From: Fidelibacterota bacterium
GTDB taxonomy: Bacteria; Fidelibacterota; Fidelibacteria; Fidelibacterales; DSDE01
Length of the DNA: 64,000 nt
NCBI GenBank assembly: GCA_046735395.1
Contig: JBJKQR010000020.1
Location: forward strand, 23,926-87,925
Direction of reading: 5' to 3'
In this document: positions 1-64,000 of the stretch, piece by piece
Layout of the letters: each line of letters begins with the position of its first letter
Position numbering within the stretch: position 1 is the first letter of the stretch
Notes under the pieces: generated by a model
Told to the model about the DNA's origin: nothing
The model's input: only the letters and a program-made list of their open reading frames with translations
Database searches by the model: none
Made by a program: the position numbers and the translations under genes

Positions 1-43
1 GCCGAGGGGTACGCGGACGGGAAAGAGATTGGGTTTGAATCAT
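1..43 (-). CDS. 5' end of a gene running off the window (MIQTQSLSRPRTPR...), downstream of a putative Trp attenuator
   Basis: ATG at 43 with GAGG 10 nt upstream, open to the window edge. An alternative ATG at 59 in another frame is also open. Product unknown. Confidence 0.4.
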   Translation of the reverse strand, partial: MIQTQSLSRPRTPR

Positions 44-61
44 AAATTTTCTGCCTCATGT

Positions 62-88
62 AAAAACGCCGGAGAGGGTTTCCGGCGT
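62..88 (-). terminator. Intrinsic terminator (attenuator) hairpin
   Basis: Minus strand reads ACGCCGGA-AACCCTC-TCCGGCGT followed by a T run, between the leader ORF and the downstream gene. Confidence 0.75.
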
Positions 89-114
89 CAGACTGATTTT
101 CCTGTAATACAGAC

Positions 115-186
115 TCAACACGGCCGGTGAAATGAATTCTGCCACCAGATCCAGGATCTTCTTGTCATGATGTTGTTTCTGTTCAT
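115..186 (-). CDS. Trp-rich leader peptide MNRNNIMTRRSWIWWQNSFHRPC (23 aa), trpL-like
   Basis: Translated by hand. Three TGG codons among four consecutive codons, followed by a terminator hairpin. Alternative start at 168. Confidence 0.7.
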   Translation of the reverse strand: MNRNNIMTRRSWIWWQNSFHRPC

Positions 187-192
187 AGTAAC

Positions 193-221
193 AATTTACA
201 GCCTTTCCCGGATTCCGCCAA
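193..221 (-). promoter_or_regulatory. Putative sigma70 promoter of the leader peptide
   Basis: TTGGCG-N17-TAAATT ending 6 nt before ATG 186. Confidence 0.5.
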
Positions 222-323
222 GCATTTTTTTCATTCCGGTGAAAATGGCCTGAGGCATCTTTGCCGGCAAATCCGGCATATTTTGGAAAAAAGACATTGA
301 ACGTAAAGTGGCGGACTAATCCA

Positions 324-353
324 TTGCATGATTTTCCCGGGAATCAGTATATT
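324..353 (+). promoter_or_regulatory. Putative sigma70 promoter
   Basis: TTGCAT-N18-TATATT ending 5 nt before ATG 359; no SD visible. Confidence 0.45.
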
Positions 354-358
354 TCACT

Positions 359-1522
359 ATGGATCGAAAATTGCTGCTGCTGATAGTCGTAATGCTTGTT
401 GCAGTCATGGCTTCACGCTATGTGTTCAAGCGGATCCGATCCCGGAATTTCTTTTATTATCAGGTACTGAGTATTCTGCTGGTCGCCGGCCTGGCTCTAT
501 GCATCAATGGCCGGGTTTCCGGCGAACTGCTGTCCCAGACCTCACCGCTCATGCTTCTCGGTATGGGCTGGCTGGGACTGTATGCCGGCCTGTTTATCGG
601 GCTGCAGGAAATACGCAAATTCAATATCCTGGTCTGGAAATATGCAGCACGGGACAATCTGACCGTCTTCGCGGCCTATTACCTGCTCAGCCTTCCGCTG
701 CTTCTGCATTTTCATGGAAATCACTGGGAAAGTTATGCTGCCGCTGCCGTCCTTTCCCTGTCTGCTCTGGAGGTGTCTCCGCTGGCCGTTTCAACTCTCC
801 GCAACCTGAACCGCGGCGCATCCAGCTTCGGGATACTGCTTCAGTCTCTCAGCGGCATGAGCGGAATTTTCACGATCGTCTTTCTCGGGTTGGCGTCCCC
901 CCTGTTCTTTACCGGATCACTGCTGGTATTCAGCGGGGAATTTCTTCTGCAGCTGATTATCAGCATCGGCATGGGGCTTGTGGCCGTGTACGCGGTTCAT
1001 GATCTCCGCCATTCCCGGGATTTCCTCGTGTGGATTCTGGCCATCCTGCTCATGACCTCCGGCCTGGCCACAGCCTTTCACTACAATGCCATTTTTATGA
1101 ATATGATTACCGGAATGATCATTTCCACTTTCTCACCGCGCCGTGATGCGGCCCGAAAGCTGCTGGAACCCCTGGAGAAACCTGTTTTTCTGCTTCTGCT
1201 CTTCTTTGCGGGCGTGAGCCTTCGCATCAACTGGCTTTTCATCGGTCTGGCCGTCGTGCTGATGGGCATTCGGATGGTACTGAGGATTCGTATTTTCCGT
1301 CAGTTTTACGGAGTTCATACGGCAAATTCTCCGGCTGTCCGTACGCTGGCGCCGGCGATCATTCCTTTCGGGAATCTGAGCTTCACCATCGGAATATACC
1401 TTGTCATGCTCTACCCGTCCCAATTTTCCGAGATGGTGCTGGGCGCGCTGTTTTTTCAGTACATCCTGAGTTACACGCTTGCGAGCCTGGTGATTCGGGG
1501 AGGAGGCCAGGGCACAGCATGA
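359..1522 (+). CDS. Multi-pass membrane protein, divergent cation:proton antiporter-like
   Basis: 387 aa, hydrophobic throughout; C-terminal half resembles the next gene (FMNMITG...P.FLLLLFFAGVSL). ATGA overlap with it. Confidence 0.6.
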   Translation: MDRKLLLLIVVMLVAVMASRYVFKRIRSRNFFYYQVLSILLVAGLALCINGRVSGELLSQTSPLMLLGMGWLGLYAGLFIGLQEIRKFNILVWKYAARDNLTVFAAYYLLSLPLLLHFHGNHWESYAAAAVLSLSALEVSPLAVSTLRNLNRGASSFGILLQSLSGMSGIFTIVFLGLASPLFFTGSLLVFSGEFLLQLIISIGMGLVAVYAVHDLRHSRDFLVWILAILLMTSGLATAFHYNAIFMNMITGMIISTFSPRRDAARKLLEPLEKPVFLLLLFFAGVSLRINWLFIGLAVVLMGIRMVLRIRIFRQFYGVHTANSPAVRTLAPAIIPFGNLSFTIGIYLVMLYPSQFSEMVLGALFFQYILSYTLASLVIRGGGQGTA

Positions 1523-2808
1523 AATTTTTTATCATTCTTCTTCTCACCGGCCTGACATGGTTTGCGCGGAATGCTCCCCAGGCGCTTCAGTTCCCGGGTG
1601 GGGATGACCCCACGCTGGTGCTTGGCCTGCTGCTGGCCTCGGCTCTGGTCTTCGGGAAGGGAATGCGCCGTATTCACATCCCCATGCTGAGCGGTTTTAT
1701 TCTCTACGGGATTCTGGCAGGGCCCTTCTTTCTGAATATTATCCGGATTCAGGATATGAAGCTCCTGAGCTTCACGGACTTTTTTGCTCTCAGTCTCATT
1801 GCCATCACGGCGGGAGGCGAGCTGAGAATTCAGGATATACGCCAGCGGCTGAAACTGTATGTGACCATCACTGCAGGACAATTCACCGTCATTACACTGT
1901 TTACACTGGGGCTGATCTTTCTGCTGCATCCGCTGAGTTCCCTTCTGGCCGGAATGGGCAACGCGACTGTGTTGATCTTCGGACTGGTCATCGCTGTGAT
2001 CTTTGCTGCGAATTCGCCGGCAACGGTGATTGCGGTCGTGAAGGATCTGGATGCCCGCGGAAAGAATACGGATCTGCTTCTCGGTGTCGCCGTCTTCAAG
2101 GATATCATCATCATCCTTCTTTTTGCCGTGCTGATGGCGGCCTCCTCGTCCCTTCTGGGAACGGGGATGTCAAATCTCTCGCTGATGGGGACCGGACTGC
2201 GGGTCATTGCTCATATTCTCTATAGTGTGGGAATCGGAATTACGCTTGGCCTGCTGCTGATCCTGGGACTGCGGTTTTTTGAACATGATCTGACCGTAAT
2301 TATTCTGTTATTGGTTGTATCGGTATATCTCACGGTACAGCTCATGCATCTGGAGCCGATGCTCACCTGCATGGTGGCAGGTTTTACCGTTCAGAATTTC
2401 AGCCGGCATGGCGATGAACTGATTCACAGCGCGGAACGGTCATCCATGCCCTTCTACATTATTTTTTTCACCCTGGCCGGCGTGAATCTGGATTTTCATG
2501 TTCTGGCGGACACCTGGCCGCTTGCCCTGAGTCTGGTGATCGCCCGCATGCTGTTTATCTTTATCTCCACACGGATGTCTGTGAGTCTTGCCGGCGGAGA
2601 CCGGGAAACACGCACCCATCTGTGGATGGGCTACCTGGCTCAGGCCGGGGTATCTCTCGGGCTTGTAAGTATTTTCCGTGAAAGCCTCCATGCACAATGG
2701 GTGCAGGATTTGGCTACCATTTTAACCGCAGTGATTGCCATCAACCAGATTATCGGCCCGATCATGCTCAAGATTGCTCTGCAGAAACTGAAAGAAGTTC
2801 CTTCATGA
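1519..2808 (+). CDS. Cation:proton antiporter (Na+/H+ exchanger, CPA2-like)
   Basis: Motifs IPMLSGFILYGILAGP, AGGEL, ANSPATVIAV, AVFKD, FFTLAG, AQAGVSLG. Confidence 0.8.
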   Translation: MKFFIILLLTGLTWFARNAPQALQFPGGDDPTLVLGLLLASALVFGKGMRRIHIPMLSGFILYGILAGPFFLNIIRIQDMKLLSFTDFFALSLIAITAGGELRIQDIRQRLKLYVTITAGQFTVITLFTLGLIFLLHPLSSLLAGMGNATVLIFGLVIAVIFAANSPATVIAVVKDLDARGKNTDLLLGVAVFKDIIIILLFAVLMAASSSLLGTGMSNLSLMGTGLRVIAHILYSVGIGITLGLLLILGLRFFEHDLTVIILLLVVSVYLTVQLMHLEPMLTCMVAGFTVQNFSRHGDELIHSAERSSMPFYIIFFTLAGVNLDFHVLADTWPLALSLVIARMLFIFISTRMSVSLAGGDRETRTHLWMGYLAQAGVSLGLVSIFRESLHAQWVQDLATILTAVIAINQIIGPIMLKIALQKLKEVPS

Positions 2809-4235
2809 AAATTCCCATCGAAGAGATGCTGGCGAATGAACCTGAAAAACTGGAGATATTGAAACGGATCGGCCGGACGGCTGAACGGGTCGGCGTGGTC
2901 GTTTATGCTGTGGGCGGACTGGTTCGGGATGCGCTGCTCCGGCGGCCCAATACGGATATTGATGTGATGGTGGAAGGAGATGCGATTCAGTTTGCCGAAA
3001 GTCTTGCGAAGGATCTGGGCATCCGGACCGTGGTCCGTTATGAACGCTTTGCCACGGCCATCCTCCCCATGAAGGACTGGAATATCGAAATCGCGTCAGC
3101 GCGCCGGGAGGAATATGACCGCAGCTCGAGAAAACCGCGGGTGGAATCGGCGCGGCTGGAAGAAGACCTGAGCCGTCGGGATTTTACCGTCAACGCCATG
3201 GCGGTGGATATCCGTCCCTCAACGCTGGGTGAATTTCATGACCTCTTCGGCGGAATCAAGGATATGGAGATACAGACACTCCGGACGCCGAAAGATCCGG
3301 ATATGACCTTTTTCGATGATCCGCTGCGCATGATGCGGGCCATTCGTTTTGCAGCCCAGCTTCAATATCGTATTCATCCCGATACCTGGGAAAGCATCCG
3401 CCGCATATCCGACCGGATCTCCATTATCAGTATGGAGCGTATCCGGGATGAACTGACCAAGATTCTCATGTCGGAAAAACCGTCCATCGGGCTGATTCTT
3501 CTGAAAAACAGCGGACTGCTGGATCATTTTCTGCCGGAATTTGCCAGGCTGGCAGGCGTGGAGGAACGGGACGGCTACGGCCATAAGGACGTACTGTATC
3601 ATACGGCTCAGGTTGTGGACAATATCTGCAGCTACACGGAAGATCCGATTCTCAGATTTGCGGCCATGTTTCATGACATCGGAAAACCTCCGGTGAAGCG
3701 TTTTCGGCGCGGAACAGGCTGGACCTATCATGGCCACGAGGATCTGGGAGCGCAGATGTTTGAGGAAATCGGACGGCGCCTGAAACTTCCGATCCGGGAT
3801 ATAAAACGGATTACCAAGCTGATCCGGCTGCATCTGAGGCCCATTGCCATTGCCAGCGAAGGTGTGACGGACAGCGCGGTCCGGAGGCTCATGGTGGATG
3901 CGGGCGATGATATTGACGATCTGCTGAATCTGTGCCGTGCTGACATCACCTCCCAGAATCAGGACAAGGTGAAGCGCTTTAATGAAAATTTTGACCTTGT
4001 GGCGTCGCGGATCCGTGATGTGGATGAAAAGGATAAAATGCGGAATTTCAAGTCCCCTGTGGATGGGAATGAGATCATGCAGATGTTTGAACTGAAACCT
4101 GGCCCGGGGATCGGGCGCATCAAGTCCTATCTTGAAAATGAGATATTGGAAGGGAATATTCATAATGACCATGAATCAGTTATGGCCTGGATCACTGAGA
4201 ACCGGGGCCAGCTGGAAAAATTAATTCACTCGTAG
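2805..4235 (+). CDS. cca: CCA tRNA nucleotidyltransferase (class II) with HD domain
   Basis: VGGLVRD, DIDV, DLSRRDFTVNAMA, DDPLRMMRAIRF, HDIGKP. Start moved to ATG 2805 (ATGA overlap). Confidence 0.85.
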   Translation: MKIPIEEMLANEPEKLEILKRIGRTAERVGVVVYAVGGLVRDALLRRPNTDIDVMVEGDAIQFAESLAKDLGIRTVVRYERFATAILPMKDWNIEIASARREEYDRSSRKPRVESARLEEDLSRRDFTVNAMAVDIRPSTLGEFHDLFGGIKDMEIQTLRTPKDPDMTFFDDPLRMMRAIRFAAQLQYRIHPDTWESIRRISDRISIISMERIRDELTKILMSEKPSIGLILLKNSGLLDHFLPEFARLAGVEERDGYGHKDVLYHTAQVVDNICSYTEDPILRFAAMFHDIGKPPVKRFRRGTGWTYHGHEDLGAQMFEEIGRRLKLPIRDIKRITKLIRLHLRPIAIASEGVTDSAVRRLMVDAGDDIDDLLNLCRADITSQNQDKVKRFNENFDLVASRIRDVDEKDKMRNFKSPVDGNEIMQMFELKPGPGIGRIKSYLENEILEGNIHNDHESVMAWITENRGQLEKLIHS

Positions 4236-4248
4236 AGAGGAGGCCTTT

Positions 4249-4938
4249 ATGGCAGTCAAAGAGTCTTTCAGCCGTTTCATCAATGTGTTTTTTGCTCCGG
4301 AGAAAATGGCCACAAGTATTGTGGAGAATCCCACGCGAAATGGTGTGATTCTGCCCCTTCTGCTTCTGATTATTGCCAGTGTGATCAGCATGCAGGTCCT
4401 CAAGCCCGTCCTTCATGATGTGGGCGTAAAAAAGATCCAGACCGATCAGCGTTTCAGTGACGAACAGCGGGCCCAGATGCTGGAGCGGGTGGAGGCTCAG
4501 AGCACCTCAAATATTCAGCTCATTTTCGGCGTTCTGACGCCGATTGTCGGAGCTCTTCTCGTCGGAAGCCTGTTTTATTTTGTGGGTACCTTTATCGGCG
4601 GGGGTGAAACGAGCTGGCTTATTCTGTTTCTGACGGCGGCGTATGTGGAGTGTATCAATATTGTAGCCTCACTTCTCAAAGTTCCGCTCATCGTGGCGAA
4701 GAACAGCGTGGAGGTGCAGACCAGCCTGGCGCTGCTGTTCAAGGAAGTTGACTATCATAATGTGCTTTTCAAGCTGGCGGCACAGGTGGATATTTTCCGT
4801 CTGTGGAAGATCGCGGTATGGGTCATTGCATTCCAGGTAATCTTTAAATTCAGCAGGAACAAATCGCTGGCGCTGGTTGTTAGTATCTTTGTGGTTTGGT
4901 CAATCATCTCATTTTTTACAATGGGAATCGGAAAATAA
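4249..4938 (+). CDS. Yip1 family membrane protein
   Basis: N-terminal F..P motif, about 5 TM helices with a soluble loop, strong GAGGAGG RBS, first gene before a TolC/MFP/ABC set. Confidence 0.75.
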   Translation: MAVKESFSRFINVFFAPEKMATSIVENPTRNGVILPLLLLIIASVISMQVLKPVLHDVGVKKIQTDQRFSDEQRAQMLERVEAQSTSNIQLIFGVLTPIVGALLVGSLFYFVGTFIGGGETSWLILFLTAAYVECINIVASLLKVPLIVAKNSVEVQTSLALLFKEVDYHNVLFKLAAQVDIFRLWKIAVWVIAFQVIFKFSRNKSLALVVSIFVVWSIISFFTMGIGK

Positions 4939-5024
4939 AAAAATTTTGACAACTATTTTCCACGGCGGCTGTCCAAATGAAGAATGGAAACAGTATGCCA
5001 GTTAAATACGGAAGGGTAACCAGA

Positions 5025-6272
5025 ATGAAGGGTATGTACCGGATAGCCGGAACAATTGCAGTAATTATGGGAATAACAGTCGGACTTCAGGGTGCCGAAC
5101 AGATGACGCTGGAGGATTGCATCTCTCTGGCGGAGAAACAGAATGCCACGCTGATCACCACACGTTACGATCTGGATAACAGCCGCATTGATACGAAAGA
5201 CGCATACGGGGTGCTGTATCCCGGAGCCTCCCTGAGCGCCGGCACCGGAACGGGGGGATCGGCAATGATTCCCGATGGCAGCGGCAGCAGCAGCATCGGC
5301 GTATCTGTGAACCAGGCGCTGTACACGCCCGGTTTGCTTCCCGGCCTGAAAAGTGTGAAAATCAATGAGAAAAATGCAGAGATTGACGTGGAAGCGGTCC
5401 GGGATCAGATCCGGACAGCGGTCTCATCGGATTTTTACAGAATTCTGTCCTCACAGGCTGTGATTTCCGTATATCGGGAGAATATTCAGGTTTCCGAGGA
5501 AAATATCCGCAAGATCCGCACCATGTATGAACTGGGAACGCGGACGGAGTCGGATGTGCTGAAATCGGAAGTGCAGAAGGGGGATTTTGAAGCGGCGCTG
5601 ATCACTGAACTTCAGTCTCTCAATTCGCTGAAACGCTCACTGAATGTGAGTATGGGGCGGCAACCCGATGAAGAGCTGGAACTTGCGGAAGACAGTGTTA
5701 CAGATATAGTCCTGCCGGATCAGGAGACCGCAGTTGCCAAACTCCGAAAAGAGAATACAAGCCTGCGGAAACTTGAAGGCCAGAAGGCGGTGAGTACTCT
5801 TCAGCTGAAAGCCGCAAAAGAGGGGTATTTTCCGACGATCGGTGGATCCTATAGCTACTCAGATTCAAAATCCGGGTCTTTTGTGACGAAAAGCTCATCG
5901 GTGGGCCTGTCCCTCAGCCTGAATCTCTTCGATCGCTTTCAGACCTCCCATTCCATTCAGAAGGGAAAGATTCTGGTACGCCAGCTTGATGTGAAATACG
6001 ATGATACGGTGCGTCAGCTGGAAGGCCAGCTCGCAGACCTGTATACACAATATAATACTTATACGGAACTGATCCGGATCAATGAAATTAAGCTGGAATC
6101 GAGCAAGCGGGATCTGGATATCGTGACTCAGCAGTATCAGATCGGATCTTCCACTATCCTTGATCAGATGAATGCGCAGCTTTCGGTTCTGGATGCTCAG
6201 AGCAGCCTGGTGAAACAGAAATATTCCAAGCGTATCATCGAATCGCAAATCATACAACTCATAGGACGTTGA
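5025..6272 (+). CDS. TolC family outer-membrane efflux protein
   Basis: Signal peptide, MTLEDCISLAEKQN, YELGTRTESDVL and YQIGSSTILD repeats. Start uncertain (4977-5034). Confidence 0.85.
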   Translation: MKGMYRIAGTIAVIMGITVGLQGAEQMTLEDCISLAEKQNATLITTRYDLDNSRIDTKDAYGVLYPGASLSAGTGTGGSAMIPDGSGSSSIGVSVNQALYTPGLLPGLKSVKINEKNAEIDVEAVRDQIRTAVSSDFYRILSSQAVISVYRENIQVSEENIRKIRTMYELGTRTESDVLKSEVQKGDFEAALITELQSLNSLKRSLNVSMGRQPDEELELAEDSVTDIVLPDQETAVAKLRKENTSLRKLEGQKAVSTLQLKAAKEGYFPTIGGSYSYSDSKSGSFVTKSSSVGLSLSLNLFDRFQTSHSIQKGKILVRQLDVKYDDTVRQLEGQLADLYTQYNTYTELIRINEIKLESSKRDLDIVTQQYQIGSSTILDQMNAQLSVLDAQSSLVKQKYSKRIIESQIIQLIGR

Positions 6273-6274
6273 CC

Positions 6275-7474
6275 ATGAAAAAAGCACTCATTGCCCTGGC
6301 CATCGTAATTGTCGTTGGCGTTATCATTTATTCGAACGTTAAGCAGAAGAATGTGAAGGCTGTGGACGTTCAGACCGGCAGGATAGAACTCAGGCAGATA
6401 CAGGAGAAAGTCTCGGCTTCCGGCCAGATTCAGCCGGTCGTCCAGGTGAACATTTCTGCGAATGTCGCCGGCGAAATCACCAAACTCTATGTAAGGGAAG
6501 GTGACGTGGTCAAGGCCGGACAGCTGCTGTTTCAGCTGGACAAGGTCCGTTATGAGGCCGATGTCCGCAGCTATAAATCCATTTATAACAGCCGGAAAGC
6601 GTCACTTGAGAAGGTTCAGAAGGATCTGAAGCGCTATGAAGGCCTTTACAACACGAATAATATCAGCCAGGCAGATCTGGAAGATCTTCAGACCCAGTAT
6701 CGGCTCGCCGTCAGCAATATGGATCAGGCGGAAGCCGGACTGAACCAGGCGACGGACAACCTGAGCAAGACGACCGTCCGGGCCCCGATCAGCGGAACCG
6801 TCATTTCTCTGAGAAAAGAAGTGGGTGAAATCGCCCTCGGATCCCAGTTTTCCCAGGACGTCATCATGATCATGGCGGATCTGAAGCATATGGAAGTGGA
6901 AGTGGAAGTCAACGAGAACGACGTGGTCCGTGTTTCTCCGAAGGACAAGGTGGACATTGAGATTGATGCCATTCCTGATACGGTCTTCCGGGGGCAGGTC
7001 TCCGAAATCGCCCACCTGGCTTCGTCCTCCGGCCTGGGTACTCAGAACGCCGTGACCAATTTCAAGGTGCTGGTGGATATGCTGGAGATTCCGGATGAGA
7101 TGCGTCCGGGGATGAGCGCGACCGTGGAAATCATGACCAATGAGCGGGATTCGGCCGTGGCAGTACCCATCCAGTGTGTCACCATCCGCAGTGAAGAAGA
7201 AGTTTATGGCAAAAAAACGGATACACTTGATGTTAAAGATGACGCTGTGGTTCCGGGAAAAAAGCAGATGGTGGAAGTGGTCTTCCGGGTTGATGCGGAT
7301 ACGGTAACAGCCGTTCCCGTCAAACTGGGAATCAGTTCGGAAGATTATTTTGAAGTTCTTTCAGGTCTGAAGGCGGATGATATGGTTGTAATGGGGCCTC
7401 ACAAGGTTCTGAGCCGGGAACTGAAAACAGGGACTGTTGTGAAAACCGGCGGAAACGGCCCGGAAAAGAAATAG
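6275..7474 (+). CDS. Periplasmic adaptor (MFP, MacA/HlyD-like)
   Basis: [36 protein letters not shown]. Confidence 0.9.
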
Positions 7475-7497
7475 GGAAGCAACCTGGAGTAAACACC

Positions 7498-8226
7498 ATG
7501 GCTCTACTTGAACTGGAACAGATAAAAAAAATATACAGGATCGGGACTGTCGAAGTGAATGCCCTGAACGGTGTGGATATTCGTGTGAATAAAAACGAAT
7601 ACATCTCCATCATGGGGCCGTCCGGATCGGGCAAATCCACGCTGATGAATGTGATCGGCTGTCTGGATACACCCACAAGCGGACGCTATTTTCTGGACGG
7701 ACTCACCATCCACGGAAACGGGAACGGAAAGGACGGCAGCAATGAGAACGGGCGCATCAGCGACGATCAGCTTGCCTATATCCGCAACCAGAAAATCGGC
7801 TTCGTCTTTCAGACTTTCAATCTTCTGCCGCGGATCACGGCGCTCCACAATGTGGAACTGCCGCTGATTTATGCCGGATTTCCCAAAAAGGAACGGTTGG
7901 AACGTGCGCAGGAGGCGCTGGGAAAAGTCAATCTGCTGGACCGGATGCATCACAAGCCCAATGAACTGTCCGGAGGCCAGAGGCAGCGCGTGGCGGTTGC
8001 CCGGGCGCTGGTGAATAATCCCAGTATCATCCTGGCGGATGAACCCACCGGAAACCTGGATTCGCGGACCAGTGAGGATATCATGACACTCTTCGATGAG
8101 CTGCATGAAAGCGGGAACACCATTATTCTGGTTACGCATGAAACCGATATTGCCCATCATGCTCACCGGATCGTCCATATCCGCGACGGACTGGTTTCCA
8201 ATGATGAAATCACAAGGAAAGCCTGA
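7498..8226 (+). CDS. ABC transporter ATP-binding protein (MacB/LolD-like)
   Basis: [28 protein letters not shown]. Confidence 0.95.
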
Positions 8227-8230
8227 GATC

Positions 8231-9454
8231 ATGGGACAGATATACGAGAGTTTCGTCATGGCGGTCAAGGCGGTCTTCGCCAATAAGGTACGGGCCTTTC
8301 TCACCATGCTGGGCATCATTATCGGAATTCTTTCGGTCTCTCTCATGGGAACCGCCATTTCCGGTATTGACGGTGAATTCAACCGTTCGGTTGAGATGAT
8401 GGGACAGGATGTGCTGTACGTGCAGAAATTCCCCTGGTTCATGGGAAATGATGACTGGTGGGATTTTCGCAATAGACCGGATATGGAAGAAGACTATGTG
8501 GACCGGATTCTTGCCCGTTCCAAATATGCGGAATTCTGCGCGCCTGAACTGAACCGGAACGGGGATGTGACCCGGGACGGGAAGTCTGTGGAAGGAATCG
8601 GGTTCACCGGTACGACCTGGCAGTCCGCCTATATCTCCTCCTATCAGATGGAGGAAGGGCGCTATTTTACGGAAGCGGAGAACCGGAATGCGTCCCGGAT
8701 TGCGGTGATCGGTTCAAATATTAAGAAAAACTTATTTGAGGACGAAGGCAGTGCCGTCGGACAGTATGTGAAGGTACAGGGCGTGAAATTCAGGGTCATC
8801 GGTGTTCTGAAGGAACAGGGAAAATTTCTCGGCCTTTTCAGTATGGACAATGTTCTCATCATGCCGATCAAGACGATGCGGACACTTTACGGGCGGCATC
8901 ACGGCTATCTTAGCATCACCGTGAAGGTGAAAAGCGGGTCGGACATGGAACTTGCCAAGGATGAACTGACCAATATCATGCGCTCTGTCCGCAGCCTGAA
9001 ACCCAGGGATAAGGATAATTTTGCCATTAATCAGCAGGAAGCCTTCCGGCAGCAGTTCGGTAACATCAAGCTGGCCATCGGCGGTATCGGCCTGGGAATT
9101 ACGGCATTGTCCCTGATTGTAGGCGGTATCGGTATTATGAATATCATGTTCGTTTCAGTGAAGGAGCGAACCAAGGAAATCGGCATTCGCAAGGCGCTGG
9201 GCGCCAAACGGCGTATCATTCTTTTTCAGTTTCTGAGTGAAGCGGTGGTGATTTCACTGATCGGGGGTGTCATCGGCATTCTCATCACCACATCGCTGGT
9301 GGGCCTGCTGCAGAAAGTATTTGTTGCGAATCTGTCGGTCCATCTCATCGTGATCAGTCTCAGTGTTTCGGTCATTACCGGCGTCATCAGCGGGATTGTG
9401 CCCGCGAACCAGGCTGCGCGGCTGGATCCCATTGAGGCCATGCGCTATGAATAA
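8231..9454 (+). CDS. ABC transporter permease (MacB/FtsX family)
   Basis: RAFLTMLGIIIG, VSVKERTKEIGIRKALGA, LDPIEAMRYE. Start moved to ATG 8231. Confidence 0.9.
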   Translation: MGQIYESFVMAVKAVFANKVRAFLTMLGIIIGILSVSLMGTAISGIDGEFNRSVEMMGQDVLYVQKFPWFMGNDDWWDFRNRPDMEEDYVDRILARSKYAEFCAPELNRNGDVTRDGKSVEGIGFTGTTWQSAYISSYQMEEGRYFTEAENRNASRIAVIGSNIKKNLFEDEGSAVGQYVKVQGVKFRVIGVLKEQGKFLGLFSMDNVLIMPIKTMRTLYGRHHGYLSITVKVKSGSDMELAKDELTNIMRSVRSLKPRDKDNFAINQQEAFRQQFGNIKLAIGGIGLGITALSLIVGGIGIMNIMFVSVKERTKEIGIRKALGAKRRIILFQFLSEAVVISLIGGVIGILITTSLVGLLQKVFVANLSVHLIVISLSVSVITGVISGIVPANQAARLDPIEAMRYE

Positions 9455-9514
9455 GCGCCGGGCTCATCATTATAATGTTTCCAAGGTTCCCGTAATAACA
9501 GGGAGATTTTTCAG

Positions 9515-10750
9515 ATGAATTTACTGGATATTCTGATTTCGTCGCTGGACAGCATCCGTCAGAATAAGATCAGATCCTTTCTGACTCTGCTCGGCGTGAT
9601 CATCGGCGTGTTTTCCATTATCGGTGTCATGACGGCCATCAATGTGCTTCAGGCGTCCCTGGAAACAAATCTGAATTCTCTCGGATCCAATAATTTTCAG
9701 GTTCAGAAAATGCCGGCCATCAATATCGGCGGATCAAACTGGCGCAAATACCGGAACAGGAAGAACCTGACCTATGATGATTTTGAGAAGCTGGTGGAGC
9801 GGATTCGGATTCCCGATTTTGCCACGGCGGAAGACTGGTCTTATGGAAAAACGGTTACCTTCAATGATGTCAGCACGAAGAATAATATTGTCATCGGCGG
9901 TATTACGCCGGGCTGGGACTACACGAATGATTATTCCCTGGAGTCCGGGCGGATGATCACGGAAATTGACCTGAAATCCCAGGCGAATGTGTGTATTGTC
10001 GGCCAGGATATTCTGGATCTCATCATGCCCCAGGTGCCGGATCCGGTGGGATTTTCAATCCGCTTCAGCGGAGAAAAATTCAAGATTATCGGCGTCTGGG
10101 CACGCAAGGGATCCACCTTCGGCGAGTCGAAGGATAATCTGGTTATGATTCCACTCAGCAAGCACCTGAAAATGTACAGCAACCCGCGGTGGACCTCTCT
10201 GAATTATTGTTTTACCGTACTGGATCAGAGCCGTTTTCAGGATGCGATGGACGAGGTTACGGCGGCTCTGCGGGTGATACGGAAGGTAAAACCCGGGGAT
10301 CCGGATGATTTCGAGGTCTGGACATCCGCCTCTCTCATTGATTTTTTCAACAAGATTACGGCTGCCATCAAGATGGCGGCAATGCTTATCTCCTCCATCG
10401 CGCTGCTGGCTGCCGGGATCGGTATCATGAATATTATGCTGGTGTCCGTTTCCGAGCGGACCCGGGAAATCGGAGTGCGAAAAAGTCTCGGTGCACGAAA
10501 AGCGGACATTCTCAGGCAGTTTCTCCTGGAAGCCCTTATCCTGACCCAGATCGGCGGCCTGATCGGGATCATTCTGGGTGTGCTGGGCGGCAATGTGGTG
10601 GCGATGATCCTGAATCTGAGCGCCGTCATTCCCTGGGACTGGGCTCTGGTCGGGCTCATCATATCCTCCCTGGTGGGCGCTCTGTCCGGAACCTATCCTG
10701 CCTTCAAGGCCTCCAAGCTTGATCCCATCGAAGCTCTGCGGTACGAATGA
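9515..10750 (+). CDS. ABC transporter permease (MacB/FtsX family), paralog
   Basis: RSFLTLLGVIIG, VSVSERTREIGVRKSLGA, LDPIEALRYE. Confidence 0.9.
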   Translation: MNLLDILISSLDSIRQNKIRSFLTLLGVIIGVFSIIGVMTAINVLQASLETNLNSLGSNNFQVQKMPAINIGGSNWRKYRNRKNLTYDDFEKLVERIRIPDFATAEDWSYGKTVTFNDVSTKNNIVIGGITPGWDYTNDYSLESGRMITEIDLKSQANVCIVGQDILDLIMPQVPDPVGFSIRFSGEKFKIIGVWARKGSTFGESKDNLVMIPLSKHLKMYSNPRWTSLNYCFTVLDQSRFQDAMDEVTAALRVIRKVKPGDPDDFEVWTSASLIDFFNKITAAIKMAAMLISSIALLAAGIGIMNIMLVSVSERTREIGVRKSLGARKADILRQFLLEALILTQIGGLIGIILGVLGGNVVAMILNLSAVIPWDWALVGLIISSLVGALSGTYPAFKASKLDPIEALRYE

Positions 10751-10827
10751 TTATCGGCGTTTTCTGCCGGATTCCCTCATCAAATAACGCTTGAATTCAC
10801 TGTGAAAGAATTGTAAGCTTTCGATGC

Positions 10828-11361
10828 ATGAAACCGTTTATTAAACACCTTCTGATGTTGCTGCTGTCCGCCGGATTTCTGGCTGCGGACATCGGTACGG
10901 GTACTGCAGTTCCGCAGCTCATATTCCAGACCTCAGGCGGTAAACTCGTTTTTATCAATGACTACGTTGGGGAACCGCGCATCCTGAATTCGGATGCGGA
11001 ACGGGTGCCGGTGACGCTTGTTTTCTTCCGCAGTGAAGAGTCCCGGGTCGCCGACTGGCTCGGAGCGCTGGCTGCAGATGCCCGCAAAAGCAAGCTGAAG
11101 ATGCTTTTTATTGCGGTGGACGAGGATGGCTCCGCCCTGCTTCAGCACATGAAGGAAAAACAGCTTCGGGGAACATTTCTCATTGACCGCTACGGACGGT
11201 CGGCAGAAAGTCTCAGCCTGACGCCGCTCAGCCGCTTCGGGAATGCCCCCACTGCGCTCTGCGTCCGTCGCAATGGTGAAGTGGTCCGCGTTTTTTCAAA
11301 TTTTGGCGTCGCAGACGTGAAGGACATTATCAGCACGGCCGCATCACTGCTGAATGAATAA
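10828..11361 (+). CDS. Exported thioredoxin-fold/redoxin-like protein lacking CxxC
   Basis: Signal peptide; pattern GTAVPQL...VTLVFF...LFIAVD...FLID...APTALCV..NGEV resembles TlpA/AhpC folds. Confidence 0.5.
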   Translation: MKPFIKHLLMLLLSAGFLAADIGTGTAVPQLIFQTSGGKLVFINDYVGEPRILNSDAERVPVTLVFFRSEESRVADWLGALAADARKSKLKMLFIAVDEDGSALLQHMKEKQLRGTFLIDRYGRSAESLSLTPLSRFGNAPTALCVRRNGEVVRVFSNFGVADVKDIISTAASLLNE

Positions 11362-11421
11362 ATTCTATTCGTTAACCTGATTTGGAAATATTTGAAGCGC
11401 CTGTATGCGCTGCTTCGGATA

Positions 11422-12129
11422 TCAGTGAAGAAATTTTCCCGTAGCGAGGAAGTGGAGTATCTGAAGATACGTGTCCTGAAACATGAGCAGGGATGTATGC
11501 ATATGCTGAAGAATAATGTGATCGAGAGCTCCGTCAAGATAGGTTTCGCTGACACGGACCTCGCCGTCATTGTCGCCGTCCAGGAGCGGATTGTAGCCCT
11601 TGCCGTCCTGTAGTCCACCAGCGATGATGCCGAATTCACAGTCCGGCGGCGGCATATTCCGGAAATGATCAGCCAGTGAGTATCTCAGTTCCTGCCCCGG
11701 TGTGCGCGTAATCCATTCGTAGAGTCGGATATTGCTCCAGATATCTGCCACCTGAGCGCCACGGTTCGGAGGCGCCAGCATGACCCAGCGCTTGATTTTC
11801 AGATCCGGATGACCTGCAAACGCTTCCCTGCAGACCAGATTGCCCATGCTGTGAGAGATGAGGTAGAATTCACGGTCTCCCAGTGTACTGTCCACCCACG
11901 CCGCAAAATCCTGTCCGTGTTCCTCAATGGTTTTTTTTACAGAAGGATAGCCGTAATTGTAACAGGTATAGCCGTCCCTTTCAAATCTCAGTTCCATTTT
12001 CCAGAAGACAGAGCGCTTGGCCAGAATGCCGTGCACCAGCACAACCGGGACCGTCTTGTCCGGCATGTCCTGAGCCGTAACCAGACTGCCGAAAAGCAGG
12101 ACCAGTAAAACTTTTAACAGCTTATTCAT
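11422..12129 (-). CDS. Secreted alpha/beta hydrolase (lipase/esterase-like)
   Basis: Signal peptide, VVLVHG, SHSMG nucleophile elbow, LAPPNRG, NDGEV, H near C-terminus. Confidence 0.85.
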   Translation of the reverse strand: MNKLLKVLLVLLFGSLVTAQDMPDKTVPVVLVHGILAKRSVFWKMELRFERDGYTCYNYGYPSVKKTIEEHGQDFAAWVDSTLGDREFYLISHSMGNLVCREAFAGHPDLKIKRWVMLAPPNRGAQVADIWSNIRLYEWITRTPGQELRYSLADHFRNMPPPDCEFGIIAGGLQDGKGYNPLLDGDNDGEVRVSETYLDGALDHIILQHMHTSLLMFQDTYLQILHFLATGKFLH

Positions 12130-13255
12130 TTTTCACCCATTTCCAGGATATAAATTGAGCGGCTGCTCCGAACCATACCACATACAGGATATGGAGAAGC
12201 GAGGCCGGGAAGATTTGCCGCCAGCGGAGTTTTTCTCCGAAACGGGTGGAACAGCTGTGAAGAAATCTGTATTCAGACCAGGCTTTCATGCTGAAAAACA
12301 GCAGAACGACTTTCCAGAATCGGGGTTCGCGCCAGACGAGGAGGGACATGGCCAGCAGTGAAACATTGAAAAAATAGTAGATCATCAGGGAAAGCGTCAT
12401 CTTCAGGGGATACTTGAAACCCTTCGAAGCGAAGCGCAGGCGCTGATGATAAAATTTTCGCCAGGAGTTGGGAGATTCATTGGGAATGTGGGTTCCCGGC
12501 AGATACGCATAGGCGATTTTCCATTTGCTGTCATCGCGGACCCGGCTGAGAAAAAGGTCGTCGTCGCCCGATACGGCAGGACGGAATTTTCCGAATCCAT
12601 CCAGCTCATCATAAACCTTGCGGCGGTAGGCGAGATTTGTGCCGACACAGGTGGCCGGGTAGCCGAGCCCTGTACTGGACGCCGCAATGGCGGCCTGGGA
12701 GAAGTATTCGAGCTTCAATAAATGGCGAACGGGTGTGTTGTAGCTGCCGTCACTGCGATAGGGCGCATAGCCCAGGACCATTCCCGTTTCCGGAGTAAAA
12801 AAGGACATCATGTTGGTTATCCAGTCCGGACCGGGACGCCCGTCCGCATCGGTGAGCAGGATGATCTGTCCGCGGCTTTTTGTAATACCGGTATGGAGGG
12901 CATACTTCTTGGGCCCCCATCCGTCAGGAGTGGACGTTATATTCAGAAGCTGCCAGTTCGCGTGTTCGGATACGGCGCTCTCCAGAAGCCTGCGCGTGTC
13001 ATCCTCTGATCTGTCATTCACGAAAATGACTTCGTATTTATTTTCCGGATAATCGAGCCGGGATAGGGACTGAATCAGATCGGGGATATTTCCTTCCTCA
13101 TTGTGGAGGGAAATGAGGATGGAGACAGAGTCCGGCTGCTTCTTTGCGACGGGATCCGGCAGCCGCCCCAGGCCTCCTTTCAGCTTGGAAAGGAGAATCA
13201 TGTAGATAATTAACAGGATCAGATTAACGGTAAGCAGTAATTCCATTTGCATCAT
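12122..13255 (-). CDS. Family 2 glycosyltransferase, membrane-bound
   Basis: HNEE, NDRSED, LTDAD, SGDDD, QRLRF; flanking TM helices. Confidence 0.9.
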   Translation of the reverse strand: MMQMELLLTVNLILLIIYMILLSKLKGGLGRLPDPVAKKQPDSVSILISLHNEEGNIPDLIQSLSRLDYPENKYEVIFVNDRSEDDTRRLLESAVSEHANWQLLNITSTPDGWGPKKYALHTGITKSRGQIILLTDADGRPGPDWITNMMSFFTPETGMVLGYAPYRSDGSYNTPVRHLLKLEYFSQAAIAASSTGLGYPATCVGTNLAYRRKVYDELDGFGKFRPAVSGDDDLFLSRVRDDSKWKIAYAYLPGTHIPNESPNSWRKFYHQRLRFASKGFKYPLKMTLSLMIYYFFNVSLLAMSLLVWREPRFWKVVLLFFSMKAWSEYRFLHSCSTRFGEKLRWRQIFPASLLHILYVVWFGAAAQFISWKWVKNE

Positions 13256-15426
13256 ATTTTCTGTTTCAGGATGAGAGCCCCCAGCGGAGGCACATTCACC
13301 GAAAGGCTGAAGGACCGGTACTGCCAGGGTACGTTCTGGGTTTCATATTTTGTATCGACGGGAAATCCGCTGCCGCCGAAGCGCAGATCATCACTATTGA
13401 AAATGCAGTCCCAGCGGCCGGAATCCGGAATGCCCACCCTGTATCCGCGGTAGGACTGAGGTGTGAAATTCAGCAGGATGAACAGGATGTCTTCGGGATT
13501 TTCCCCTCTGCGGATGAATGAGATGATACTCTGCCGTGTATTGTCCACATCAATCCATTCGAAGCCGTCCGGGCGATGGTCTCTCTGCCAGAGGGCTTTT
13601 TCCTGAAGGTAGATGGAATTCAGATCACGGACATAATCCCGGGAATGCCTGTGGAAATCCCATTGAAGCAGATCCCATTCCATGCCGCGTTCCGGGCTCC
13701 ATTCCCGCCACGGAGAAAATTCGTAACCCATGAAATTCAGCTTTTTCCCGGGATGGGTCATCATGTAGGCCAGGAGCAGACGGTAATTGGCCTGCTTCTG
13801 CCAGTCATCTCCCGGCATCTTTGAAATCAGGGAGCGTTTTCCGTGAACCACTTCATCGTGGCTGAGCACGAGAATGAAATGTTCGGACCAGGCATAGACC
13901 ATGCTGAAGGTAAGGTCATTATGGTGATGGGCGCGATAAATGGGATCCTTTGCAAAATAGCGGAGCACATCGTTCATCCAGCCCATATTCCATTTGTAGT
14001 CAAAGCCCAGGCCGTTATCCCGCACAGGAAAACTCACATTTCCGAAGGAGGTGCTTTCTTCCGCGATGATGAGCGCATCCGGAAAATAGTCCTTGAGGAC
14101 ACTGTTCATATGTTTGATAAATTCGATGGCATCCAGATTTTCCCTGCCGCCATATCGATTGGGAATCCATTCTCCCTCCCTGCGGCTGTAATCCAGATAG
14201 AGCATGGAGGCGACGGCATCAATACGAAGTCCGTCAGCGTGGAATTCCCGGATCCAGTAAACGGCATTGGCAATGAGAAAATTTTTGACCTCATTCCGTC
14301 CGTAATTGAAAATATAGGTTCCCCAGTCCGGATGCTCACCTTTGCGGGGGTCGCTGTGTTCATAGAGCGCGGTTCCGTCAAAACGTCCCAGAGCGAATTC
14401 ATCCTTCGGGAAATGGGCCGGAACCCAGTCGAGAATGATTTTTAATCCGTTCAGATGACATTGGTCAATAAGGTATTTGAAATCATCCGGAGTTCCGAAC
14501 CGGGAGGTGGGGGCGTAATATCCGGTAACCTGATAGCCCCAGCTGCCGTCGAAGGGGTGTTCCATGACGGGCATGAATTCGATATGGGTGAAGTGCATGG
14601 ATTTGGCATAGCTGATCAGTTTCGGAGTCAGTTCCCGATACGACAGCCAGCCGCCATCCGGATTTTTCATCCAGGAGCCGATGTGCAATTCGTAAATGTT
14701 TACAGGATGGCTGTAACTGTCCGTCCTGTTGCTGCCGGTGATTTTTTCGTCTTCCCACTTATAGCGGCTGTCCCAGGTGATGGACGCCGTGGCCGGCCGA
14801 AGTTCGCTGAAGCGGGCATAGGGGTCGGATTTAACAAGGATCTCACCGATCTGAGTCTTGATTTCAAATTTATATTTTTCACCGCTTTTCAGTCCGGGTA
14901 TGAACAATTCCCAGACACCGGAATTACCGAGAGTGCGCATGGGATGACAAAGTCCGTTCCAGGCGTTGAAGTCTCCGACAACACTTACACGCCGGGCGGC
15001 AGGAGCCCACACCGCGAACAGAAATCCCTCCGTGCCGCGAAGTGAGAGGCGGTTTGCTCCCAGTTTTTCATAGATAAAACGATGATCGCCGGCATTGAAG
15101 AGATAGAGATCGTCATCGGAAATTCCCGGCAGAAACTGATAGGGATCAATATCGGTTTGGTTGAGTCCGTCGGAATCGGTGGCAGATACGGCATAAACGG
15201 ATGGATGCTCCCCGTCAAGGGTGGCGGCCCATGCTCCCGGATGGGCCGGGAGGGGCTGACACGGGACGCTGAAACTGTCATCGAGAGCCCGAATGGTTAC
15301 TTCCGAGGCATCGGGGCGAAATACGGTAATCCGTTTTGCCTTTCCCTCTGGGTGAATTCCCAGCTTTTCATGGGGCTGGTGATAGTCGCCGGAGAGGATG
15401 AGGTCCAATATTCGGCCTTTAACCAC
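13252..15426 (-). CDS. glgB: 1,4-alpha-glucan branching enzyme (GH13)
   Basis: FAVWAP, IYELHIGSW, SWGYQ, LDWVPAHF, GLRIDAVASMLYLDY, AEEST, LSHDEVVHGK. Confidence 0.97.
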   Translation of the reverse strand: MVKGRILDLILSGDYHQPHEKLGIHPEGKAKRITVFRPDASEVTIRALDDSFSVPCQPLPAHPGAWAATLDGEHPSVYAVSATDSDGLNQTDIDPYQFLPGISDDDLYLFNAGDHRFIYEKLGANRLSLRGTEGFLFAVWAPAARRVSVVGDFNAWNGLCHPMRTLGNSGVWELFIPGLKSGEKYKFEIKTQIGEILVKSDPYARFSELRPATASITWDSRYKWEDEKITGSNRTDSYSHPVNIYELHIGSWMKNPDGGWLSYRELTPKLISYAKSMHFTHIEFMPVMEHPFDGSWGYQVTGYYAPTSRFGTPDDFKYLIDQCHLNGLKIILDWVPAHFPKDEFALGRFDGTALYEHSDPRKGEHPDWGTYIFNYGRNEVKNFLIANAVYWIREFHADGLRIDAVASMLYLDYSRREGEWIPNRYGGRENLDAIEFIKHMNSVLKDYFPDALIIAEESTSFGNVSFPVRDNGLGFDYKWNMGWMNDVLRYFAKDPIYRAHHHNDLTFSMVYAWSEHFILVLSHDEVVHGKRSLISKMPGDDWQKQANYRLLLAYMMTHPGKKLNFMGYEFSPWREWSPERGMEWDLLQWDFHRHSRDYVRDLNSIYLQEKALWQRDHRPDGFEWIDVDNTRQSIISFIRRGENPEDILFILLNFTPQSYRGYRVGIPDSGRWDCIFNSDDLRFGGSGFPVDTKYETQNVPWQYRSFSLSVNVPPLGALILKQKI

Positions 15427-15668
15427 GAATTCTCCTGAAATGATGCGTCAACATGGGATAAAACTATTAAAAAAACGGAGAGAATCAAAGTCAAATTGGG
15501 GGCATTGCCCGAGTGTTTCCGCCTGACCGGCCCTGGAAATTAAGTCCATTCACCGGATGGTGATACGGAGATGCATTTCAGTTCTCTGCACTTTGGCTGT
15601 CGTGTTGATTTTGGCGCTGATTATCAGTAGTTTCAGTAAGATCAAACAAGGAAACAAGGAGCGGAATC

Positions 15669-15863
15669 ATGGTAGATATCGGCAAAGTGGCGGGAAAGGT
15701 CTGGGAGGAACTGAACCGGAATGACAAAATGACGATCAACTCGCTGATCAAGGCAACCGGCGAGAAGCGGGATGTCATTCTCATGGCTATCGGCTGGCTC
15801 TCCCGCGAAGATAAACTGAATGCAATTGTAAAAGGCGCCTACACCCTGTATTCCCTGAAATGA
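15669..15863 (+). CDS. Small winged helix-turn-helix protein (DUF2582-like)
   Basis: IGKVAGKVW...MAIGWLSREDK signature; AAGGAG RBS. Confidence 0.8.
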   Translation: MVDIGKVAGKVWEELNRNDKMTINSLIKATGEKRDVILMAIGWLSREDKLNAIVKGAYTLYSLK

Positions 15864-15887
15864 TACAAATTTCATCAAGCGAATTTC

Positions 15888-15919
15888 GGACGGGAGTCAT
15901 GAACCCCGTCCTTTTTTTT
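15888..15919 (+). terminator. Intrinsic terminator
   Basis: GGACGGG...CCCGTCC followed by T8. Confidence 0.85.
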
Positions 15920-16042
15920 GCCTTCACGTTTAATCCGGAACAATTTGCGGTTCGGAGATATTAAAGAAACATGCTGAAAGAAATGGTGGTTTACTGTTCA
16001 TGTGCAGGACCGGAGGCTCTGGGACGCGGATGGGTGCAATTA

Positions 16043-16071
16043 TTGATTTTAGGCATGAAATAGGGTATATT
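16043..16071 (+). promoter_or_regulatory. Putative sigma70 promoter of ppdK
   Basis: TTGATT-N17-TATATT. Confidence 0.5.
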
Positions 16072-16100
16072 AGCCGGAATTTTTAAAACAGAGGAAGAAC

Positions 16101-18812
16101 ATGAAATACGTTTACAAATTTGGAGGCAGCAAGACAGACGGAGAGGCTGCCATGAAGAATCTGCTTGGGGGAAAGGGCGCGAATCTGGCCGAAATGGCTC
16201 GCCTGGGAGTACCGGTTCCTCCGGGATTTACGATCACGACAGAAATGTGCGATGTTTATTATAAGAATAATCGTCAGTATCCGGCAGAGCTGGACACTCA
16301 GGTAAAAGAGGGTGTGGCTCATATTGAAGAAGCGGTTGGAACCCGTTTCGGGGATGCGTCGAATCCGCTTCTGGTTTCGGTGCGTTCCGGTGCCCGTGCT
16401 TCCATGCCGGGAATGATGGACACGGTTCTGAATCTTGGCCTGAATGAAGCCGTTGTGGCAGGAATTGCGGCAAAGAGCGGAAATGAACGCTTTGCCTGGG
16501 ATTCCTATCGTCGCTTCATTCAGATGTATGGCGATGTCGTCATGGGGATGAAACCGGAGAACAAGAATGAGGAAGATCCCTTCGAGCACGTCATGGACGA
16601 GTACAAGAAGGAACTGGGTGTTGAACTGGATACGGAGCTGAGTGCCGCAAATCTGCAGGAGCTTGTAAATCGCTACAAGGCGATGGTCAAAACGCGGATG
16701 AACAAGGATTTCCCGACGGATCCCTGGGAGCAGCTCTGGGGTGCCATCAATGCCGTATTCGGCAGCTGGATGAATGAACGGGCTATCCGCTATCGCAAGA
16801 TGAACGGAATTCCGGATGAATGGGGTACTGCCGTCAATGTACAGGCCATGGTTTTCGGGAATATGGGCGATGACTGTGCCACCGGTGTGGCGTTCACCCG
16901 TGACCCTGCCACCGGAGAGAAGATCTTCTTCGGTGAATATCTGATCAATGCTCAGGGTGAAGATGTGGTTGCCGGTATCCGGACGCCGCAGCCTGTTACG
17001 CTCGCCGGCTCAAAAAAGCTTGCTGCCAATGAGGGCCTGGATGAAACGGGCCGCAGCGCCCGTTATGCCGCGCTCGAGGAAACCATGCCCGGAGCCTTCA
17101 AGGATCTGGAAGCGATTTATATGAAGCTGGAAAGTCATTATCGTGACATGCAGGATATTGAATTCACCATTCAGAATAAAAAACTGTGGATGCTGCAGAC
17201 CCGTAACGGGAAACGAACTGCGGCTGCCGCCGTCAAAATCGCCGTTGACCTGGTGAATGAAGGCGTGATCAGCAAGGAAGAGGCCATCCTGAGAGTGGAA
17301 CCGGAATCTCTGGATCAGCTGCTTCATCCCATGTTCGATCCCAAGGCCGAAAAAGCACTGATTGCCAAGGGACTTCCGGCCTCACCGGGAGCTGCCACCG
17401 GGAAAGTCGTCTTCAATGCCGAGGATGCGGAAGCCTGGGCTGAAAAAGGCGAAAAGGTTATACTCGTTCGTATCGAAACCTCTCCTGAGGATATCGGTGG
17501 TATGGTGGCTGCTCAGGGAATTCTCACGGCCCGTGGCGGTATGACGTCCCACGCAGCCGTCGTGGCCCGCGGAATGGGCAAGTCCTGCGTATCCGGTGTG
17601 GGCGCCATTAATATTTCATATGCTAAACATATTTTCAGTGTCGGTGGACTGACCGTCAGCGAAGGAGATTTCATTTCCATCGATGGAAGCACCGGAGAAG
17701 TTTTTAAAGGTCAGATTCCCACGGTGGAAGCTGAACTGTCCGGTGATTTCGCGACTCTGATGGGATGGGCTGACGATGTTCGCCGCCTGCGTGTCCGCAC
17801 CAATGCAGATACGCCTCACGATTCTGAAGTTGCCCGGAATTTCGGTGCAGAAGGCATCGGCCTCTGCCGTACCGAACATATGTTCTTTGAAGGTGACCGC
17901 ATCAAGGCGGTCCGTGAAATGATTCTGGCCAATGATGAAGCCGGACGCCGCAAGGCTCTGGAAAAACTCCTGCCCATTCAGCGCGGAGATTTTTATGGCA
18001 TATTGAAGGCCATGCATGATTTGCCGGTGACCATCCGGACCCTGGATCCGCCGCTTCATGAATTCCTGCCTCAGGAAGATGCCAATCAGAAGGAAATGGC
18101 CGATGACATGGGGATTACGGTAGAGGACGTGAAGGCTAAGGTTGAATCCCTGCACGAACTGAATCCCATGCTGGGACACCGCGGCTGCCGTCTGGGAATC
18201 GTGTATCCAGAGATTACCGAGATGCAGGCCCGCGCCATTATTGAAGCAGCCTGTGATCTGAAAAAGGAAGGTGTGAACGTCTTCCCGGAAATCATGATTC
18301 CGCTGGTGGGAACCAAGGCCGAACTTGCTGACCAGAAGGCGGTTGTTGTGAAGACGGCCGAAGCTGTCATGGCTGAAAAAGGCATGAAGGTTGATTACAT
18401 GGTGGGAACGATGATTGAAATACCCCGTGCGGCCCTCACTGCTGATCAGATCGCCGAAGAAGCTGAATTCTTCTCCTTCGGAACCAATGACCTGACTCAG
18501 ATGACCTTCGGGTACAGTCGTGACGATGCCGGGAAATTCCTCCCTGAATATATCAACCGCAAGGTGCTGCCCAGTGATCCGTTCCAGAAACTGGATCAGA
18601 CCGGTGTCGGCCAGCTGGTGCAGATAGGTGTGGAAAAAGGCCGCAGTACCAAGCCGAATCTCAAGGTGGGAATCTGTGGGGAGCACGGCGGAGAACCCTC
18701 TTCGGTGGAATTCTGCCACCGGGTTGGCATGAACTATGTTTCCTGCTCGCCTTTCCGGGTTCCGATTGCCCGTCTTGCTGCTGCACAAGCTGTGGTGAAA
18801 GAAAAGAAATAA
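16101..18812 (+). CDS. ppdK: Pyruvate, phosphate dikinase
   Basis: [25 protein letters not shown] (phospho-His), [28 protein letters not shown]. Confidence 0.98.
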
Positions 18813-18838
18813 ATAGATTATATCCTGTTTATAACAAT

Positions 18839-18864
18839 AAAGGGCTGCTTTCGGGCGGCCCTTT
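18839..18864. terminator. Terminator hairpin between convergent ppdK and the TrmH gene
   Basis: AAAGGGCTGCT-TTCG-GGCGGCCCTTT. Confidence 0.75.
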
Positions 18865-18972
18865 GTCGTTATGCCCTGTTTTTCCGAATTTGATTCGTTT
18901 TTCGGGAGCACGATAAAAATATATTGTGGCGTGCTCCGTTTAATGCTCCAGGAATATTATAAAAGGAATATC

Positions 18973-19734
18973 TTAATACAGCAGTTTGCCGAGAATGGCC
19001 GCGCAGGCCATGGCAGCATTCAGAGACTCGGCTCCGCCCAGAGGTGGCATGGTAATGTCGGTTGATGCTCCCGGTTGGAATTCCGGGTCGACACCGTGAC
19101 TTTCATTCCCGATGACAAGGATAAAATGAGAATCACGGGAAAGATGAATATCAGAAATTGAGATGCCATCATGCACCTTTGTGATGAGGCAGTGATGCGA
19201 GGGAAACAGCTGCATCAGATCTGCAGGAGAATTCAGTTCGATCCAGGGCAGGTGAAACAGCGATCCTTTGGCTGAGCGTACCGTTTTGGGATTGCTGATA
19301 TCCACACAATCGGGGCTCAGGACGATTCCACCGAGCCCGAACCAGTCGGCGATCCGAAAAAGCGTGCCCAGATTGCCGGGATCCTGAATCCGGTCAAGAT
19401 ACAGAAGGTTGCCGTTCAGGGCCGAAGATGAAAATTCCGGAATGGCTGCAACAGCGATGACTCCCTGTGGTGTCGTCTCGGTTGAAATTTTCTTAAGGGT
19501 TTTAGCGTCAATTTCATGGAGCGGAACAGTACTGTTTAAAATTTCGTCGAATCCGGGTTTGGCCTGAATATAGGGTGTAAAATATATATCGCTGATAACC
19601 CAGGCACTTCGGATGGCCTCAAGAACCGGAATAAACCCCTCGATGATCAGTTTCCCTTCCCTGTTTCTGTATTTTTTCTGCTGTAGAGCAGTCAGGGATT
19701 TGAGTGCAGTAGCAGAAAGTATTTCGGGGCACAT
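18973..19734 (-). CDS. TrmH/SpoU family RNA methyltransferase
   Basis: IQDPGNLGT, VIGNESHG, AESLNAA. Start set to ATG 19734. Confidence 0.9.
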   Translation of the reverse strand: MCPEILSATALKSLTALQQKKYRNREGKLIIEGFIPVLEAIRSAWVISDIYFTPYIQAKPGFDEILNSTVPLHEIDAKTLKKISTETTPQGVIAVAAIPEFSSSALNGNLLYLDRIQDPGNLGTLFRIADWFGLGGIVLSPDCVDISNPKTVRSAKGSLFHLPWIELNSPADLMQLFPSHHCLITKVHDGISISDIHLSRDSHFILVIGNESHGVDPEFQPGASTDITMPPLGGAESLNAAMACAAILGKLLY

Positions 19735-19755
19735 GGCCGAATTTAGCGAATCAAA

Positions 19756-19784
19756 TTGAAACAAATAATGAAAAACCGTAAATT
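19756..19784 (+). promoter_or_regulatory. Putative sigma70 promoter of tmRNA
   Basis: TTGAAA-N17-TAAATT, 20 nt before the mature 5' end. Confidence 0.65.
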
Positions 19785-19804
19785 AGGGCGCTATTTGGCA
19801 AATT

Positions 19805-20154
19805 GGGGGCGTCAAGGTTTCGACGGGACAGCCAGGTGCTGATGAAAGCGTGCCGAGGAGTTCGGGTTCTCTCGTTAAACACCTGAAAAAAAAATAAATG
19901 CTGATAATTACGCATTCGCAGCTTAATCTAAACTAGTTGCCGTCCGCTCTGCTTTGCTTTCGGAGCAGAGGCCGGGCGTCAAACACGGAAGCTCGTTTCC
20001 TGCTGAGTCCGGCTTCAGGAAATTAAATTCACGGACTGGCCTGCTCTGATTTTGTCCGCTTTGGCGGAGCAGGTAAGACGCACAAAGCAGACTGCGCACG
20101 GAGATGTCAAAGGTGTCTCTGTTTCGGACCCCGGTTCAATTCCGGGCGCCTCCA
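19805..20154 (+). ncRNA. ssrA: tmRNA
   Basis: 5' GGGGGCG..GGTTTCGAC pairs with 3' CGCCTCC-A, giving the G3:U alanine identity pair. T-arm CCCGGTTCAATTCCGGG; internal tag frame. CCA is not fully encoded (CCACT). Confidence 0.95.
19900..19926 (+). other. tmRNA proteolysis tag frame ADNYAFAA*
   Basis: GCT GAT AAT TAC GCA TTC GCA GCT TAA after an A-rich AAATAAAT resume context. Confidence 0.9.
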
Positions 20155-20196
20155 CTCGGTCTTCGTTCGAGCGGCAGCGGGAACGAAGATCGACCG

Positions 20197-20282
20197 CGTC
20201 GTAGTCCGTCGGCAGGCGGACGAAGACGGGTCCGGCCAAAACTTGCCCGAACACCACCCCGACCGCTTCGGTCGATTGAAAT
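20197..20282. repeat. 86-bp palindromic repeat, copy 1
   Basis: CGTCGTAGTCCGTCGGCAGGCGGACGAAGACG...CGACCGCTTCGGTCGATTGAAAT. Confidence 0.95.
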
Positions 20283-20351
20283 AGAATGAACAGGGAGGCT
20301 CGAATGGTCTTCTTTTATGAGTTTCAGTTCGACTTCTCTGCTGAACCAATT

Positions 20352-20437
20352 CGTCGAAGTCCGTCGGCAGGCGGACGAAGACGGGTTCGGCCAAAACTTG
20401 CTCGAACACCACCCCGACCGCTTCGGTCGATAGAAAT
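20352..20437. repeat. 86-bp palindromic repeat, copy 2 (4 substitutions)
   Basis: Starts 155 bp after copy 1. Confidence 0.95.
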
Positions 20438-20506
20438 AGAATGAATGACGAGGCTCGAATGGTCTTCGTTTATGAGTTTCAGTTCAACTTCTCTGCTGAA
20501 CCTATT

Positions 20507-20592
20507 CGTCGTAGTCCGTCGGCAGGCGGACGAAGACGGGTCCGGCCAAAACTTGCCCGAACACCACCCCGACCGCTTCGGTCGATTGAAAT
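20507..20592. repeat. 86-bp palindromic repeat, copy 3
   Basis: Starts 155 bp after copy 2; matches copy 1. Confidence 0.95.
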
Positions 20593-20613
20593 AGAATGAA
20601 CAGGGAGGCATAA

Positions 20614-20853
20614 ATGTACTTCATTTATGTGCTTCAGTCTGAAAAGTATCGGGAACGTTTTTACACCGGATCCACGGAAGATCCGGAAGAACGGCTGAAA
20701 AAACATAATGAGGGTGGCTGCACTTACACGAAAGCCTTCCGGCCCTGGAAATTTAAGAATATTATTGGATTTGAAACAAAGGCCAAAGCTCAATCATTTG
20801 AGCGTTATCTGAAAACGGCCTCAGGGCGAGCTTTTGCCAAGCGGCATTTTTAA
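20614..20853 (+). CDS. Minimal GIY-YIG nuclease (UPF0213/Slx1-like), 79 aa
   Basis: FIYVL...FYTGST...RLKKHN...YTK..RPW...FERYLK; GGGAGG RBS. Confidence 0.9.
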   Translation: MYFIYVLQSEKYRERFYTGSTEDPEERLKKHNEGGCTYTKAFRPWKFKNIIGFETKAKAQSFERYLKTASGRAFAKRHF

Positions 20854-20862
20854 TGGCGGGAT

Positions 20863-20948
20863 CGTCGTAGTCCGTCGGCAGGCGGACGAAGACGGGTCCG
20901 GCCAAAACTTGCCCGAACACCATCCCGACCGCTTCGGTCGATTGAAAT
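20863..20948. repeat. 86-bp palindromic repeat, copy 4
   Basis: Starts 9 nt after the GIY-YIG stop; one substitution relative to copy 1. Confidence 0.95.
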
Positions 20949-21064
20949 TAAGTCAGTGATAAGCTATGCATGATCTTCACCAAGAGGCATAGAGTTGTTT
21001 CGGTGCAAAAATGTAAAATTATTAAACCGCGTAGAAACAAGGTATCGAAAGCGGGTGTGGTAAA

Positions 21065-22177
21065 TCAGGAATTATTATTTTTTGATGATTCGTTGGATTG
21101 TTTCAGCTGTGACACTTCCGGATAATATTTTTCCAGACAGTCGGGGCAGAGACCGTGGCTGAATTCCGCTTCCGAATGAGCAGAGATATATTCCTCAAGC
21201 TGAGCCCAGTAACCGGAATCATCACGAACCTTTTTGCAGTGCATGCATACGGGGATAATTCCCTTCAAGGTCTTGATTTCATCCAGCGCCTGTGTCAATT
21301 CGCTGATGAGCTGTTCCTTTTCCTGTTCCGCTGCAATCCGCTGTTTAATTTCTTCATTCAGTGCGTGGTTTTTTCCATCCAGTTCACGGAAAATGAGGAT
21401 GAATGGTTCCTGAAATCCGGTTTGAATGAGGGCCTGGTAAATTAAAATATAACTGAAGACTTTGAAAAAGTGGCCGATAAGATTTGAAAATCCATAATTG
21501 CTGATATAAAAGGTAAAAGCCAGTTCGGAGATAATTGTAAAAATAATCGAGTACAGGAGCAGCTTGAAGACTCTTGAGTCGAAGGAGGCACGGTTTCGGT
21601 AGAGAAGGAAGATACTTGCCACAAAGACAGCGCTGATAAGGTATTCGCTGAGAATCTTGAAGGGAGTCAGGCCGCTTCCTTCAATGAAGCAGATGGGAAA
21701 GATCTTCCAGTCAAAGACGGAAAATATCAGAACAAGCGTTATGATCAGATACACCGCCCCGGTCTGCAGCATGTTGGGAATTCTGTTTCGTTTCAGAAAA
21801 AAGAAGGCGATGAGCAGGGACAGGCTTTCCATGTATCGGGCGCCGATCCAAAGCTGGTTTGCATAAAAATCGTAATCGGTAAAAATATTCATGCCCTTAT
21901 AGGAAAGCGTATGCATGAGATCAATGAATCCGATAAACAGATAGGCCGTTCCGATAAAAACGAGATATGGATTTTTCAGATAACGGCGGGCATTCCAGGC
22001 GATCATGAATACGGCGGCAGCAACAGTTATGGAAAAGAATTCGGTGAAAACATGGAAAAGCAGGTAATTATACAAAGATATGATGTAGAGCGGCGTAATC
22101 CAGAGGAGATTGTACAGAACAATCCGTGCTAAATTCGGCCCTTCTTCATCAAATTGTTCTCTCAGACGTTGTATCAT
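21065..22177 (-). CDS. MASE3 membrane sensor with coiled coil and C-terminal Cys/His motif
   Basis: YLLFHVFTEFFS, IDLMHTLSYKGM, QLWIGAR; tail CMHCKKVRD...SHGLCPDC. GGGAGG RBS before ATG 22177. Confidence 0.8.
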   Translation of the reverse strand: MIQRLREQFDEEGPNLARIVLYNLLWITPLYIISLYNYLLFHVFTEFFSITVAAAVFMIAWNARRYLKNPYLVFIGTAYLFIGFIDLMHTLSYKGMNIFTDYDFYANQLWIGARYMESLSLLIAFFFLKRNRIPNMLQTGAVYLIITLVLIFSVFDWKIFPICFIEGSGLTPFKILSEYLISAVFVASIFLLYRNRASFDSRVFKLLLYSIIFTIISELAFTFYISNYGFSNLIGHFFKVFSYILIYQALIQTGFQEPFILIFRELDGKNHALNEEIKQRIAAEQEKEQLISELTQALDEIKTLKGIIPVCMHCKKVRDDSGYWAQLEEYISAHSEAEFSHGLCPDCLEKYYPEVSQLKQSNESSKNNNS

Positions 22178-22289
22178 GCCCCCTCCCACTTATTCCGATG
22201 CGTGAATATATCAATACGCCCAGTGCATAAAAAGCAAAATTTAAGCGCTCTTTCATTAATATTGGAGAATGGTCAGAAAATAGAAATGT

Positions 22290-22913
22290 TTATTTATGGT
22301 AATATTGATCACATATTTCATTGATCAGGTCAGAGATTATCCCGGCTGCGGAATCACCCGGGCATGTTGTGTTAGGATTAATTTCACGGTGTAAGGCAAT
22401 TTGGCCGGGAGACAGTTCCAGGGAATCACAGAGACAGATAAGCAGTGTTTTTAACGCATCAAGCTGCTGCTTCCGGGGTTGCTGATGAGAGAAATTTCCG
22501 CAGAGGCAGATTCCCGCCTGTCCCCAATCCGGATCACGGACGAGAGCGGATTCGGGTGGCTGGTCTAAAATTCCATGACGTATCCGGGCTGCCATGATGT
22601 CCGCCAGGCTGTCACGGCCGGCGTGAGCCCCCATATATTCGAGTAACCGTCCCTGCCAGACCCGGCCATCATTATCGATGATGAAATGGTAGGCGATATC
22701 ACTGTAATGCATCGTTTTCACCTGATATGACTGGATTTCCTTTGGTCCCATTCGAGCGCGGAAGGCCGAGTGGTGAATGATAATCCCGGAATATCGAAAG
22801 TTCCTAATATGATATTCGTACAGACCGTCAGCCGGCCTTGATGCATGCCAGCTTTCCCGGGGTGAAATAAAGGGCGGCTTTTCGGTACAGGAACTGAATA
22901 GTAAGAACAGCAA
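22290..22913 (-). CDS. N-acetylmuramoyl-L-alanine amidase (Amidase_2/PGRP family), probable lipoprotein
   Basis: IIIHHSA, DIAYHFII, GAHA, GICLCGNF, LHRE...TCPG; lipobox FSSC. The 5' end is probably at 22954 across a frameshift. Confidence 0.8.
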   Translation of the reverse strand: MLFLLFSSCTEKPPFISPRESWHASRPADGLYEYHIRNFRYSGIIIHHSAFRARMGPKEIQSYQVKTMHYSDIAYHFIIDNDGRVWQGRLLEYMGAHAGRDSLADIMAARIRHGILDQPPESALVRDPDWGQAGICLCGNFSHQQPRKQQLDALKTLLICLCDSLELSPGQIALHREINPNTTCPGDSAAGIISDLINEICDQYYHK

Positions 22914-22950
22914 TGCGAATATACGGAAAGAGTGAAAAAAAATTTATAAA

Positions 22951-23556
22951 TCATCGTGGGAAGATATGCCGCAGACGTGAGGATTCGAAAAATTCATGAG
23001 CCCTGTCTCCGATGGAATTCCGGTAATCATAGGCGGGGACTTTTTTTCCGAAGTCAATGCCGCGGCTGTAGATAGCCGCAAGTTGGGTGATATCCGGCGG
23101 AAAGCCGTATACATTTGAATATTCGGATTTGATCAAAGTGAGGTATTGAAGTGCCAAGTCCAGATTACAGCTGTCATTCTGCAGAAGGGCAACGAGCTGA
23201 TGTCTGGATGGAAGGGTTGTTTGAGACAGAACAGAATCCTTTCCGGAGAGAAGCCAGATGGCCGTACTCACCTTGACCTGACAGAGGCCGACGGACGGAT
23301 CGTAACCCAGTTCTGCCCGTATTTGATCGTAGTAATCAAAGAAATTAACATTCTCATACCGTTCACCATAAATCACAGCGGAAAGTGTCCGTGGTGTAAT
23401 CACCGAATCGACGCAGATGGATTGAATCATGGAACTGCGTGAGGTCAACAGACGAAGGCATCGCTTTTCGGATGAAAATTCACGGCAGCTTACCGCGATC
23501 GTACAACAGATGAGGAATGAAAAACCGGTAACCCGGAGAATGCGTTTCATATTCAT
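22951..23556 (-). CDS. Lysozyme-like/lytic transglycosylase-like lipoprotein
   Basis: Lipobox AVSC; AVIYGE (candidate catalytic Glu), SVGLCQV (GLMQ-like), NLDLALQYL, AAIYSRG (AYNxG-like). Start 23556 has a GGGAGG RBS and ATGA overlap. Confidence 0.6.
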   Translation of the reverse strand: MNMKRILRVTGFSFLICCTIAVSCREFSSEKRCLRLLTSRSSMIQSICVDSVITPRTLSAVIYGERYENVNFFDYYDQIRAELGYDPSVGLCQVKVSTAIWLLSGKDSVLSQTTLPSRHQLVALLQNDSCNLDLALQYLTLIKSEYSNVYGFPPDITQLAAIYSRGIDFGKKVPAYDYRNSIGDRAHEFFESSRLRHIFPR

Positions 23557-24083
23557 TGTCGTTCCCTCCCCTGCAACAGACGCAGAGCTGCCGGCAGGTG
23601 AGTCAGCGTTTCGGCGCGCTGCTCCGCGTCGAGCGGCCAGGAACAAAGACAAAAACCTTCCGCATTCAGGAGAAAGGCCCGCGGGACACCATCATTTTGC
23701 AGAGTTCTGATCAGAGAATCAGGGATACATTGATCATAAAAATCAGCACCCGGTCCACCCGGCTTCAACAGATCTTCGTGGTTGCTGCTGAACAGGATAC
23801 GGCAGGAGTCGTTGATGGAGCGAAGCGAATTCATATACGTCAATTCGCGGCGGAGACCCGAAAAGGACGTATTCCCGAACCTAAAAACAAGCACCGGGCG
23901 GTGAGGGTTATTATTGCGGAGAATTTGCCGCCCAAGATAATTTGCGGCGGCCTCTGAAGAATCCTGATAAAAATTCAGACGATTTTTGTAAAGACGCTGC
24001 CGGGAACGATATTCAGAATTCAGAAACATGAGAACGAGAATAAAGAGGGCGGCGGCGATGTTGAGAAATCTTCCGGAATTCAT
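23553..24083 (-). CDS. Membrane-anchored hypothetical protein, possible thioredoxin-like fold without CxxC
   Basis: N-terminal TM helix; PVLVFRF...GVPRAFLLNAEG pattern; translationally coupled on both sides. Confidence 0.5.
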   Translation of the reverse strand: MNSGRFLNIAAALFILVLMFLNSEYRSRQRLYKNRLNFYQDSSEAAANYLGRQILRNNNPHRPVLVFRFGNTSFSGLRRELTYMNSLRSINDSCRILFSSNHEDLLKPGGPGADFYDQCIPDSLIRTLQNDGVPRAFLLNAEGFCLCSWPLDAEQRAETLTHLPAALRLLQGRERQ

Positions 24084-24787
24084 GCCAGGATTCCCTCATT
24101 GAAATAATGATTCAGATCCTGTACCGAACCGGCATTTCCCGGTTGATCATAGAGAATTCGCCCTTCTTCCATGAGGATGAAGCGGCCGGAGGTAGCGAGG
24201 ACATTTTCCAGATTATGGCTGGAAATAAAATGGGTTGTTCCCCGTTCACGATTTTCGCGGAGCAGGATCTTTTCGAAGGCATTCTTTGATCCGGGATCAA
24301 GGCTGGCAAAGGGTTCATCCAGAATCAGCAATTTGGGCTGGCGAAGCAGGGCGCCCACCAAACCCACTTTTTTCCGGTTCCCGGCTGACAGGTCGCGGAT
24401 ATAGCGGGACCCGAAAAGAATTTCTTCGGGTATGAAACCTTCGAAGGAATCCAGATCACTTTTCCATTCAGAGGATTCTTTTCCGCTGACCTGCATCAGA
24501 AATGAAAAGTATTCCCAGGGTGTGAGAAAGGTGATGAGCCAGCTTTCATCCAGATAGGATGCGGTGAGTGTCTTCCAGCCGGTATGTCCCTGAACGGCTC
24601 CACCATTGATAAAAACGGATCCGGAATCCGCCTTTATCAGATCCAGAATCAGGCGAAGCAGAGTTGTCTTGCCGGCGCCGTTATTGCCGCAGAGAGCTAC
24701 GGTTTCACCAGGCTGCAGCCGCAGTTCGGGAATGGTCAGCTCAAAATGGGGCCGATACGTTTTTATAAGGTCTTCAATGAATAACAT
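24080..24787 (-). CDS. ABC transporter ATP-binding protein
   Basis: GNNGAGKTT, LSAGNRKK, LILDEPF, SSH. Confidence 0.92.
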   Translation of the reverse strand: MLFIEDLIKTYRPHFELTIPELRLQPGETVALCGNNGAGKTTLLRLILDLIKADSGSVFINGGAVQGHTGWKTLTASYLDESWLITFLTPWEYFSFLMQVSGKESSEWKSDLDSFEGFIPEEILFGSRYIRDLSAGNRKKVGLVGALLRQPKLLILDEPFASLDPGSKNAFEKILLRENRERGTTHFISSHNLENVLATSGRFILMEEGRILYDQPGNAGSVQDLNHYFNEGILA

Positions 24788-24809
24788 AACACCCTTTCAA
24801 TTTTTGGGG

Positions 24810-26234
24810 TTAAAAAATGGTGTACTTCGATTGTTCATACCGTCGTCCGGCACTTCGGATAACGGGCTTCATGAACAGGAAGCCGATTACGCCCGGAAGA
24901 GCGAGGATACTTAGCACGAGGGGAAGTCCAAATATGGGAGTTAATTTTCTAACAAGCATTGGAAAAGCAATGCACATAAACCCAAGCGGGATGAAACGAA
25001 AAAATACAGCTGTACGACTTGAAAAAGGCTGAAACCGAAGCAATGAAAAAAACTCAAGATGCCTGCTGCTGTACCAAATGATATAAGGCAGGTATGCGCC
25101 ATGAGCGGTAACCCAGGTGCTTATAAAGACAAGGGTGGTGATTGGTTGCGGATACTTTGCAATCGATACCGCAGTATAAACGACCAAAGCGATAATTGCA
25201 TCGGCCGAGCAGGATATGATTACCGCACGCCGCACGTAGGTTTCATAATTTTGAATGAGCACATGGACCAGCGGATAAAAGGAGTTTTCCCAGCTGAACA
25301 AACAGGTTACAATTGTACATGATTGGAAGGTAATCGGTGTAACTAAGAAATAATGGAAATAATTCGACAACTCCCCCTGGCTTAAAAAATAAAAGCAAGG
25401 AAGGATAAGGAACGTAATGTGATTTAAAATTGGAATTTTATTGCGGGTGATCATGCGCCAGAGTATCCTGGTGGGAGACATGCCGCGAGAATTAAGAAGT
25501 TTAGAGCGATTGATCTTCGCATAAGGTGCGCCGGAATTCCGGCCGTCATAGGGGGAGAGGCGGGATTGGTAAATCCATATTGTGGATGACGCGATGCATA
25601 TCAGGGTGACAAAAAGCAGAAGAATGAGGTGGTTCAGACTGAGAAAATCAAGGATAGCCGGGGGAATCTCACTTATCTTTTGAACGAAAAAAATCAGGCC
25701 AGCGATCATAGATATCATCACTGTCCATCTGATAATCTGAGATGGAATCAGAAAGCCAAGCCGATACAGGAAATGATCCGATAACAGGATGATAAACAGC
25801 AAAGCTGCCAGGCCGGTCAGAAGGGCGGAGGGACCGAGCAGCAGGGCCGAGAGCAAAAAGCAGATGAAGGGAGGAAGAAGAGTCAAAAGATTATAGAGGG
25901 TCATGAGGGCCAGGCTTTCATGGAACAGAACGAGGCTGCGCCGGGTAAAGGGGAGAATCAGATAGGGCATCATTCCGCTGTATAAAGCTTTCTGAAAGAA
26001 TAGGCGAAATGTCTGGTCAATGATCATTGAGATGATGATAATCTGAAGGAGGGTTTTTGTTTCGAGTTCCGTGACCGTATTTTGAAACAGCGTTACGAGG
26101 AAGGGAAATCCGTTCGTAATCTGAAGGATATAAACAAGGCCGAAAACGGCTAAAAATCCAAATTTCCAGATATCCCCGCGCCGGGGTGAACGAAGCGTGG
26201 CCGCGACCATATGTCGAAAAAAGTGAATAACCAT
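24810..26234 (-). CDS. Multi-pass membrane protein, copy A (probable ABC permease or immunity protein)
   Basis: 474 aa, highly hydrophobic, PYLILP motif, precedes the ABC ATPase; paralog of 27115-28554. Confidence 0.7.
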   Translation of the reverse strand: MVIHFFRHMVAATLRSPRRGDIWKFGFLAVFGLVYILQITNGFPFLVTLFQNTVTELETKTLLQIIIISMIIDQTFRLFFQKALYSGMMPYLILPFTRRSLVLFHESLALMTLYNLLTLLPPFICFLLSALLLGPSALLTGLAALLFIILLSDHFLYRLGFLIPSQIIRWTVMISMIAGLIFFVQKISEIPPAILDFLSLNHLILLLFVTLICIASSTIWIYQSRLSPYDGRNSGAPYAKINRSKLLNSRGMSPTRILWRMITRNKIPILNHITFLILPCFYFLSQGELSNYFHYFLVTPITFQSCTIVTCLFSWENSFYPLVHVLIQNYETYVRRAVIISCSADAIIALVVYTAVSIAKYPQPITTLVFISTWVTAHGAYLPYIIWYSSRHLEFFSLLRFQPFSSRTAVFFRFIPLGFMCIAFPMLVRKLTPIFGLPLVLSILALPGVIGFLFMKPVIRSAGRRYEQSKYTIF

Positions 26235-26244
26235 ATCCTGTCCG

Positions 26245-26276
26245 AAAATCAGCCGCCCGAAAGCCGGACGGCCGAT
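26245..26276 (-). terminator. Stem-loop after the peptide genes, copy A
   Basis: ATCGGCCGTCCG-GCTTT-CGGGCGGCTGAT-TTT. Confidence 0.7.
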
Positions 26277-26292
26277 AAGGTTTCACGTGTGT

Positions 26293-26484
26293 TTAATCAA
26301 GGCATATTCCAACAAAGGCACCCGCACCCAGAGTCCATGCTATAAAAGCAGGCGGGTAAATGACCCAGGGGGCGGTGACTAACAGCCCTGCTACAAGAGT
26401 TATACAAATATCCTCCCGGTTATCGCCGATGAATTCAGAGACTCCTCCACCTGCGATATCATTTGCATCAAGGATTGATTTCAT
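26293..26484 (-). CDS. Double-glycine precursor peptide P3A (63 aa)
   Basis: Leader MKSILDANDIAGG; hydrophobic two-Cys core; AAGGGA RBS. Confidence 0.85.
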   Translation of the reverse strand: MKSILDANDIAGGGVSEFIGDNREDICITLVAGLLVTAPWVIYPPAFIAWTLGAGAFVGICLD

Positions 26485-26656
26485 GATTGTGTCCCTTTCT
26501 GAGTTTCAGTCCGGCTCGGCGCCAGCATAGGACCACACCGGCCCGAGACAGGTAAGGCAGAGTCCACAGCAGCGGCAGCGCCACATCTTTGACACAGTCG
26601 CTGAAGCGGCAGCCGCAGCAGTTGTTTTTCATTGTTTGTTTTGACAGGGTGTGCAT
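26468..26656 (-). pseudogene. Degraded precursor peptide P2A
   Basis: Paralog of P2B, but NTCGGG has become NNCCGC (GG lost) and a net 5-nt deletion frameshifts the C-terminus into P3A. Confidence 0.7.
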
Positions 26657-26665
26657 CGCGTTCTC

Positions 26666-26842
26666 CTAATCCCAGCTGCCAAGAAGGCGGCCGAAATCGT
26701 AGCCGGTACAGATCAGCCCGATCGTCGTTACGACGACATTCAAAGTCAGAAGGCCCACGGCGGTAATACCGAGACAGATGGTGCCCAATTCTATCTCACC
26801 GCCCTGAATGGCGGCCAGTTCATTCTTGTCGAGATTTTTCAT
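26666..26842 (-). CDS. Double-glycine precursor peptide P1A (58 aa)
   Basis: Leader MKNLDKNELAAIQGG; core EIELGTICLGITAVGLLTLNVVVTTIGLICTGYDFGRLLGSWD; AAGGA RBS. Confidence 0.9.
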   Translation of the reverse strand: MKNLDKNELAAIQGGEIELGTICLGITAVGLLTLNVVVTTIGLICTGYDFGRLLGSWD

Positions 26843-27105
26843 GATTTTTCCTTTCCTTTTGATGTTTCCCGTCCGTTTCCGGGGCCTCCTGACCAGACCG
26901 ATCCTCACCTCCTTTCCCGGAAGTCTGACCCGTCGGCCATCAGAAGCGAACAGCAAGGCGTTCAGCGGAGCCACAGCACCAAAAAGTCGGTTTTTTCATT
27001 TGTTTCAATTTGTCCGAAGCGGACTGAGGAATTGTACAGTAATTCAGGAAAGGCCAGCTCGAAATGGGTCCGAAACGGTTTATTAAGGCCTTTAACGAAT
27101 AACAT
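26843..27105 (-). pseudogene. Chimeric remnant at the duplication junction
   Basis: MLFVKGLNKPFRTHFELAFPEL (ABC ATPase start) fused at ~27037 to NSSVRFGQIET (3' part of the 29173-29673 gene), then frameshifted. Confidence 0.85.
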
Positions 27106-27114
27106 AACACTCTT

Positions 27115-28554
27115 TCAATTTTTAAGGTTAAAAATAGTGTACTTCGATTGCTCGTAACGCCTTCCGGCGCTTCGGATAACGGGCTTCATGAACAGGAACC
27201 CGATTAGGCCCGGAAGAGCGAGGATGGCAAGTGCCCATGGAGCGCCCATAAGGGGAATTAATTTTTTAAAGATAAAGGGTAATAGAACGACTATAATGAC
27301 TATAGGGATTAATCGGATATAATCAATGGACTTATAAGAAACAGGTTGCCATCGAATCAGAGAAAAAAACATCAGATGTTTGCTGTTATACCAAATCAGA
27401 TAAGGCAGAAATAAACCGTGGGTGATGATGTAGGCGCTGGCAAAGGCAAGAACCGTAAAGGGTTCGGGATGGCCGGCAACAAGCGCCCCGAAAAAAAACA
27501 TGAAAGCCAAGAACATATCTATAATACAGGAGAGATACAGGGCACGTCGGCCATAGGCTACATAATCCCGGAGGAGGATATGGACCAGGGGATAAAAGGA
27601 ATTCTCCCAGCTGAACAAATATATTATTAAAAAGGCAGATAAAAAGGTCATCAGTATGATATACAGAAAACAGAGCTGTGTGGAATACATTTCCCGGCCC
27701 AGGAAATACGGAACCGTAATAATGAAAATAAATAAAAGGTTATTGATTAAGAGGACCCTGTTGCGAATCAGCATGCGCCAGATCAGCCCGTAGAGAGATA
27801 TCGTGTGATTACGAAGACCTTTCGTGTGCTTCATCTTTGCCTCGCGGACGCGGGTTTTCTGATGGTCATAGGGGGAGAGGCGGGACTGATAGATCCATGC
27901 AGTTGAGATGGCGATACAGATCAGGATGACGAAAACCAGAAGAGTGAGGTGACCCAGGCTGAGAAAATCAAGGATGGCCGGGGGAATCGCACTTATCTTT
28001 TGAACGAAAAAAAACAGGCAAACGATCATAGATATCATCACTGTCCATCTGATAATCTGAGATGGAATCAGAAAGCTGAGCCGATACAGGAAATGATCCA
28101 GTAAAAAGGCCAGACTCAGCAAAAGGGCCAGTCCGGTCAGAAGGGCAGAGGGGCCGAGCAGCAGGGCTGAAAGCAAAAAACAGATGAGGGGAGGAATGAG
28201 TGTTAATAGATTGTAGAGGGTCATGAGGGCCAGGCTTTCATGGAAAAGGACGAGGCTGCGCCGTGTAAAGGGAAGAATCAGATAGGGCATCATTCCGGTG
28301 AGGGACGCTTTTTGAGAGAACAGGCGAAATGACTGGTCGATGATCATCGAGATGGTGATAATCTGAAGGAGGGTTTTCGCTTCGAGTGTTGTAGACGTAT
28401 TTTGAAACAGGGCTGCAAGGAAAGGAAATCCGTTCGTAATCTGAAGGATAAAAACAAGGCCAAAAACGGCTGAAAATCCAAATTTCCAGACATCTCCGCG
28501 CCGGGGTGAACGAAGCATGGCTGCAACCAGATGTTGAAAAAGGTGAATGACCAT
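27115..28554 (-). CDS. Multi-pass membrane protein, copy B (probable ABC permease or immunity protein)
   Basis: 479 aa; paralog of 24810-26234. Confidence 0.7.
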   Translation of the reverse strand: MVIHLFQHLVAAMLRSPRRGDVWKFGFSAVFGLVFILQITNGFPFLAALFQNTSTTLEAKTLLQIITISMIIDQSFRLFSQKASLTGMMPYLILPFTRRSLVLFHESLALMTLYNLLTLIPPLICFLLSALLLGPSALLTGLALLLSLAFLLDHFLYRLSFLIPSQIIRWTVMISMIVCLFFFVQKISAIPPAILDFLSLGHLTLLVFVILICIAISTAWIYQSRLSPYDHQKTRVREAKMKHTKGLRNHTISLYGLIWRMLIRNRVLLINNLLFIFIITVPYFLGREMYSTQLCFLYIILMTFLSAFLIIYLFSWENSFYPLVHILLRDYVAYGRRALYLSCIIDMFLAFMFFFGALVAGHPEPFTVLAFASAYIITHGLFLPYLIWYNSKHLMFFSLIRWQPVSYKSIDYIRLIPIVIIVVLLPFIFKKLIPLMGAPWALAILALPGLIGFLFMKPVIRSAGRRYEQSKYTIFNLKN

Positions 28555-28564
28555 ATCCTGTCCG

Positions 28565-28596
28565 AAAATCAGCCGCCCGAAAGCCGGGCGACTGAT
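28565..28596 (-). terminator. Stem-loop after the peptide genes, copy B
   Basis: ATCAGTCGCCCG-GCTTT-CGGGCGGCTGAT-TTT. Confidence 0.7.
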
Positions 28597-28612
28597 GAGT
28601 GTTTAAGTGAGT

Positions 28613-28807
28613 TTAATCAAGGCAAAAACCAGCAAAGACGCCGGCACCTACAGCCCATCCAAGTGCGACAGGAGCCATGTAAACTATAGGCGCGGATGCC
28701 ATCAGGCCGGATGCCAGGCTCATACAGAGGTCTTCGTGATTGTCGCGGAGGAAATCACCAATTCCACTTCCTCCGGCAATGTCTTCTGTATTGATTATTG
28801 TTTTCAT
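28613..28807 (-). CDS. Double-glycine precursor peptide P3B (64 aa)
   Basis: Leader MKTIINTEDIAGG; hydrophobic two-Cys core; GGAG RBS. Confidence 0.85.
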   Translation of the reverse strand: MKTIINTEDIAGGSGIGDFLRDNHEDLCMSLASGLMASAPIVYMAPVALGWAVGAGVFAGFCLD

Positions 28808-28834
28808 AATTCTTCTCCATGTTATCTTTGAGTT

Positions 28835-28990
28835 TCAGTCCGGCTCGGTGATACGGTAGCACAGGACCACCCCGGCCAGAGACAGGTAAGGCAGGGTCCA
28901 CAGAAGCGGCAGCGCCACATCTTTGACACAATCGCTGAAGATGCCGCCGCCGCAGGTGTTTTTCATTGTTTGTTTTGACAGGGTTTTCAT
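28835..28990 (-). CDS. Double-glycine precursor peptide P2B (51 aa; not in ORF track)
   Basis: Hand translation MKTLSKQTMKNTCGG|GIFSDCVKDVALPLLWTLPYLSLAGVVLCYRITEPD; GAGG RBS. Confidence 0.8.
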   Translation of the reverse strand: MKTLSKQTMKNTCGGGIFSDCVKDVALPLLWTLPYLSLAGVVLCYRITEPD

Positions 28991-28999
28991 GGTATGCCT

Positions 29000-29176
29000 C
29001 TATTCCCATTCGCGAAGAAAGCGGCCCAAACTGTAGCCGGTGCAGAAGAGTCCGATCGCGGTGAGGGCAGGATTCACCAAAACAACTCCTGCAAGACCGG
29101 CCAGGAGGCAGATCGTCCCCACATCCAGTTCGCCGCCCTGAATGGCGGCCATTTCATTTTTGTCGAGATTTTTCAT
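29000..29176 (-). CDS. Double-glycine precursor peptide P1B (58 aa; not in ORF track)
   Basis: Hand translation MKNLDKNEMAAIQGG|ELDVGTICLLAGLAGVVLVNPALTAIGLFCTGYSLGRFLREWE; ATGA overlap with the upstream gene. Confidence 0.9.
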   Translation of the reverse strand: MKNLDKNEMAAIQGGELDVGTICLLAGLAGVVLVNPALTAIGLFCTGYSLGRFLREWE

Positions 29177-29673
29177 GATTGTTCCTTTCCTTTTGATGTT
29201 TCCCGTCCGTTTCCGAGCCTCCTGACCAGACCGATCCTCACCTCCTTTCCCAGATGTCTGACCAGTCGGCCATCAGAAGCGAACAGCCAGGCGTCAAGCG
29301 GAGCCCCTGCACCAAAAAGTCGGGTTTTTTCAGTTGTTTCAATTTGTCCGAAGCGGACAGAAGGATTATGCCTTAGCCGTGTCCAGGCATAGTAATGATT
29401 ATTTTTGAAAAATCCGGGTGTCGTACACAGCAGGTACACATTCAGTGAAGCCAGATCATCGCTGTGGTTTTCCAGATAATAGATATTCCGGATACAGTTG
29501 CAATGCGTATCAAAGAACACGATCAGTACGGGATCTGTATTCCCATTCCTGACCGGAATTTCCAGATTGCCGGCTGTCCGATAACTGAATTCCGGGATTT
29601 TTTCACCCTGCTGAATCCTGTCTGTATGGCTGCAGGCGCTGATCAGGATACATAAACAGAATAGGACAGACAT
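29173..29673 (-). CDS. Thioredoxin-like (TlpA/redoxin) lipoprotein with CxC motif
   Basis: Lipobox ISAC; GEKIPEFSY, PVLIVFFDTHCNC, FGAGAP..WLFASDGRLV. Start uncertain. Confidence 0.65.
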   Translation of the reverse strand: MSVLFCLCILISACSHTDRIQQGEKIPEFSYRTAGNLEIPVRNGNTDPVLIVFFDTHCNCIRNIYYLENHSDDLASLNVYLLCTTPGFFKNNHYYAWTRLRHNPSVRFGQIETTEKTRLFGAGAPLDAWLFASDGRLVRHLGKEVRIGLVRRLGNGRETSKGKEQS

Positions 29674-29684
29674 GCCGAATTTTC

Positions 29685-30341
29685 CTAATTTAAAAGCGGA
29701 GTTTTGGGCAATAACAGATTGAACCCCCATTGGAAAATGAGAGAAATGGCCCACAATCCCAACAGGATCAGGGCAGCATCGGACAGGGAACTTTTGCCGG
29801 ATTTATTCAGTCTGTAGGCGACGAAAGCGATCCAGAGCAGGGTAAACAGGCTGATCCTGCCCATGAGAGCCCAGGATTGGAGGGTATAGGAGAGCGGATC
29901 CAGAAATGCCTGGATGGAAAGGAAAGACTGCTGGACGAGCTTGTTTGTATAATTTTGAACAGGGATGGTCAGCAGCCTGATAAAGGCAAAGAATTTCTGA
30001 GACAGGGGAATGAATTCGGCAAGCAGGCAGATATTCAGCAGGTCACGGTAGGGGATTTCCTTCTGCCTGAGCAAGAATACAAGCTGAATGATAAGGGCTA
30101 CGAAAAGAATTTTGATTCCGGTGGTAATGGGATTGAAGAAGTAGGTGAGCATGGACATTTTTTCTATCATGAACATGACGGAATCGGATTGGCCCTGAGG
30201 CAGCCCCGCATCCTGCATGATGGGTGACCGGGACACGCGCTGAAAGAGAAATTCCATATAAAACCAGTTCGTGAAAGTGATTCCCAGTAAAAGCGCAAAT
30301 GCATTCATCGCTACTGTTTTTTTCCTTTTCGGCTCATTCAT
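29685..30341 (-). CDS. Yip1-like membrane protein
   Basis: About 5 TM helices with a topology similar to 4249-4938 (e.g. ISLFTLLWI versus VDIFRLWKI). Confidence 0.55.
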   Translation of the reverse strand: MNEPKRKKTVAMNAFALLLGITFTNWFYMEFLFQRVSRSPIMQDAGLPQGQSDSVMFMIEKMSMLTYFFNPITTGIKILFVALIIQLVFLLRQKEIPYRDLLNICLLAEFIPLSQKFFAFIRLLTIPVQNYTNKLVQQSFLSIQAFLDPLSYTLQSWALMGRISLFTLLWIAFVAYRLNKSGKSSLSDAALILLGLWAISLIFQWGFNLLLPKTPLLN

Positions 30342-32400
30342 GTCTGTCTCCTATTGTAATACACGGTGTGTTGTTTCGAAAAAGTGCCGGATCATGGCTG
30401 ATAATCAGGACCAGGTGTGTTGCCGCATAGTTTTCCAGCAGGGCCTGAATCAGTGGACGTGATTCGGTATCCAGCGAGCTGATTCCCTCATCCACTATCA
30501 GCAGCCGGGGTTGGGAAAGAAGAGCCCGGATCAGGCCGATGATAAATTTTTCTCCGCCGGACAGCCGCTGGCCTTCTTCGCTGAGCAGCGTCATCAATCC
30601 AAGTTTGAATCGGCCGATGAACCAGGAAAAATCATAGCTTTTAAAAAAGCGTTCCAATTCATTCAGGGGCCTGTTCCCCAGGCCGATCTGGATGTTTTCC
30701 AGCAGGGTTCCGTTAAAAATATAAATATCCTGAGGAATGAGACGAACAGCAGCGCGAAGCAGCTCAATTGAAAGATTTTTTAGTGAGCAGCCATTCAGAA
30801 GAATCTGACCCTGATAGTCGGTGTAAATGCCGCACAGAAGCCGGGAAAGAGTACTTTTTCCACTTCCATTTCGTCCCTGGAGAAAATGAAGTCCGTTATT
30901 TTCCAGGGAGAAGGTGACATGATGAAAGAGCCGGGGAGACTTGGGGTAGCTGAAATTCAAACCGGATACGCGAAGGGACGTGGCCTGATCGTGAAAGGTT
31001 TGAAGCCCGTCCTGTTTTTCCGATGGGTGGAGGAGGATGTCCCGCAGTCTGACATAGGCGATGCGAGCCTGCTGCAGATCGCCGATTCCGCTCATGATGA
31101 GCTGAAGCGCAGGAATCATTCCGGCCAGCAGGCTGTAACTGCCCATGAACTGGCCAAGCGGGAGTTTTCCCTGAATCACTTCACGGACGCCGAGAAACAG
31201 AAAAAGGATGCTTAAGAGGGCGGACAGGCCCTCGATGCTCATGCCGTAGTCTGCCGCAAAGATGGAAAGGTTTTTTCGAAGGTCTTGAAATTGACGGAAA
31301 TACTCGTGGTTTTTCATGTTGAAGTGGTGATCGGCGCCATTTCGCCGGATGGATTCCTGGCCGTGAATGATATCGATATACGAGGACTCCAGATCCGCAT
31401 AACTTTTCATCAGCCGGTTATTGCGGGTTTTAAGCCCCGGTATGAAATAGATGCCTGTGAAAACGTACAGCAGCAGAAGCCCGCAGACCGGTACGACGAT
31501 GCCCGGGCTCATGATGATCATATATCCGAGACTGCTGAGAAGAAGTATGCCCTGTATCAGAAAATCATTGCAGACCTGTACCACGGCTCTCTGGATGCGC
31601 AGGGCATCCTGCATGCGGGCGGTGAGATCCCCGGTTTTCCGGGATTCAAAAAAATGCTGAGGCAGCGCCAGGAGTTGGGAAATAAAGTCTGTATGCAATT
31701 CCAGATTGAATCGTTCACTGAAGGATGCGAGCATGCGAATTCTGGCATTTCCGGCAAGGGCCCGGAGCAGCATCACGATGGCAAAGAACGCCAGAAGTGG
31801 TAAAAATTCATGAAAGTTTGCGGTCGGGATGTACACATCGATGGCCTGCTGAATGAGCAGGGCGGTCACAAGGCCGGAGATGCTGAGAAACAGGGCCAGA
31901 ACTACACTCTGTACCAGCCAGGAACTCGTATTTGCCAGGCGCGGACGGATCCACTGAAACCAGCCGGGAGGGGCCTTTCGTTCGAGGGGGCCGGCCGGTT
32001 CAAGCAGCAGAACAATTCCTTCCTTCCAGATGCTGAGGAAATTCTGATGAGACAGGGAATGAACAGATTTCCCGGGGTCGGCGACCTTTACTTTGTTCTG
32101 GCCGATATTCAGAATGATGAGATAATGGTGCAGGCCGGAATTCAGAATGACGTGAGCGATACAGGGCAGATTTTCTTCAGCCAGTTCCTGAAGTGAGCCC
32201 CGGGCCGCGCGGGTGGTGAATCCATAATGTTCCGCGGCTTCCAGCAGATCGGACAGGCGGGTTCCGCTGCGGTCCGTCCGGCAGCGGGCTCTCATTTCCA
32301 CGAGAGAACCGTCTCCACCATGGTAGCGAAGCAGGGACAGCAGGCAGCAGGGCCCGCAGTCTGTTTCATTGACCTGTTTTTCAAGAGGAAACCGGAACAT
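30334..32400 (-). CDS. Peptidase C39-containing ABC transporter (PCAT, bacteriocin exporter type)
   Basis: QVNETDCG (catalytic Cys), HHYLI, VADP; FFESRKTGD; GRNGSGKST, LSGGEK, LIVDE, ISH; AGGAGG RBS. Confidence 0.95.
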   Translation of the reverse strand: MFRFPLEKQVNETDCGPCCLLSLLRYHGGDGSLVEMRARCRTDRSGTRLSDLLEAAEHYGFTTRAARGSLQELAEENLPCIAHVILNSGLHHYLIILNIGQNKVKVADPGKSVHSLSHQNFLSIWKEGIVLLLEPAGPLERKAPPGWFQWIRPRLANTSSWLVQSVVLALFLSISGLVTALLIQQAIDVYIPTANFHEFLPLLAFFAIVMLLRALAGNARIRMLASFSERFNLELHTDFISQLLALPQHFFESRKTGDLTARMQDALRIQRAVVQVCNDFLIQGILLLSSLGYMIIMSPGIVVPVCGLLLLYVFTGIYFIPGLKTRNNRLMKSYADLESSYIDIIHGQESIRRNGADHHFNMKNHEYFRQFQDLRKNLSIFAADYGMSIEGLSALLSILFLFLGVREVIQGKLPLGQFMGSYSLLAGMIPALQLIMSGIGDLQQARIAYVRLRDILLHPSEKQDGLQTFHDQATSLRVSGLNFSYPKSPRLFHHVTFSLENNGLHFLQGRNGSGKSTLSRLLCGIYTDYQGQILLNGCSLKNLSIELLRAAVRLIPQDIYIFNGTLLENIQIGLGNRPLNELERFFKSYDFSWFIGRFKLGLMTLLSEEGQRLSGGEKFIIGLIRALLSQPRLLIVDEGISSLDTESRPLIQALLENYAATHLVLIISHDPALFRNNTPCITIGDRHE

Positions 32401-32449
32401 GGCCGATATGCCTCCTCGTTGATTCAGATTGGTTTCAGGGTGCAGAATC

Positions 32450-32478
32450 AGTATAGGGTTTTTGCCGGCTCAATGCAA
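32450..32478 (-). promoter_or_regulatory. Near-consensus sigma70 promoter of the peptide operon
   Basis: TTGCAT-N17-TATACT. Confidence 0.65.
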
Positions 32479-32612
32479 ATTTTTTTCTATTGGTGGGGCG
32501 TTTTCTGCCGCCAGCTGACAGGGCGGATGATGGATCCATCGGCCGTTTCATCATTTTGAATCAGCGGGAAAATTCCATAAATTTCCTAAAAAAACGGGAG
32601 CGGACACGATAA

Positions 32613-34037
32613 ATGGAATGGGAAATTGTCATAGGCCTTGAAGTCCATGTTCAGCTGAATCTGAAAACCAAGGCATTCTGCCGTTGTGAAAACCGCTATG
32701 GCGCGGAACCGAATACGCTGGTCTGTCCCGTGTGTCTGGGCTATCCCGGCGCGCTCCCGGTTCTCAATGAAGGATTGGTCCGTTATGCGATCCGGGCGGG
32801 CCTGGCGACACACAGCGGTATCCGGCTGCGAAGCACCTTCAGCCGGAAAAATTATTTTTACCCGGATCTGCCCAAGGGTTACCAGATTTCGCAGTACGAT
32901 GATCCGATCTGTTATGACGGACATATTGATATTGAAACGGATGAGGGACCCCGGCAAATCGGGCTCATCCGGATTCACATGGAAGAGGATTCGGGAAAGA
33001 GCATGCACGATGCGTCCCGCTCTCTCATTGATCTGAACCGCAGCGGCGTGGCCCTGCTGGAAATTGTCAGCAAACCGGATATCAAGAATCCGGCAGAAGC
33101 CTATGCCTACCTGACGACGCTGAAGCAGAGACTGAAATATATCGGTATATCAGACTGTAATATGGAGGAGGGTTCGCTGCGCTGCGATGCCAATGTGAGT
33201 GTTATGCCGAAGGGCAGCAGCACATTCGGAACCCGCACCGAACTGAAGAATCTGAATTCCTTCCGGAATGTGGAAAAGGCGCTGCAGTATGAAGCTGCAC
33301 GGCAGATTGAGGTCCTGGAATCGGGTGGCCGTGTGGATCAGTGTACGCTGCTGTGGGACGAAGGGAAACAATGTACGCGGACGATGCGGAGCAAGGAAGA
33401 CAGCCATGATTACCGCTATTTCCCGGAACCGGATCTGCTGCCGGTTCTGGTCAGTGAAGCGGATATTTCCGGAATCCGGGACCAACTTCCGGAAATGCCG
33501 GATGCCCGCGCCCGCCGTTTTGAGGACGTTCTGGGGCTGACGAAGGAGGATGCGGCGGTTCTGACCCAGGAAAAGGATACGGCGGATTATTTCGAGGCGG
33601 TGGCTGAACGCTGCGGGGATGCGCGCCTGGCCTCCAAGTGGATTCAGGGTGAAATGCTTCGCCTGGTCAGGGATCTGCGGCGGTCCATTGATGAAATTCC
33701 CGTATCTGCGGATGCGCTGGCGGAATTACTGGCCATTCTGCAGTCGGGTGATGTGACAGTGCAGACGGCCAAGGCGGTATTGGATGACATGGCGTCCAGC
33801 GGTGAATCGGCGGCCCACATCATTGAATCAAAAGGATTGAAGCAGATCGGCGGCGGCGGTGAGCTGGAAAAATTAATAGATGAAATTCTGGAAAACTGTC
33901 CATCGGAAGTGGAGAAATACCGCGCCGGAAAAGTTCAGCTGCTCGGATTCTTCATGGGACAGCTGATGAAGGCGACGCAGGGCCGGGCGGATCAGAAGGC
34001 GGCCCGGGAACTCTTTCAGAAAAAACTGGAGGCATAG
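32613..34037 (+). CDS. gatB: Asp-tRNA(Asn)/Glu-tRNA(Gln) amidotransferase subunit B
   Basis: VIGLEVHVQL, RKNYFYPDLPKGYQISQ, MEEGSLRCDANVS, YRYFPEPDL. Confidence 0.98.
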   Translation: MEWEIVIGLEVHVQLNLKTKAFCRCENRYGAEPNTLVCPVCLGYPGALPVLNEGLVRYAIRAGLATHSGIRLRSTFSRKNYFYPDLPKGYQISQYDDPICYDGHIDIETDEGPRQIGLIRIHMEEDSGKSMHDASRSLIDLNRSGVALLEIVSKPDIKNPAEAYAYLTTLKQRLKYIGISDCNMEEGSLRCDANVSVMPKGSSTFGTRTELKNLNSFRNVEKALQYEAARQIEVLESGGRVDQCTLLWDEGKQCTRTMRSKEDSHDYRYFPEPDLLPVLVSEADISGIRDQLPEMPDARARRFEDVLGLTKEDAAVLTQEKDTADYFEAVAERCGDARLASKWIQGEMLRLVRDLRRSIDEIPVSADALAELLAILQSGDVTVQTAKAVLDDMASSGESAAHIIESKGLKQIGGGGELEKLIDEILENCPSEVEKYRAGKVQLLGFFMGQLMKATQGRADQKAARELFQKKLEA

Positions 34038-34039
34038 GC

Positions 34040-34819
34040 ATGCTCCTCGCGATAGATATCGGTAACAGCAATGTGGTTCTGGGAATTATCCGGGACGGAG
34101 CCATTCTCACTCAGTGGCGTCTCACCACGTCCCATATGCGGACCCGCGATGAATTCTGGGTGACGGTGAAGCTCCTCGCCATGGATGCGGATCTGGATAT
34201 CCGGGGCATTGAGGATGTCATCATTTCCTCAGTCGTGCCCCCGCTGGCCGATCAGCTGGTGCTCATGTGCCGGAAACATCTGGAGCTGGATCCGCTGATC
34301 GTGCGCAGTGATCTGGATCTGGGAGTCCGCTATCGTGTCGATAATCCTTCCGAACTGGGTGCGGACCGGATCTGCAATATTGTCGGCGCTCTGGATGCCT
34401 ATCCCCTTCCGCAGATCATTATCGACATGGGTACAGCGACCACCTTTGATGTGGTGGACAGGGAGCGCAATTACTTGGGCGGAAGCATCATGCCCGGCAT
34501 TGAGATGGCCTCTTCGAGCCTCTTCGAGAAGACCGCCAAACTGCCCAAGGTCAATCTTCTTCCCGGAAAATCGGTAATCGGAAAGAATACGGAGGAACAT
34601 CTGAGGGCCGGAATATTCTGGGGCGCCGTGGATCAGATCGACGGAATGGTGCGGCGCATCCGGAAGGAAACGGGCTGGGATGACGTATCGGTGATTGCCA
34701 CCGGCGGACTGGCAAAACTCGTGGCCAAATACAGCGATGAAATCCGGGAGGTTGATCCGGATCTGACCCTCATCGGCATGGAAAAAATTTATCGGAAAGC
34801 AGGGCGGAAGAGAGCCTGA
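34040..34819 (+). CDS. coaX: Type III pantothenate kinase
   Basis: IDIGNSN, LGADR, IDMGTATT, IATGG. Confidence 0.95.
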   Translation: MLLAIDIGNSNVVLGIIRDGAILTQWRLTTSHMRTRDEFWVTVKLLAMDADLDIRGIEDVIISSVVPPLADQLVLMCRKHLELDPLIVRSDLDLGVRYRVDNPSELGADRICNIVGALDAYPLPQIIIDMGTATTFDVVDRERNYLGGSIMPGIEMASSSLFEKTAKLPKVNLLPGKSVIGKNTEEHLRAGIFWGAVDQIDGMVRRIRKETGWDDVSVIATGGLAKLVAKYSDEIREVDPDLTLIGMEKIYRKAGRKRA

Positions 34820-34876
34820 TCTCTGCAGGAATTGAATAAAAAATGAACGACTCTACAAAATATTTGATGAAGGACG

Positions 34877-36988
34877 ATGATGAAAGGAAAACAGCTTAGT
34901 ATCATGCTTGCATTTATCATGATGGCCGGCGCCTGTCAGAAAGGCGATACCCATAAATCAAACCCGCTCCTGGGTGAATACAGGGCCTACGACCAGGCAC
35001 CGCCCTTTGATGAAATTCAGGCAGAGGATTATCTGCCGGCCTTTCGGGAGGCAATGACGCGGCAGAACCGGGAAATTGAGGATATTGTTCAGAATCCCGA
35101 AACACCCACTTTTGACAATACGATCCGGGCCATGGAGCTCAGTGGCAGCGACCTCACGCGCATTCAGAATATCTTTTTTCTGGTCTATGGCGCCGATGCC
35201 AACGACACGCTGCAGGACATCGCGAAGGAAATCATTCCCGAACTGACGGAGCATAACAGCAATATCATGCTCAACGATACGCTGTTTCAGAGAATTAAAT
35301 ATGTGGCTGAAAAATTCAATCCGGATGAACACAGCAGCGAAGAAGTGACGCTGGTGCAGAAATATGAAGAGGATTTTATCCGTTCCGGTGCCGATCTGTC
35401 CGCCGATAAAAAGGAAAAAATCCGTGAGATCGACAAACAGCTGGCAAAGATGAATCTGGAATTTGACGAACATATTCTGAATGAAAACAAGACACAGCGG
35501 ATTGTGCTCGAAAAAGAAGATCTGGACGGACTGCCGGATGCGGTGATTCAGGCGGCGGCAGAAAAGGCGGAGCAGCTGGATCTTCCCGGAAAATATGTCT
35601 TTACCATCCAGCGCCAGAGCATGTATCCCTTCCTGACCTACTCCACACGCCGGGATCTTCGTGAAGAGCTGTACCGCAAATATTTCATGAAGGGCGATAA
35701 CAACGATGAGAATGACAATAAAGACATTGTGCTGAAGACCGCCCGGCTGCGCATGGAAAAGGCGAAGCTCTTCGGATATGATAATTATGCCCGGTATCAG
35801 CTGGCCAACAAGATGGCGGAAGCGCCGGAAAATGTGTATACGCTGCTGAATGAGGTCTGGACACCGGCTCTGAAGATGGCAAAAAATGAAGTGAAGGAAC
35901 AGCAGCAGCTCATCGACGAGGAAGGCGGAAAGTTTAAACTGCAACCCTGGGACTGGTGGTATTACACCGAGAAGCTCAGAGAACGGAAATTCGATTTCAG
36001 TGATGAGGATATCAAACCCTATTTCGAATTGAACCGGGTGCGGGACGGAGCCTTTGAAATTGTTCATCGCCTCTACGGACTCACCTTTGAGGAAGTGCAC
36101 AATGTGCCGGTTTACAATAAGGACGTGCGCGTCTTCGAGGTGCGCGACAAGGACGGATCCCACCTCGGCCTTTTTTATACGGATTATTTTCCCCGGGACG
36201 GAAAAGGCATGGGCGCGTGGATGACGGCAGCCCGGGATCAGTCCGACATTGATACCTTCGTGACGCCCATCGTCGCCAATGTGGCCAATTTTCCCCGCCC
36301 CACCAGGGACATGCCCTCGCTGCTGAGCCTGGATCAGGTTCATACGCTCTTTCATGAGCTGGGGCACGCCCTGCATGGCCTCATGTCCCACAGCCATTAT
36401 CCACGTCTTGCCGGTACCTCCGTGGATCGGGATTTTGTGGAGCTGCCTTCACAGATCATGGAAAACTGGGTGCTGGAGCCGGAGGCTCTCAAGCTGTATG
36501 CAAAACATTACAAAACCGGCGCGGATCTGCCCAGGGACCTGCTGGATAAAATCATTGCCGCCGGTAAATTCAACCAGGGCTTCAAGACGGTGGAATATCT
36601 GGCCGCCTCCTATCTCGATATGGACTGGCACACGTTGGATACCTTCACGGTACGTGATGTGAATGCCTTTGAAAAGGAATCCATGGATCGCATCGGCCTG
36701 ATTCCGGAAATACTTCCCCGTTACCGCAGCACCTATTTCGGCCATACTTTTGCCGGCGGATACTCTGCAGGATATTACAGCTACATCTGGGCCGAAGTTC
36801 TGGACGCGGACGCATTCCAGGCCTTCAAGGAAACGGATCTCTTCAATCAGGATGTGGCTCAGCGCTTCCGGGACACCATTCTGGCCCGCGGCGGCACGGA
36901 AAATCCCATGCTGCTCTATAAAAAATTCCGCGGACGGGCGCCGCATATCGATGCCCTGCTCGAACGGCGTGGCCTGAACGGCAAATGA
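34877..36988 (+). CDS. dcp: M3 family metallopeptidase (peptidyl-dipeptidase Dcp-like), lipoprotein
   Basis: Lipobox AGAC; LFHELGHALH, DFVELPSQ, GYYSYIWAEVLDAD. Confidence 0.85.
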   Translation: MMKGKQLSIMLAFIMMAGACQKGDTHKSNPLLGEYRAYDQAPPFDEIQAEDYLPAFREAMTRQNREIEDIVQNPETPTFDNTIRAMELSGSDLTRIQNIFFLVYGADANDTLQDIAKEIIPELTEHNSNIMLNDTLFQRIKYVAEKFNPDEHSSEEVTLVQKYEEDFIRSGADLSADKKEKIREIDKQLAKMNLEFDEHILNENKTQRIVLEKEDLDGLPDAVIQAAAEKAEQLDLPGKYVFTIQRQSMYPFLTYSTRRDLREELYRKYFMKGDNNDENDNKDIVLKTARLRMEKAKLFGYDNYARYQLANKMAEAPENVYTLLNEVWTPALKMAKNEVKEQQQLIDEEGGKFKLQPWDWWYYTEKLRERKFDFSDEDIKPYFELNRVRDGAFEIVHRLYGLTFEEVHNVPVYNKDVRVFEVRDKDGSHLGLFYTDYFPRDGKGMGAWMTAARDQSDIDTFVTPIVANVANFPRPTRDMPSLLSLDQVHTLFHELGHALHGLMSHSHYPRLAGTSVDRDFVELPSQIMENWVLEPEALKLYAKHYKTGADLPRDLLDKIIAAGKFNQGFKTVEYLAASYLDMDWHTLDTFTVRDVNAFEKESMDRIGLIPEILPRYRSTYFGHTFAGGYSAGYYSYIWAEVLDADAFQAFKETDLFNQDVAQRFRDTILARGGTENPMLLYKKFRGRAPHIDALLERRGLNGK

Positions 36989-37052
36989 CCGGCCTTGAAT
37001 TTCCGAATGTGAATGACTATTTTGTTATAACCTTTCTGTCAGGAGTCCACAT

Positions 37053-37952
37053 ATGAGTACCAGATTTTCAGTCGGTATCGATCTGGGCGGAACCAAGTTT
37101 CACGCCGGCCTTGTCGATGATCAATATACCATTTATGGACAAACACTGCGCCGGTCCTCCGGCGATGCTCCGGACGCGCAGACGCTCCTGACGCGGATGG
37201 TGGACACCGTCCGGGAGCTGGCGGAATTGAACGGCCTGTCCATGTCCGATATCCGTGCTGTCGGCGTGGGAAGCCCGGGTCCGCTGGATCCCTGGTCCGG
37301 GAAAATCCTGAATACGCTGAATCTGAAGGTGTTTCAGAATTTTGCCCTGAAGGATGAGATGGAGAAGCAGCTGAAGTGCCCGGTGTTCGTCGATAATGAT
37401 GCCAACTGCTTCGGCCTGGGCGAACAGAAGGGCGGCGCTGCCCGGGGACTGAAACATGTTCTGGTGGTGACGCTCGGCACCGGCTACGGGTTTGCCGTTA
37501 TTCTCAATGGAAATGTACTGCATGGCGCGACGGGACACGCGACGGAGATCGCCCTGACACCCTTCCGGGGAAAAGGCTACGAGGATTATATTTCAGGACG
37601 CGGCCTGGCCATGATACACCAGGAGCTTCATGGTGAGGATCTGGAAGGCCCGGCAATTTCCCAACGCGCTTTTGACGGGGATGACAGGGCCCGGAAGACG
37701 TTTGAGGTCTTCGGGGAATATCTGGCCGGGACGCTGGTGCCCTATTTCACGGCGCTGGATCCGGATATGCTGGTGGTGGGCGGCAGTATCGCCGCGAACT
37801 GGGACTTCTTTTCCGCCTCGCTGGACCGGGAGATCCGCCGGAACCTCTTTGAAATCCCCCGGGCTCATGTCCGGATTGAAAAATCCAAACTGGGTGAGCT
37901 GGCAACCATCATCGGTGCGGCAAGCCTGGTTGATACGGATTTCGTCCTCTGA
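37053..37952 (+). CDS. ROK family sugar kinase
   Basis: GIDLGGT, GSPGP, DNDAN, TLGTGYG; lacks the CxCGxxGC motif. Confidence 0.88.
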   Translation: MSTRFSVGIDLGGTKFHAGLVDDQYTIYGQTLRRSSGDAPDAQTLLTRMVDTVRELAELNGLSMSDIRAVGVGSPGPLDPWSGKILNTLNLKVFQNFALKDEMEKQLKCPVFVDNDANCFGLGEQKGGAARGLKHVLVVTLGTGYGFAVILNGNVLHGATGHATEIALTPFRGKGYEDYISGRGLAMIHQELHGEDLEGPAISQRAFDGDDRARKTFEVFGEYLAGTLVPYFTALDPDMLVVGGSIAANWDFFSASLDREIRRNLFEIPRAHVRIEKSKLGELATIIGAASLVDTDFVL

Positions 37953-38020
37953 TCAATCTCTGAATCGAACGACTCTCATATACACGCCTGCGGCAATTTG
38001 CCGGGGCACTGAAAGACTGG

Positions 38021-38659
38021 GTGTTTCCGCCCCGCTGCCGGGTCTGCGGACGCCATGCCGAATACCGGACCTTTCTCTGTTCGGACTGCTTCTACAGTTT
38101 TATCTACCATAACACCACGCCGGAAATAGCCCTGGCCCATCCGGATCCGCATGTGGAAAGTGTGTATTCGCTGCTGCTCTTCAATCATGCAGTCCGGGAA
38201 CTGCTGCATGCCCTGAAATATGAAAATATGCCCTGGGCGGGCCGGTTCTTCGGAACGCTTTTAGGCCATTTTATCGGACGGACCTATTCGCATCCACTAT
38301 TAGTTCCCATCCCGCTTCATCCGGTCAAGTTCCGTGAACGGGGCTATAATCAGAGTGTGGAAATCGGCCGGGGCCTGTGTGAATATTGCTCCTGGTCAAT
38401 GAACACAGAGATTCTGAAACGCGTGATCTACACCACGACGCAGACGGCCATGAACCGGGATGAACGCAGGACGAATATGCTGTCAGCCTTCCGCTGCAGG
38501 GAAAAAATATCTCCGGATCAGTTGATCATCCTGATTGATGATGTGTATACGACCGGCGCCACCACATCGGCAGCGGCAGAGGTGCTCTGGAATGCGGGCG
38601 CCCGCTCCATTCACGTGGTGACGGTGGCAACCCCGCTTTTCACGGGAAAAAATGCCTGA
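38021..38659 (+). CDS. comF: ComF family (double zinc ribbon + PRTase) protein
   Basis: FPPRCRVC..LCSDC, PIPLH, RERGYNQ, LIDDVYTTGAT. The frame is open further upstream, so the true start may be earlier. Confidence 0.85.
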   Translation: MFPPRCRVCGRHAEYRTFLCSDCFYSFIYHNTTPEIALAHPDPHVESVYSLLLFNHAVRELLHALKYENMPWAGRFFGTLLGHFIGRTYSHPLLVPIPLHPVKFRERGYNQSVEIGRGLCEYCSWSMNTEILKRVIYTTTQTAMNRDERRTNMLSAFRCREKISPDQLIILIDDVYTTGATTSAAAEVLWNAGARSIHVVTVATPLFTGKNA

Positions 38660-38664
38660 GAAAT

Positions 38665-39687
38665 TTATTTCAGAAAATTCCGGATAGTCTTGGATACCTT
38701 TTTCATTTCCGGTGTAATGCCCAGGTGGCCGCGGTTGTTATTCAGTATCAGCGTCCGGGCATGGAGAATTTTCGCGAATTGCAGGGGCGGAAGGGGAGAG
38801 ACGATATGGTCCTGACGGTTGACGATGATCAGCATTTCCGCATGAATGTGGGAAGCCGTTTCCTCCATGCTGTCGTGGTAATTGCGGGTGATGTTATTAT
38901 GGATCATGGCTTCCAGCTGCCAGCGGAAGTTGTCAAGAGTATAGGTGGCGCCCAGAGTCGAGCGGATGCCGTCCAGATAGCTGTCAATTTTTTCATAGGG
39001 CGTGCTGAGGCTGCGGTATTCGGGTGTATATACGATCATGTCCTGAAGAAGATTCACATTCTTGATGATGACCGAATCGGGCTGGCCGCAGTCTTCGCCT
39101 TCATCGATGATGCGGGCCTGGAGTGTCCAACTGAGCCGGTCGCTGGCCGAGGCCCGGGGCGATCCCACCCAGGATACGGCCTTGTCCATGAAATCCGGGT
39201 ATTCCACGATCCAGTTGAACACCTGCATTCCTCCCATACTGCCGCCGATGACGGCGTGGACATGCCGGATGTGCAGATTCTGCGTGAGGAGCCGATGCTG
39301 ACTGTTTACCATATCGGCCAAAGTAAAACGGGGGAAGAGTTTGCCCGGCTGCAGGTCGGAATTGGAGGGCGAGGACGATACGCCGTTGCCGAGAGCGTCT
39401 ATAACAATGACATAATAGCGGCTGCTGTCGATGATGCTGCCGGGTCTGGCTACGTGGCCCACACTTTCGCTGATGCCTCCGAACCAGGTGGGCATGATGA
39501 CGATATTGCTGCTGTCTCCGTTGATTACTCCGTATGTGCGATAGCCCACGAAACAGTCTCTGATCACAGTTCCCGCCTCGGTCTGCAGATCGCCGATGCG
39601 GCCGATTTTCTGCTCGGAAGCTGTCAGAGCAGCCCCGATCAGCAGAACAAGGAGTGCAAGTCCCGGAATCCTGTATCTTCCCATCAT
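38665..39687 (-). CDS. Homoserine O-acetyltransferase (MetX)-like alpha/beta hydrolase with signal peptide
   Basis: GYRTYG, GGSMGGMQ, QDH, GH; N-terminal signal peptide. Start moved to 39687. Confidence 0.75.
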   Translation of the reverse strand: MMGRYRIPGLALLVLLIGAALTASEQKIGRIGDLQTEAGTVIRDCFVGYRTYGVINGDSSNIVIMPTWFGGISESVGHVARPGSIIDSSRYYVIVIDALGNGVSSSPSNSDLQPGKLFPRFTLADMVNSQHRLLTQNLHIRHVHAVIGGSMGGMQVFNWIVEYPDFMDKAVSWVGSPRASASDRLSWTLQARIIDEGEDCGQPDSVIIKNVNLLQDMIVYTPEYRSLSTPYEKIDSYLDGIRSTLGATYTLDNFRWQLEAMIHNNITRNYHDSMEETASHIHAEMLIIVNRQDHIVSPLPPLQFAKILHARTLILNNNRGHLGITPEMKKVSKTIRNFLK

Positions 39688-39919
39688 TATAGATATCTCC
39701 CGTTTTAGTTTTAGGACAAAGTTAGCAAGTTGTGCAGATGAATTCATTCATAAAAAATGCCATGTCCGTGTGAATTCAAAAAGATGAGGACAGATACAGG
39801 ATCGAAGGCGATTTTGAGTCCGCTTTCACCCGCTGCGGAGCTCCCGGTTTTTAAATTTATCTTCACAATGCTGGCGGGATTGCGTATCTTTCAAACCCTT
39901 TAAAAAGGGTATAAAATTT

Positions 39920-41170
39920 ATGGTAAGCAGGCGTACTTCAATAATTGACCTCGTTTTGATTCTCCTGATGCTTTTCGGTGGGATATTCCGCTGCGCCCGG
40001 CCCACGGATCCGCCGGATCACAGTGGTGATGAACTCCTTATCAGCATTGAAAAGGAGTCGTCCGGTGATCCTGCACTTGTCTGGGACTCTTCCTCCCCGG
40101 CCATGGCCGTAATAGAATATGGCACGGATTCGGCGAATGTGGATTATTATCTGTATTCAGCCAGGGATAAATACGCACTTTCTCACCGTCTGACCCTTTT
40201 TGACGGTCCGTCGGGGTCTTTTTATTATCGGGTTCGGCAGGTCTTTTCGGACGGCAGTACGCAGATCACGCCCTTCGCGCTCTTTCCGGATTCTCTGAGC
40301 AGACGCAGCGCGGCCTGTTTTCAGTTTACGCTTTTTAATCTGTCGACTGAAAGCGGCGACTGTATTTTCATCGAAACTCCTTCAGGGAAAAAGGTGATGA
40401 TTGATGCCGGAACCCGGACCGCCGCACAGGGAGTCACCGGCCTTCTGGCAGAAATGGGCGTGGATACGCTCGACTACTTCCTCGGAACCCACGATCACGC
40501 CGATCACCTGGGGGGCTTCAGTACCATTGCCGCTGCGGTGGTTATCCGCAATCTCATCCTGCCGGATCATTTTGAACGGGATGACTATTTCAGCCGTGCC
40601 CAGTCAACGGTACGCCAGCATGGCGGACAGACCTGGACCGTCAGCAGGGGAAATACGGATGAAAACAGTCCCTTCCTGGCCTGGGATCCTGCGCTGCACA
40701 TCGAAGTCTGGGCGTCCGGATGCGGAGATGACTTTCCGAATATCAGCTATGACGGATCCCGTATCAACAATGACTCTCCGCTGCTGAAGCTCAGCTTCGG
40801 GAATTTTCAGCTCGTGACCGGCGGAGACAGCGAGAATGAAGTTCATAAGCGCTATGTCACCGATGACCCTGATATTGATGCGGGTGCAGATGTCTTCAAG
40901 GCCTCCCATCATGGCCGTACCGACAGCAATGACCGGCTGTTTCTGGATGCTGTGGATCCGACGGCCGTTCTGATCTCCACCTTTGATGACGGAAGCTGCA
41001 ACGGGCTATTCCAGTGCGCCACGCTTCCCATCTTTCATGCCGTCAATGCGGAGGTATTCCGGACTGACTGTGCGTCACCGGAACTCAATCACAGCAATCC
41101 CAATAAAAAGAAAAATGCCGATATCCGCTGTATCAGCGACGGCAGCTGTTTTATCATAGAAACCCGATAA
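39920..41170 (+). CDS. Lipoprotein with FN3-like domain and ComEC/Rec2-type metallo-beta-lactamase domain
   Basis: GDCIFI, MIDAG, THDHADHLGG (HxHxDH), NNDS, GGDSE, FKASHHG; no Competence membrane domain. Confidence 0.8.
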   Translation: MVSRRTSIIDLVLILLMLFGGIFRCARPTDPPDHSGDELLISIEKESSGDPALVWDSSSPAMAVIEYGTDSANVDYYLYSARDKYALSHRLTLFDGPSGSFYYRVRQVFSDGSTQITPFALFPDSLSRRSAACFQFTLFNLSTESGDCIFIETPSGKKVMIDAGTRTAAQGVTGLLAEMGVDTLDYFLGTHDHADHLGGFSTIAAAVVIRNLILPDHFERDDYFSRAQSTVRQHGGQTWTVSRGNTDENSPFLAWDPALHIEVWASGCGDDFPNISYDGSRINNDSPLLKLSFGNFQLVTGGDSENEVHKRYVTDDPDIDAGADVFKASHHGRTDSNDRLFLDAVDPTAVLISTFDDGSCNGLFQCATLPIFHAVNAEVFRTDCASPELNHSNPNKKKNADIRCISDGSCFIIETR

Positions 41171-41185
41171 TAAATGAGGATGATT

Positions 41186-43765
41186 ATGAAAAAGTGTCTC
41201 ATCGCGTGTTTTATCGCATTCATGGCTGCCGGCAGTGCCTTCGGCCAGCTGTTCATCAATGAAATAGATTACGATCAGCCCTCGACGGATCATGATGAAT
41301 TCGTGGAGCTCGCCGGGCCTGCAGGGGCTTACAGCAATGTGGTGCTGGAACTGGTCAATGGAAATGACGGCGCTGTGTACAATACATTTGCCGTCGGAAA
41401 TATTACTCTGACGGATGCGGGGAACGGCTATGGTTTTCTGAAAGTGGATACGCCCGCAATCCAGAACGGTTCTCCCGACGGCGTGCAGCTGAAGGTGAAC
41501 GGCAGCATCGTGGATGCCGTCTGCTATGAAGGGCCATTGAATGACACAAACGGGAATCCCATGGAGTACGCGGATGAAAATATTGTCATGCCGCCCTATG
41601 AAAGTGACGATGGAATGTCTCTGAGCCGCCTCGGGCTGAAGGGCGCGCCCTGGAGTATCGTGGCCACGACACCCGGAACCATCAATACGGGCCAGGTGCT
41701 GGATGCCAATGCAAATTACGCTCCGACCGCCTTTGCCGGTGCTGATAAAACCGCCGGGCCGGGAGATCTGGTGACTCTGGACGGCAGTGCATCCAGTGAC
41801 CCGGAAAACCGGGCACTGACCTATCTGTGGAAACTGGAATCCGGTTCGGGCATCACCCTGAGTTCCACCTCGGAGGCCATCGTGACCTTCACGGTTCCGG
41901 ATATAACCGAGAACACGACCTGGACCTTTTCGCTCACCGTGACGGATGATGCCGACCAGAGTGATACGGACACCGTGCTGGTTGCCGCCTATCTGTCGTC
42001 TCAGGTTACCATGGCGGAAGCCCGGGCTCTGCCGATCGGCGCCTTCGTTGAGGTGCAGGGTGTGGTCAATTCGATAAATTATTCATCCAGCGGAACGGAA
42101 TATACCTTTCAGGATGAGACCGGCGGACTTGATCTGTATTTTACCGGCGCCATTCTTGATTTCGCGGTGGGAGATGAATTGCAGGTAAAAGGTCTGACGG
42201 AGGATTATAATGGAAAACTTGAGGTCGTTCCGGCCTCAGAGTCCGATATCGTCAAAATTCAGTCCGGTGTGACCCTCACCGCACAGGTTATCACAGTCGG
42301 CGAGCTGGCCGGCAATGGTGAAAATTATGAAAGTGAACTCATTCAGATCCTGGGTGTGACCAACACGGGAACCGGGGACAGCTGGCCCGCGTCCGGCAGC
42401 AATGCCAACATCAATATCAGTGACAACGGGACGGATGTGGCGGTCCTGCGCATCGACAAGGAGACGGACGTGGACGGCAGCGAGGAACCGAAGTGGCCGG
42501 CAGACGTCACGGGAGTAGTGACGGAATATTCCGGCGTGTATCAGATTTTACCGCGTTCCCTCAGCGATATTTCCGGTGATATGAATGCCCCGACCTTCGG
42601 AACGCCGGTATTGACAGCCAATGGCTCGACTTTTCTGACCGGAAATACGCAGATCATCGTTTCCGTGGATATTACGCCGGCTGAAGGCCAGAGTATCGGA
42701 ACCGTCTCCGTGGCCTATGGATCATCCGGTGTGTTTCCGTCCACGGCACCCATGGCTCAGTATTCGGGAAGCACCTACATGGGCGCCATTCCCGCCCGGG
42801 ATGAAAACAGTGAACTGGAGGTGAAGATTGTGGCGGATGGCTATGAATCGTCGGTCACCTCTTTTGTTGTATCCGCAACGTCCCTGACGCCGATTTCGGA
42901 AATTCACGCACATATTGACAGCCTCAACGGACTGGTAACAACCATTCAGGGTGTGGTCACCATGGGCGTCAATCTCCTGCAGACCGGCGTGTCCAAAGGC
43001 TATATTCAGGATGAATCGGGCCGGGGACTGAATTTCTTCGACGGAGTGGTTCTGGAAGATCTGGCCCGTGGCGCGGAAGTGAAGATGGCCGGGATCGTGG
43101 AGCTGTACGGCGGCAGCACTGTGGAAATCCGCGATTTCAGTTACGAACTCATCAGTACGGGCAACCCTCTGCCTGCAGCTGTCTCCGTGACGCCGGATCA
43201 GGCCAATTCCTCCGATTGGGAAGGAACGCTGATCGAAGTGGAAGGGGAAGTCACCGATATCTGGACCAATACAACCAATACTCTGACCAAATATACAGTA
43301 ACGGATCCGAATAACAGCAGCTCCAGCACAGCGGTGGTAAACTGGCATACGACCGGGCTGGATCTGTCCTCCATTCTGCTGAATTCACACAACCGATTCA
43401 AGGGTGTGGGATCGGCCTATAACGGAGAATTCCAGATGCTCATTGCCTATCGGGAGGATCTGAAGCTTCTGACCTCCATTGACGGGAATCCGATGGAAGT
43501 CAGGGAATTCAGGCTGCACCCCGCCTATCCCAATCCTTTCAATCCTTCCACCCGTCTGTCCGTGGATCTGCCGGAAAGCGCAGACCTGACGGTACGAATT
43601 TATGATATCAGCGGCCGCAAGGTGGCCGACCTGAGCCGCAGCGCTGTACCGGCCGGATCCTCCCTTATCGAATGGAACGGGGCGAAGCAGGCATCCGGAG
43701 TGTATTTTGTCCGGGTGCGGGCCGGTCAATATTCGGCAGTGCAAAAAATCATGCTGATCAAATAG
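41186..43765 (+). CDS. Secreted protein: lamin-tail-like, PKD, repeated OB-folds, T9SS type A-like CTD
   Basis: LFINEIDYD..EFVEL, APTAFAGAD, VQGVV..FQDETGG..VGD..V.G..DYNG and a second such module; AYPNPFNPST..SGVYF..KIMLIK. Confidence 0.75.
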   Translation: MKKCLIACFIAFMAAGSAFGQLFINEIDYDQPSTDHDEFVELAGPAGAYSNVVLELVNGNDGAVYNTFAVGNITLTDAGNGYGFLKVDTPAIQNGSPDGVQLKVNGSIVDAVCYEGPLNDTNGNPMEYADENIVMPPYESDDGMSLSRLGLKGAPWSIVATTPGTINTGQVLDANANYAPTAFAGADKTAGPGDLVTLDGSASSDPENRALTYLWKLESGSGITLSSTSEAIVTFTVPDITENTTWTFSLTVTDDADQSDTDTVLVAAYLSSQVTMAEARALPIGAFVEVQGVVNSINYSSSGTEYTFQDETGGLDLYFTGAILDFAVGDELQVKGLTEDYNGKLEVVPASESDIVKIQSGVTLTAQVITVGELAGNGENYESELIQILGVTNTGTGDSWPASGSNANINISDNGTDVAVLRIDKETDVDGSEEPKWPADVTGVVTEYSGVYQILPRSLSDISGDMNAPTFGTPVLTANGSTFLTGNTQIIVSVDITPAEGQSIGTVSVAYGSSGVFPSTAPMAQYSGSTYMGAIPARDENSELEVKIVADGYESSVTSFVVSATSLTPISEIHAHIDSLNGLVTTIQGVVTMGVNLLQTGVSKGYIQDESGRGLNFFDGVVLEDLARGAEVKMAGIVELYGGSTVEIRDFSYELISTGNPLPAAVSVTPDQANSSDWEGTLIEVEGEVTDIWTNTTNTLTKYTVTDPNNSSSSTAVVNWHTTGLDLSSILLNSHNRFKGVGSAYNGEFQMLIAYREDLKLLTSIDGNPMEVREFRLHPAYPNPFNPSTRLSVDLPESADLTVRIYDISGRKVADLSRSAVPAGSSLIEWNGAKQASGVYFVRVRAGQYSAVQKIMLIK

Positions 43766-43778
43766 AAGTAGAGAAATC

Positions 43779-45470
43779 ATGAAAAAGACGATTCATTATC
43801 TGTTCGCTTTTCTGCTTGTTCCCATGCTGCTTTCAGCCGCGGACCATCTCCTTTTTACGGAAATTGTCATGCAGCCGCTGGGAGCCGAATATGTTAAGAT
43901 CAAGAATCCGGGAAGCAGTGCCGTTGACCTCGGCAATTACTATCTCAGTGATGCGGAGGACAATGTCAATGGGAAGCACTATTACAATCTGCCGTCGGGG
44001 CAGAACTACTGGTCCGGAGCTCCTGATGACTTCATTGCCCGGTTTCCGGATGTGACGCTGGCAGCCGGCCAGGAGATCATTGTCGGCGCCTATTCCTCCA
44101 CGGAGTTTGAAGCCGCTCATAAATTCGCACCGGATTATGCCCTGATAAACGGGGGCATGCGTCAGGCTGTGGACGGCCAGACAACCATCGGAACCTTCAC
44201 CTTCATCAATCGCTTCGCCACTTCCGGAGAATCACTGATTCTCTTTTACTGGGACGGAACGGCTTCGCCGGTTCAGGATGTGGATTATCTGCTCTGGGGC
44301 AGTCGGAACTTTGCGGTGGATAAGAGCGGCGTAAGCGGGTATGCGGATGATACACCCGCAGCGTCCCAGAGTATGCTGTCGGCGCATCTGGACGGCCAGA
44401 AACTGATCCGGAAAAGCGACAGTGAGGGGACAGAGCCGGCTTCCGGCGGAAACGGCATCACCGGTCACGACGAGACCGGAGAAAACCTGACCGACACCTG
44501 GACGACGGCGGCACTCATTTTTCCCAAACCCAAAATCACGAATCTTCTGACAAATCCGGTGAAGCCTTCGACCCGTGATGATGTCACCTTCAGCTGTACC
44601 GTGACCGATTCGGTCGGCCTGGCCTCCGTCGTGCTTACCACCATTGCGGGAGAGGATACGCTGAAGACGGACATGAGCGAAGGCGCTGCGTCCCTGTATT
44701 CAGCCACACTGAATTTCCGCGGATCCGCCGCAGACAAGGTCTCGTGGTATGTGACAGCAACCAATACCCAGAGTTTTGAGACCATCTCCACGGTAAAGAC
44801 GCTGTCCCTGCTGGTCGAAGTGACCATCCGGGAAATTCAGCAGAATCTGGCAGACTGGGTGGGCAAGATTGTGAATGTCTCCGGTGTGGTCATCAGCCGC
44901 GCCGACAATGTGGGCGGCGGTTCAAATATCCTGCTGGATGACGGATCGGGAACCATCACGATCCGCATCTGGAATACGGACAATATCCTGGTCGGCACGT
45001 CCGGCAGTATTATCAATGAAGACCTGGATGCCCTGCTGCAGTTCGGAACCCGCATACGTCTGTCTGCAACGGTGGACGAATATAATGGCGATGCGCAGCT
45101 TGTGCCGGCTTCGGCGGATGATTTCAGTGAATACAGCAGCGGCAGCGAGGGAGACGGAAAACTGGTTCTCGATGTGGCGCCCTATCCGTTTGTTCCGCAG
45201 CTCGGCGAAATGCTGAAATACCATGTCGAGTATCCTGAGAACTGCCGTGTAATCCTGCGTGTTTATGATTATTCCGGACGCTTCATCTGTGCACTGATGG
45301 ATGAGCAGCACGGCCTGAGCTGGCAGTTTGATGATACCTGGAACGGCCGGGATGAGCTGAATCATCTGGTTGCGCCCGGGAAGTATCTCCTGGTGCTGGA
45401 GAGTACAAATCTGAAAACGGCGGCGGCACAGCGGGCCATTGCTCCCGTGGTTGTAGGCGTGAAGTTTTAA
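43779..45470 (+). CDS. Secreted protein: lamin-tail, Ig-like, OB-fold, FlgD/CTD-like C-terminus
   Basis: LLFTEIV..EYVKIKN..VDLGNYYLSD; VSGVV..LDDGSG..DEYNG..QLVP; PYPF..WNGRD..PGKY. Confidence 0.7.
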   Translation: MKKTIHYLFAFLLVPMLLSAADHLLFTEIVMQPLGAEYVKIKNPGSSAVDLGNYYLSDAEDNVNGKHYYNLPSGQNYWSGAPDDFIARFPDVTLAAGQEIIVGAYSSTEFEAAHKFAPDYALINGGMRQAVDGQTTIGTFTFINRFATSGESLILFYWDGTASPVQDVDYLLWGSRNFAVDKSGVSGYADDTPAASQSMLSAHLDGQKLIRKSDSEGTEPASGGNGITGHDETGENLTDTWTTAALIFPKPKITNLLTNPVKPSTRDDVTFSCTVTDSVGLASVVLTTIAGEDTLKTDMSEGAASLYSATLNFRGSAADKVSWYVTATNTQSFETISTVKTLSLLVEVTIREIQQNLADWVGKIVNVSGVVISRADNVGGGSNILLDDGSGTITIRIWNTDNILVGTSGSIINEDLDALLQFGTRIRLSATVDEYNGDAQLVPASADDFSEYSSGSEGDGKLVLDVAPYPFVPQLGEMLKYHVEYPENCRVILRVYDYSGRFICALMDEQHGLSWQFDDTWNGRDELNHLVAPGKYLLVLESTNLKTAAAQRAIAPVVVGVKF

Positions 45471-45669
45471 CGGACAATTGACAATGAATAATGCAAAATG
45501 GACCAGGACTGATAAAACGGGTGAAAAGTTCCTGCCGGGAAGATGGTATGCATTTGCCGCGGACATCGTAAACCTGTGCAAGCCTGATTCTGAGGAAAAT
45601 AAATGATTGCAAAAAATTGTTTATACGGCAAATTGTCAAATATCGATTTTCAATTTCGGAGTTAATAAT

Positions 45670-46560
45670 ATGAAGCAGTTTCTGATAATTTTATGCACAG
45701 CCATTGCACTGCAGGGACAGGTGTTCAGCGAGTACAGCTTCGGGGCGGCAGATGCGGCCGGATCGGGAGGTTCACAGGGAGCTGTCATCAGCAGTGTGTG
45801 GTCATGCTCGCAGAATCCTGCCGGCTATGCCGGGCTTAGATCACCGGCAGCAGCCGTGGGACAGTTCCGTCCGGCAGGCCAGAGTTTCAGCCGCTGGATT
45901 TCATTCGCGGCGGCCATGCCCCTAAGAGATAAATGGGGGAGCATTGCCCTGAACGGCGACCAGAGTGCTGTTGATTACGGCGGGCGTCAGTACGGAAGCG
46001 AAAGCGCCCTGGCGCTGACCCATGCCTTTATTCTGCAGAAGGATATCCGTTCATCGCTTCGCTTCGGCTACAGTATCCGCTATCTCAGCGTGGATTACGG
46101 TCAGAGCGCGGGCCTCAGCGGTGACGGGAGCGATGGCGTGGATCTGGGCGGCGGCTCGGTTATGGCCGTGGATGTGGGGCTTCAGGGAAGTCTTCGTGAG
46201 CGGACCTGGGTTGGTGTCACGCTGAGAAATATCAATTCGCCCGAGCTGGGCAATTCTACATCCGGTTCTCCCCTGCCCCGGAAGATTACGGCCGCTCTCG
46301 CCTATTCGCCCTACTGGGGCCTGGTCAGCAGCTTCGCGGTGGACAAGGAACTGGGAAATGACTTTCAGTACCGGGCGGGGCTGGATTACCGGCTCAATGA
46401 CCGGATTGCTCTGAGAAGCGGTGTATCCACCTATCCCAGCCAGCTTACCCTTGGCGCGGCAGTGAACTGGAAGTATTTTATTTTTGATTATGCCTTTATT
46501 ACGCATCCTGTCCTGCCCGCGATCCAGATGTTTAATTTGAGTTTTTATCTAAAGCAGTGA
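45670..46560 (+). CDS. PorV/PorQ-like outer-membrane beta-barrel
   Basis: Signal peptide, QNPAG, amphipathic strands, FDYAF.THPVL. Start moved to ATG 45670. Confidence 0.65.
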   Translation: MKQFLIILCTAIALQGQVFSEYSFGAADAAGSGGSQGAVISSVWSCSQNPAGYAGLRSPAAAVGQFRPAGQSFSRWISFAAAMPLRDKWGSIALNGDQSAVDYGGRQYGSESALALTHAFILQKDIRSSLRFGYSIRYLSVDYGQSAGLSGDGSDGVDLGGGSVMAVDVGLQGSLRERTWVGVTLRNINSPELGNSTSGSPLPRKITAALAYSPYWGLVSSFAVDKELGNDFQYRAGLDYRLNDRIALRSGVSTYPSQLTLGAAVNWKYFIFDYAFITHPVLPAIQMFNLSFYLKQ

Positions 46561-46567
46561 TGGCCCT

Positions 46568-49030
46568 ATGAAAAAACGATTCATTATTCCGTTTCTGGTA
46601 CTGATGGGCGCAGCCGGCCTGGCCGCTGCCGATCGTCCGCCCATTGATATCAACAGCGCCGACGAGGCCGTGCTGGCAGAACTGCCGGTGAGTGACGCCG
46701 TGATCCGCGCTCTGCTGGACTACCGATTCGAACACGGCAATTTCGAAAGCGTCTATGAAATCCGGACCGTGCCCGGTGTGAGCTACGATGATTTTCTGAC
46801 CCTGAAGGCCCATGTCGCCGTATTCCCCGAATATCTGAGCCGGGCCCAGAGAAATCTGGAGGATAATTTCTTCAAGTTCGAGCAGATGGCGTTTTCAGAC
46901 GGTAGTTCGGAGGGCCTGATTGATATGTGGATGGACCTGCTGTCCAATCCCCGCAATATCAATCATATGGATTATCAGGATCTGGCAAATCTTCCGGGCA
47001 TGACCCTCATGGATGTGAAGGCCGTCATGGAGTACCGCCAGCAGGGAAATATCATCCGCAGCGCCCGGGACCTCCGCAACCTGGAAGGCCTGTCCTATTA
47101 TGCCTACAGCAACCTGAGCGATTATGTCAGCTACGACGACGAGACAGACAGGACGTGGTCCGGACAGTATTCAACTATTGCAAAGAATACGCAGCTGAGC
47201 ATTGTGCCCGACGATGATCCCGCATCGGTGACCCTGTTCCAGGGACGTCGCGCCCCGCTGGATATATACCATAAGCTGCGGCTGACCTACGACCGGAATC
47301 TTGAAATGGGGATGACCTATTCCCGGTCCATGGGGGAGGCTGATGAATATTACAAACTGGGCAAACTGCGCATTCCCCGGGTCAAGGCTTATGTCTCGCG
47401 GGACTTCCGGAACGGGAAGTACTTCGGTGTCCGCAATGTGGTGCTGGGAAATTATATCGCCGCCTTCGGCCAGGGCCTGGTCATGGAAAGCACCGGATAT
47501 TATTCACCGCGCAAGGACGGTTACGGATTCAATAAACGCCTGACAGGAATTCAGGGCGATTTGAGCCGGAATATCAATTACACGCTGCGGGGCGCCGCTG
47601 CGGAATTCTATGCCGGAAATCTGATGCTGACTCCCTTCTTCTCATCGGAAGACCGGGATGCAGTCACCAACCCTGACGGCAGCTTCACAGCCCTGATCCG
47701 GATGGCCCCCCGTTATCCGGCCGGCCTATACGGTGAACTGACGGATCCCCTGCTGAGATCAGTCCGGGAAGTCATGTACGGCGCAAATCTCAGATATCTG
47801 TTTTCGAATTCACTGCAGATCGGGGCGACATTTTATGAAAGCCTCTATGACCGGATTCTGGATCCGCAGATAGAGAGCATTGTATCTCCCGACAACCTGA
47901 GCCGCTATCTCTATTCCATCGGAAACAGCGCGGATTCGGAGATTGAAGCCATGTACGGCAGTTCCGGCACGTCGGGCCTGTGGCCGGGAGCCCGGTCCTT
48001 CCGGCGCGTCATGGGCCTTGATGCATCCTGGGTGGTGAAGAATATTACCCTGCGCGGCGAATGGGGCGCACTCGATAAAAACGGTGACATGAATATCGGT
48101 CCCTCCGATCCGCGAGCCCTGGTGATGGACGCGAACTGGCAGTTTGAATCCCTTACATTCCAGGTCCTCTACCGGGATTATCAGGTGGGTTTCGACAATC
48201 CCTATCAGCGTTCCTTCAGTAATTATGCCCGTTACAAGAGTACGATCTTCGAGGATTCCTTTTATCTCATCGATCCGGTTTACGCCTTCCTGTATACGGG
48301 AGAAGTCCAGCCTCAGGCCGAAAAGGGCTGGTACTACTCCTTCCGCTATCAGCTTTCCCGACAGCTCATCCTGCAGGCGGAGCACGATATCTGGACGCGG
48401 GTTTCCGACCAGTCCCGTTACAACCGTCTGGTGCTGCGGGCGGATTACCGTCCGGTCTTCCAGTACCGAATTCAGGTCCGGCAGAAATTTCAGAACCGAT
48501 CGGCAGACGATAATTATTCACCAACCGGTTACAGCAGTAACGAGACACGTATCGATGTGCAGTCGCGCATGAGCCGTTTCAATTCCCTGAATCTGCTTTT
48601 CGGATATGGCTATACGGCATTCAATCCCCGGGCCCGGCTGACCTACAATGTAGCCGGAGGAACCTCGCTGGTCGGGAACGCGGGCAGTCCGGGCCGCGCT
48701 GTTGCCGCAAAATTCACCCACAATTTCAATGACCGTCTCAAGATCATTTCCCAATTCATGATCTACAACGGGTTTATCTGGAATTTTGAGGATACGGACT
48801 TCCGGGTGTATAACACGCTTACGGAGGCCTGGCACGGGTATATTGTGGTGTACAGCCGTCTGAACCGGAATCTCTCGGTCCGGCTGAAATATTCCTTTGA
48901 CAACCAGATGCCTCTGGATAATGTGACCGGAGCCGTTGTTCCGACGGAAACGGGATCCTATACCATGAATACGGTGACTTATCCCAAGGTGTACGATGAT
49001 TTCCGCATTCAACTTGATTACCATTTTTAG
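46568..49030 (+). CDS. ComEA-type helix-hairpin-helix protein fused to a probable outer-membrane barrel
   Basis: IDINSA..LAELP..YR..HGNF.SV.EI..VPGV and a second HhH (NIN..LANLPGM..L.NLEGL); C-terminal LDYHF. Confidence 0.75.
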   Translation: MKKRFIIPFLVLMGAAGLAAADRPPIDINSADEAVLAELPVSDAVIRALLDYRFEHGNFESVYEIRTVPGVSYDDFLTLKAHVAVFPEYLSRAQRNLEDNFFKFEQMAFSDGSSEGLIDMWMDLLSNPRNINHMDYQDLANLPGMTLMDVKAVMEYRQQGNIIRSARDLRNLEGLSYYAYSNLSDYVSYDDETDRTWSGQYSTIAKNTQLSIVPDDDPASVTLFQGRRAPLDIYHKLRLTYDRNLEMGMTYSRSMGEADEYYKLGKLRIPRVKAYVSRDFRNGKYFGVRNVVLGNYIAAFGQGLVMESTGYYSPRKDGYGFNKRLTGIQGDLSRNINYTLRGAAAEFYAGNLMLTPFFSSEDRDAVTNPDGSFTALIRMAPRYPAGLYGELTDPLLRSVREVMYGANLRYLFSNSLQIGATFYESLYDRILDPQIESIVSPDNLSRYLYSIGNSADSEIEAMYGSSGTSGLWPGARSFRRVMGLDASWVVKNITLRGEWGALDKNGDMNIGPSDPRALVMDANWQFESLTFQVLYRDYQVGFDNPYQRSFSNYARYKSTIFEDSFYLIDPVYAFLYTGEVQPQAEKGWYYSFRYQLSRQLILQAEHDIWTRVSDQSRYNRLVLRADYRPVFQYRIQVRQKFQNRSADDNYSPTGYSSNETRIDVQSRMSRFNSLNLLFGYGYTAFNPRARLTYNVAGGTSLVGNAGSPGRAVAAKFTHNFNDRLKIISQFMIYNGFIWNFEDTDFRVYNTLTEAWHGYIVVYSRLNRNLSVRLKYSFDNQMPLDNVTGAVVPTETGSYTMNTVTYPKVYDDFRIQLDYHF

Positions 49031-49042
49031 AACAGGTGAAGT

Positions 49043-50350
49043 ATGAAGACATTCAAGCAATTTTTGATACTTTTGTTCAGCGCTGCCGCGCTGCAGGCCC
49101 AGGGATATTTTTCCCGGTCCTTCACATCCGACGGCTCTCCGTCGACGGCCATAATGGAAGCCTGCGGAGGCAATTACGCCGCGGACCGCGGCAATCCGCT
49201 GCTCGGCCTCATGAATCCCGTGCTGCTGTCGTCCGAGAACGGGGGCAGGATTCGTTTCAGCGCACAGCTGAACGGGCTGCAGACCCGCGAAAGCCGGACC
49301 TTCCCGGTTCTGGACAGCTTCGATTCCTTCCTTGCGGACAATATCTATGTGCAGAATCATACATTCCGGGCCGCTTATGATATGGGACTGCGCTGCAGCT
49401 GGAATCAATTCAGTTTTGCCGTCGCCTCTGTGTCCCGCTACGATCTGAACTACAGTTACGCGGAAGAAGTGCGCGGCTCTCTCTATTCTGTCTATAACCG
49501 TGATCCGCTCATCGGCATTCATGAAGTGGAATTCACCGGATCGATCCGGGCCCTGAATATTGCGGTGTCCGCGGATGTGAATAACAGGCTGGGCCTGGGA
49601 TGCTCCTGGTCCGCCCTCACTGCGGCCAATCTCAGTGAAGGATATGGCGTCACGGTTCTGGGCGCGCCGTCCGGGGCTCTCGCTTCCGATACCACGACCT
49701 TCTTTCCCTCAACCTATACCATGGATCCGGCCGGAGAATTCATCGCGGGACTGCGTTTTACTCCCGTGAAACGTCTGGACATTCTCGCCTCCGCCCGCTT
49801 CACCGGTTCTCTTGATTTTTCCGGTGTGCAGGTGCTTCCGTCCCGGGATGCAGGTACCGGCCTTCCGGCATACAATCCGGTCGCGGACAGCCTGGCCACA
49901 GCCATGAATATACAGCTTCCGGCTCAGTACAGTCTGGGCCTGGTGTACCGTCCCGCGAATATTCTGCCGACCGAACTCTATCTTCAGACCGAATACCGGG
50001 CCGGTGACGGATTCGAAAACAGCGCTGCGGATACGAGTTCGCGCGTTCCTCTGAGCAGTCACTGGAGTTTTCATGCCGGAGTTCATCATGAATTTTTTAC
50101 CGGTGTGCCCTTCCGTGTCGGATTCAGTTATCTGCCTTCCGCCGTCAGCAGCAGCCTGAACCGCAGTATTCTCAGTTTCGGATCCGGCTTTCACAATGAG
50201 ATGGCGGCGCTGGATTTTTCCGTCAGTTTTACGGAATTTCAGTATGCCTATCCGGATCTCTTTCCCATAAAGGGTGAAGTCCGGAACTCTCTGGATACGG
50301 TAAAGGAACAGCAGATCCGCTATTACCTGGCCCTGACGGTGAATTTATAG
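49043..50350 (+). CDS. Probable outer-membrane beta-barrel (FadL-like)
   Basis: Signal peptide, MNP motif, alternating strands, LPAQYSLG, PFRVGF. Confidence 0.55.
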   Translation: MKTFKQFLILLFSAAALQAQGYFSRSFTSDGSPSTAIMEACGGNYAADRGNPLLGLMNPVLLSSENGGRIRFSAQLNGLQTRESRTFPVLDSFDSFLADNIYVQNHTFRAAYDMGLRCSWNQFSFAVASVSRYDLNYSYAEEVRGSLYSVYNRDPLIGIHEVEFTGSIRALNIAVSADVNNRLGLGCSWSALTAANLSEGYGVTVLGAPSGALASDTTTFFPSTYTMDPAGEFIAGLRFTPVKRLDILASARFTGSLDFSGVQVLPSRDAGTGLPAYNPVADSLATAMNIQLPAQYSLGLVYRPANILPTELYLQTEYRAGDGFENSAADTSSRVPLSSHWSFHAGVHHEFFTGVPFRVGFSYLPSAVSSSLNRSILSFGSGFHNEMAALDFSVSFTEFQYAYPDLFPIKGEVRNSLDTVKEQQIRYYLALTVNL

Positions 50351-50391
50351 ACAAAACAGTCCGGTTTACTGAAACTGAGGACGGGGATATT

Positions 50392-52035
50392 ATGATAAAA
50401 TTGACATACAGACTGATGATACCGCTGCTGATGGTGATAATGATGACAGGATTTGCTGCCGCAGACGACTTTCCTCCGGAGGATTTCCAGAAAGTGGTAC
50501 TGCTGTTCACCAACGATGTGCACGGCGGAATTGCCCGGGTGGAAGCCCGCTTCATGAACCCTGAATTTCCGCCCCTGATCGGGAATGGGCCGGCGCTGGC
50601 TGCCTACGTGAAGGCCCTGAGAACGGAAGCAGGCCGGAATAACTGGGGTGTTCTGCTTACCGATGCAGGCGATTTTTATTCCGGAACTCCCGTGGGAACC
50701 CTGAGCAAGGGCCGGGCTGTGGTTGACTTCATGAATTCTGTGGGATATGATGCCATGGCGGTCGGAAATCATGATTTTGACAAGGGCCGGGATGCACTGG
50801 CCGAGGATGCCGGCCTGGCGCATTTTCCCTTTCTTGCTGCCAATATTGTGGAATCGGCGACAGGAACCCAGCCGGATTGGATCAAACCCTGGATCATCAG
50901 GGACATTGCCGGGATAAAATTCGGAATCATCGGCATTGCCACCTCGTCCACACCGTCCATGAGTTTCCCGGATAATATCCGCGGGCTGGAATTTCTGCCG
51001 GAAATTCCCGTACTGCAAAAAGCGGTGCCCGAGCTGAAAAGGGCCGGAGCGCAGATCGTCATCGTCCTGTCCCACATGTGGCTGGAATACGAGCGGGACC
51101 AGACTGCTCAGGCGCTTTTTGAAAAAGGCTATGATTCGATTGATCCGAATGCGCCCGGCGTGGACGGAATGGAGGCTGCAGCAGCTGTTCCCGGAATTGA
51201 TATCATGTTTACCGGCCATGTACACAAAGGGTTTCCCACGCCCTATGAGGATCCCATTCATCATACACTGATCTTTCAGAATTTTGCCAACGGCAGTAAT
51301 CTGGGGCAGGTGAATATCTATGTCCATCGCCGGACTGCCACGCTGGCCGGTTATGATTTTGCCGTGGACGGGAATGATCTGATCACACTCATGGAAGATG
51401 AATTCTGGATTGACCCCGGGACGGACTCCGTGATTTCAGCGGAGGTGGCTGAGGCGGAAACCGGATTTGATGAAATACTGACGGTTCTGAAAAGTCCGCT
51501 CCGGCGAAGCAGCGAAGGCCAGTCCGTGCTGGGGAATATGGTGGTGGATGCCATGCGGGAGGCCGGATCTGCTGATATCGCATTTTCAAATTTCGGCGGA
51601 ATCCGGGCTGATCTCGAAGCCGGGCCGCTTACGCCCCGTGATCTGTTTCAGGTTCTTCCCTACGGCAACAAGCTGACGGTTTTTCAGGTCAGCGGTGAGT
51701 TCATCAAATCCCTCATTGAGGACCGGGTCCAGGGTGCGAGCCGCGGAATGCTGGTCAGCGGTGCTGTCATCACCGTCGACAAGGCCCGTGAAAACGGAGA
51801 CCGGGTCAGCATCGACCGGATCAACGGCCAGCCCTTTGATGCGGCGAAAACCTATCGTCTGGCGATTTCTGATTATCTGGCGGAGGGAAATTCCGGTTAT
51901 GATCTGCTGACGTCCGTTCCGGCAGCCCAGATCAATTATTCGGGCATTGTTATCCGGCAGGCACTCATTGAGTATATCACCCGAACCGGTGTGGATAAAT
52001 CAGGGATTGATAATCGCTGGACCGTTCTGAAATAA
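50392..52035 (+). CDS. Secreted 5'-nucleotidase / metallophosphoesterase (UshA-like)
   Basis: TNDVHG, DAGD, GNHDFD, LSH, GHVH, NFGGIR, LPYGN. Confidence 0.92.
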   Translation: MIKLTYRLMIPLLMVIMMTGFAAADDFPPEDFQKVVLLFTNDVHGGIARVEARFMNPEFPPLIGNGPALAAYVKALRTEAGRNNWGVLLTDAGDFYSGTPVGTLSKGRAVVDFMNSVGYDAMAVGNHDFDKGRDALAEDAGLAHFPFLAANIVESATGTQPDWIKPWIIRDIAGIKFGIIGIATSSTPSMSFPDNIRGLEFLPEIPVLQKAVPELKRAGAQIVIVLSHMWLEYERDQTAQALFEKGYDSIDPNAPGVDGMEAAAAVPGIDIMFTGHVHKGFPTPYEDPIHHTLIFQNFANGSNLGQVNIYVHRRTATLAGYDFAVDGNDLITLMEDEFWIDPGTDSVISAEVAEAETGFDEILTVLKSPLRRSSEGQSVLGNMVVDAMREAGSADIAFSNFGGIRADLEAGPLTPRDLFQVLPYGNKLTVFQVSGEFIKSLIEDRVQGASRGMLVSGAVITVDKARENGDRVSIDRINGQPFDAAKTYRLAISDYLAEGNSGYDLLTSVPAAQINYSGIVIRQALIEYITRTGVDKSGIDNRWTVLK

Positions 52036-52291
52036 CGGTTCGGAGTGGCATGGGGTTCATCGTCGTAAAGCGTTGTAAGCGTTGTAATTATATAATAAAC
52101 AACAGGCCGGCGAAAAAGCCCGAGAAATATTTTTGTTTGCGGATATTATTTTTATAATTTACATCCCCCGCAAACAGGGTCAGGAAACAGGAGTTAGATG
52201 AAGCGGTCGGCGTATATAACTTTATCATGCAGCCGCAGCTCCTCGACAGTGAAAAAAACTAACCGAATACTCACAAAAGATCAGTGCTAAA

Positions 52292-54460
52292 ATGCTTAAA
52301 TTCATGGCTATGAAAAACAAACTTTTTATTCTCAGTTTATTCGTTCCCGTAATGCTGCTTCAGGCGGAGGATGCGCCCTGGATGCACCGGGAAAATCAGC
52401 ATGTCCGTCTAAGTAAGACCGCTGTGGACGACTATGTCCATTATACAACGGTCGGTCAGATCGGGCTGACGATTACCAATTTCGGACTTCTGGGTGAAGG
52501 CTATAACAATCCGGATCAGCCGAGCTGCATGTATCGCCAGTATCCTGATAATCTCAAGGAGCAGATCGAGCATTTCAGCTATGCCGGCCTGTGGATCGGC
52601 GGGATCGTCAATGATACGAAATACGTGAGTACGGCTATCGTGGACGGTGTGTTTGATAATGCCGCGGAAGGATTTGAATTTGCGGCCAATGGAGATTCCA
52701 TCAAGGTCAGGTCTTCCATTACCACGTCTCCGGTGTACTCGCCCGAAGCGGTTTCGCATCAGGATTTTATGGCCCGCTTCAGCGACAGGAAATCCGTGGC
52801 GAATCATACGCCGCTCAATATCGACGTTTATATGGAATCCTATGCCTGGAATTACAGCTTTGCCGATGCCTTCGTGATTCTCAATTATCACATCATCAAT
52901 ACGGGCACCCAGGATATCAGGAATATTTACGCCGGAATCTGGGCCGATGCCAGTATCGGCAATATGAATTATACAAATATTTACGAACCGGGCGGAGGCT
53001 GGGACTGGTATGACAACCTGAACGGCTATGACCAGACCGTCTTTGATCCGGTGAAAACCGATGATCTGCCGGGAATTCCCCGGGATATTGCCTACCAGTA
53101 CGACGCGGACGGAGACAACGGATATTCCGAGAGCTACCTCGGTATTACGGTTCTGGGAAGCAATGTTCCCCGTGAATACTGGGGAAGTCATTATAATCAG
53201 TGGCCCTGGACCACATCATCGGATCTGACTTACCCCGAAATGATCATGCCGGTGGACGATGCCCAGCGTTATGACAAGATGCGGTCGACCCAGCCGATCC
53301 GGCCGGGCCTTACCGGATATACAGCTGAAGGATTTCCGAGCGAAACGCGCAGCTGGATGATGCTGCTCAGCGCCGGTCCTTTCGGCCATGATCTGGATGC
53401 GACGGATTCCACGACCTGGATTCTCCATCCCGGTGACACCACGAACGTGGTCTTTGCCGTGGGAGCCGGATTCTGGGCGAACGGCAGCCTGGACAACACA
53501 CCCGCACGCCGTGCAATCCTGCAGGGAAACCTGGACTGGGCGCAGAAAGCTTACAATGGCGAGGACAGCAACGGCAACGGATATCTGGATCCGGGTGAGG
53601 ACCAGAATGACGATGGCGTTCTCAACCGTTATATCCTTCCCGTACCGCCGCCGTCACCCAAACTGAAAATTGTGGTGAGTGATGCCCGCGCGGATCTGTA
53701 TTGGGATGATGCTCCGGAGGATTTTCAAGATCCCATCAGCCGGGAAAAAGATTTCGAAGGTTACCGGATTTACGGCCGCCAGAAAACGTCTGATGTTGAA
53801 AATAAATGGACGCTGCTGGCCACCTTTGACAAAAAGGATGAATTCGGCTACAATACCGGATTTGATTATGTGCGGATCACGGATGAGTCCGGGAATCCTT
53901 CCTTTACCGTGATTGACGGGGACACCTTTACCTATAAGTTCAGCAATGTGGGAATTCTGAACGGCTGGCCGGAAAAGAATGTCTATTCCGTAACCTCCTA
54001 TGATACGGGTGATCCCAAGACCGACCTGGAATCGCTGGAGTCATCGGTTCTGGAAAACATGACTTCGGTCATTGCCGGTAAACGTCCCAATGATAATTTT
54101 GAATGGAAGGTCGGCGTCTATCCCAATCCCTACCGGGTTTCTGCGGGCTGGGATGGCCCGGAAGTCCGGGATCGGCTGATCTGGTTTACAGGTCTGCCCT
54201 CCAAATGTACGATTCGAATCTATACTATTGCCGGGGAGCTTCTCGATGAGATCGACCACGACAGTGAAACCTGGAAAGCGGATGATGTGGAGCGACTCTC
54301 GTCCGTGGCCTCCGGAAATCTTTCACTGTCCGGCGGCGAACATGCCTGGGATCTCATTACCAAATACGATCAGGCCATTGCAACCGGCCTGTACCTGTAT
54401 TCTGTGGAGGATAAGGCTACCGGGGCCACCCGCACCGGTAGATTTCTGGTAATAAAATAA
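52292..54460 (+). CDS. Secreted hypothetical protein with Ca-binding-like repeats, FN3-like domain and T9SS-like CTD
   Basis: Signal peptide; GEDSNGNGYLDPGEDQNDDG; PPPSP..DFEGYRIY; VYPNPY..IRIYTIAG..GLYLY..FLVIK. Start may be 52304 or 52310. Confidence 0.6.
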   Translation: MLKFMAMKNKLFILSLFVPVMLLQAEDAPWMHRENQHVRLSKTAVDDYVHYTTVGQIGLTITNFGLLGEGYNNPDQPSCMYRQYPDNLKEQIEHFSYAGLWIGGIVNDTKYVSTAIVDGVFDNAAEGFEFAANGDSIKVRSSITTSPVYSPEAVSHQDFMARFSDRKSVANHTPLNIDVYMESYAWNYSFADAFVILNYHIINTGTQDIRNIYAGIWADASIGNMNYTNIYEPGGGWDWYDNLNGYDQTVFDPVKTDDLPGIPRDIAYQYDADGDNGYSESYLGITVLGSNVPREYWGSHYNQWPWTTSSDLTYPEMIMPVDDAQRYDKMRSTQPIRPGLTGYTAEGFPSETRSWMMLLSAGPFGHDLDATDSTTWILHPGDTTNVVFAVGAGFWANGSLDNTPARRAILQGNLDWAQKAYNGEDSNGNGYLDPGEDQNDDGVLNRYILPVPPPSPKLKIVVSDARADLYWDDAPEDFQDPISREKDFEGYRIYGRQKTSDVENKWTLLATFDKKDEFGYNTGFDYVRITDESGNPSFTVIDGDTFTYKFSNVGILNGWPEKNVYSVTSYDTGDPKTDLESLESSVLENMTSVIAGKRPNDNFEWKVGVYPNPYRVSAGWDGPEVRDRLIWFTGLPSKCTIRIYTIAGELLDEIDHDSETWKADDVERLSSVASGNLSLSGGEHAWDLITKYDQAIATGLYLYSVEDKATGATRTGRFLVIK

Positions 54461-54474
54461 AAAAAGGAGCCATT

Positions 54475-57204
54475 ATGAAGAGAATGTTAACGGTTTTCGC
54501 TCTGCTTGCAGCCGGATCTCTGGCGGCAACGACGATTCATGACATTCAGTACACAACAGATCCTTCGGGGGACTCTCCCATGAAAGGACAGGTCGTGACG
54601 GTTACGGCCGAAGTCACGGGTGAACCCTATGCCTACGGCGGATCTTCCTTCTACATTCAGGATGCGAACGCCCCTTGGTCAGGAATCAACGTCTATGACT
54701 CCGGTTTTTCCGGAAGAGGACTGATTATCGGTGAAGGTGACAGCATTACCATCACCGGAACAGTTGATGAATATCATGGAAAAACCGAGCTCACCAATAT
54801 TACATCTATTACAGTTGACAGCGTCGGCGTCTTCAGTATCAAGCCTCAGGTTCTGACAACCGGAGAGCTGGCCGATTCCACCGGCAATGCCGAGAGCTGG
54901 GAAGGCGTGCTGGTTCAGGTAAAGAATGTGGACATCACCAATCCCGATCTGGGTAATGGCGAATGGTCCATTGATGACGGCAGCGGTGATGTAAAGGTTG
55001 ATGATGCAGCCAAATATTATTTCTGGCAGGCAGAATACGCAAACTGTCTTTCCGTGACCGGCCCCCTCGATTACACCTACAGTCAGTTCAAGATCATTCC
55101 CCGTCTGGCCAATGATATTATCGAAGGCCATAAGATCGGTGAAAGCAAGAACTACACCCGCATTCAGAGAATACAGCAGGTTCGTTATTCCGATCTGCTC
55201 CGCACGCCCACCGATGTCCGTGCCAGCGACAGCTATATGTCCGATCCCAACGCAGCCGCCGGGTATTCCCCTGATTCCACAATTACGGTCTACGGTGTGG
55301 TAACCATGCCCACCGGCCTTTCCTATGCGGGCGCCGGTGTGAAATTCATGCTTGCCGATCTTCACGGCGGCCCTTGGTCCGCCATCATGTCCTACAACAG
55401 TGATGCCTCCGTATATCCGAATATGACGGAAGGTTACGAAATTGAAATGTCCGGATATGTGGGCGAATATTTCACCAGCCCCTCTGCCATGACTGAATAC
55501 TGGCTGGTGGGTGATGTGGAAGTTAAACAGATCCCGATTCCCGGTTACTGGACCAGCCGCGTACCCGAGCCACCGGTGGTAAAGACGTCTGATCTGCGTT
55601 GGCCGACTACGGCTGAACAGTGGGAAAACGTCTATGTGACCATTCAGGATGCCTGGGTCAGTGAACTGAATATTACCAATTATGTGATGGGTGTGAATGA
55701 CGGATCCGGCCAGGTTCTGATCGTTGCCGATTCCGACAGTCTCAGAAAACGCGGAACCTACCCCGGTGATCCTTATGTGGCGCCGCCCATGAATACTCCC
55801 ATCGAATCCATCACCGGATGGGTTTATCATCATTACGGATCCTACGCCGATTCCACCGCCTACGGTGTCTGCCCCAATTACAAGGAAGACATTGTTCTGG
55901 GTGAAGGACCGGCCATGATCCTCAAACCCACCCGTACACCTGCCGGATGGGCGAAAAGTACTGAAACAGTTGACGTTTCAGCGACTATTTCCACGGTACG
56001 CCAGATTGTCGACGCTTCGGTCTATTATCGGGTCGATGGCGGTGACTATACGGCCGTTGCCATGACGGAAGGCGCCGACGATGTGTGGACCGCCACCCTG
56101 CCGGCTCAGGCGGCTGAATCATTCGTGGATTACTATTACTCCGTTACCGATGACTCTTCGGATATATCTCTGCTGCCGGCTGATATTACAACCCGGAACT
56201 ATTCGTATCTGGTATTGGATCGCGATCCGAGCATCTACGACATTCAGTACACGGATTGGGCTACAGGTGCCAGTCCTCTGACCGGAGCCAAAGTCAAGGT
56301 GACCGGTGTTGTCCAGACTGCTTCGGATCCCTTCGTGACGAATTATACCTACGGTTCCTACTCATACCTCTCCATCGCCGACGCTGCCGGCGGCCCCTGG
56401 AACGGCATTTTTCTCGGCGCTGCACCCGCCACCCTCTCCGGATTCAAGGAAGGTGACCTGGTTGATGCCTGGGGAAGCGTGACCGAAACAATGGATAATG
56501 CCTACTGGCGCTGGGAAAACAATACGACGGTTCAGCTCGATTCCATCAAGCTCGTGGAAGCCTCCACTCCGGTTACACCCGTGACGGTGACCACCGGTAC
56601 CATCGCGGCCAATCCGGAAGCCTATGAAGGAACGCTGGTCCGGATCGAAACTCCGACCATGACCGCTGTAAACCAGTATGACTGTACCATCGACAATGGT
56701 GACGGCGGTATCCTTCTCGATGATGATGCCGTAGCCGTTGATTCTTCCTTCAATATCGTGGGGTATGACTACGCGCTGATTGCAAAACATGATACGGTAA
56801 AAGTAAATGATCAGCTTCCCACTGTGACCGGCGTCTTTATTTATTCCTACGGGACCTTCAAGATTGAAGTCCGGAAAGTTGAAGATTTCGATGGCTACGT
56901 AGGTATCAGGAACAAGGAAGTGGCAAATCATTTCAAACTGCATCAGAATTACCCCAATCCCTTCAATCCCACCACGACGCTCGCGTTCGATCTTCCTTCC
57001 GCCAGCCATGTCACTCTGGTTATTTACAGCATCACCGGCCAGAAAGTGAAAACTCTGACGAACCGCGAATTTACTCAGGGATACCACACGCTGGTCTGGG
57101 ATGGCCATAACGAGATGAATGAACAGGTCGGATCCGGAATCTACCTCTATCGCCTGAAGGCCGGGGATTTCACCGCTGTTCGCAAAATGACATTCATTAA
57201 ATAA
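54475..57204 (+). CDS. Secreted protein with three OB-fold-pair modules and T9SS type A-like CTD
   Basis: Recurrent I.DIQY..SP..G..V.V.G.V..GPWSGI..E.WEG.LV modules; LHQNYPNPFNPTT..SGIYLY..RKMTFIK. Confidence 0.75.
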   Translation: MKRMLTVFALLAAGSLAATTIHDIQYTTDPSGDSPMKGQVVTVTAEVTGEPYAYGGSSFYIQDANAPWSGINVYDSGFSGRGLIIGEGDSITITGTVDEYHGKTELTNITSITVDSVGVFSIKPQVLTTGELADSTGNAESWEGVLVQVKNVDITNPDLGNGEWSIDDGSGDVKVDDAAKYYFWQAEYANCLSVTGPLDYTYSQFKIIPRLANDIIEGHKIGESKNYTRIQRIQQVRYSDLLRTPTDVRASDSYMSDPNAAAGYSPDSTITVYGVVTMPTGLSYAGAGVKFMLADLHGGPWSAIMSYNSDASVYPNMTEGYEIEMSGYVGEYFTSPSAMTEYWLVGDVEVKQIPIPGYWTSRVPEPPVVKTSDLRWPTTAEQWENVYVTIQDAWVSELNITNYVMGVNDGSGQVLIVADSDSLRKRGTYPGDPYVAPPMNTPIESITGWVYHHYGSYADSTAYGVCPNYKEDIVLGEGPAMILKPTRTPAGWAKSTETVDVSATISTVRQIVDASVYYRVDGGDYTAVAMTEGADDVWTATLPAQAAESFVDYYYSVTDDSSDISLLPADITTRNYSYLVLDRDPSIYDIQYTDWATGASPLTGAKVKVTGVVQTASDPFVTNYTYGSYSYLSIADAAGGPWNGIFLGAAPATLSGFKEGDLVDAWGSVTETMDNAYWRWENNTTVQLDSIKLVEASTPVTPVTVTTGTIAANPEAYEGTLVRIETPTMTAVNQYDCTIDNGDGGILLDDDAVAVDSSFNIVGYDYALIAKHDTVKVNDQLPTVTGVFIYSYGTFKIEVRKVEDFDGYVGIRNKEVANHFKLHQNYPNPFNPTTTLAFDLPSASHVTLVIYSITGQKVKTLTNREFTQGYHTLVWDGHNEMNEQVGSGIYLYRLKAGDFTAVRKMTFIK

Positions 57205-57217
57205 TAAAATGAAAGAC

Positions 57218-57251
57218 AGGGGCTGACAGCGTTGGCTGCCGGCCCCTTTTT
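57218..57251 (+). terminator. Intra-locus terminator-like hairpin
   Basis: AGGGGCTG...CGGCCCCT followed by a T run, 5 nt before ATG 57257. Confidence 0.65.
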
Positions 57252-57256
57252 CCATT

Positions 57257-58765
57257 ATGAAACGATTGATAATAATACTTTCTTTTGCTGTTCTGGCCTG
57301 GATGATGGCATCCTGCGACGATCCCTTCAGCCAGAAACTGCCGCCGTCAAAGGCTGTAAACAAAGCGCCCGAAACCTATGTCTCCCTCTTTTTTCTGCCG
57401 GATACCATGCTCTACCCGGGTGATTACTGGCTGAATGCCGGAGATACGGTGGCCGTTACGGATACGATGAATATGGGTCTGGATACGACCGTGAGCATTC
57501 AGGTCGTACACTGGTGGGGCGAAGATCCGGACGGCGAAGTCACGGGATATTATTATCAATGGTCCTATATGGATTCCGCCGTATTTGTGAAGGCGGAATC
57601 GGATACCTTCTACCTGCCGCTGCGTTCACAGTTTGATATCTATACCATCCGTGTCTGGGCGGTGGACAATGACGGCGCCAAGGATCCCACACCGGCTTTT
57701 GTAAGCCTGCCCGTGAAAAATACGCCTCCGGAAATCAGCTGGAAGCTGAATACGCTGCCGCCGGCCTCCGGAAAACTGGATGCCGTTCACACCTCCTTTA
57801 CCCACCATAGTTTTTTCTGGGATGTGAAGGATCTGGACGGACTGGAAACCATTACAACCATTTACTGGGCGCTGGATGACAGCAGCACCTGGAATGTCCT
57901 TGACGGCGATGTCCGCAGCCTTTTTGTAGGCCCGGACAAACTGACCGAAGGGGACCACAGAATCTTTTTCAAAGCCCGGGATATCGCGGGTTCCTATTCC
58001 AATATCATTTCTTTTCCCGATCCAAAGGATACGGATCATCCGAACTATTGGCATGTGAAAGCTCCCAAGGGAGATTTCCTTATTGTTAATGATTACTTCG
58101 GCGATCAGCTGAATTACACGCATCAGGATTTTTACGCCGCGCTGGCGGATTCCCTGGTCGGCCCGGACGGGTACTCCATCTGGGAAATCGGCGGCGGGGC
58201 CACCAATGTTCAGAATTCCATTCCCTATGCCACCGAAGATATCGAAAAAAATCTCAGTTATTTTCATAAAGTCTTCTGGTTTACCTATCGTGGCGATAAC
58301 AGCATCACGCAGGCTTCCCTGGCTCTCACGCGCTTCGTGGCTGACGGCGGGACGCTGCTCATGAATAACGCCATGAAATTTATTAACGAGAGCAGCCGCC
58401 CTGACACAGCCTGGACCTTTACCAGCCTGGATACCGTGTATTCACTCAGTCCGAATGGCCTCCTCATGCCGGGATCTGTTCTCAATGCCTTCTGGAATGA
58501 CGCGAACCTGGACACAACCCTGGAATTGTCCCTGTCCAAGGGTATCTATGACCGCCTCTGGGCGATTGAACCCGGCCCCGGGGCAAAGATCCGCTACCGT
58601 TTTGAGCCGGACAGCCTGAACCTCAGCGACTACAGCGGCACTCCCGGGATCATGGTGGAAACCCCCATCAATAAAGGGGTAAGTTATTACTTTTCCATTC
58701 CTCTCATGTACTGTGACGGGAATTCCAACCTCGATGAATTATTTAAACTAATATTTGGGTTCTGA
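57257..58765 (+). CDS. Lipoprotein with Ig-like repeats
   Basis: Lipobox MASC; NKAPET, W.GEDPDGEV.GY, VWAVDNDG..DPTPA. Confidence 0.65.
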   Translation: MKRLIIILSFAVLAWMMASCDDPFSQKLPPSKAVNKAPETYVSLFFLPDTMLYPGDYWLNAGDTVAVTDTMNMGLDTTVSIQVVHWWGEDPDGEVTGYYYQWSYMDSAVFVKAESDTFYLPLRSQFDIYTIRVWAVDNDGAKDPTPAFVSLPVKNTPPEISWKLNTLPPASGKLDAVHTSFTHHSFFWDVKDLDGLETITTIYWALDDSSTWNVLDGDVRSLFVGPDKLTEGDHRIFFKARDIAGSYSNIISFPDPKDTDHPNYWHVKAPKGDFLIVNDYFGDQLNYTHQDFYAALADSLVGPDGYSIWEIGGGATNVQNSIPYATEDIEKNLSYFHKVFWFTYRGDNSITQASLALTRFVADGGTLLMNNAMKFINESSRPDTAWTFTSLDTVYSLSPNGLLMPGSVLNAFWNDANLDTTLELSLSKGIYDRLWAIEPGPGAKIRYRFEPDSLNLSDYSGTPGIMVETPINKGVSYYFSIPLMYCDGNSNLDELFKLIFGF

Positions 58766-58769
58766 CAGT

Positions 58770-61499
58770 ATGCTAAAACGAAAATTGATACGATATGTCC
58801 TGGCAGCTGCGGCCACGGTTCTGATGACGGCGGCTCTGCCCCTGTTCGGCCAGTCGCAGAAGGCAGGAATTTCCGGTGTTGTCTATGACAATACCACCAA
58901 TACGCCCCTGCCGGGTGTGAATCTGGTTATCAAGGGGACCTATTACGGCACCGCTTCTGATATGGACGGCCGTTTCTATATCCGTGACATTACGCCGGGT
59001 GCCTATGATCTGGAAGTCTCCATGATCGGCTATACTCAGCAGCTTATTTCCGGAATAGAACTGGCGGCCGGTGAAACCAAAGAGATGGATGTCCGCCTGG
59101 AACCGACGGTTCTGGCTCTGGGCCAGGAAGTGACCGTCATCGGACGGCGCCCCATCATCGATGCCGATGCCACGTCCTCCTCCGTTTCCTTCAGAAGTTC
59201 CGAACTTGAAGGAAAGATTGTTGAAAATGTTCAGGAAATCATCAAACAGCAGCTCGGTGTCTCCGAATCGGATGATGAGATTCACATCCGCGGCGGCCGT
59301 GCTGATGAGGGCCAGTTCATTGTGGACGGCCTGGCCATCAAGGATCCGCTGACCGGAAATACGAACAGTCTCTATATCAACCCCAACGCCATTCAGGAGC
59401 TGGAATTCATTACCGGCGGTTTCAATGCCGAGTATGGACAGGCCATGTCCGGCATCATTGACGTGAAGCTGAAGGAAGGCGCCGATAAGCTGGAAGGCTC
59501 CTTCAAATATAAGAATGACCGTTTTGCCGTAAAGAATTTCAATACGGATAATGTGGAATTTTCCCTGGGCGGACCTATTTTCAAATCCGGGCTGGGTTTT
59601 ATTCCGGGCAATCTGTCCTATTTTACCAGCGGGTATCTGAATGTGGCCGATTCCTATCTGCCGACCGCAACCAAACTTTATCCATACCGGAGCTGGATGG
59701 ATCCCTTTACACTCCGTGCAAATAACGACATGTCCCTCATGGCGAAACTGAGCTGGATCATCACGCAGAAGCATAAGTTCTCCGTCAGTTACAATCAGTC
59801 CGTGAATGTGAATCAGGGATCCTTTCCCTATGCCTATGTCAATATTCTGAATAATTATCCCACCACGACCCAGGAAAGCCGGGTTGTCAATACACAGTGG
59901 ATCCACACTCTGAATCCCAAAACCTTCTATACCCTCAATTTCGGGTATTTCTACACGGGCCGTCACCGGTCTGTTCAGAACAAGGACTGGAAGGATTACA
60001 CGGAAACGCTGGATCTGGATCCGACGCACTATGATCCCCTTGACAATTTCGGAAACATCCGCGTCAGCAGCGGTGACAAGTTCTGGGATTACGGAGACGC
60101 GCCCAACTGGTACGATTATTATAGTAAAAATTACTCCCTGGAAGGCGCCATGACCTATCAGCCCTCCGACCGTCATAAATTCAAGGGCGGATTTCTGCAT
60201 CGCTACACAGAGATGCAGGTGGTGGATATCTACAAGCCCTGGATGGGCTCAAACGGCTTCGGAGAAAGCTACGACTTTTACAAGGTCTATCCCTCAAACG
60301 GCTCACTCTATCTGCAGGACAAGATCAGTTTTGAGGGCATGATCACCAATATCGGTATCCGGTATGATTACTGGCTCATCGGTGATTATGTCACGGAGGC
60401 AGTGGACAATCCGGAGGTTCTGACCATCACGGAAGCCGGCCGGAAAAAATACTATCAGGATACCTTTTCCATGTTCGGGCACCGGGCCAAGGCTCACCTC
60501 AGCCCGCGTCTCGGTATCTCTCACCCCGTATCCGACAGCGATGTGCTCTATTTCAATTACGGACATTTCTCCCAGCTGCCCACGTATAATTATGTCTACG
60601 CGAAGCTGTCCACCGTTTCAGATGCCACCTATCAGCTGATCGGGAATCCGAATCTCAATCCGAAGACAACCGTATCCTATGAAATCGGCCTGAAACATAA
60701 ATTTTCATCCAGCACGGCTCTTGAGTTCAAGGCCTATTACAAGGATATGTTCGATTACGAAACATCCCAGTCCATCACAACCTTCAATCCGCTCATCGGA
60801 CGTTACAGCCTGACCATGTACATTTCCATGGATTATGCCCGGAGCCGCGGTATTGAAGTGACCTTCCGCAAGATGCATGGCAAATATTTCAGCGGCGACC
60901 TGAGCTACAGCTACTCCATTGCCACCGGAAAAAGTTCCACGCCCAATGACAATCTCCTGGTTGAAGCCGGACGTCTGGGCTCCAAGCCCATTACCGAGAA
61001 TTATCTGGCCTGGGATGAACCGCAGAATCTGATCGCCAATTTCAAGATTCAGATGGATTCAAAGAATTCACACGGCCTTTTCGGCCTGAAGGCTCTCAAC
61101 GACTGGAAGATCAACTGGCATGTGGAATACAAATCGGGTAACCGTTATACTCCGAGCGTTGCGACCGATACGCTGTACGCGCCGGACGGAAATATATACG
61201 TCACCGGTTTTTCCCAGTCGGATAAACCCTATTCGGCCTTCGCGGATGCCTACACGACCGTGGATATGAAGATTACCAAATACTTTGATGTGGGTTCCAC
61301 GGAGCTCGCCTTCTTTGTGGATATTGAAAATCTGTTGGATGTGGCCCGCGCGAGACGCATCAATCCTTTCACCGGCAATGGTTATAATCCCGGTGAAATT
61401 ATTTCCGAATCCTACATGACGGGTATCAACCCCAACTACGATCCGAGCCGCAATTATGAACCCAGGCAGATAACAGCCGGAATTTCTCTGAGGTTTTGA
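58770..61499 (+). CDS. TonB-dependent receptor with N-terminal carboxypeptidase-regulatory-like domain
   Basis: ISGVVYD..PLPGVN, IHIRGGR, TGGFNAEYG..MSG, SPRLG, GNPNL.P, C-terminal Phe. Start moved to ATG 58770. Confidence 0.92.
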   Translation: MLKRKLIRYVLAAAATVLMTAALPLFGQSQKAGISGVVYDNTTNTPLPGVNLVIKGTYYGTASDMDGRFYIRDITPGAYDLEVSMIGYTQQLISGIELAAGETKEMDVRLEPTVLALGQEVTVIGRRPIIDADATSSSVSFRSSELEGKIVENVQEIIKQQLGVSESDDEIHIRGGRADEGQFIVDGLAIKDPLTGNTNSLYINPNAIQELEFITGGFNAEYGQAMSGIIDVKLKEGADKLEGSFKYKNDRFAVKNFNTDNVEFSLGGPIFKSGLGFIPGNLSYFTSGYLNVADSYLPTATKLYPYRSWMDPFTLRANNDMSLMAKLSWIITQKHKFSVSYNQSVNVNQGSFPYAYVNILNNYPTTTQESRVVNTQWIHTLNPKTFYTLNFGYFYTGRHRSVQNKDWKDYTETLDLDPTHYDPLDNFGNIRVSSGDKFWDYGDAPNWYDYYSKNYSLEGAMTYQPSDRHKFKGGFLHRYTEMQVVDIYKPWMGSNGFGESYDFYKVYPSNGSLYLQDKISFEGMITNIGIRYDYWLIGDYVTEAVDNPEVLTITEAGRKKYYQDTFSMFGHRAKAHLSPRLGISHPVSDSDVLYFNYGHFSQLPTYNYVYAKLSTVSDATYQLIGNPNLNPKTTVSYEIGLKHKFSSSTALEFKAYYKDMFDYETSQSITTFNPLIGRYSLTMYISMDYARSRGIEVTFRKMHGKYFSGDLSYSYSIATGKSSTPNDNLLVEAGRLGSKPITENYLAWDEPQNLIANFKIQMDSKNSHGLFGLKALNDWKINWHVEYKSGNRYTPSVATDTLYAPDGNIYVTGFSQSDKPYSAFADAYTTVDMKITKYFDVGSTELAFFVDIENLLDVARARRINPFTGNGYNPGEIISESYMTGINPNYDPSRNYEPRQITAGISLRF

Positions 61500-61503
61500 C
61501 ACG

Positions 61504-62505
61504 ATGAAAAATGCAGTAATATTTAAAATCCTGATAAGTTTGGGACTTGCCATCGGGCTGCAGGCCCAGGGCCTCCTGCCCAGTCTCGGCGGCCAGCGTG
61601 TCGCCACATCGGCATTTTCCTTTCTGAAGATCGATCCCAGCGCCAGTGCATCCGCTATCGGGCACGCGTCCGTCGCCAATGACCGCAACGCGTCGGTGAT
61701 GCACTGGAATCCTGCCGCCCTGGTTCAGCTCTCGTCCTTTGCCGCCAGCGCCAGTCACCTGCAGTGGTTTACCGGTATTCAGTATGATTACTTCGCCCTT
61801 GCTCTGCCTGTGGCGGGCAATACAGCCATCGGTATTGACGGAGGTATCCTGCACATGGATCCCATGGAAATTACCAATGAATACAATCCCTACGGAAGCG
61901 GCGAGTGGTTCACCTTTCAGGATTACTTCCTGTCCCTGGCCTGGTCCCAGCGCATGAGTGACCGCTTTTCCTTCGGAGTTACGGCCAAATATATCACCGA
62001 GCGCTATCTCAATCTGAGAACGAACGGTATCATGATGGATCTGGGAACCTGGTACTTTACCGGTTACAAGGATCTGCGCATTGCCGTGTCCCTTCTGAAT
62101 TTCGGATCCCCCATCGCGCCGGCGGGAACCTTCGAACGCAGCGATCTGGACGGAAATGTCTTCACGGATAAATACGAAACGTTTGCGCCGCCCACCACCT
62201 TTCAGCTCGGTGCCGCGATTTCGGTGATCAATACCTCTATCCTGAAGGTTACAACTCTGTTTCAGCTGAACCATCCTGTAGATAATGCGGAGACCTATGT
62301 CTTTGCGGTGGAATCCGAAGTCCTGAAGAGTCTTTCGCTGCGTGCAGGCTATGACATTTCGGGTTCGGAAGCTCCTCTCACCTATGGATTCGGACTCCAT
62401 CCCGGTGCCTGGAAGAATGGCCTGAGTGTGGACTATGCCGTTCAGGATCATCCCTATCTCGGCAGAATACAGCAGATGCAGCTAAACATTTACTTCAACA
62501 AGTGA
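61504..62505 (+). CDS. PorV/PorQ family outer-membrane protein
   Basis: FLKIDPSA..SAIG.A.VA, HWNPAAL, FSFG.TAKYI.E, MDLG, LRAGY, VDYA. Confidence 0.8.
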   Translation: MKNAVIFKILISLGLAIGLQAQGLLPSLGGQRVATSAFSFLKIDPSASASAIGHASVANDRNASVMHWNPAALVQLSSFAASASHLQWFTGIQYDYFALALPVAGNTAIGIDGGILHMDPMEITNEYNPYGSGEWFTFQDYFLSLAWSQRMSDRFSFGVTAKYITERYLNLRTNGIMMDLGTWYFTGYKDLRIAVSLLNFGSPIAPAGTFERSDLDGNVFTDKYETFAPPTTFQLGAAISVINTSILKVTTLFQLNHPVDNAETYVFAVESEVLKSLSLRAGYDISGSEAPLTYGFGLHPGAWKNGLSVDYAVQDHPYLGRIQQMQLNIYFNK

Positions 62506-62506
62506 T

Positions 62507-63814
62507 ATGAGAAAAATGAAAAAATTGTTTATTGTTGTGACCGCAGGGCTGCTGGCCAGCGCCTGTGTGGATACCATGAAACTTCCCTCTCTTCCGGATG
62601 ATGCCGGTATTGTCGTCCCCGGACAGGGAGGTGAAAAATACACGGAAGTACTGCCCCGGTGGGACGAAGACTTTCTCGGCTTTTCAGACATGACGGACAT
62701 GTTCTGCGCCACAGACGGCCGTTTCTATATTGCTGACAGCGCGGACGGCCGCATTCATGTGCTGCGGGCTTCAGGGATGAAGGAGGAAAGCGGCTACGAG
62801 GCGCTCAATAATCCCTATATAGACGGGAAGACGGTGAAAGCGTCTTCGGTCTGCGTGGATTCCCGTTTTATCGTATTCTTCAGTGACGGCGGTGACCGGG
62901 TCTATGCCTGGAATCAGTTCCTGGCCCAGACCGATGTCGTGGCCGTCGTGGATTCGCTGACCCTGATTGCGGATGGTGATACATCCATGATTGCCCCCGC
63001 CGATATAAATTTTCTGCAGGCGACAAATTACAAATTGGATGTGTACAATAACCGGCTGGATACAACGGCACTTGCCATCGATTCCATCGCTGCCCCCTTT
63101 ACATTCTATAATCCCTCCGATGACCTGAACCGGCAGATCAATCCCACCTATGCCGCGCAGCCCAAATCCTTCCGCTCGCTGGCGCCGTCTGAAAGCGGTT
63201 CAAATAATCTCTTTGTCTTTGTGAATGATCACCAGAATAATGTGATTGTCAAAATCAATTTTATTATCGATAAACTGGTGAGACTGAAAAACGGGATGTA
63301 CATTTTTACCTACAAGGGTGTTTTCGGCGGAAATGTGGCTACGCCGGGTACGGGAGCCGGAACCGTTTCAAATATGACGGGAATGGCCAGCGATCAGAGC
63401 GGTAACCTCTATTATTCCCAGCTGGGCGATTATTTCGGCGTCCATAAGATCAAGGCCGGGTCCTACTCCTCCGTCTTCACACTCGGATTGAATGATATCA
63501 TGGACCTGGATCAGTTCTCCTCTGCCATGGATGTGGCTGTGGATAAAAGCGGCAACATTTTCGTTCTGGATTCTACTCTGAATGAAGTGAAAAAGTTTGA
63601 CGCAGCCGGCAGCTATGTAAAATCGCTGGCCGTGACTGAAAGCTGGGTGAAGGACGGCGACTCGCTGATCCTTGTTACGGAAAATAATGTCATGAAACGT
63701 CCCAGTGTCATCGCGGCGTATAATGACATCATTTATATCGGTGATTCGGGAAATCACCGCATTCTTCGGTACACACTTGCTAATGATATTGATATTGAAC
63801 CGCCGGTGAACTGA
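62507..63814 (+). CDS. Lipoprotein with NHL/beta-propeller repeats
   Basis: Lipobox ASAC; FYIADS, DVAVDKSGNIFVLDS, IYIGDSGNHRI. Confidence 0.7.
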   Translation: MRKMKKLFIVVTAGLLASACVDTMKLPSLPDDAGIVVPGQGGEKYTEVLPRWDEDFLGFSDMTDMFCATDGRFYIADSADGRIHVLRASGMKEESGYEALNNPYIDGKTVKASSVCVDSRFIVFFSDGGDRVYAWNQFLAQTDVVAVVDSLTLIADGDTSMIAPADINFLQATNYKLDVYNNRLDTTALAIDSIAAPFTFYNPSDDLNRQINPTYAAQPKSFRSLAPSESGSNNLFVFVNDHQNNVIVKINFIIDKLVRLKNGMYIFTYKGVFGGNVATPGTGAGTVSNMTGMASDQSGNLYYSQLGDYFGVHKIKAGSYSSVFTLGLNDIMDLDQFSSAMDVAVDKSGNIFVLDSTLNEVKKFDAAGSYVKSLAVTESWVKDGDSLILVTENNVMKRPSVIAAYNDIIYIGDSGNHRILRYTLANDIDIEPPVN

Positions 63815-63827
63815 TATTTTCTGCATC

Positions 63828-63857
63828 AAGGCCGGAGGGATCACTCCGGCCTTTTTT
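63828..63857 (+). terminator. Intrinsic terminator closing the locus
   Basis: AAGGCCGGAG-GGATCA-CTCCGGCCTT followed by T run. Confidence 0.9.
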
Positions 63858-64000
63858 ATTTTATGTCATAATTCACTAGTGTTCGGTTATAAGTTAAATA
63901 ATTCCAGCTGTTTATAAATACTGCCATCGTCAGATCTGTATTTAACGTCTGTAAGTAGCTGATAAATAGAAGATTTCTCCAAAATGCTGATACTCAAAAT

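Follow-up and report, generated by a model that had tools for sequence, protein, structure and literature searches.

A probable bacteroidetocin-type bacteriocin operon with duplicated peptide and permease genes in a Marinimicrobia-like bacterium

The stretch of DNA analyzed here (64,000 nt, called the window throughout) carries at 22290-32400 a tightly packed minus-strand operon (open reading frame calls with Pfam and NCBIfam searches) that, judging from its gene content, probably directs both production of and immunity to bacteroidetocin-type bacteriocins, unmodified class II peptides with double-glycine leaders. The bacteroidetocin core, in the part of the source drawn on here, consists of four genes: a PCAT, a Yip1-like protein, a thiol oxidoreductase and double-glycine (GG) peptides with cysteines (Coyne 2019, PMC6671954). 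Activity requires all four, and in E. coli no further genes were necessary; the peptides were proposed as class IIf, with loci in Bacteroidales and other Bacteroidota (PMC6671954). A sequence-only reading of the window had proposed a multi-peptide, disulfide-closed bacteriocin-like or signaling system of a type it did not recognize. The multi-peptide, double-glycine, PCAT-exported character without modification enzymes was upheld, but not the unrecognized type: the core matches the four-gene architecture as given in PMC6671954, and PCAT, Yip1-like protein, thioredoxin-like protein and GG peptides recur together in KSB1 and many Bacteroidota genomes. As the build is that of the gut Bacteroides bacteroidetocin systems, this is not a new kind of system. 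Particular to the locus are its Marinimicrobia-like host, the duplication of peptides and permease, the CxC motif of its oxidoreductase, the loss of the P2 GG in one copy and the hydrolase tail.

Gene order and genomic setting

All genes named by the earlier reading were found, on the minus strand and in the order given, with the P1-P2-P3-permease unit occurring twice:

32450..32479, minus strand: sigma-70-like promoter candidate TTTGCA-18-TATACT (9/12 matches), upstream of the PCAT gene, within the 212-nt gap to the divergent gatB
30334..32400, minus strand: PCAT (C39 peptidase, ABC transmembrane domain and ATPase; Pfam), 688 aa
29685..30341, minus strand: Yip1-like multi-pass membrane protein, 218 aa, 8-nt overlap with the PCAT gene
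29173..29673, minus strand: thioredoxin-like lipoprotein, lipobox LISAC, C-N-C replacing CxxC; alternative start GTG 29754
29000..29176, minus strand: P1a, 58 aa, 15-aa double-glycine leader MKNLDKNEMAAIQGG and 43-aa hydrophobic core with 2 Cys
28835..28990, minus strand: P2a, 51 aa, small hydrophobic protein, GGG at residues 14-16, then 2 Cys
28613..28807, minus strand: P3a, 64 aa, 13-aa GG leader, then 51 aa of core containing 2 Cys and GxxxGxGxxxG
28568..28596, minus strand: G+C-rich hairpin of 12 bp with UUUU after it, separating P3a from permease A, attenuator/terminator candidate (-22.4 kcal/mol, z -4.7)
27115..28554, minus strand: DUF5687-type permease copy A (479 aa), with 9 or more hydrophobic segments; its Pfam score of 30.2 bits misses the cut-off of 33 bits
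26843..27105, minus strand: duplication junction, ABC-ATPase 5' remnant (about 27043-27105) joined to trx 3' remnant (26843-27033)
26666..26842, minus strand: P1b, 58 aa, with the same leader as P1a
26468..26656, minus strand: P2b, 62 aa, C-G-C at the G-G-G of P2a, frameshifted tail, 17-nt overlap with P3b
26293..26484, minus strand: P3b, 63 aa
26248..26276, minus strand: second copy of the hairpin with UUUU (-23.9 kcal/mol, z -3.6)
24810..26234, minus strand: DUF5687 permease copy B (474 aa); its Pfam score of 46.1 bits passes the cut-off of 33 bits
24080..24787, minus strand: ABC ATPase (Pfam ABC_tran, E 2.9e-22)
23553..24083, minus strand: N-terminally anchored protein, 176 aa, start overlapping the ATPase stop by 4 nt
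22951..23556, minus strand: lysozyme-like (SLT/Tse3-type) lipoprotein, 201 aa, conserved Glu65
22290..22913, minus strand: Amidase_2 (N-acetylmuramoyl-L-alanine amidase), lipobox-like N-terminus (Pfam 67.5 bits, cut-off 26 bits; E 2e-18)

Spacing was tight or overlapping as described (17-nt overlap to 58-nt gap), the exception being 272 nt at the duplication junction, and no LanM, radical SAM, YcaO or glycosyltransferase family was matched in the region (Pfam/NCBIfam). No membrane-fusion or outer-membrane component that would take peptides through the outer membrane is encoded in the operon. The promoter-like site does exist at 32479-32450, but such sites are not enriched (13 found versus 14.7 expected in shuffles). 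A MASE3 sensor-domain protein is encoded 100 nt downstream of the operon on the same strand. Placement in the FCB group was supported by the adjacent GatB: among the matches listed, it shares 62-65% identity with nine records, of which eight are titled Marinimicrobia/Neomarinimicrobiota and one just "bacterium", and no more than 53% with any of the remaining 71. The host genome is Marinimicrobia-like.

Duplicated peptides

The repeated unit is a true tandem duplication (82% nucleotide identity over 1520 nt, period ~2320-2334 nt): 2.33 kb, from the middle of trx to the start of the ATPase gene, were duplicated, which gave rise to a further set of peptides, now diverged, together with a permease of their own. 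The junction was delimited from repeat families D7, D9 and D4 and from translations of ORFs 26962-27105 and 26666-26974. Divergence between the copies is substantial (dS 0.6-1.6 for P1, P3 and the permeases): the permeases are 64% identical (dN/dS 0.40), P1b and P1a share 59% of the whole peptide and 47% of the core (20/43 positions; dN/dS 0.42, leader 0.10, core 0.49), and P3 has a dN/dS of 0.22. The hairpin is kept in copy b with three pair-preserving changes, and after P3 in both copies it probably raises peptide mRNA over transporter mRNA.

Shine-Dalgarno-like motifs precede all six small ORFs (GAGG before P2a). Double-glycine leaders are present in both copies of P1 and P3 only; P2 has GGG in copy a and C-G-C in copy b. 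The P1 leader scores 17.0 bits on TIGR01847 (cut-off 15.7). Each of the six predicted mature peptides has exactly 2 Cys, located near the two ends of the core, and the cores (43-51 residues) are very hydrophobic, each with a transmembrane-length stretch. Among 10,573 small ORFs of ~120 related loci, no significant sequence relative of the P1, P2 or P3 cores was found; the sole signal was the short P1 C-terminal motif C[TAS][GA][YF]xx[GA][RK], which also occurs in peptides of four other loci (0.1 expected in shuffles).

Each unit encodes two distinct GG peptides next to each other, and P3 carries GxxxGxGxxxG, so that P1 and P3 might instead form a two-peptide (class IIb-like) bacteriocin with P2 as a small membrane immunity or accessory protein and the ABC pump secondary. 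This is a possible but rather doubtful reading: P2 has one transmembrane-length segment and no conserved GG, but it also lacks relatives and its b copy has a frameshifted tail; P1 matches Bacteriocin_IIc at E 0.0046 and P1b scores 17.1 bits on the lactobin A/cerein 7B model, but both fall under their cut-offs (27.1 and 21.5 bits, respectively); and related loci hold 1 to 5 peptides without fixed pairing.

Conserved core, permeases and hydrolase tail

The PCAT contains all three Pfam domains (Peptidase_C39, E 2.8e-31; ABC_membrane, 2.8e-28; ABC_tran, 3e-22), although it scores 310 bits on NCBIfam bacteriocin_ABC, under the 523.85-bit cut-off. Q9, C15, H92 and D108 are present; among 79 PCATs, H92 and D108 are invariant and Q9 and C15 nearly so. 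Asked for elsewhere, the gene order was recovered in two KSB1 clusters, where PCAT (37% identity, E 3e-152), Yip1-like protein (28%, E 2e-23), thioredoxin-like protein (E 5e-10) and ATPase (42%, E 1e-62) match neighbors in the same order. A thioredoxin-family lipoprotein does adjoin the peptide genes, as had been proposed. The KSB1 homologue matches Thioredoxin_2 and AhpC-TSA weakly. The active site of the window protein is C-N-C where 18/18 other family members align with CxxC, and on this substitution the oxidoreductase may be impaired.

The Yip1-like family comprises 602 representatives, and Pfam Yip1 is matched by 16/105 members. The window protein reaches a Tenacibaculum gallaicum protein at E 2e-7, with sub-families linked by hhalign at 99.3%; by these profile links it is a homologue of the bacteroidetocin "TM protein". 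In T. gallaicum DSM 18841 the Yip1-like profile matches a single protein, and the genes of its locus run peptides, Yip1-like, truncated thioredoxin, PCAT. This arrangement fits the locus tags RS13030 / 13025 / 13020fs / 13005 of the T. gallaicum entry in Supplementary Data 2 of PMC6671954, which lists the TM protein there as 42% similar to that of bacteroidetocin A. Among 35 Bacteroidota loci retrieved with the Yip1-like profile, 13 have PCAT and thioredoxin-like genes on the same strand, 12 of these with GG peptides. In 80 loci from sub-family alignment A7, PCAT was found in 74, thioredoxin-like in 80, GG peptide in 71 and all three in 65 (48/51 where flanks were full), percentages that are inflated because the query was built from loci already picked for PCAT context. 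Most of the KSB1 and Bacteroidota peptides are rich in Gly and hydrophobic and carry a single Cys close to either end; exactly 2 core Cys occur in 72/126 GG peptides of related loci.

The ABC ATPase is likely the partner of both DUF5687 permeases, since DUF5687 is followed by an ATPase of the same type in 10/10 further loci. GG peptides adjoin this pair not only in the window but also in loci L165 and L122 and the two KSB1 loci. Through the duplication each set of peptides has a separate permease, which we read as immunity; as the characterized bacteroidetocin loci described in the part of PMC6671954 used here have no immunity gene, this role is without precedent there.

The peptides might otherwise be secreted signals (pheromones or quorum cues) or factors for the producer's membrane, with the PCAT core as an export route only and DUF5687/ATPase handling something else. 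C39 PCATs export pheromones too, the MASE3 sensor-domain gene lies close by, and 9 of the 10 further DUF5687 loci have no GG peptide upstream. Nonetheless, we consider this unlikely: very hydrophobic cores with transmembrane-length stretches resemble pore-forming class II peptides, unlike short soluble pheromones; the operon has no histidine kinase/response regulator pair (Pfam/NCBIfam); and the homologous Bacteroides core makes toxins (PMC6671954, in the part used).

A decaying or silent, recently transferred cluster with oxidoreductase (CxC) and P2b already damaged would account for the lower GC (0.47-0.49 across 20-30 kb versus 0.50-0.56 in the flanks), a tmRNA gene ~2 kb upstream, the failure to find the operon in 40 relatives searched and the rarity of DUF5687 (above cut-off in only 2 other genomes among 400 of the phylum), along with the P2b frameshift and duplication scars. 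It seems quite improbable, however, given that all 15 reading frames of the locus, large and small, are intact, that P1, P3 and the permeases have dN/dS values under 1 at the dS given above, and that the C39 catalytic residues are kept.

Peptidoglycan hydrolases had been put forward as part of the system, a claim that was not borne out by conservation (0/118 related loci). Relatives of the tail hydrolase genes occur in a different module with beta-propeller lipoproteins, and the last three genes are probably an add-on borrowed from that recurrent envelope module, outside the conserved system. The anchored protein is possibly a Cys-less thioredoxin fold (hhalign to the thioredoxin-like family, E 3.3e-4, probability 38%; Atlas leads of 0.87-0.89 to thioredoxin-like clusters; poor AF2 model). 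The SLT-like lipoprotein reaches Pfam just at E 0.21, with Atlas values of 0.92-0.93 to Tse3_cat and SLT clusters; its profile (5 homologues) matches PDB Tse3 at E 3.4e-4, spanning the Glu and GxxQ motifs. That peptides and hydrolases together remodel or lyse the producer's own wall is very improbable, despite translational coupling of the anchored and SLT-like genes to the ATPase gene (4-nt overlaps; amidase after 37 nt), given the conservation pattern and other-module relatives just described and because both hydrolases have lipoprotein-type signal sequences and would need no peptide partner for export.

Proposed mechanism and comparison with known systems

In the bacteroidetocin-type reading of the operon, precursors of P1 and P3, perhaps also P2a, would be made and cut after GG by the C39 domain, the ABC part carrying the cores across the inner membrane. 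The thioredoxin-like lipoprotein would join the two near-terminal Cys of a core by a disulfide, closing a single large loop. Each DUF5687 permease with the single shared ATPase would form an ABC-2-like pump clearing its cognate hydrophobic peptides from the producer's membrane, and thus provide self-immunity. The Yip1-like protein would act as a production accessory; its Bacteroides orthologue is required for toxin activity (PMC6671954, part used).

As far as PMC2850506 was drawn on, class IIb two-peptide bacteriocins of Firmicutes likewise have adjacent genes for two different GG-leader peptides and GxxxG-type motifs, but differ in cell envelope and lack thioredoxin and Yip1 partners, and the window scores below their family cut-offs. 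Class II microcins of Enterobacteriaceae (e.g., MccV) are likewise diderm, GG-leader, Gly-rich, hydrophobic, PCAT-exported and often closed by one disulfide, but use PCAT with an MFP (CvaA) and TolC and small membrane immunity proteins, with no Yip1-like or dedicated thioredoxin gene in the material used from PMC12219008. A KSB1 peptide matches Pfam MccV at E 0.008, below cut-off, and the window peptides do not match it. YknWXYZ of Bacillus subtilis pairs a Yip1-type membrane protein with an ABC system and deals with a peptide toxin; the Yip1-like protein of the window reaches 20.5 bits on NCBIfam NF052650 YknW_fam, far under the 110-bit cut-off. A closer YknWXYZ analogue lies elsewhere in the window (4249-10750).

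The KSB1 loci (L114/L125 and L115/L126) share the window's order, with PCAT, Yip1-like, thioredoxin-like, GG peptides (2 or 4 Cys), several DUF5687-type permeases and ABC ATPase, at protein identities of 19-42%. Unlike in the window, most of their permeases are half-size, and the permease genes form an array behind the whole peptide set rather than being duplicated with the peptides, the thioredoxin has CxxC, an AraC-type regulator lies upstream and there is no hydrolase tail. Bacteroidetocin loci, within the part of PMC6671954 consulted, resemble the window in having no modification enzyme or dedicated MFP/OMF gene and in sharing its TM-protein family. The window differs in starting with PCAT, in its two units of three small ORFs, in 2 Cys per core (4 in bacteroidetocins A and B), and in its CxC oxidoreductase, DUF5687/ABC-ATPase pump and cell-wall hydrolase tail. 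Bacteroidetocin hosts are Bacteroidota whereas the window's is Marinimicrobia-like, and the likeness drawn here is one of gene set and TM-protein family.

Operon layout and predicted peptides

The minus-strand region 22290-32400 is probably a bacteriocin operon. The gene row listed in the sequence-only reading was present there with unbroken reading frames (ORF calls plus Pfam/NCBIfam), and within the limits of sequence evidence its picture of a bacteriocin-like system with several disulfide-closed peptides is sound.

Named genes of the cluster (window positions; order of transcription)
30334-32400, minus strand: PCAT, a C39 peptidase/ABC exporter (Peptidase_C39 E 2.8e-31, ABC_membrane, ABC_tran; Pfam/NCBIfam)
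29685-30341, minus strand: Yip1-like membrane protein, 218 aa (8-nt overlap with the PCAT gene)
29173-29673, minus strand: thioredoxin-like (Trx-like) lipoprotein, between the Yip1-like gene and the small ORFs
27115-28554, minus strand: DUF5687 permease A (Pfam/NCBIfam)
24810-26234, minus strand: DUF5687 permease B (Pfam/NCBIfam)
24080-24787, minus strand: ABC ATPase (Pfam/NCBIfam)
22290-22913, minus strand: Amidase_2 (Pfam/NCBIfam)

Two sets of three small ORFs (P1, P2 and P3, copies a and b) lie between the named genes, all six preceded by Shine-Dalgarno-like motifs. An anchored 176-aa protein and a 201-aa lipoprotein are encoded 3' of the ATPase, each gene overlapping its upstream neighbor by 4 nt. 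The promoter-like site noted earlier does exist (32479-32450), but such sites were not enriched over shuffled sequence. No sequencing runs, RNA included, were listed as holding 26200-30400.

The C39 domain of the PCAT (Pfam E 2.8e-31) carries Q9, C15, H92 and D108, which we take to be its catalytic residues and which were invariant or nearly so among 79 PCATs, so that the protein is a predicted catalytically competent ABC exporter with a double-glycine (GG) peptidase domain. P1 has a textbook GG leader of 15 residues and P3 a shorter one of 13; both are small cysteine-containing peptides encoded beside the other genes. Each predicted core has one hydrophobic stretch of transmembrane length and exactly two cysteines, one towards either end. 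We count P1 and P3 as probable exported peptides. The role of P2 is kept apart from theirs because copy a reads GGG where copy b reads C-G-C, the tail of P2b is (on our reading of the sequences) frameshifted by a small deletion relative to copy a, dS between the copies is 0.20, far lower than in the neighboring genes, and no relatives were found in the small ORFs of related loci. P2 may act as a third peptide or as a small membrane protein with an immunity or accessory role; alternatively, some other constraint may act on this stretch. Models of known peptide families scored below their cutoffs (class IIb two-peptide model TIGR03949: P1b 17.1 bits, cutoff 21.5; PF10439: 17.3 and 17.0 bits, cutoff 27.1).

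Two other kinds of operon were considered. A class II microcin operon was rejected because no membrane fusion protein or TolC lies inside the operon: HlyD and OEP families had no match in 22290-32400 (Pfam, NCBIfam), and the OEP-HlyD-MacB set about 12 kb away has no shown link to the cluster. A ribosomally made peptide with tailoring enzymes was rejected because the cluster holds no such enzyme gene, in line with the earlier claim that modification enzymes are absent (no lanthipeptide, sactipeptide or YcaO-type match among 16 scanned proteins; Pfam, NCBIfam).

Tandem duplication and the DUF5687 transporter

The two P1-P2-P3-permease modules arose by tandem duplication (82% identity over 1520 nt), the period being approximately 2320-2334 nt. 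The repeated segment begins within the 3'-terminal part of the Trx-like gene (29367 corresponds to 27033) and stops within the 5'-terminal part of the ATPase gene (27134-27043 corresponds to 24816-24725). Because it runs from one gene into the other, the 272-nt gap past permease A is the junction scar, in which an ATPase-start remnant is joined to a trx-end remnant, both visible in the translations. Before the duplication, the gene order was thus trx-P1-P2-P3-DUF5687-ATPase. Divergence between the copies is considerable and mainly synonymous, with dN/dS values of 0.42 for P1 (0.10 in its leader), 0.22 for P3 and 0.40 for DUF5687. In both copies a 12-bp hairpin followed by UUUU stands between P3 and the permease (z −4.7 and −3.6), and the two hairpins differ by three pair-preserving changes; we read them as putative attenuators. 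Many bacteriocin operons have attenuators. The duplication serves as a clean natural experiment for asking if peptide and pump diversify together.

Permease B scored above the DUF5687 gathering cutoff (PF18940; 46.1 bits against 33) and permease A, 64% identical to it, below (30.2 bits). Since a homologous ABC ATPase follows DUF5687 in 10 of 10 further loci, the two are predicted to form one transporter. Within the window's phylum the family is rare, exceeding the cutoff in 3 of 401 genomes, the window's own included. Close relatives were limited to the window's own two proteins in a word-indexed protein search, and none were found in pattern scans of genome contigs or in 40 relatives. A DUF5687 scan of other phyla found two clusters in KSB1, L114 and L115 (returned again as L125 and L126). 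Neighboring GG peptides accompany the DUF5687/ATPase pair in the window, the two KSB1 clusters and locus L165, and also in L122, where a contig of the Marinisomatota phylum has the order GG peptide-DUF5687-ATPase; none were found beside the pair in the remaining nine loci. Within the KSB1 clusters (L114 7665-10649; L115 9715-12541), arrays of three or four half-size DUF5687-like proteins (224-246 aa) were observed; any one of them aligns to just one half of the Pfam model, N-terminal or C-terminal, which suggests a fusion of two halves as the origin of the full-length family.

No papers naming DUF5687 were found. From the partial association with GG peptides and the make-up of the duplicated unit (peptides plus permease), we infer that the DUF5687/ATPase pair may act as a self-immunity pump, a role without experimental precedent, and DUF5687 would thereby gain a testable first function. 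A more specific reading, which we hold to be rather unlikely, is that each unit forms a self-contained toxin-immunity cassette, consisting of a two- or three-peptide membrane toxin looped end to end by a disulfide and a DUF5687 permease giving set-specific protection with a shared ATPase. If true, the first function of DUF5687 would be that of a bacteriocin-immunity ABC permease, and bacteroidetocin-type loci would diversify in other FCB phyla by joint duplication of peptide and immunity.

Tail genes and genomic setting

The sequence-only reading had counted peptidoglycan hydrolases as part of the system. The three genes at the downstream end of the operon (anchored protein, SLT-like lipoprotein and Amidase_2) were found in none of 118 related loci (a few places being counted twice, e.g., L163 and L193). 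A different module, built with beta-propeller lipoproteins, anchored CxxC thioredoxins and MauE/DoxX, houses their relatives; it occurs on contig C54 of the same genome and in one Bacteroidota genome. The three genes are therefore best treated as an add-on outside the definition of the system. That module (L294, G000:C54:1-7000; L279, G754:C3:582-5642) combines TolB-like/DUF5128 beta-propeller lipoproteins and anchored CxxC Trx-like proteins with an Amidase_2 (45% identical to that of the window) or a homologue of the SLT-like protein (34%), plus MauE/DoxX, and looks like the source of the three genes. Assignment of Amidase_2 is clear (PF01510, 67.5 bits against a cutoff of 26). The SLT-like label of the 201-aa lipoprotein is reasonable, not firm: Glu65 and a GxxQ motif are invariant in five homologues, a profile of these homologues matched the T6SS muramidase Tse3 across both (E 3.4e-4), and the protein Atlas places the lipoprotein near the Tse3_cat and SLT clusters, with Pfam scores below cutoff. 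The anchored protein may have a thioredoxin fold without cysteines. A word-indexed search for homologues of these two proteins returned only the window's own, and single-sequence AlphaFold (AF2) models were unusable (pLDDT 37.8 for the SLT-like and 48.0 for the anchored protein).

The earlier placement of the host in the FCB group was right, because the neighboring GatB shares 62-65% identity with nine records (eight titled Marinimicrobia/Neomarinimicrobiota, one "bacterium") and no more than 53% with any of the remaining 71 listed. An 863-aa protein with PKD domains, DUF5689 and Por_Secre_tail, the type IX secretion sorting domain (41174-43765, plus strand), agrees with an FCB-group organism having type IX secretion. 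The host genome (3.06 Mb, 84 contigs, 90.7% complete) holds only one C39 domain and one Yip1-like gene.

GC content is 0.47-0.49 in the stretch containing the cluster and 0.50-0.56 around it. A tmRNA gene (19805-20157, plus strand; Rfam 179.5 bits, tag peptide ADNYAFAA), the only Rfam match in 18500-33000, precedes this low-GC stretch by about 2 kb. Genes for tmRNA are known to serve as sites of island integration. Together with the failure to find the cluster in 40 relatives, lower GC and proximity to the tmRNA gene make the setting compatible with horizontal acquisition. No repeat of the tmRNA 3' end was found, the 155-nt repeats that follow the gene not being copies of that end, and the tmRNA-gatB distance in two complete relatives was 0.55 and 1.19 Mb, so no island boundary was drawn. 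Four copies of the 155-nt direct repeat, which contain internal segments resembling hairpins and share 70-93% identity with the reference copy, lie at 20197-21017, three in tandem and one after a 79-aa GIY-YIG ORF (20614-20853; Pfam E 1.6e-14). A MASE3 sensor-domain membrane protein (21065-22189, minus strand; Pfam E 7.5e-90), with a coiled coil and a C-terminal CxxC...CxxC tail and without a kinase domain, follows the amidase gene by 100 nt in the same orientation and may regulate the operon. At 4249-10750 (plus strand), canonical Yip1, OEP (TolC-like), HlyD-type adaptor, ABC ATPase and two MacB/FtsX permeases stand in a row, forming a YknWXYZ/MacAB-TolC-like pump. A KSB1 cluster is likewise adjoined by a homologous Yip1 (E 1e-19), OEP and ABC ATPase (L114 99-2272; L125 3219-3926); a pump of this type could be an outer-membrane route or a peptide-resistance pump.

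Homology to bacteroidetocin loci

Bacteroidetocin regions, as described by Coyne et al. 2019 (PMC6671954), comprise four genes, among them those for a five-transmembrane (TM) protein, a GG-leader peptide and a thiol oxidoreductase; each of three that were deleted was required for activity, the four sufficed for activity in Escherichia coli, and the regions are presented there as lacking an immunity gene. For the Tenacibaculum gallaicum DSM 18841 region, Supplementary Data 2 of that paper gives RS13030 as the peptide and RS13005 as the transporter, with an oxidoreductase (RS13020) that is frameshifted and a TM protein (RS13025) sharing 42% similarity with its bacteroidetocin A counterpart. The single Yip1-like profile match in the T. 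gallaicum genome (E 2.3e-36) fell in our locus L237, whose order (peptides, Yip1-like, truncated Trx, small ORF, PCAT) fits the tags of the paper; gene order, frameshifted Trx and sole family match all suggest that L237 is the published region. Its Yip1-like protein matched that of the window (E 2e-7), and profiles of the two sub-families matched each other at 99.3% probability, placing both TM proteins in one family. Given these matches and the fit of L237 to the published locus, we conclude that the core of the window cluster is homologous to the bacteroidetocin core, and the earlier claim of an unrecognized type fails.

The unnamed TM protein of the bacteroidetocin system is thereby placed in a sizeable, divergent Yip1-like family, whose profile matched 602 representative clusters at E ≤ 0.001 among 1.84 billion proteins (217 at 1e-10, 50 at 1e-30); all ten members looked up were unnamed or "hypothetical". 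The name is fair because 16 of 105 members match Pfam Yip1 (PF04893, cutoff 28.6 bits) at E ≤ 0.01 (best 4.8e-8); the window protein itself did not match PF04893. A complex prediction of PCAT residues 1-450 with the Yip1-like protein scored 0.20 against a mark of 0.32, which speaks neither for nor against binding.

The same gene order, which the sequence-only reading had proposed to seek elsewhere, recurs in KSB1 clusters L114 and L115 as PCAT, 224-aa membrane protein, CxxC Trx-like protein, GG peptides, several DUF5687-type permeases and ABC ATPase. Identity to the window is 37% for PCAT (E 3e-152), 28% for the membrane protein (E 2e-23), 19% for the Trx-like protein (E 5e-10) and 42% for the ATPase (E 1e-62). 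In an even sample of Bacteroidota, Yip1-like matches occurred in 54 of 401 genomes; among 35 such loci examined, PCAT and Trx-like genes occurred together in 13, with GG peptides in 12 of the 13. Strong matches lay in PCAT, Trx-like and GG-peptide clusters and weaker ones in a different, housekeeping-looking context. A second scan of 80 loci used a smaller sub-family alignment built from such clusters and is therefore biased towards them; it gave PCAT in 74, Trx-like in 80, GG peptides in 71 and all three in 65 (48 of 51 loci with full flanks, under the same bias), and 72 of its 126 GG peptides had exactly two core cysteines. In one Bacteroidota locus (L163, G680:C11, 6884-12798), the PCAT is split (450 + 263 aa) and surrounded by four or five distinct GG peptides. 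The window Trx-like protein belongs to the cluster-associated thioredoxin-like family (E 5e-10) and has C-N-C at the motif where the other aligned members have CxxC (18 of 18), an in-frame loss of one residue that is not an obvious sequencing error.

With these loci, the bacteroidetocin-type core of PCAT, Yip1-like protein and thiol oxidoreductase is no longer confined to Bacteroidota but reaches KSB1 and a Marinimicrobia-like genome; by title or abstract, no published work on bacteriocins of Marinimicrobia was found. Judged by its core genes, the system is on present sequence evidence a variant of the bacteroidetocin-type class II locus, set apart by the lineage of its host, the joint duplication of peptides and permease, the DUF5687 pump and an oxidoreductase with CxC. 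Bacteroidetocins are described in PMC8546649 as antibacterial against Bacteroidota with BamA as target. As to immunity, bacteroidetocin-type loci of Bacteroides have no gene for it, whereas the window cluster has a DUF5687 pump that we read as a candidate for this role.

Follow-up and report, generated by a model that had tools for sequence, protein, structure and literature searches.

A candidate bacteriocin locus with a duplicated set of three anionic, two-cysteine peptides in a Fidelibacterota bacterium

Bacteroidetocins, proposed as class IIf bacteriocins, are encoded in a four-gene region that is reported to suffice for toxin production (Coyne et al. 2019, PMC6671954), and their target is given as BamA (Matano et al. 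2021, PMC8546649). Bacteroidetocins A and B are described in the first of these papers as single, basic (+2 and +6) peptides with four Cys and no immunity gene. Most microcins, on the other hand, are described as neutral or anionic because they use receptors (PMC10233263). In the class IIa microcins, which are hydrophobic and receptor-mediated, MccV has 2 Cys and a charge of -0.13, and MccL 4 Cys and -3.36; according to the same source, their cores measure 74-90 aa (60-90 being the defining range), and they have an adjacent membrane-fusion protein (MFP), a small immunity protein and the general DsbA/B pair. The class IIb bacteriocins (lactococcin G, plantaricin EF/JK) also have several double-glycine (GG) leader genes in one operon and are helical, membrane-penetrating and endowed with GxxxG motifs, although they are cationic, Cys-free pairs from Gram-positive producers (PMC2850506). 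Finally, the Yip1-type membrane protein and ABC pump YknWXYZ of Bacillus are described as acting against the SDP peptide toxin (PMC4887032).

The window analysed here, that is, the whole stretch of 64,000 nucleotides from a Fidelibacterota bacterium, contains a region that is probably a bacteriocin locus of the bacteroidetocin or class II microcin kind, with a set of three peptides named P1, P2 and P3. The analysis establishes gene content, conservation, the pattern of Cys and charges and a predicted fold, whereas export, oxidation, killing, protection and receptor use are inferred. Apart from the peptide genes, the locus is made up of the following features:

30334..32400, minus strand: C39-peptidase ABC exporter (PCAT) of 688 aa (Peptidase_C39 108.6, ABC_membrane 99.8 and ABC_tran 80.1 bits)
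29685..30341, minus strand: 218-aa multi-pass membrane protein, distantly Yip1/YknW-like (YknW_fam E 2.8e-4, 20.5 bits)
29173..29673, minus strand: thioredoxin-like lipoprotein (lipobox ILISAC, weak ResA match at E 0.015)
27115..28554, minus strand: DUF5687-like polytopic membrane protein, upper copy, 479 aa (PF18940 30.2 bits, 9 hydropathy peaks)
24810..26234, minus strand: DUF5687 membrane protein, lower copy, 474 aa (PF18940 46.1 bits)
24080..24787, minus strand: ABC ATPase paired with DUF5687 (ABC_tran 80.2 bits)
23553..24083, minus strand: 176-aa protein, membrane-anchored at its N-terminus (23% identical to its counterpart at the equivalent position of the metagenome locus L016)
22951..23556, minus strand: lipoprotein of no family (L016 counterpart 40% identical; its ATG overlaps the stop codon of the preceding gene)

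By composition and order alone, the locus has the same four component types as the bacteroidetocin module (C39 exporter, TM protein, thiol oxidoreductase and peptide), and both producers belong to the FCB group. The exporter carries the sole C39 domain found in its own genome. It matches TIGR01193 with an E of 3.8e-92, under the cut-off of that model, and has Cys15, His91/92 and Asp108, which we take to be the catalytic residues. The YknW_fam match of the 218-aa protein lies far below cut-off, and an hhalign comparison of four of its orthologues with five Yip1-type proteins from related loci gave a probability of 89% (E 2.4e-6, 186 columns). Orthologues are found in L016 and in the related g4 loci, and this protein is the counterpart of the bacteroidetocin "TM protein".

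The thioredoxin-like lipoprotein gene, for which the ATG at 29673 was adopted as the start (the ORF list has a GTG at 29754), is immediately upstream of the peptides, and L016 and related loci retain it. Its product has HCNC (CxC) at the site of the CxxC of its relatives: the L016 orthologue (35% identical) has NCSC, and those of three g4 loci have CTFC, CPFC and CPYC in the same column. It is the presumed disulfide-forming enzyme; its CxC site is unusual, and the protein could also serve for reduction or isomerisation instead of oxidation. It is the only modification enzyme in the locus.

The two membrane proteins that follow the peptides fall on either side of the PF18940 cut-off of 33 bits, the lower copy above it (positions 7-477 of 484) and the upper just below; the literature search found no paper mentioning DUF5687. 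The ABC ATPase has a 48% identical orthologue in L016, and a Walker-A ATPase gene is also located downstream of DUF5687 in two further loci, L010 and L015. DUF5687 and the ATPase are presumed to form a self-protection pump, a role that is a guess because L010 has the pair without peptide genes. This pump would differ from that of Bacillus, since in the window it consists of DUF5687 and the ATPase, not YknXYZ, and only the 218-aa protein is weakly YknW-like.

Concerning the remaining genes, the 176-aa protein matched nothing in Pfam, NCBIfam or PHROGs, and its interpretation as a degenerate thioredoxin was ruled out (hhalign 0.7%). The lipoprotein at 22951..23556, also devoid of family matches, aligns with 198-aa proteins of the g4 loci (hhalign 99.8%) and is kept in all three locus types. 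PHROGs gave nothing for a 233-aa protein. Between 22290 and 32400 there is no gene for a membrane-fusion or HlyD-type protein, and the locus encodes no outer-membrane component, so that passage over the outer membrane is not accounted for by the genes of the locus.

The peptide genes form a cassette in the order P1, P2, P3 and DUF5687 membrane protein, which is present in two tandem copies on the minus strand (side-chain charges were counted on the cores after GG):

29000..29176, minus strand: P1, upper copy, 15-aa GG leader, 43-aa core, C-x21-C, charge -2
28835..28990, minus strand: P2, upper copy, GG(G) leader, 36-aa core, C-x22-C, charge -2
28613..28807, minus strand: P3, upper copy, 13-aa GG leader, 51-aa core, C-x33-C, charge -4
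28568..28596, minus strand: 12-bp stem-loop between P3 and the DUF5687 gene (-22.4 kcal/mol, z -4.6)
26962..27105, minus strand: duplication junction with a 47-aa chimeric ORF (ORF list, alignment of the two units)
26666..26842, minus strand: P1, lower copy, C-x21-C, charge -3
26468..26656, minus strand: P2, lower copy, degenerate, GG replaced, C-terminus frameshifted, overrunning the P3 start
26293..26484, minus strand: P3, lower copy, C-x33-C, charge -4
26248..26276, minus strand: stem-loop past lower P3 (fold energy -23.9 kcal/mol, z -3.3)

Five of these peptides are intact and have in common a double-glycine leader, a hydrophobic core, exactly two Cys and a charge of -2 to -4 (GRAVY 0.8-1.1). 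The sixth, lower P2, has CGC where GG aligns and, downstream of that position, three Cys and a charge of +5. The genes are spaced 9-27 nt in one operon. The stem-loop at 28568..28596 was absent from the output of a consensus terminator scan and is likely a partial terminator or an mRNA-stabilising hairpin; L016 has an equivalent hairpin of other sequence at the same site, and the position after P3 is kept in 3/3 cassettes.

Regarding their dimensions, the peptides resemble the bacteroidetocins, whose leaders of 15-16 aa end in GG and precede mature peptides of ~35-50 aa with at least two Cys: here the leaders of P1, P2 and P3 have 15, 15 and 13 residues, and the cores 43, 36 and 50-51 aa (both copies considered for P3). 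Unlike the single basic bacteroidetocins A and B with their four Cys and lack of immunity gene, there are three anionic two-Cys peptides here, together with a CxC oxidoreductase and a DUF5687/ABC module. As in class IIa microcins, GG-leader precursors are accompanied by a PCAT and no modification except disulfides is expected from the gene content; nevertheless, the cores are shorter (36-51 aa), there is no MFP, and a private thioredoxin-like lipoprotein and an ABC pump are found instead. With regard to class IIb, where every component carries GxxxG, AxxxA or SxxxS and is cationic, P2 lacks any such motif and all the peptides are anionic, disulfide-type hairpins in a set of three.

The first-pass annotation had described three unrelated families sharing one design, and a recount of the cores recovered its spacings and charges for P1 (C-x21-C; -2 upper, -3 lower), upper P2 (C-x22-C; -2) and P3 (C-x33-C; -4 in both copies); lower P2 had been left out of that description. 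The stretch between the Cys is indeed nearly apolar, with no charged residue in either P1 or either P3 and two in upper P2; among shuffled cores, so few charges between fixed Cys had a P of 0.0003-0.02 for P1 and P3 and of 0.10 for P2. The Cys are invariant between paralogues while the interiors diverge (paralogue cores ~46% identical). "Unrelated" also agrees with the profile comparisons, where hhalign probabilities among P1, P2 and P3 were 0.3-5.7%, although for such short peptides the word can only mean no detectable similarity. The GxxxG strings that had been pointed out (GYSLG, GYDFG, GVFAG and GAFVG) are present, but 46-66% of core shuffles contain one, and as a signal in its own right the motif was ruled out, being within chance for these Gly-rich cores. 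The anionic charge, previously seen as a surprise against cationic bacteriocins, is not one, since the producer is Gram-negative and receptor-acting, anionic, disulfide-bonded class IIa microcins are known; PMC10233263 gives such charge, with action through receptors, as the rule for microcins of Gram-negative bacteria. This corrects the view of anionic bacteriocins as something unusual among Gram-negative producers.

The proposal of disulfide-clamped hairpins is backed indirectly by the thioredoxin-like gene context, the AlphaFold2 models and the symmetry and conservation of the Cys, the last of which had been set beforehand as a possible refutation: the Cys are retained in every homologue found. 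AlphaFold2 predicts a helix at 4-17, a turn and a helix at 21-42 for P1 (pLDDT 89.7), and helices at 3-9, 11-24 and 32-50 for P3 (pLDDT 80.1). The Cys pairs are placed roughly symmetrically around the turns, with their midpoint on stretches containing Pro, Gly or Asn. The predicted complex of the P1, P2 and P3 cores scored 0.17 (mark 0.32), which speaks neither for nor against such a complex. Searching the PDB by sequence gave no match for P3, and the best one for P1, a designed protein at E 0.019, is not meaningful.

P1, P2 and P3 appear as three new peptide families of simple architecture with almost no relatives. Both P1 copies pass the 15.7-bit cut-off of the TIGR01847 leader domain, at 17 and 18.2 bits, which P2 and P3 do not match, and neither P2 nor P3 matched any family in Pfam or NCBIfam. 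P1 stays below cut-off in PF10439 Bacteriocin_IIc (17.3 and 17.0 bits against 27.1) and in TIGR03949 lactobin A-cerein 7B (14.5 and 17.1 bits against 21.5), and these matches run mainly via the leader. A P1 profile run against 1.84 billion representatives returned six hits: two self matches, three true homologues, all C-x21-C with a charge of -3 or -4, and a 377-aa protein of repetitive sequence, considered spurious. Word-index searches of 5.8 billion clusters returned the queries only (P1, 1/1 candidates; P3 pair, 1/14; P2 trio, 3/4), and among 41 related genomes P1 had no real match outside its own (best E 0.09). For P1 and P3, the look-alikes returned by a language model are clusters of class II GG-leader bacteriocins, with scores of 0.91-0.92 that serve as leads only.

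An orthologous locus, L016, was obtained by searching metagenome contigs with the single protein P0004. All ten genes recur there in unchanged order, with 23-48% protein identity (exporter 42%). Its P1, P2 and P3 have two Cys each and charges of -4, -2 and -4; P3 was matched at E 1.3e-5 (C-x30-C), and P2, which has no BLAST match, was assigned by position (GG leader, C-x24-C). Genomes of the same order (G015, G005 and G003) have one or two such peptides beside a PCAT, a TM protein and a thioredoxin-like protein (CxxC), and in two loci elsewhere in the phylum (L075 and L073) a hydrophobic GG peptide with two Cys is encoded together with a thioredoxin-like protein and a stand-alone C39. In the g4 relatives the peptide gene is followed by genes for a Yip1-like protein, an MFP, a MacB-type ATPase, permeases and TolC, as assigned by eye from the N-termini. 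Across the window, L016 and the g4 loci, 14/14 GG peptides have exactly two Cys, a charge of 0 to -4 and a C-terminal Asp/Glu, upper P3 ending in CLD. The search of genome contigs for related loci gave 96 pattern matches for the DUF5687 pair and 98 for the thioredoxin pair, none of them confirmed. In the literature naming Marinimicrobia and bacteriocin together, titles and abstract openings describe no such locus.

At the junction between the two cassettes of the window, the chimeric ORF begins with ~25 residues from the N-terminus of the ABC ATPase, to which a fragment from the C-terminal part of the thioredoxin-like gene is fused. The duplicate units are a mosaic, with a dS of 0.17-0.35 in the P1 leader, P2 and the N-terminal half of DUF5687, and of 0.94-1.5 in the cores of P1 and P3 and in DUF5687's C-terminal half. 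The DUF5687 copies are 64% identical, that is, 84% over the N-terminal 230 codons and 37% over codons 231-440. In no part does dN/dS reach 1 (0.27-0.49 where the copies have diverged), which gives no indication of diversifying selection, and positive selection on the cores is not supported. The mosaic may come from gene conversion or recombination. From the sequences, a difference concentrated in the cores of P1 and P3 and in DUF5687's C-terminal half is as expected for two toxin/protection specificities.

Considering these data, the locus could work as follows. P1, P2 and P3 would be synthesised with double-glycine leaders of 13-15 residues, and the single C39-peptidase exporter would trim the leaders and carry the cores over the inner membrane. 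There, the membrane-tethered thioredoxin-like lipoprotein, aided by the Yip1-like protein, would link the two Cys of each core to give a helix-turn-helix hairpin, with its uncharged arms pinned and its acidic N- and C-termini on one side. The hairpins might then be taken up through a receptor and inserted loop-first into the membrane of related bacteria, without electrostatic attraction, and DUF5687 and its ATPase would expel them from the producer's own membrane. Under this proposal, the likeness of the three families would follow from their sharing a processing route and a type of target envelope, and common ancestry would not be needed. As a tentative extension, P1-P3 could be a conserved three-subunit toxin of disulfide-stapled anionic hairpins, with specificity set jointly by the cores of P1 and P3 and recognised by the cognate DUF5687's C-terminal half, and the uncharged two-Cys hairpin could be a general cargo in this phylum of C39 exporters with a private thioredoxin and a Yip1-like protein.

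A stricter version, in which the three peptides are obligate subunits of one toxin, paired through GxxxG helices in the target membrane and inactive alone, seems rather doubtful. It is consistent with the order of the trio being kept in L016 though the exporter is just 42% identical, with the tight packing of the genes in one operon, with the joint divergence of the P1 and P3 cores between cassettes while P2 stayed similar, and with GxxxG adjoining the second Cys in 4/5 P1 and 3/3 P3 sequences, the motif being present in all characterised two-peptide bacteriocins according to PMC2850506. However, P2 has no GxxxG and the motif is frequent in the shuffles of P1 and P3; related loci have a single peptide of the same design, and bacteroidetocins act alone. 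Furthermore, lower P2 has decayed beside intact P1 and P3, so P2 is dispensable in the lower cassette, unless upper P2 serves both.

It is improbable that the hairpins remain unreleased in the producer's membrane as small subunits or regulators of the DUF5687 transporter or of amidase-linked envelope remodelling. The lack of outer-membrane export parts and the joint divergence of the cores with the C-terminal half of DUF5687 would fit this role, as would the P1 model, for which Foldseek retrieved only non-significant transmembrane hairpins, weakly similar ones from respiratory complexes (E 2.8-9). Nevertheless, leader removal by a PCAT forms part of export, the composition matches a module proven in toxin production, and DUF5687-ATPase pairs are found without such peptides.

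GG-leader pheromones are exported by the same kind of exporter. Even so, and despite a MASE3 sensor kinase gene ~0.1 kb past the neighbouring amidase gene and sigma-54 activators flanking the PCAT loci L065 and L067, it is very unlikely that the peptides are secreted pheromones in the style of ComC/BlpC, sensed by a membrane kinase, instead of toxins, given that the MASE3 gene is outside the conserved locus in L016, no response regulator was found in the locus, and very hydrophobic hairpins with a dedicated ABC pump and an oxidoreductase suit toxins better.

The reading of the region as a bacteriocin locus extends the bacteroidetocin-type module of exporter, Yip1-like protein and private oxidoreductase from gut Bacteroidota to an uncultured lineage, reportedly Marinimicrobia, and its presence in both suggests that the module is old in the FCB group. 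The three-component toxin, if true, would make this bacterium the first Gram-negative or FCB-group producer of a multi-peptide bacteriocin. The locus also suggests a first function for DUF5687, which would be that of a cognate permease if the proposal holds, and the two diverged peptide/permease cassettes offer a natural pair for specificity mapping.

All the genes of the region are carried on the minus strand. Three small peptides with GG leaders (P1, P2 and P3) precede a gene for a DUF5687 protein, and this cassette is present as upper and lower tandem copies, as listed below.

Gene order of the locus (window coordinates, strand, product)
32400-30334, minus, C39-peptidase ABC exporter (PCAT), first in the direction of transcription
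30341-29685, minus, 218-aa multi-pass membrane protein (TM protein)
29673-29173, minus, thioredoxin-like lipoprotein
29176-29000, minus, P1, upper cassette
28990-28835, minus, P2, upper cassette
28807-28613, minus, P3, upper cassette
28554-27115, minus, DUF5687 protein, upper cassette
26842-26666, minus, P1, lower cassette
26656-26468, minus, P2, lower cassette
26484-26293, minus, P3, lower cassette
26234-24810, minus, DUF5687 protein, lower cassette
24787-24080, minus, ABC ATPase
24083-23553, minus, 176-aa anchored protein
23556-22951, minus, lipoprotein, no family assigned
22913-22290, minus, Amidase_2 protein

The locus is flanked upstream by gatB, in the opposite direction, and downstream by a MASE3 kinase gene, and its G+C content is 49.1% versus 51.6% in the whole window. 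The MASE3-domain sensor protein (21065-22189, minus strand, 300.9 bits) is encoded just downstream of the amidase gene, outside the portion conserved in L016, an orthologous locus on a metagenome contig.

Recounting the peptide cores (the part after GG) confirmed the Cys and charge values of the first-pass annotation. P1 presents C-x21-C in both copies, with a side-chain charge of -2 (upper) and -3 (lower); upper P2 presents C-x22-C and a charge of -2, and P3 C-x33-C and -4 in both copies. The cores are hydrophobic (GRAVY 0.81-1.10), and P1 and P3 have zero charged residues between the Cys (P 0.0003-0.02 when the cores were shuffled with the Cys positions fixed), while P2 has two (P 0.10). The GxxxG strings that had been quoted are present, but they are within chance, as such motifs also appear in 46-66% of the shuffled Gly-rich cores. 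The description of the families as unrelated agrees with core profiles that show no kinship (probabilities of 0.3-5.7%), although peptides this short could still have a common descent. Lower P2, omitted from that earlier set, has lost GG, its C-terminus is frameshifted and basic, and it is probably a pseudogene. A Cys occupies position -3 of the upper P2 leader, ahead of GG (28946-28954, minus strand), where the decayed lower copy reads CCGC.

Concerning the fold, AlphaFold2 with small alignments predicted two helices for P1 (4-17 and 21-42, with a turn at 18-20; pLDDT 89.7) and three for P3 (3-9, 11-24 and 32-50; pLDDT 80.1). Cys8 and Cys30 of P1 are exactly symmetric about residue 19, adjacent to Asn-Pro, and for the other families the point midway between the Cys is located in or next to stretches containing Pro, Gly or Asn. 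The N-terminal tail and the C-terminus carry the acidic residues, and both would lie on one side if the core folds as a hairpin.

Word-index searches of 5.8 billion clusters returned the queries themselves as the only peptide matches. A HMMER search with the P1 pair against 1.84 billion representatives gave six matches at E ≤ 0.001, namely the two queries, three true homologues and one repetitive protein. This last one (P0007, 377 aa, five near-identical repeats of ~56 aa, E 4e-5 to the P1 profile) was judged a spurious, compositional match and not a relative. All three true homologues conserve C-x21-C, the Asn-Pro turn at its midpoint and a charge of -3 or -4. One of them sits on L016, which has a single cassette and ten genes matching those of the window in kind and order. 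Identity between both loci is 42% for the exporter, 29% for the TM protein, 35% for the thioredoxin-like protein, 47% for P1, 29% for P3 (E 1.3e-5), 24% for DUF5687, 48% for the ATPase, 23% for the 176-aa protein and 40% for the lipoprotein. The P2 slot of L016 is occupied by a GG-leader peptide (C-x24-C, charge -2) lacking BLAST similarity, and its P3 presents C-x30-C and a charge of -4. Hence, in each of the three families the Cys and the negative charge have outlasted a deep divergence. The first-pass annotation had made its proposal depend on Cys conservation in homologues, and the Cys are indeed kept in them.

When the 401 genomes of the phylum were searched with a profile of the thioredoxin-like protein, 13 had a match (E ≤ 0.001). 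The three best outside the window's own genome (G015, G005 and G003, all from genus g4 of the same order) were followed up; the other nine matches, weaker and partial, are probably ordinary TlpA-type genes. The three g4 loci encode an exporter, a TM protein and a CxxC thioredoxin-like protein, then one or two GG peptides (C-x29-C, charge 0 or -1, Asp at the C-terminus), a lipoprotein akin to that of the window (hhalign 99.8%) and an amidase, with Yip1-, TolC-, MFP (membrane-fusion protein)- and MacB-like genes, their roles assigned by eye, further on. The GG peptides of the window, of L016 and of g4, together with the two orphan P1 homologues, number 14; every one has exactly two Cys and ends in Asp or Glu, and none is cationic.

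A survey detected C39 domains in 24 of the 401 genomes, and 16 regions were scanned for GG-leader ORFs. Eight leader-like peptides with hydrophobic cores were picked by eye in seven of them (L065, L067, L068, L069, L070, L073 and L075); seven have two Cys near the core ends and one has three, with charges from -2 to +1, and only Cys number and charge are informative because hydrophobicity was part of the picking criterion. A leader-like peptide was not recognised by eye in the other nine regions, several of which are truncated at contig edges. In L075 (9517-11424) and L073 (7071-11061), the gene of a stand-alone C39 protein (193-203 aa) directly adjoins a thioredoxin-like gene of the AhpC/Redoxin type and the gene of a hydrophobic GG peptide with two Cys, and L073 also has two Yip1-domain genes beside the peptide. 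L065 and L067 (genomes G050 and G055) represent a further locus type of the phylum, in which GG peptides of 52-57 aa accompany a sigma-54 activator, an ABC ATPase and a longer PCAT (807-833 aa); a thioredoxin-like gene was not seen among their tested neighbours. The L065 peptides (806-1021 and 2184-2402) have two Cys at the extreme ends of a core that terminates in CGS, and the L067 peptide (2159-2362) has three.

Between the cassettes of the window, a chimeric 47-aa ORF (27105-26962, minus strand) fuses the N-terminus of the ATPase, ~25 residues long, with part of the C-terminal region of the thioredoxin-like protein, and marks a tandem duplication of about 2.33 kb. The preserved junction points to a single cassette as the ancestral state, as in L016. 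Identity across the duplicated unit is mosaic: dS between the upper and lower copies is 0.17 for P2, 0.28 for the P1 leader, 0.35 for DUF5687 codons 1-230, 0.94 for the P1 core (dN/dS 0.49), 1.20 for DUF5687 codons 231-440 (dN/dS 0.43) and 1.51 for the P3 core (dN/dS 0.27). Since dS itself varies by segment, this pattern indicates gene conversion of some segments or the import of diverged ones, and gives no sign of positive selection. The outcome is two sets of P1 and P3, each with its own C-terminal half of DUF5687.

Regarding the machinery, PCAT is the sole C39 protein in the window's genome and carries the Cys, His and Asp that we take to be the catalytic residues expected of an active C39 domain. 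The 218-aa membrane protein is, according to profile comparison, distantly Yip1-like (hhalign 89%, E 2.4e-6 to a Yip1-type profile; E 2.8e-4 to the YknW family). The thioredoxin-like lipoprotein has a lipobox and a CxC site, HCNC, versus NCSC in L016 (9440-9997) and CxxC in g4; the CxC of both three-peptide loci corresponds to a one-residue deletion relative to the g4 motif. A Walker-A ATPase gene follows DUF5687 in the lower copy of the window, L016, L010 and L015, and since the pair is also present in L010, which is without peptide genes, it is a general two-gene ABC module recruited to this locus, where it presumably protects the producer. A strong stem-loop lies 3' of P3 in each cassette, and L016 has one too, though its sequence differs; this fits expression of the peptide genes above that of the downstream genes. 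In all three locus types the lipoprotein without family comes after the locus (22951-23556, minus strand, in the window; 13356-14006 in L016), and its window and L016 versions match those of g4 (hhalign 99.8%). Its ATG overlaps the stop of the preceding gene (ATGA), and it may be a cell-wall-cutting helper in peptide release. In the window and in g4 the next gene encodes an Amidase_2/endolysin-type lipoprotein (stretches 22290-23556, minus strand, and L032 8583-9693). Altogether, we infer export, oxidation, killing, protection and a joint action of P1-P3.

The exporter, TM protein, thioredoxin-like protein and peptide of the window make up the component list of the bacteroidetocin region, in which, according to PMC6671954, four genes are sufficient in E. 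coli and deletion of the TM protein, oxidoreductase or peptide gene attenuated toxin activity. The contrast previously drawn with cationic class II bacteriocins follows a Gram-positive rule, and the rule for Gram-negative producers differs: according to PMC10233263, most microcins combine high hydrophobicity with a neutral or anionic character, and they use receptors, so a positive charge is not needed. Its Table 2 includes MccV (two Cys, one disulfide, charge -0.13) and MccL (four Cys, two disulfides, charge -3.36). Unlike bacteroidetocins and class IIa microcins, the window presents three co-conserved peptide families with cores of 36-51 aa, a CxC oxidoreductase, no MFP and the DUF5687/ABC module. 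The design of these peptides therefore corresponds to a class IIa microcin of short length, made by a bacteroidetocin-type module.
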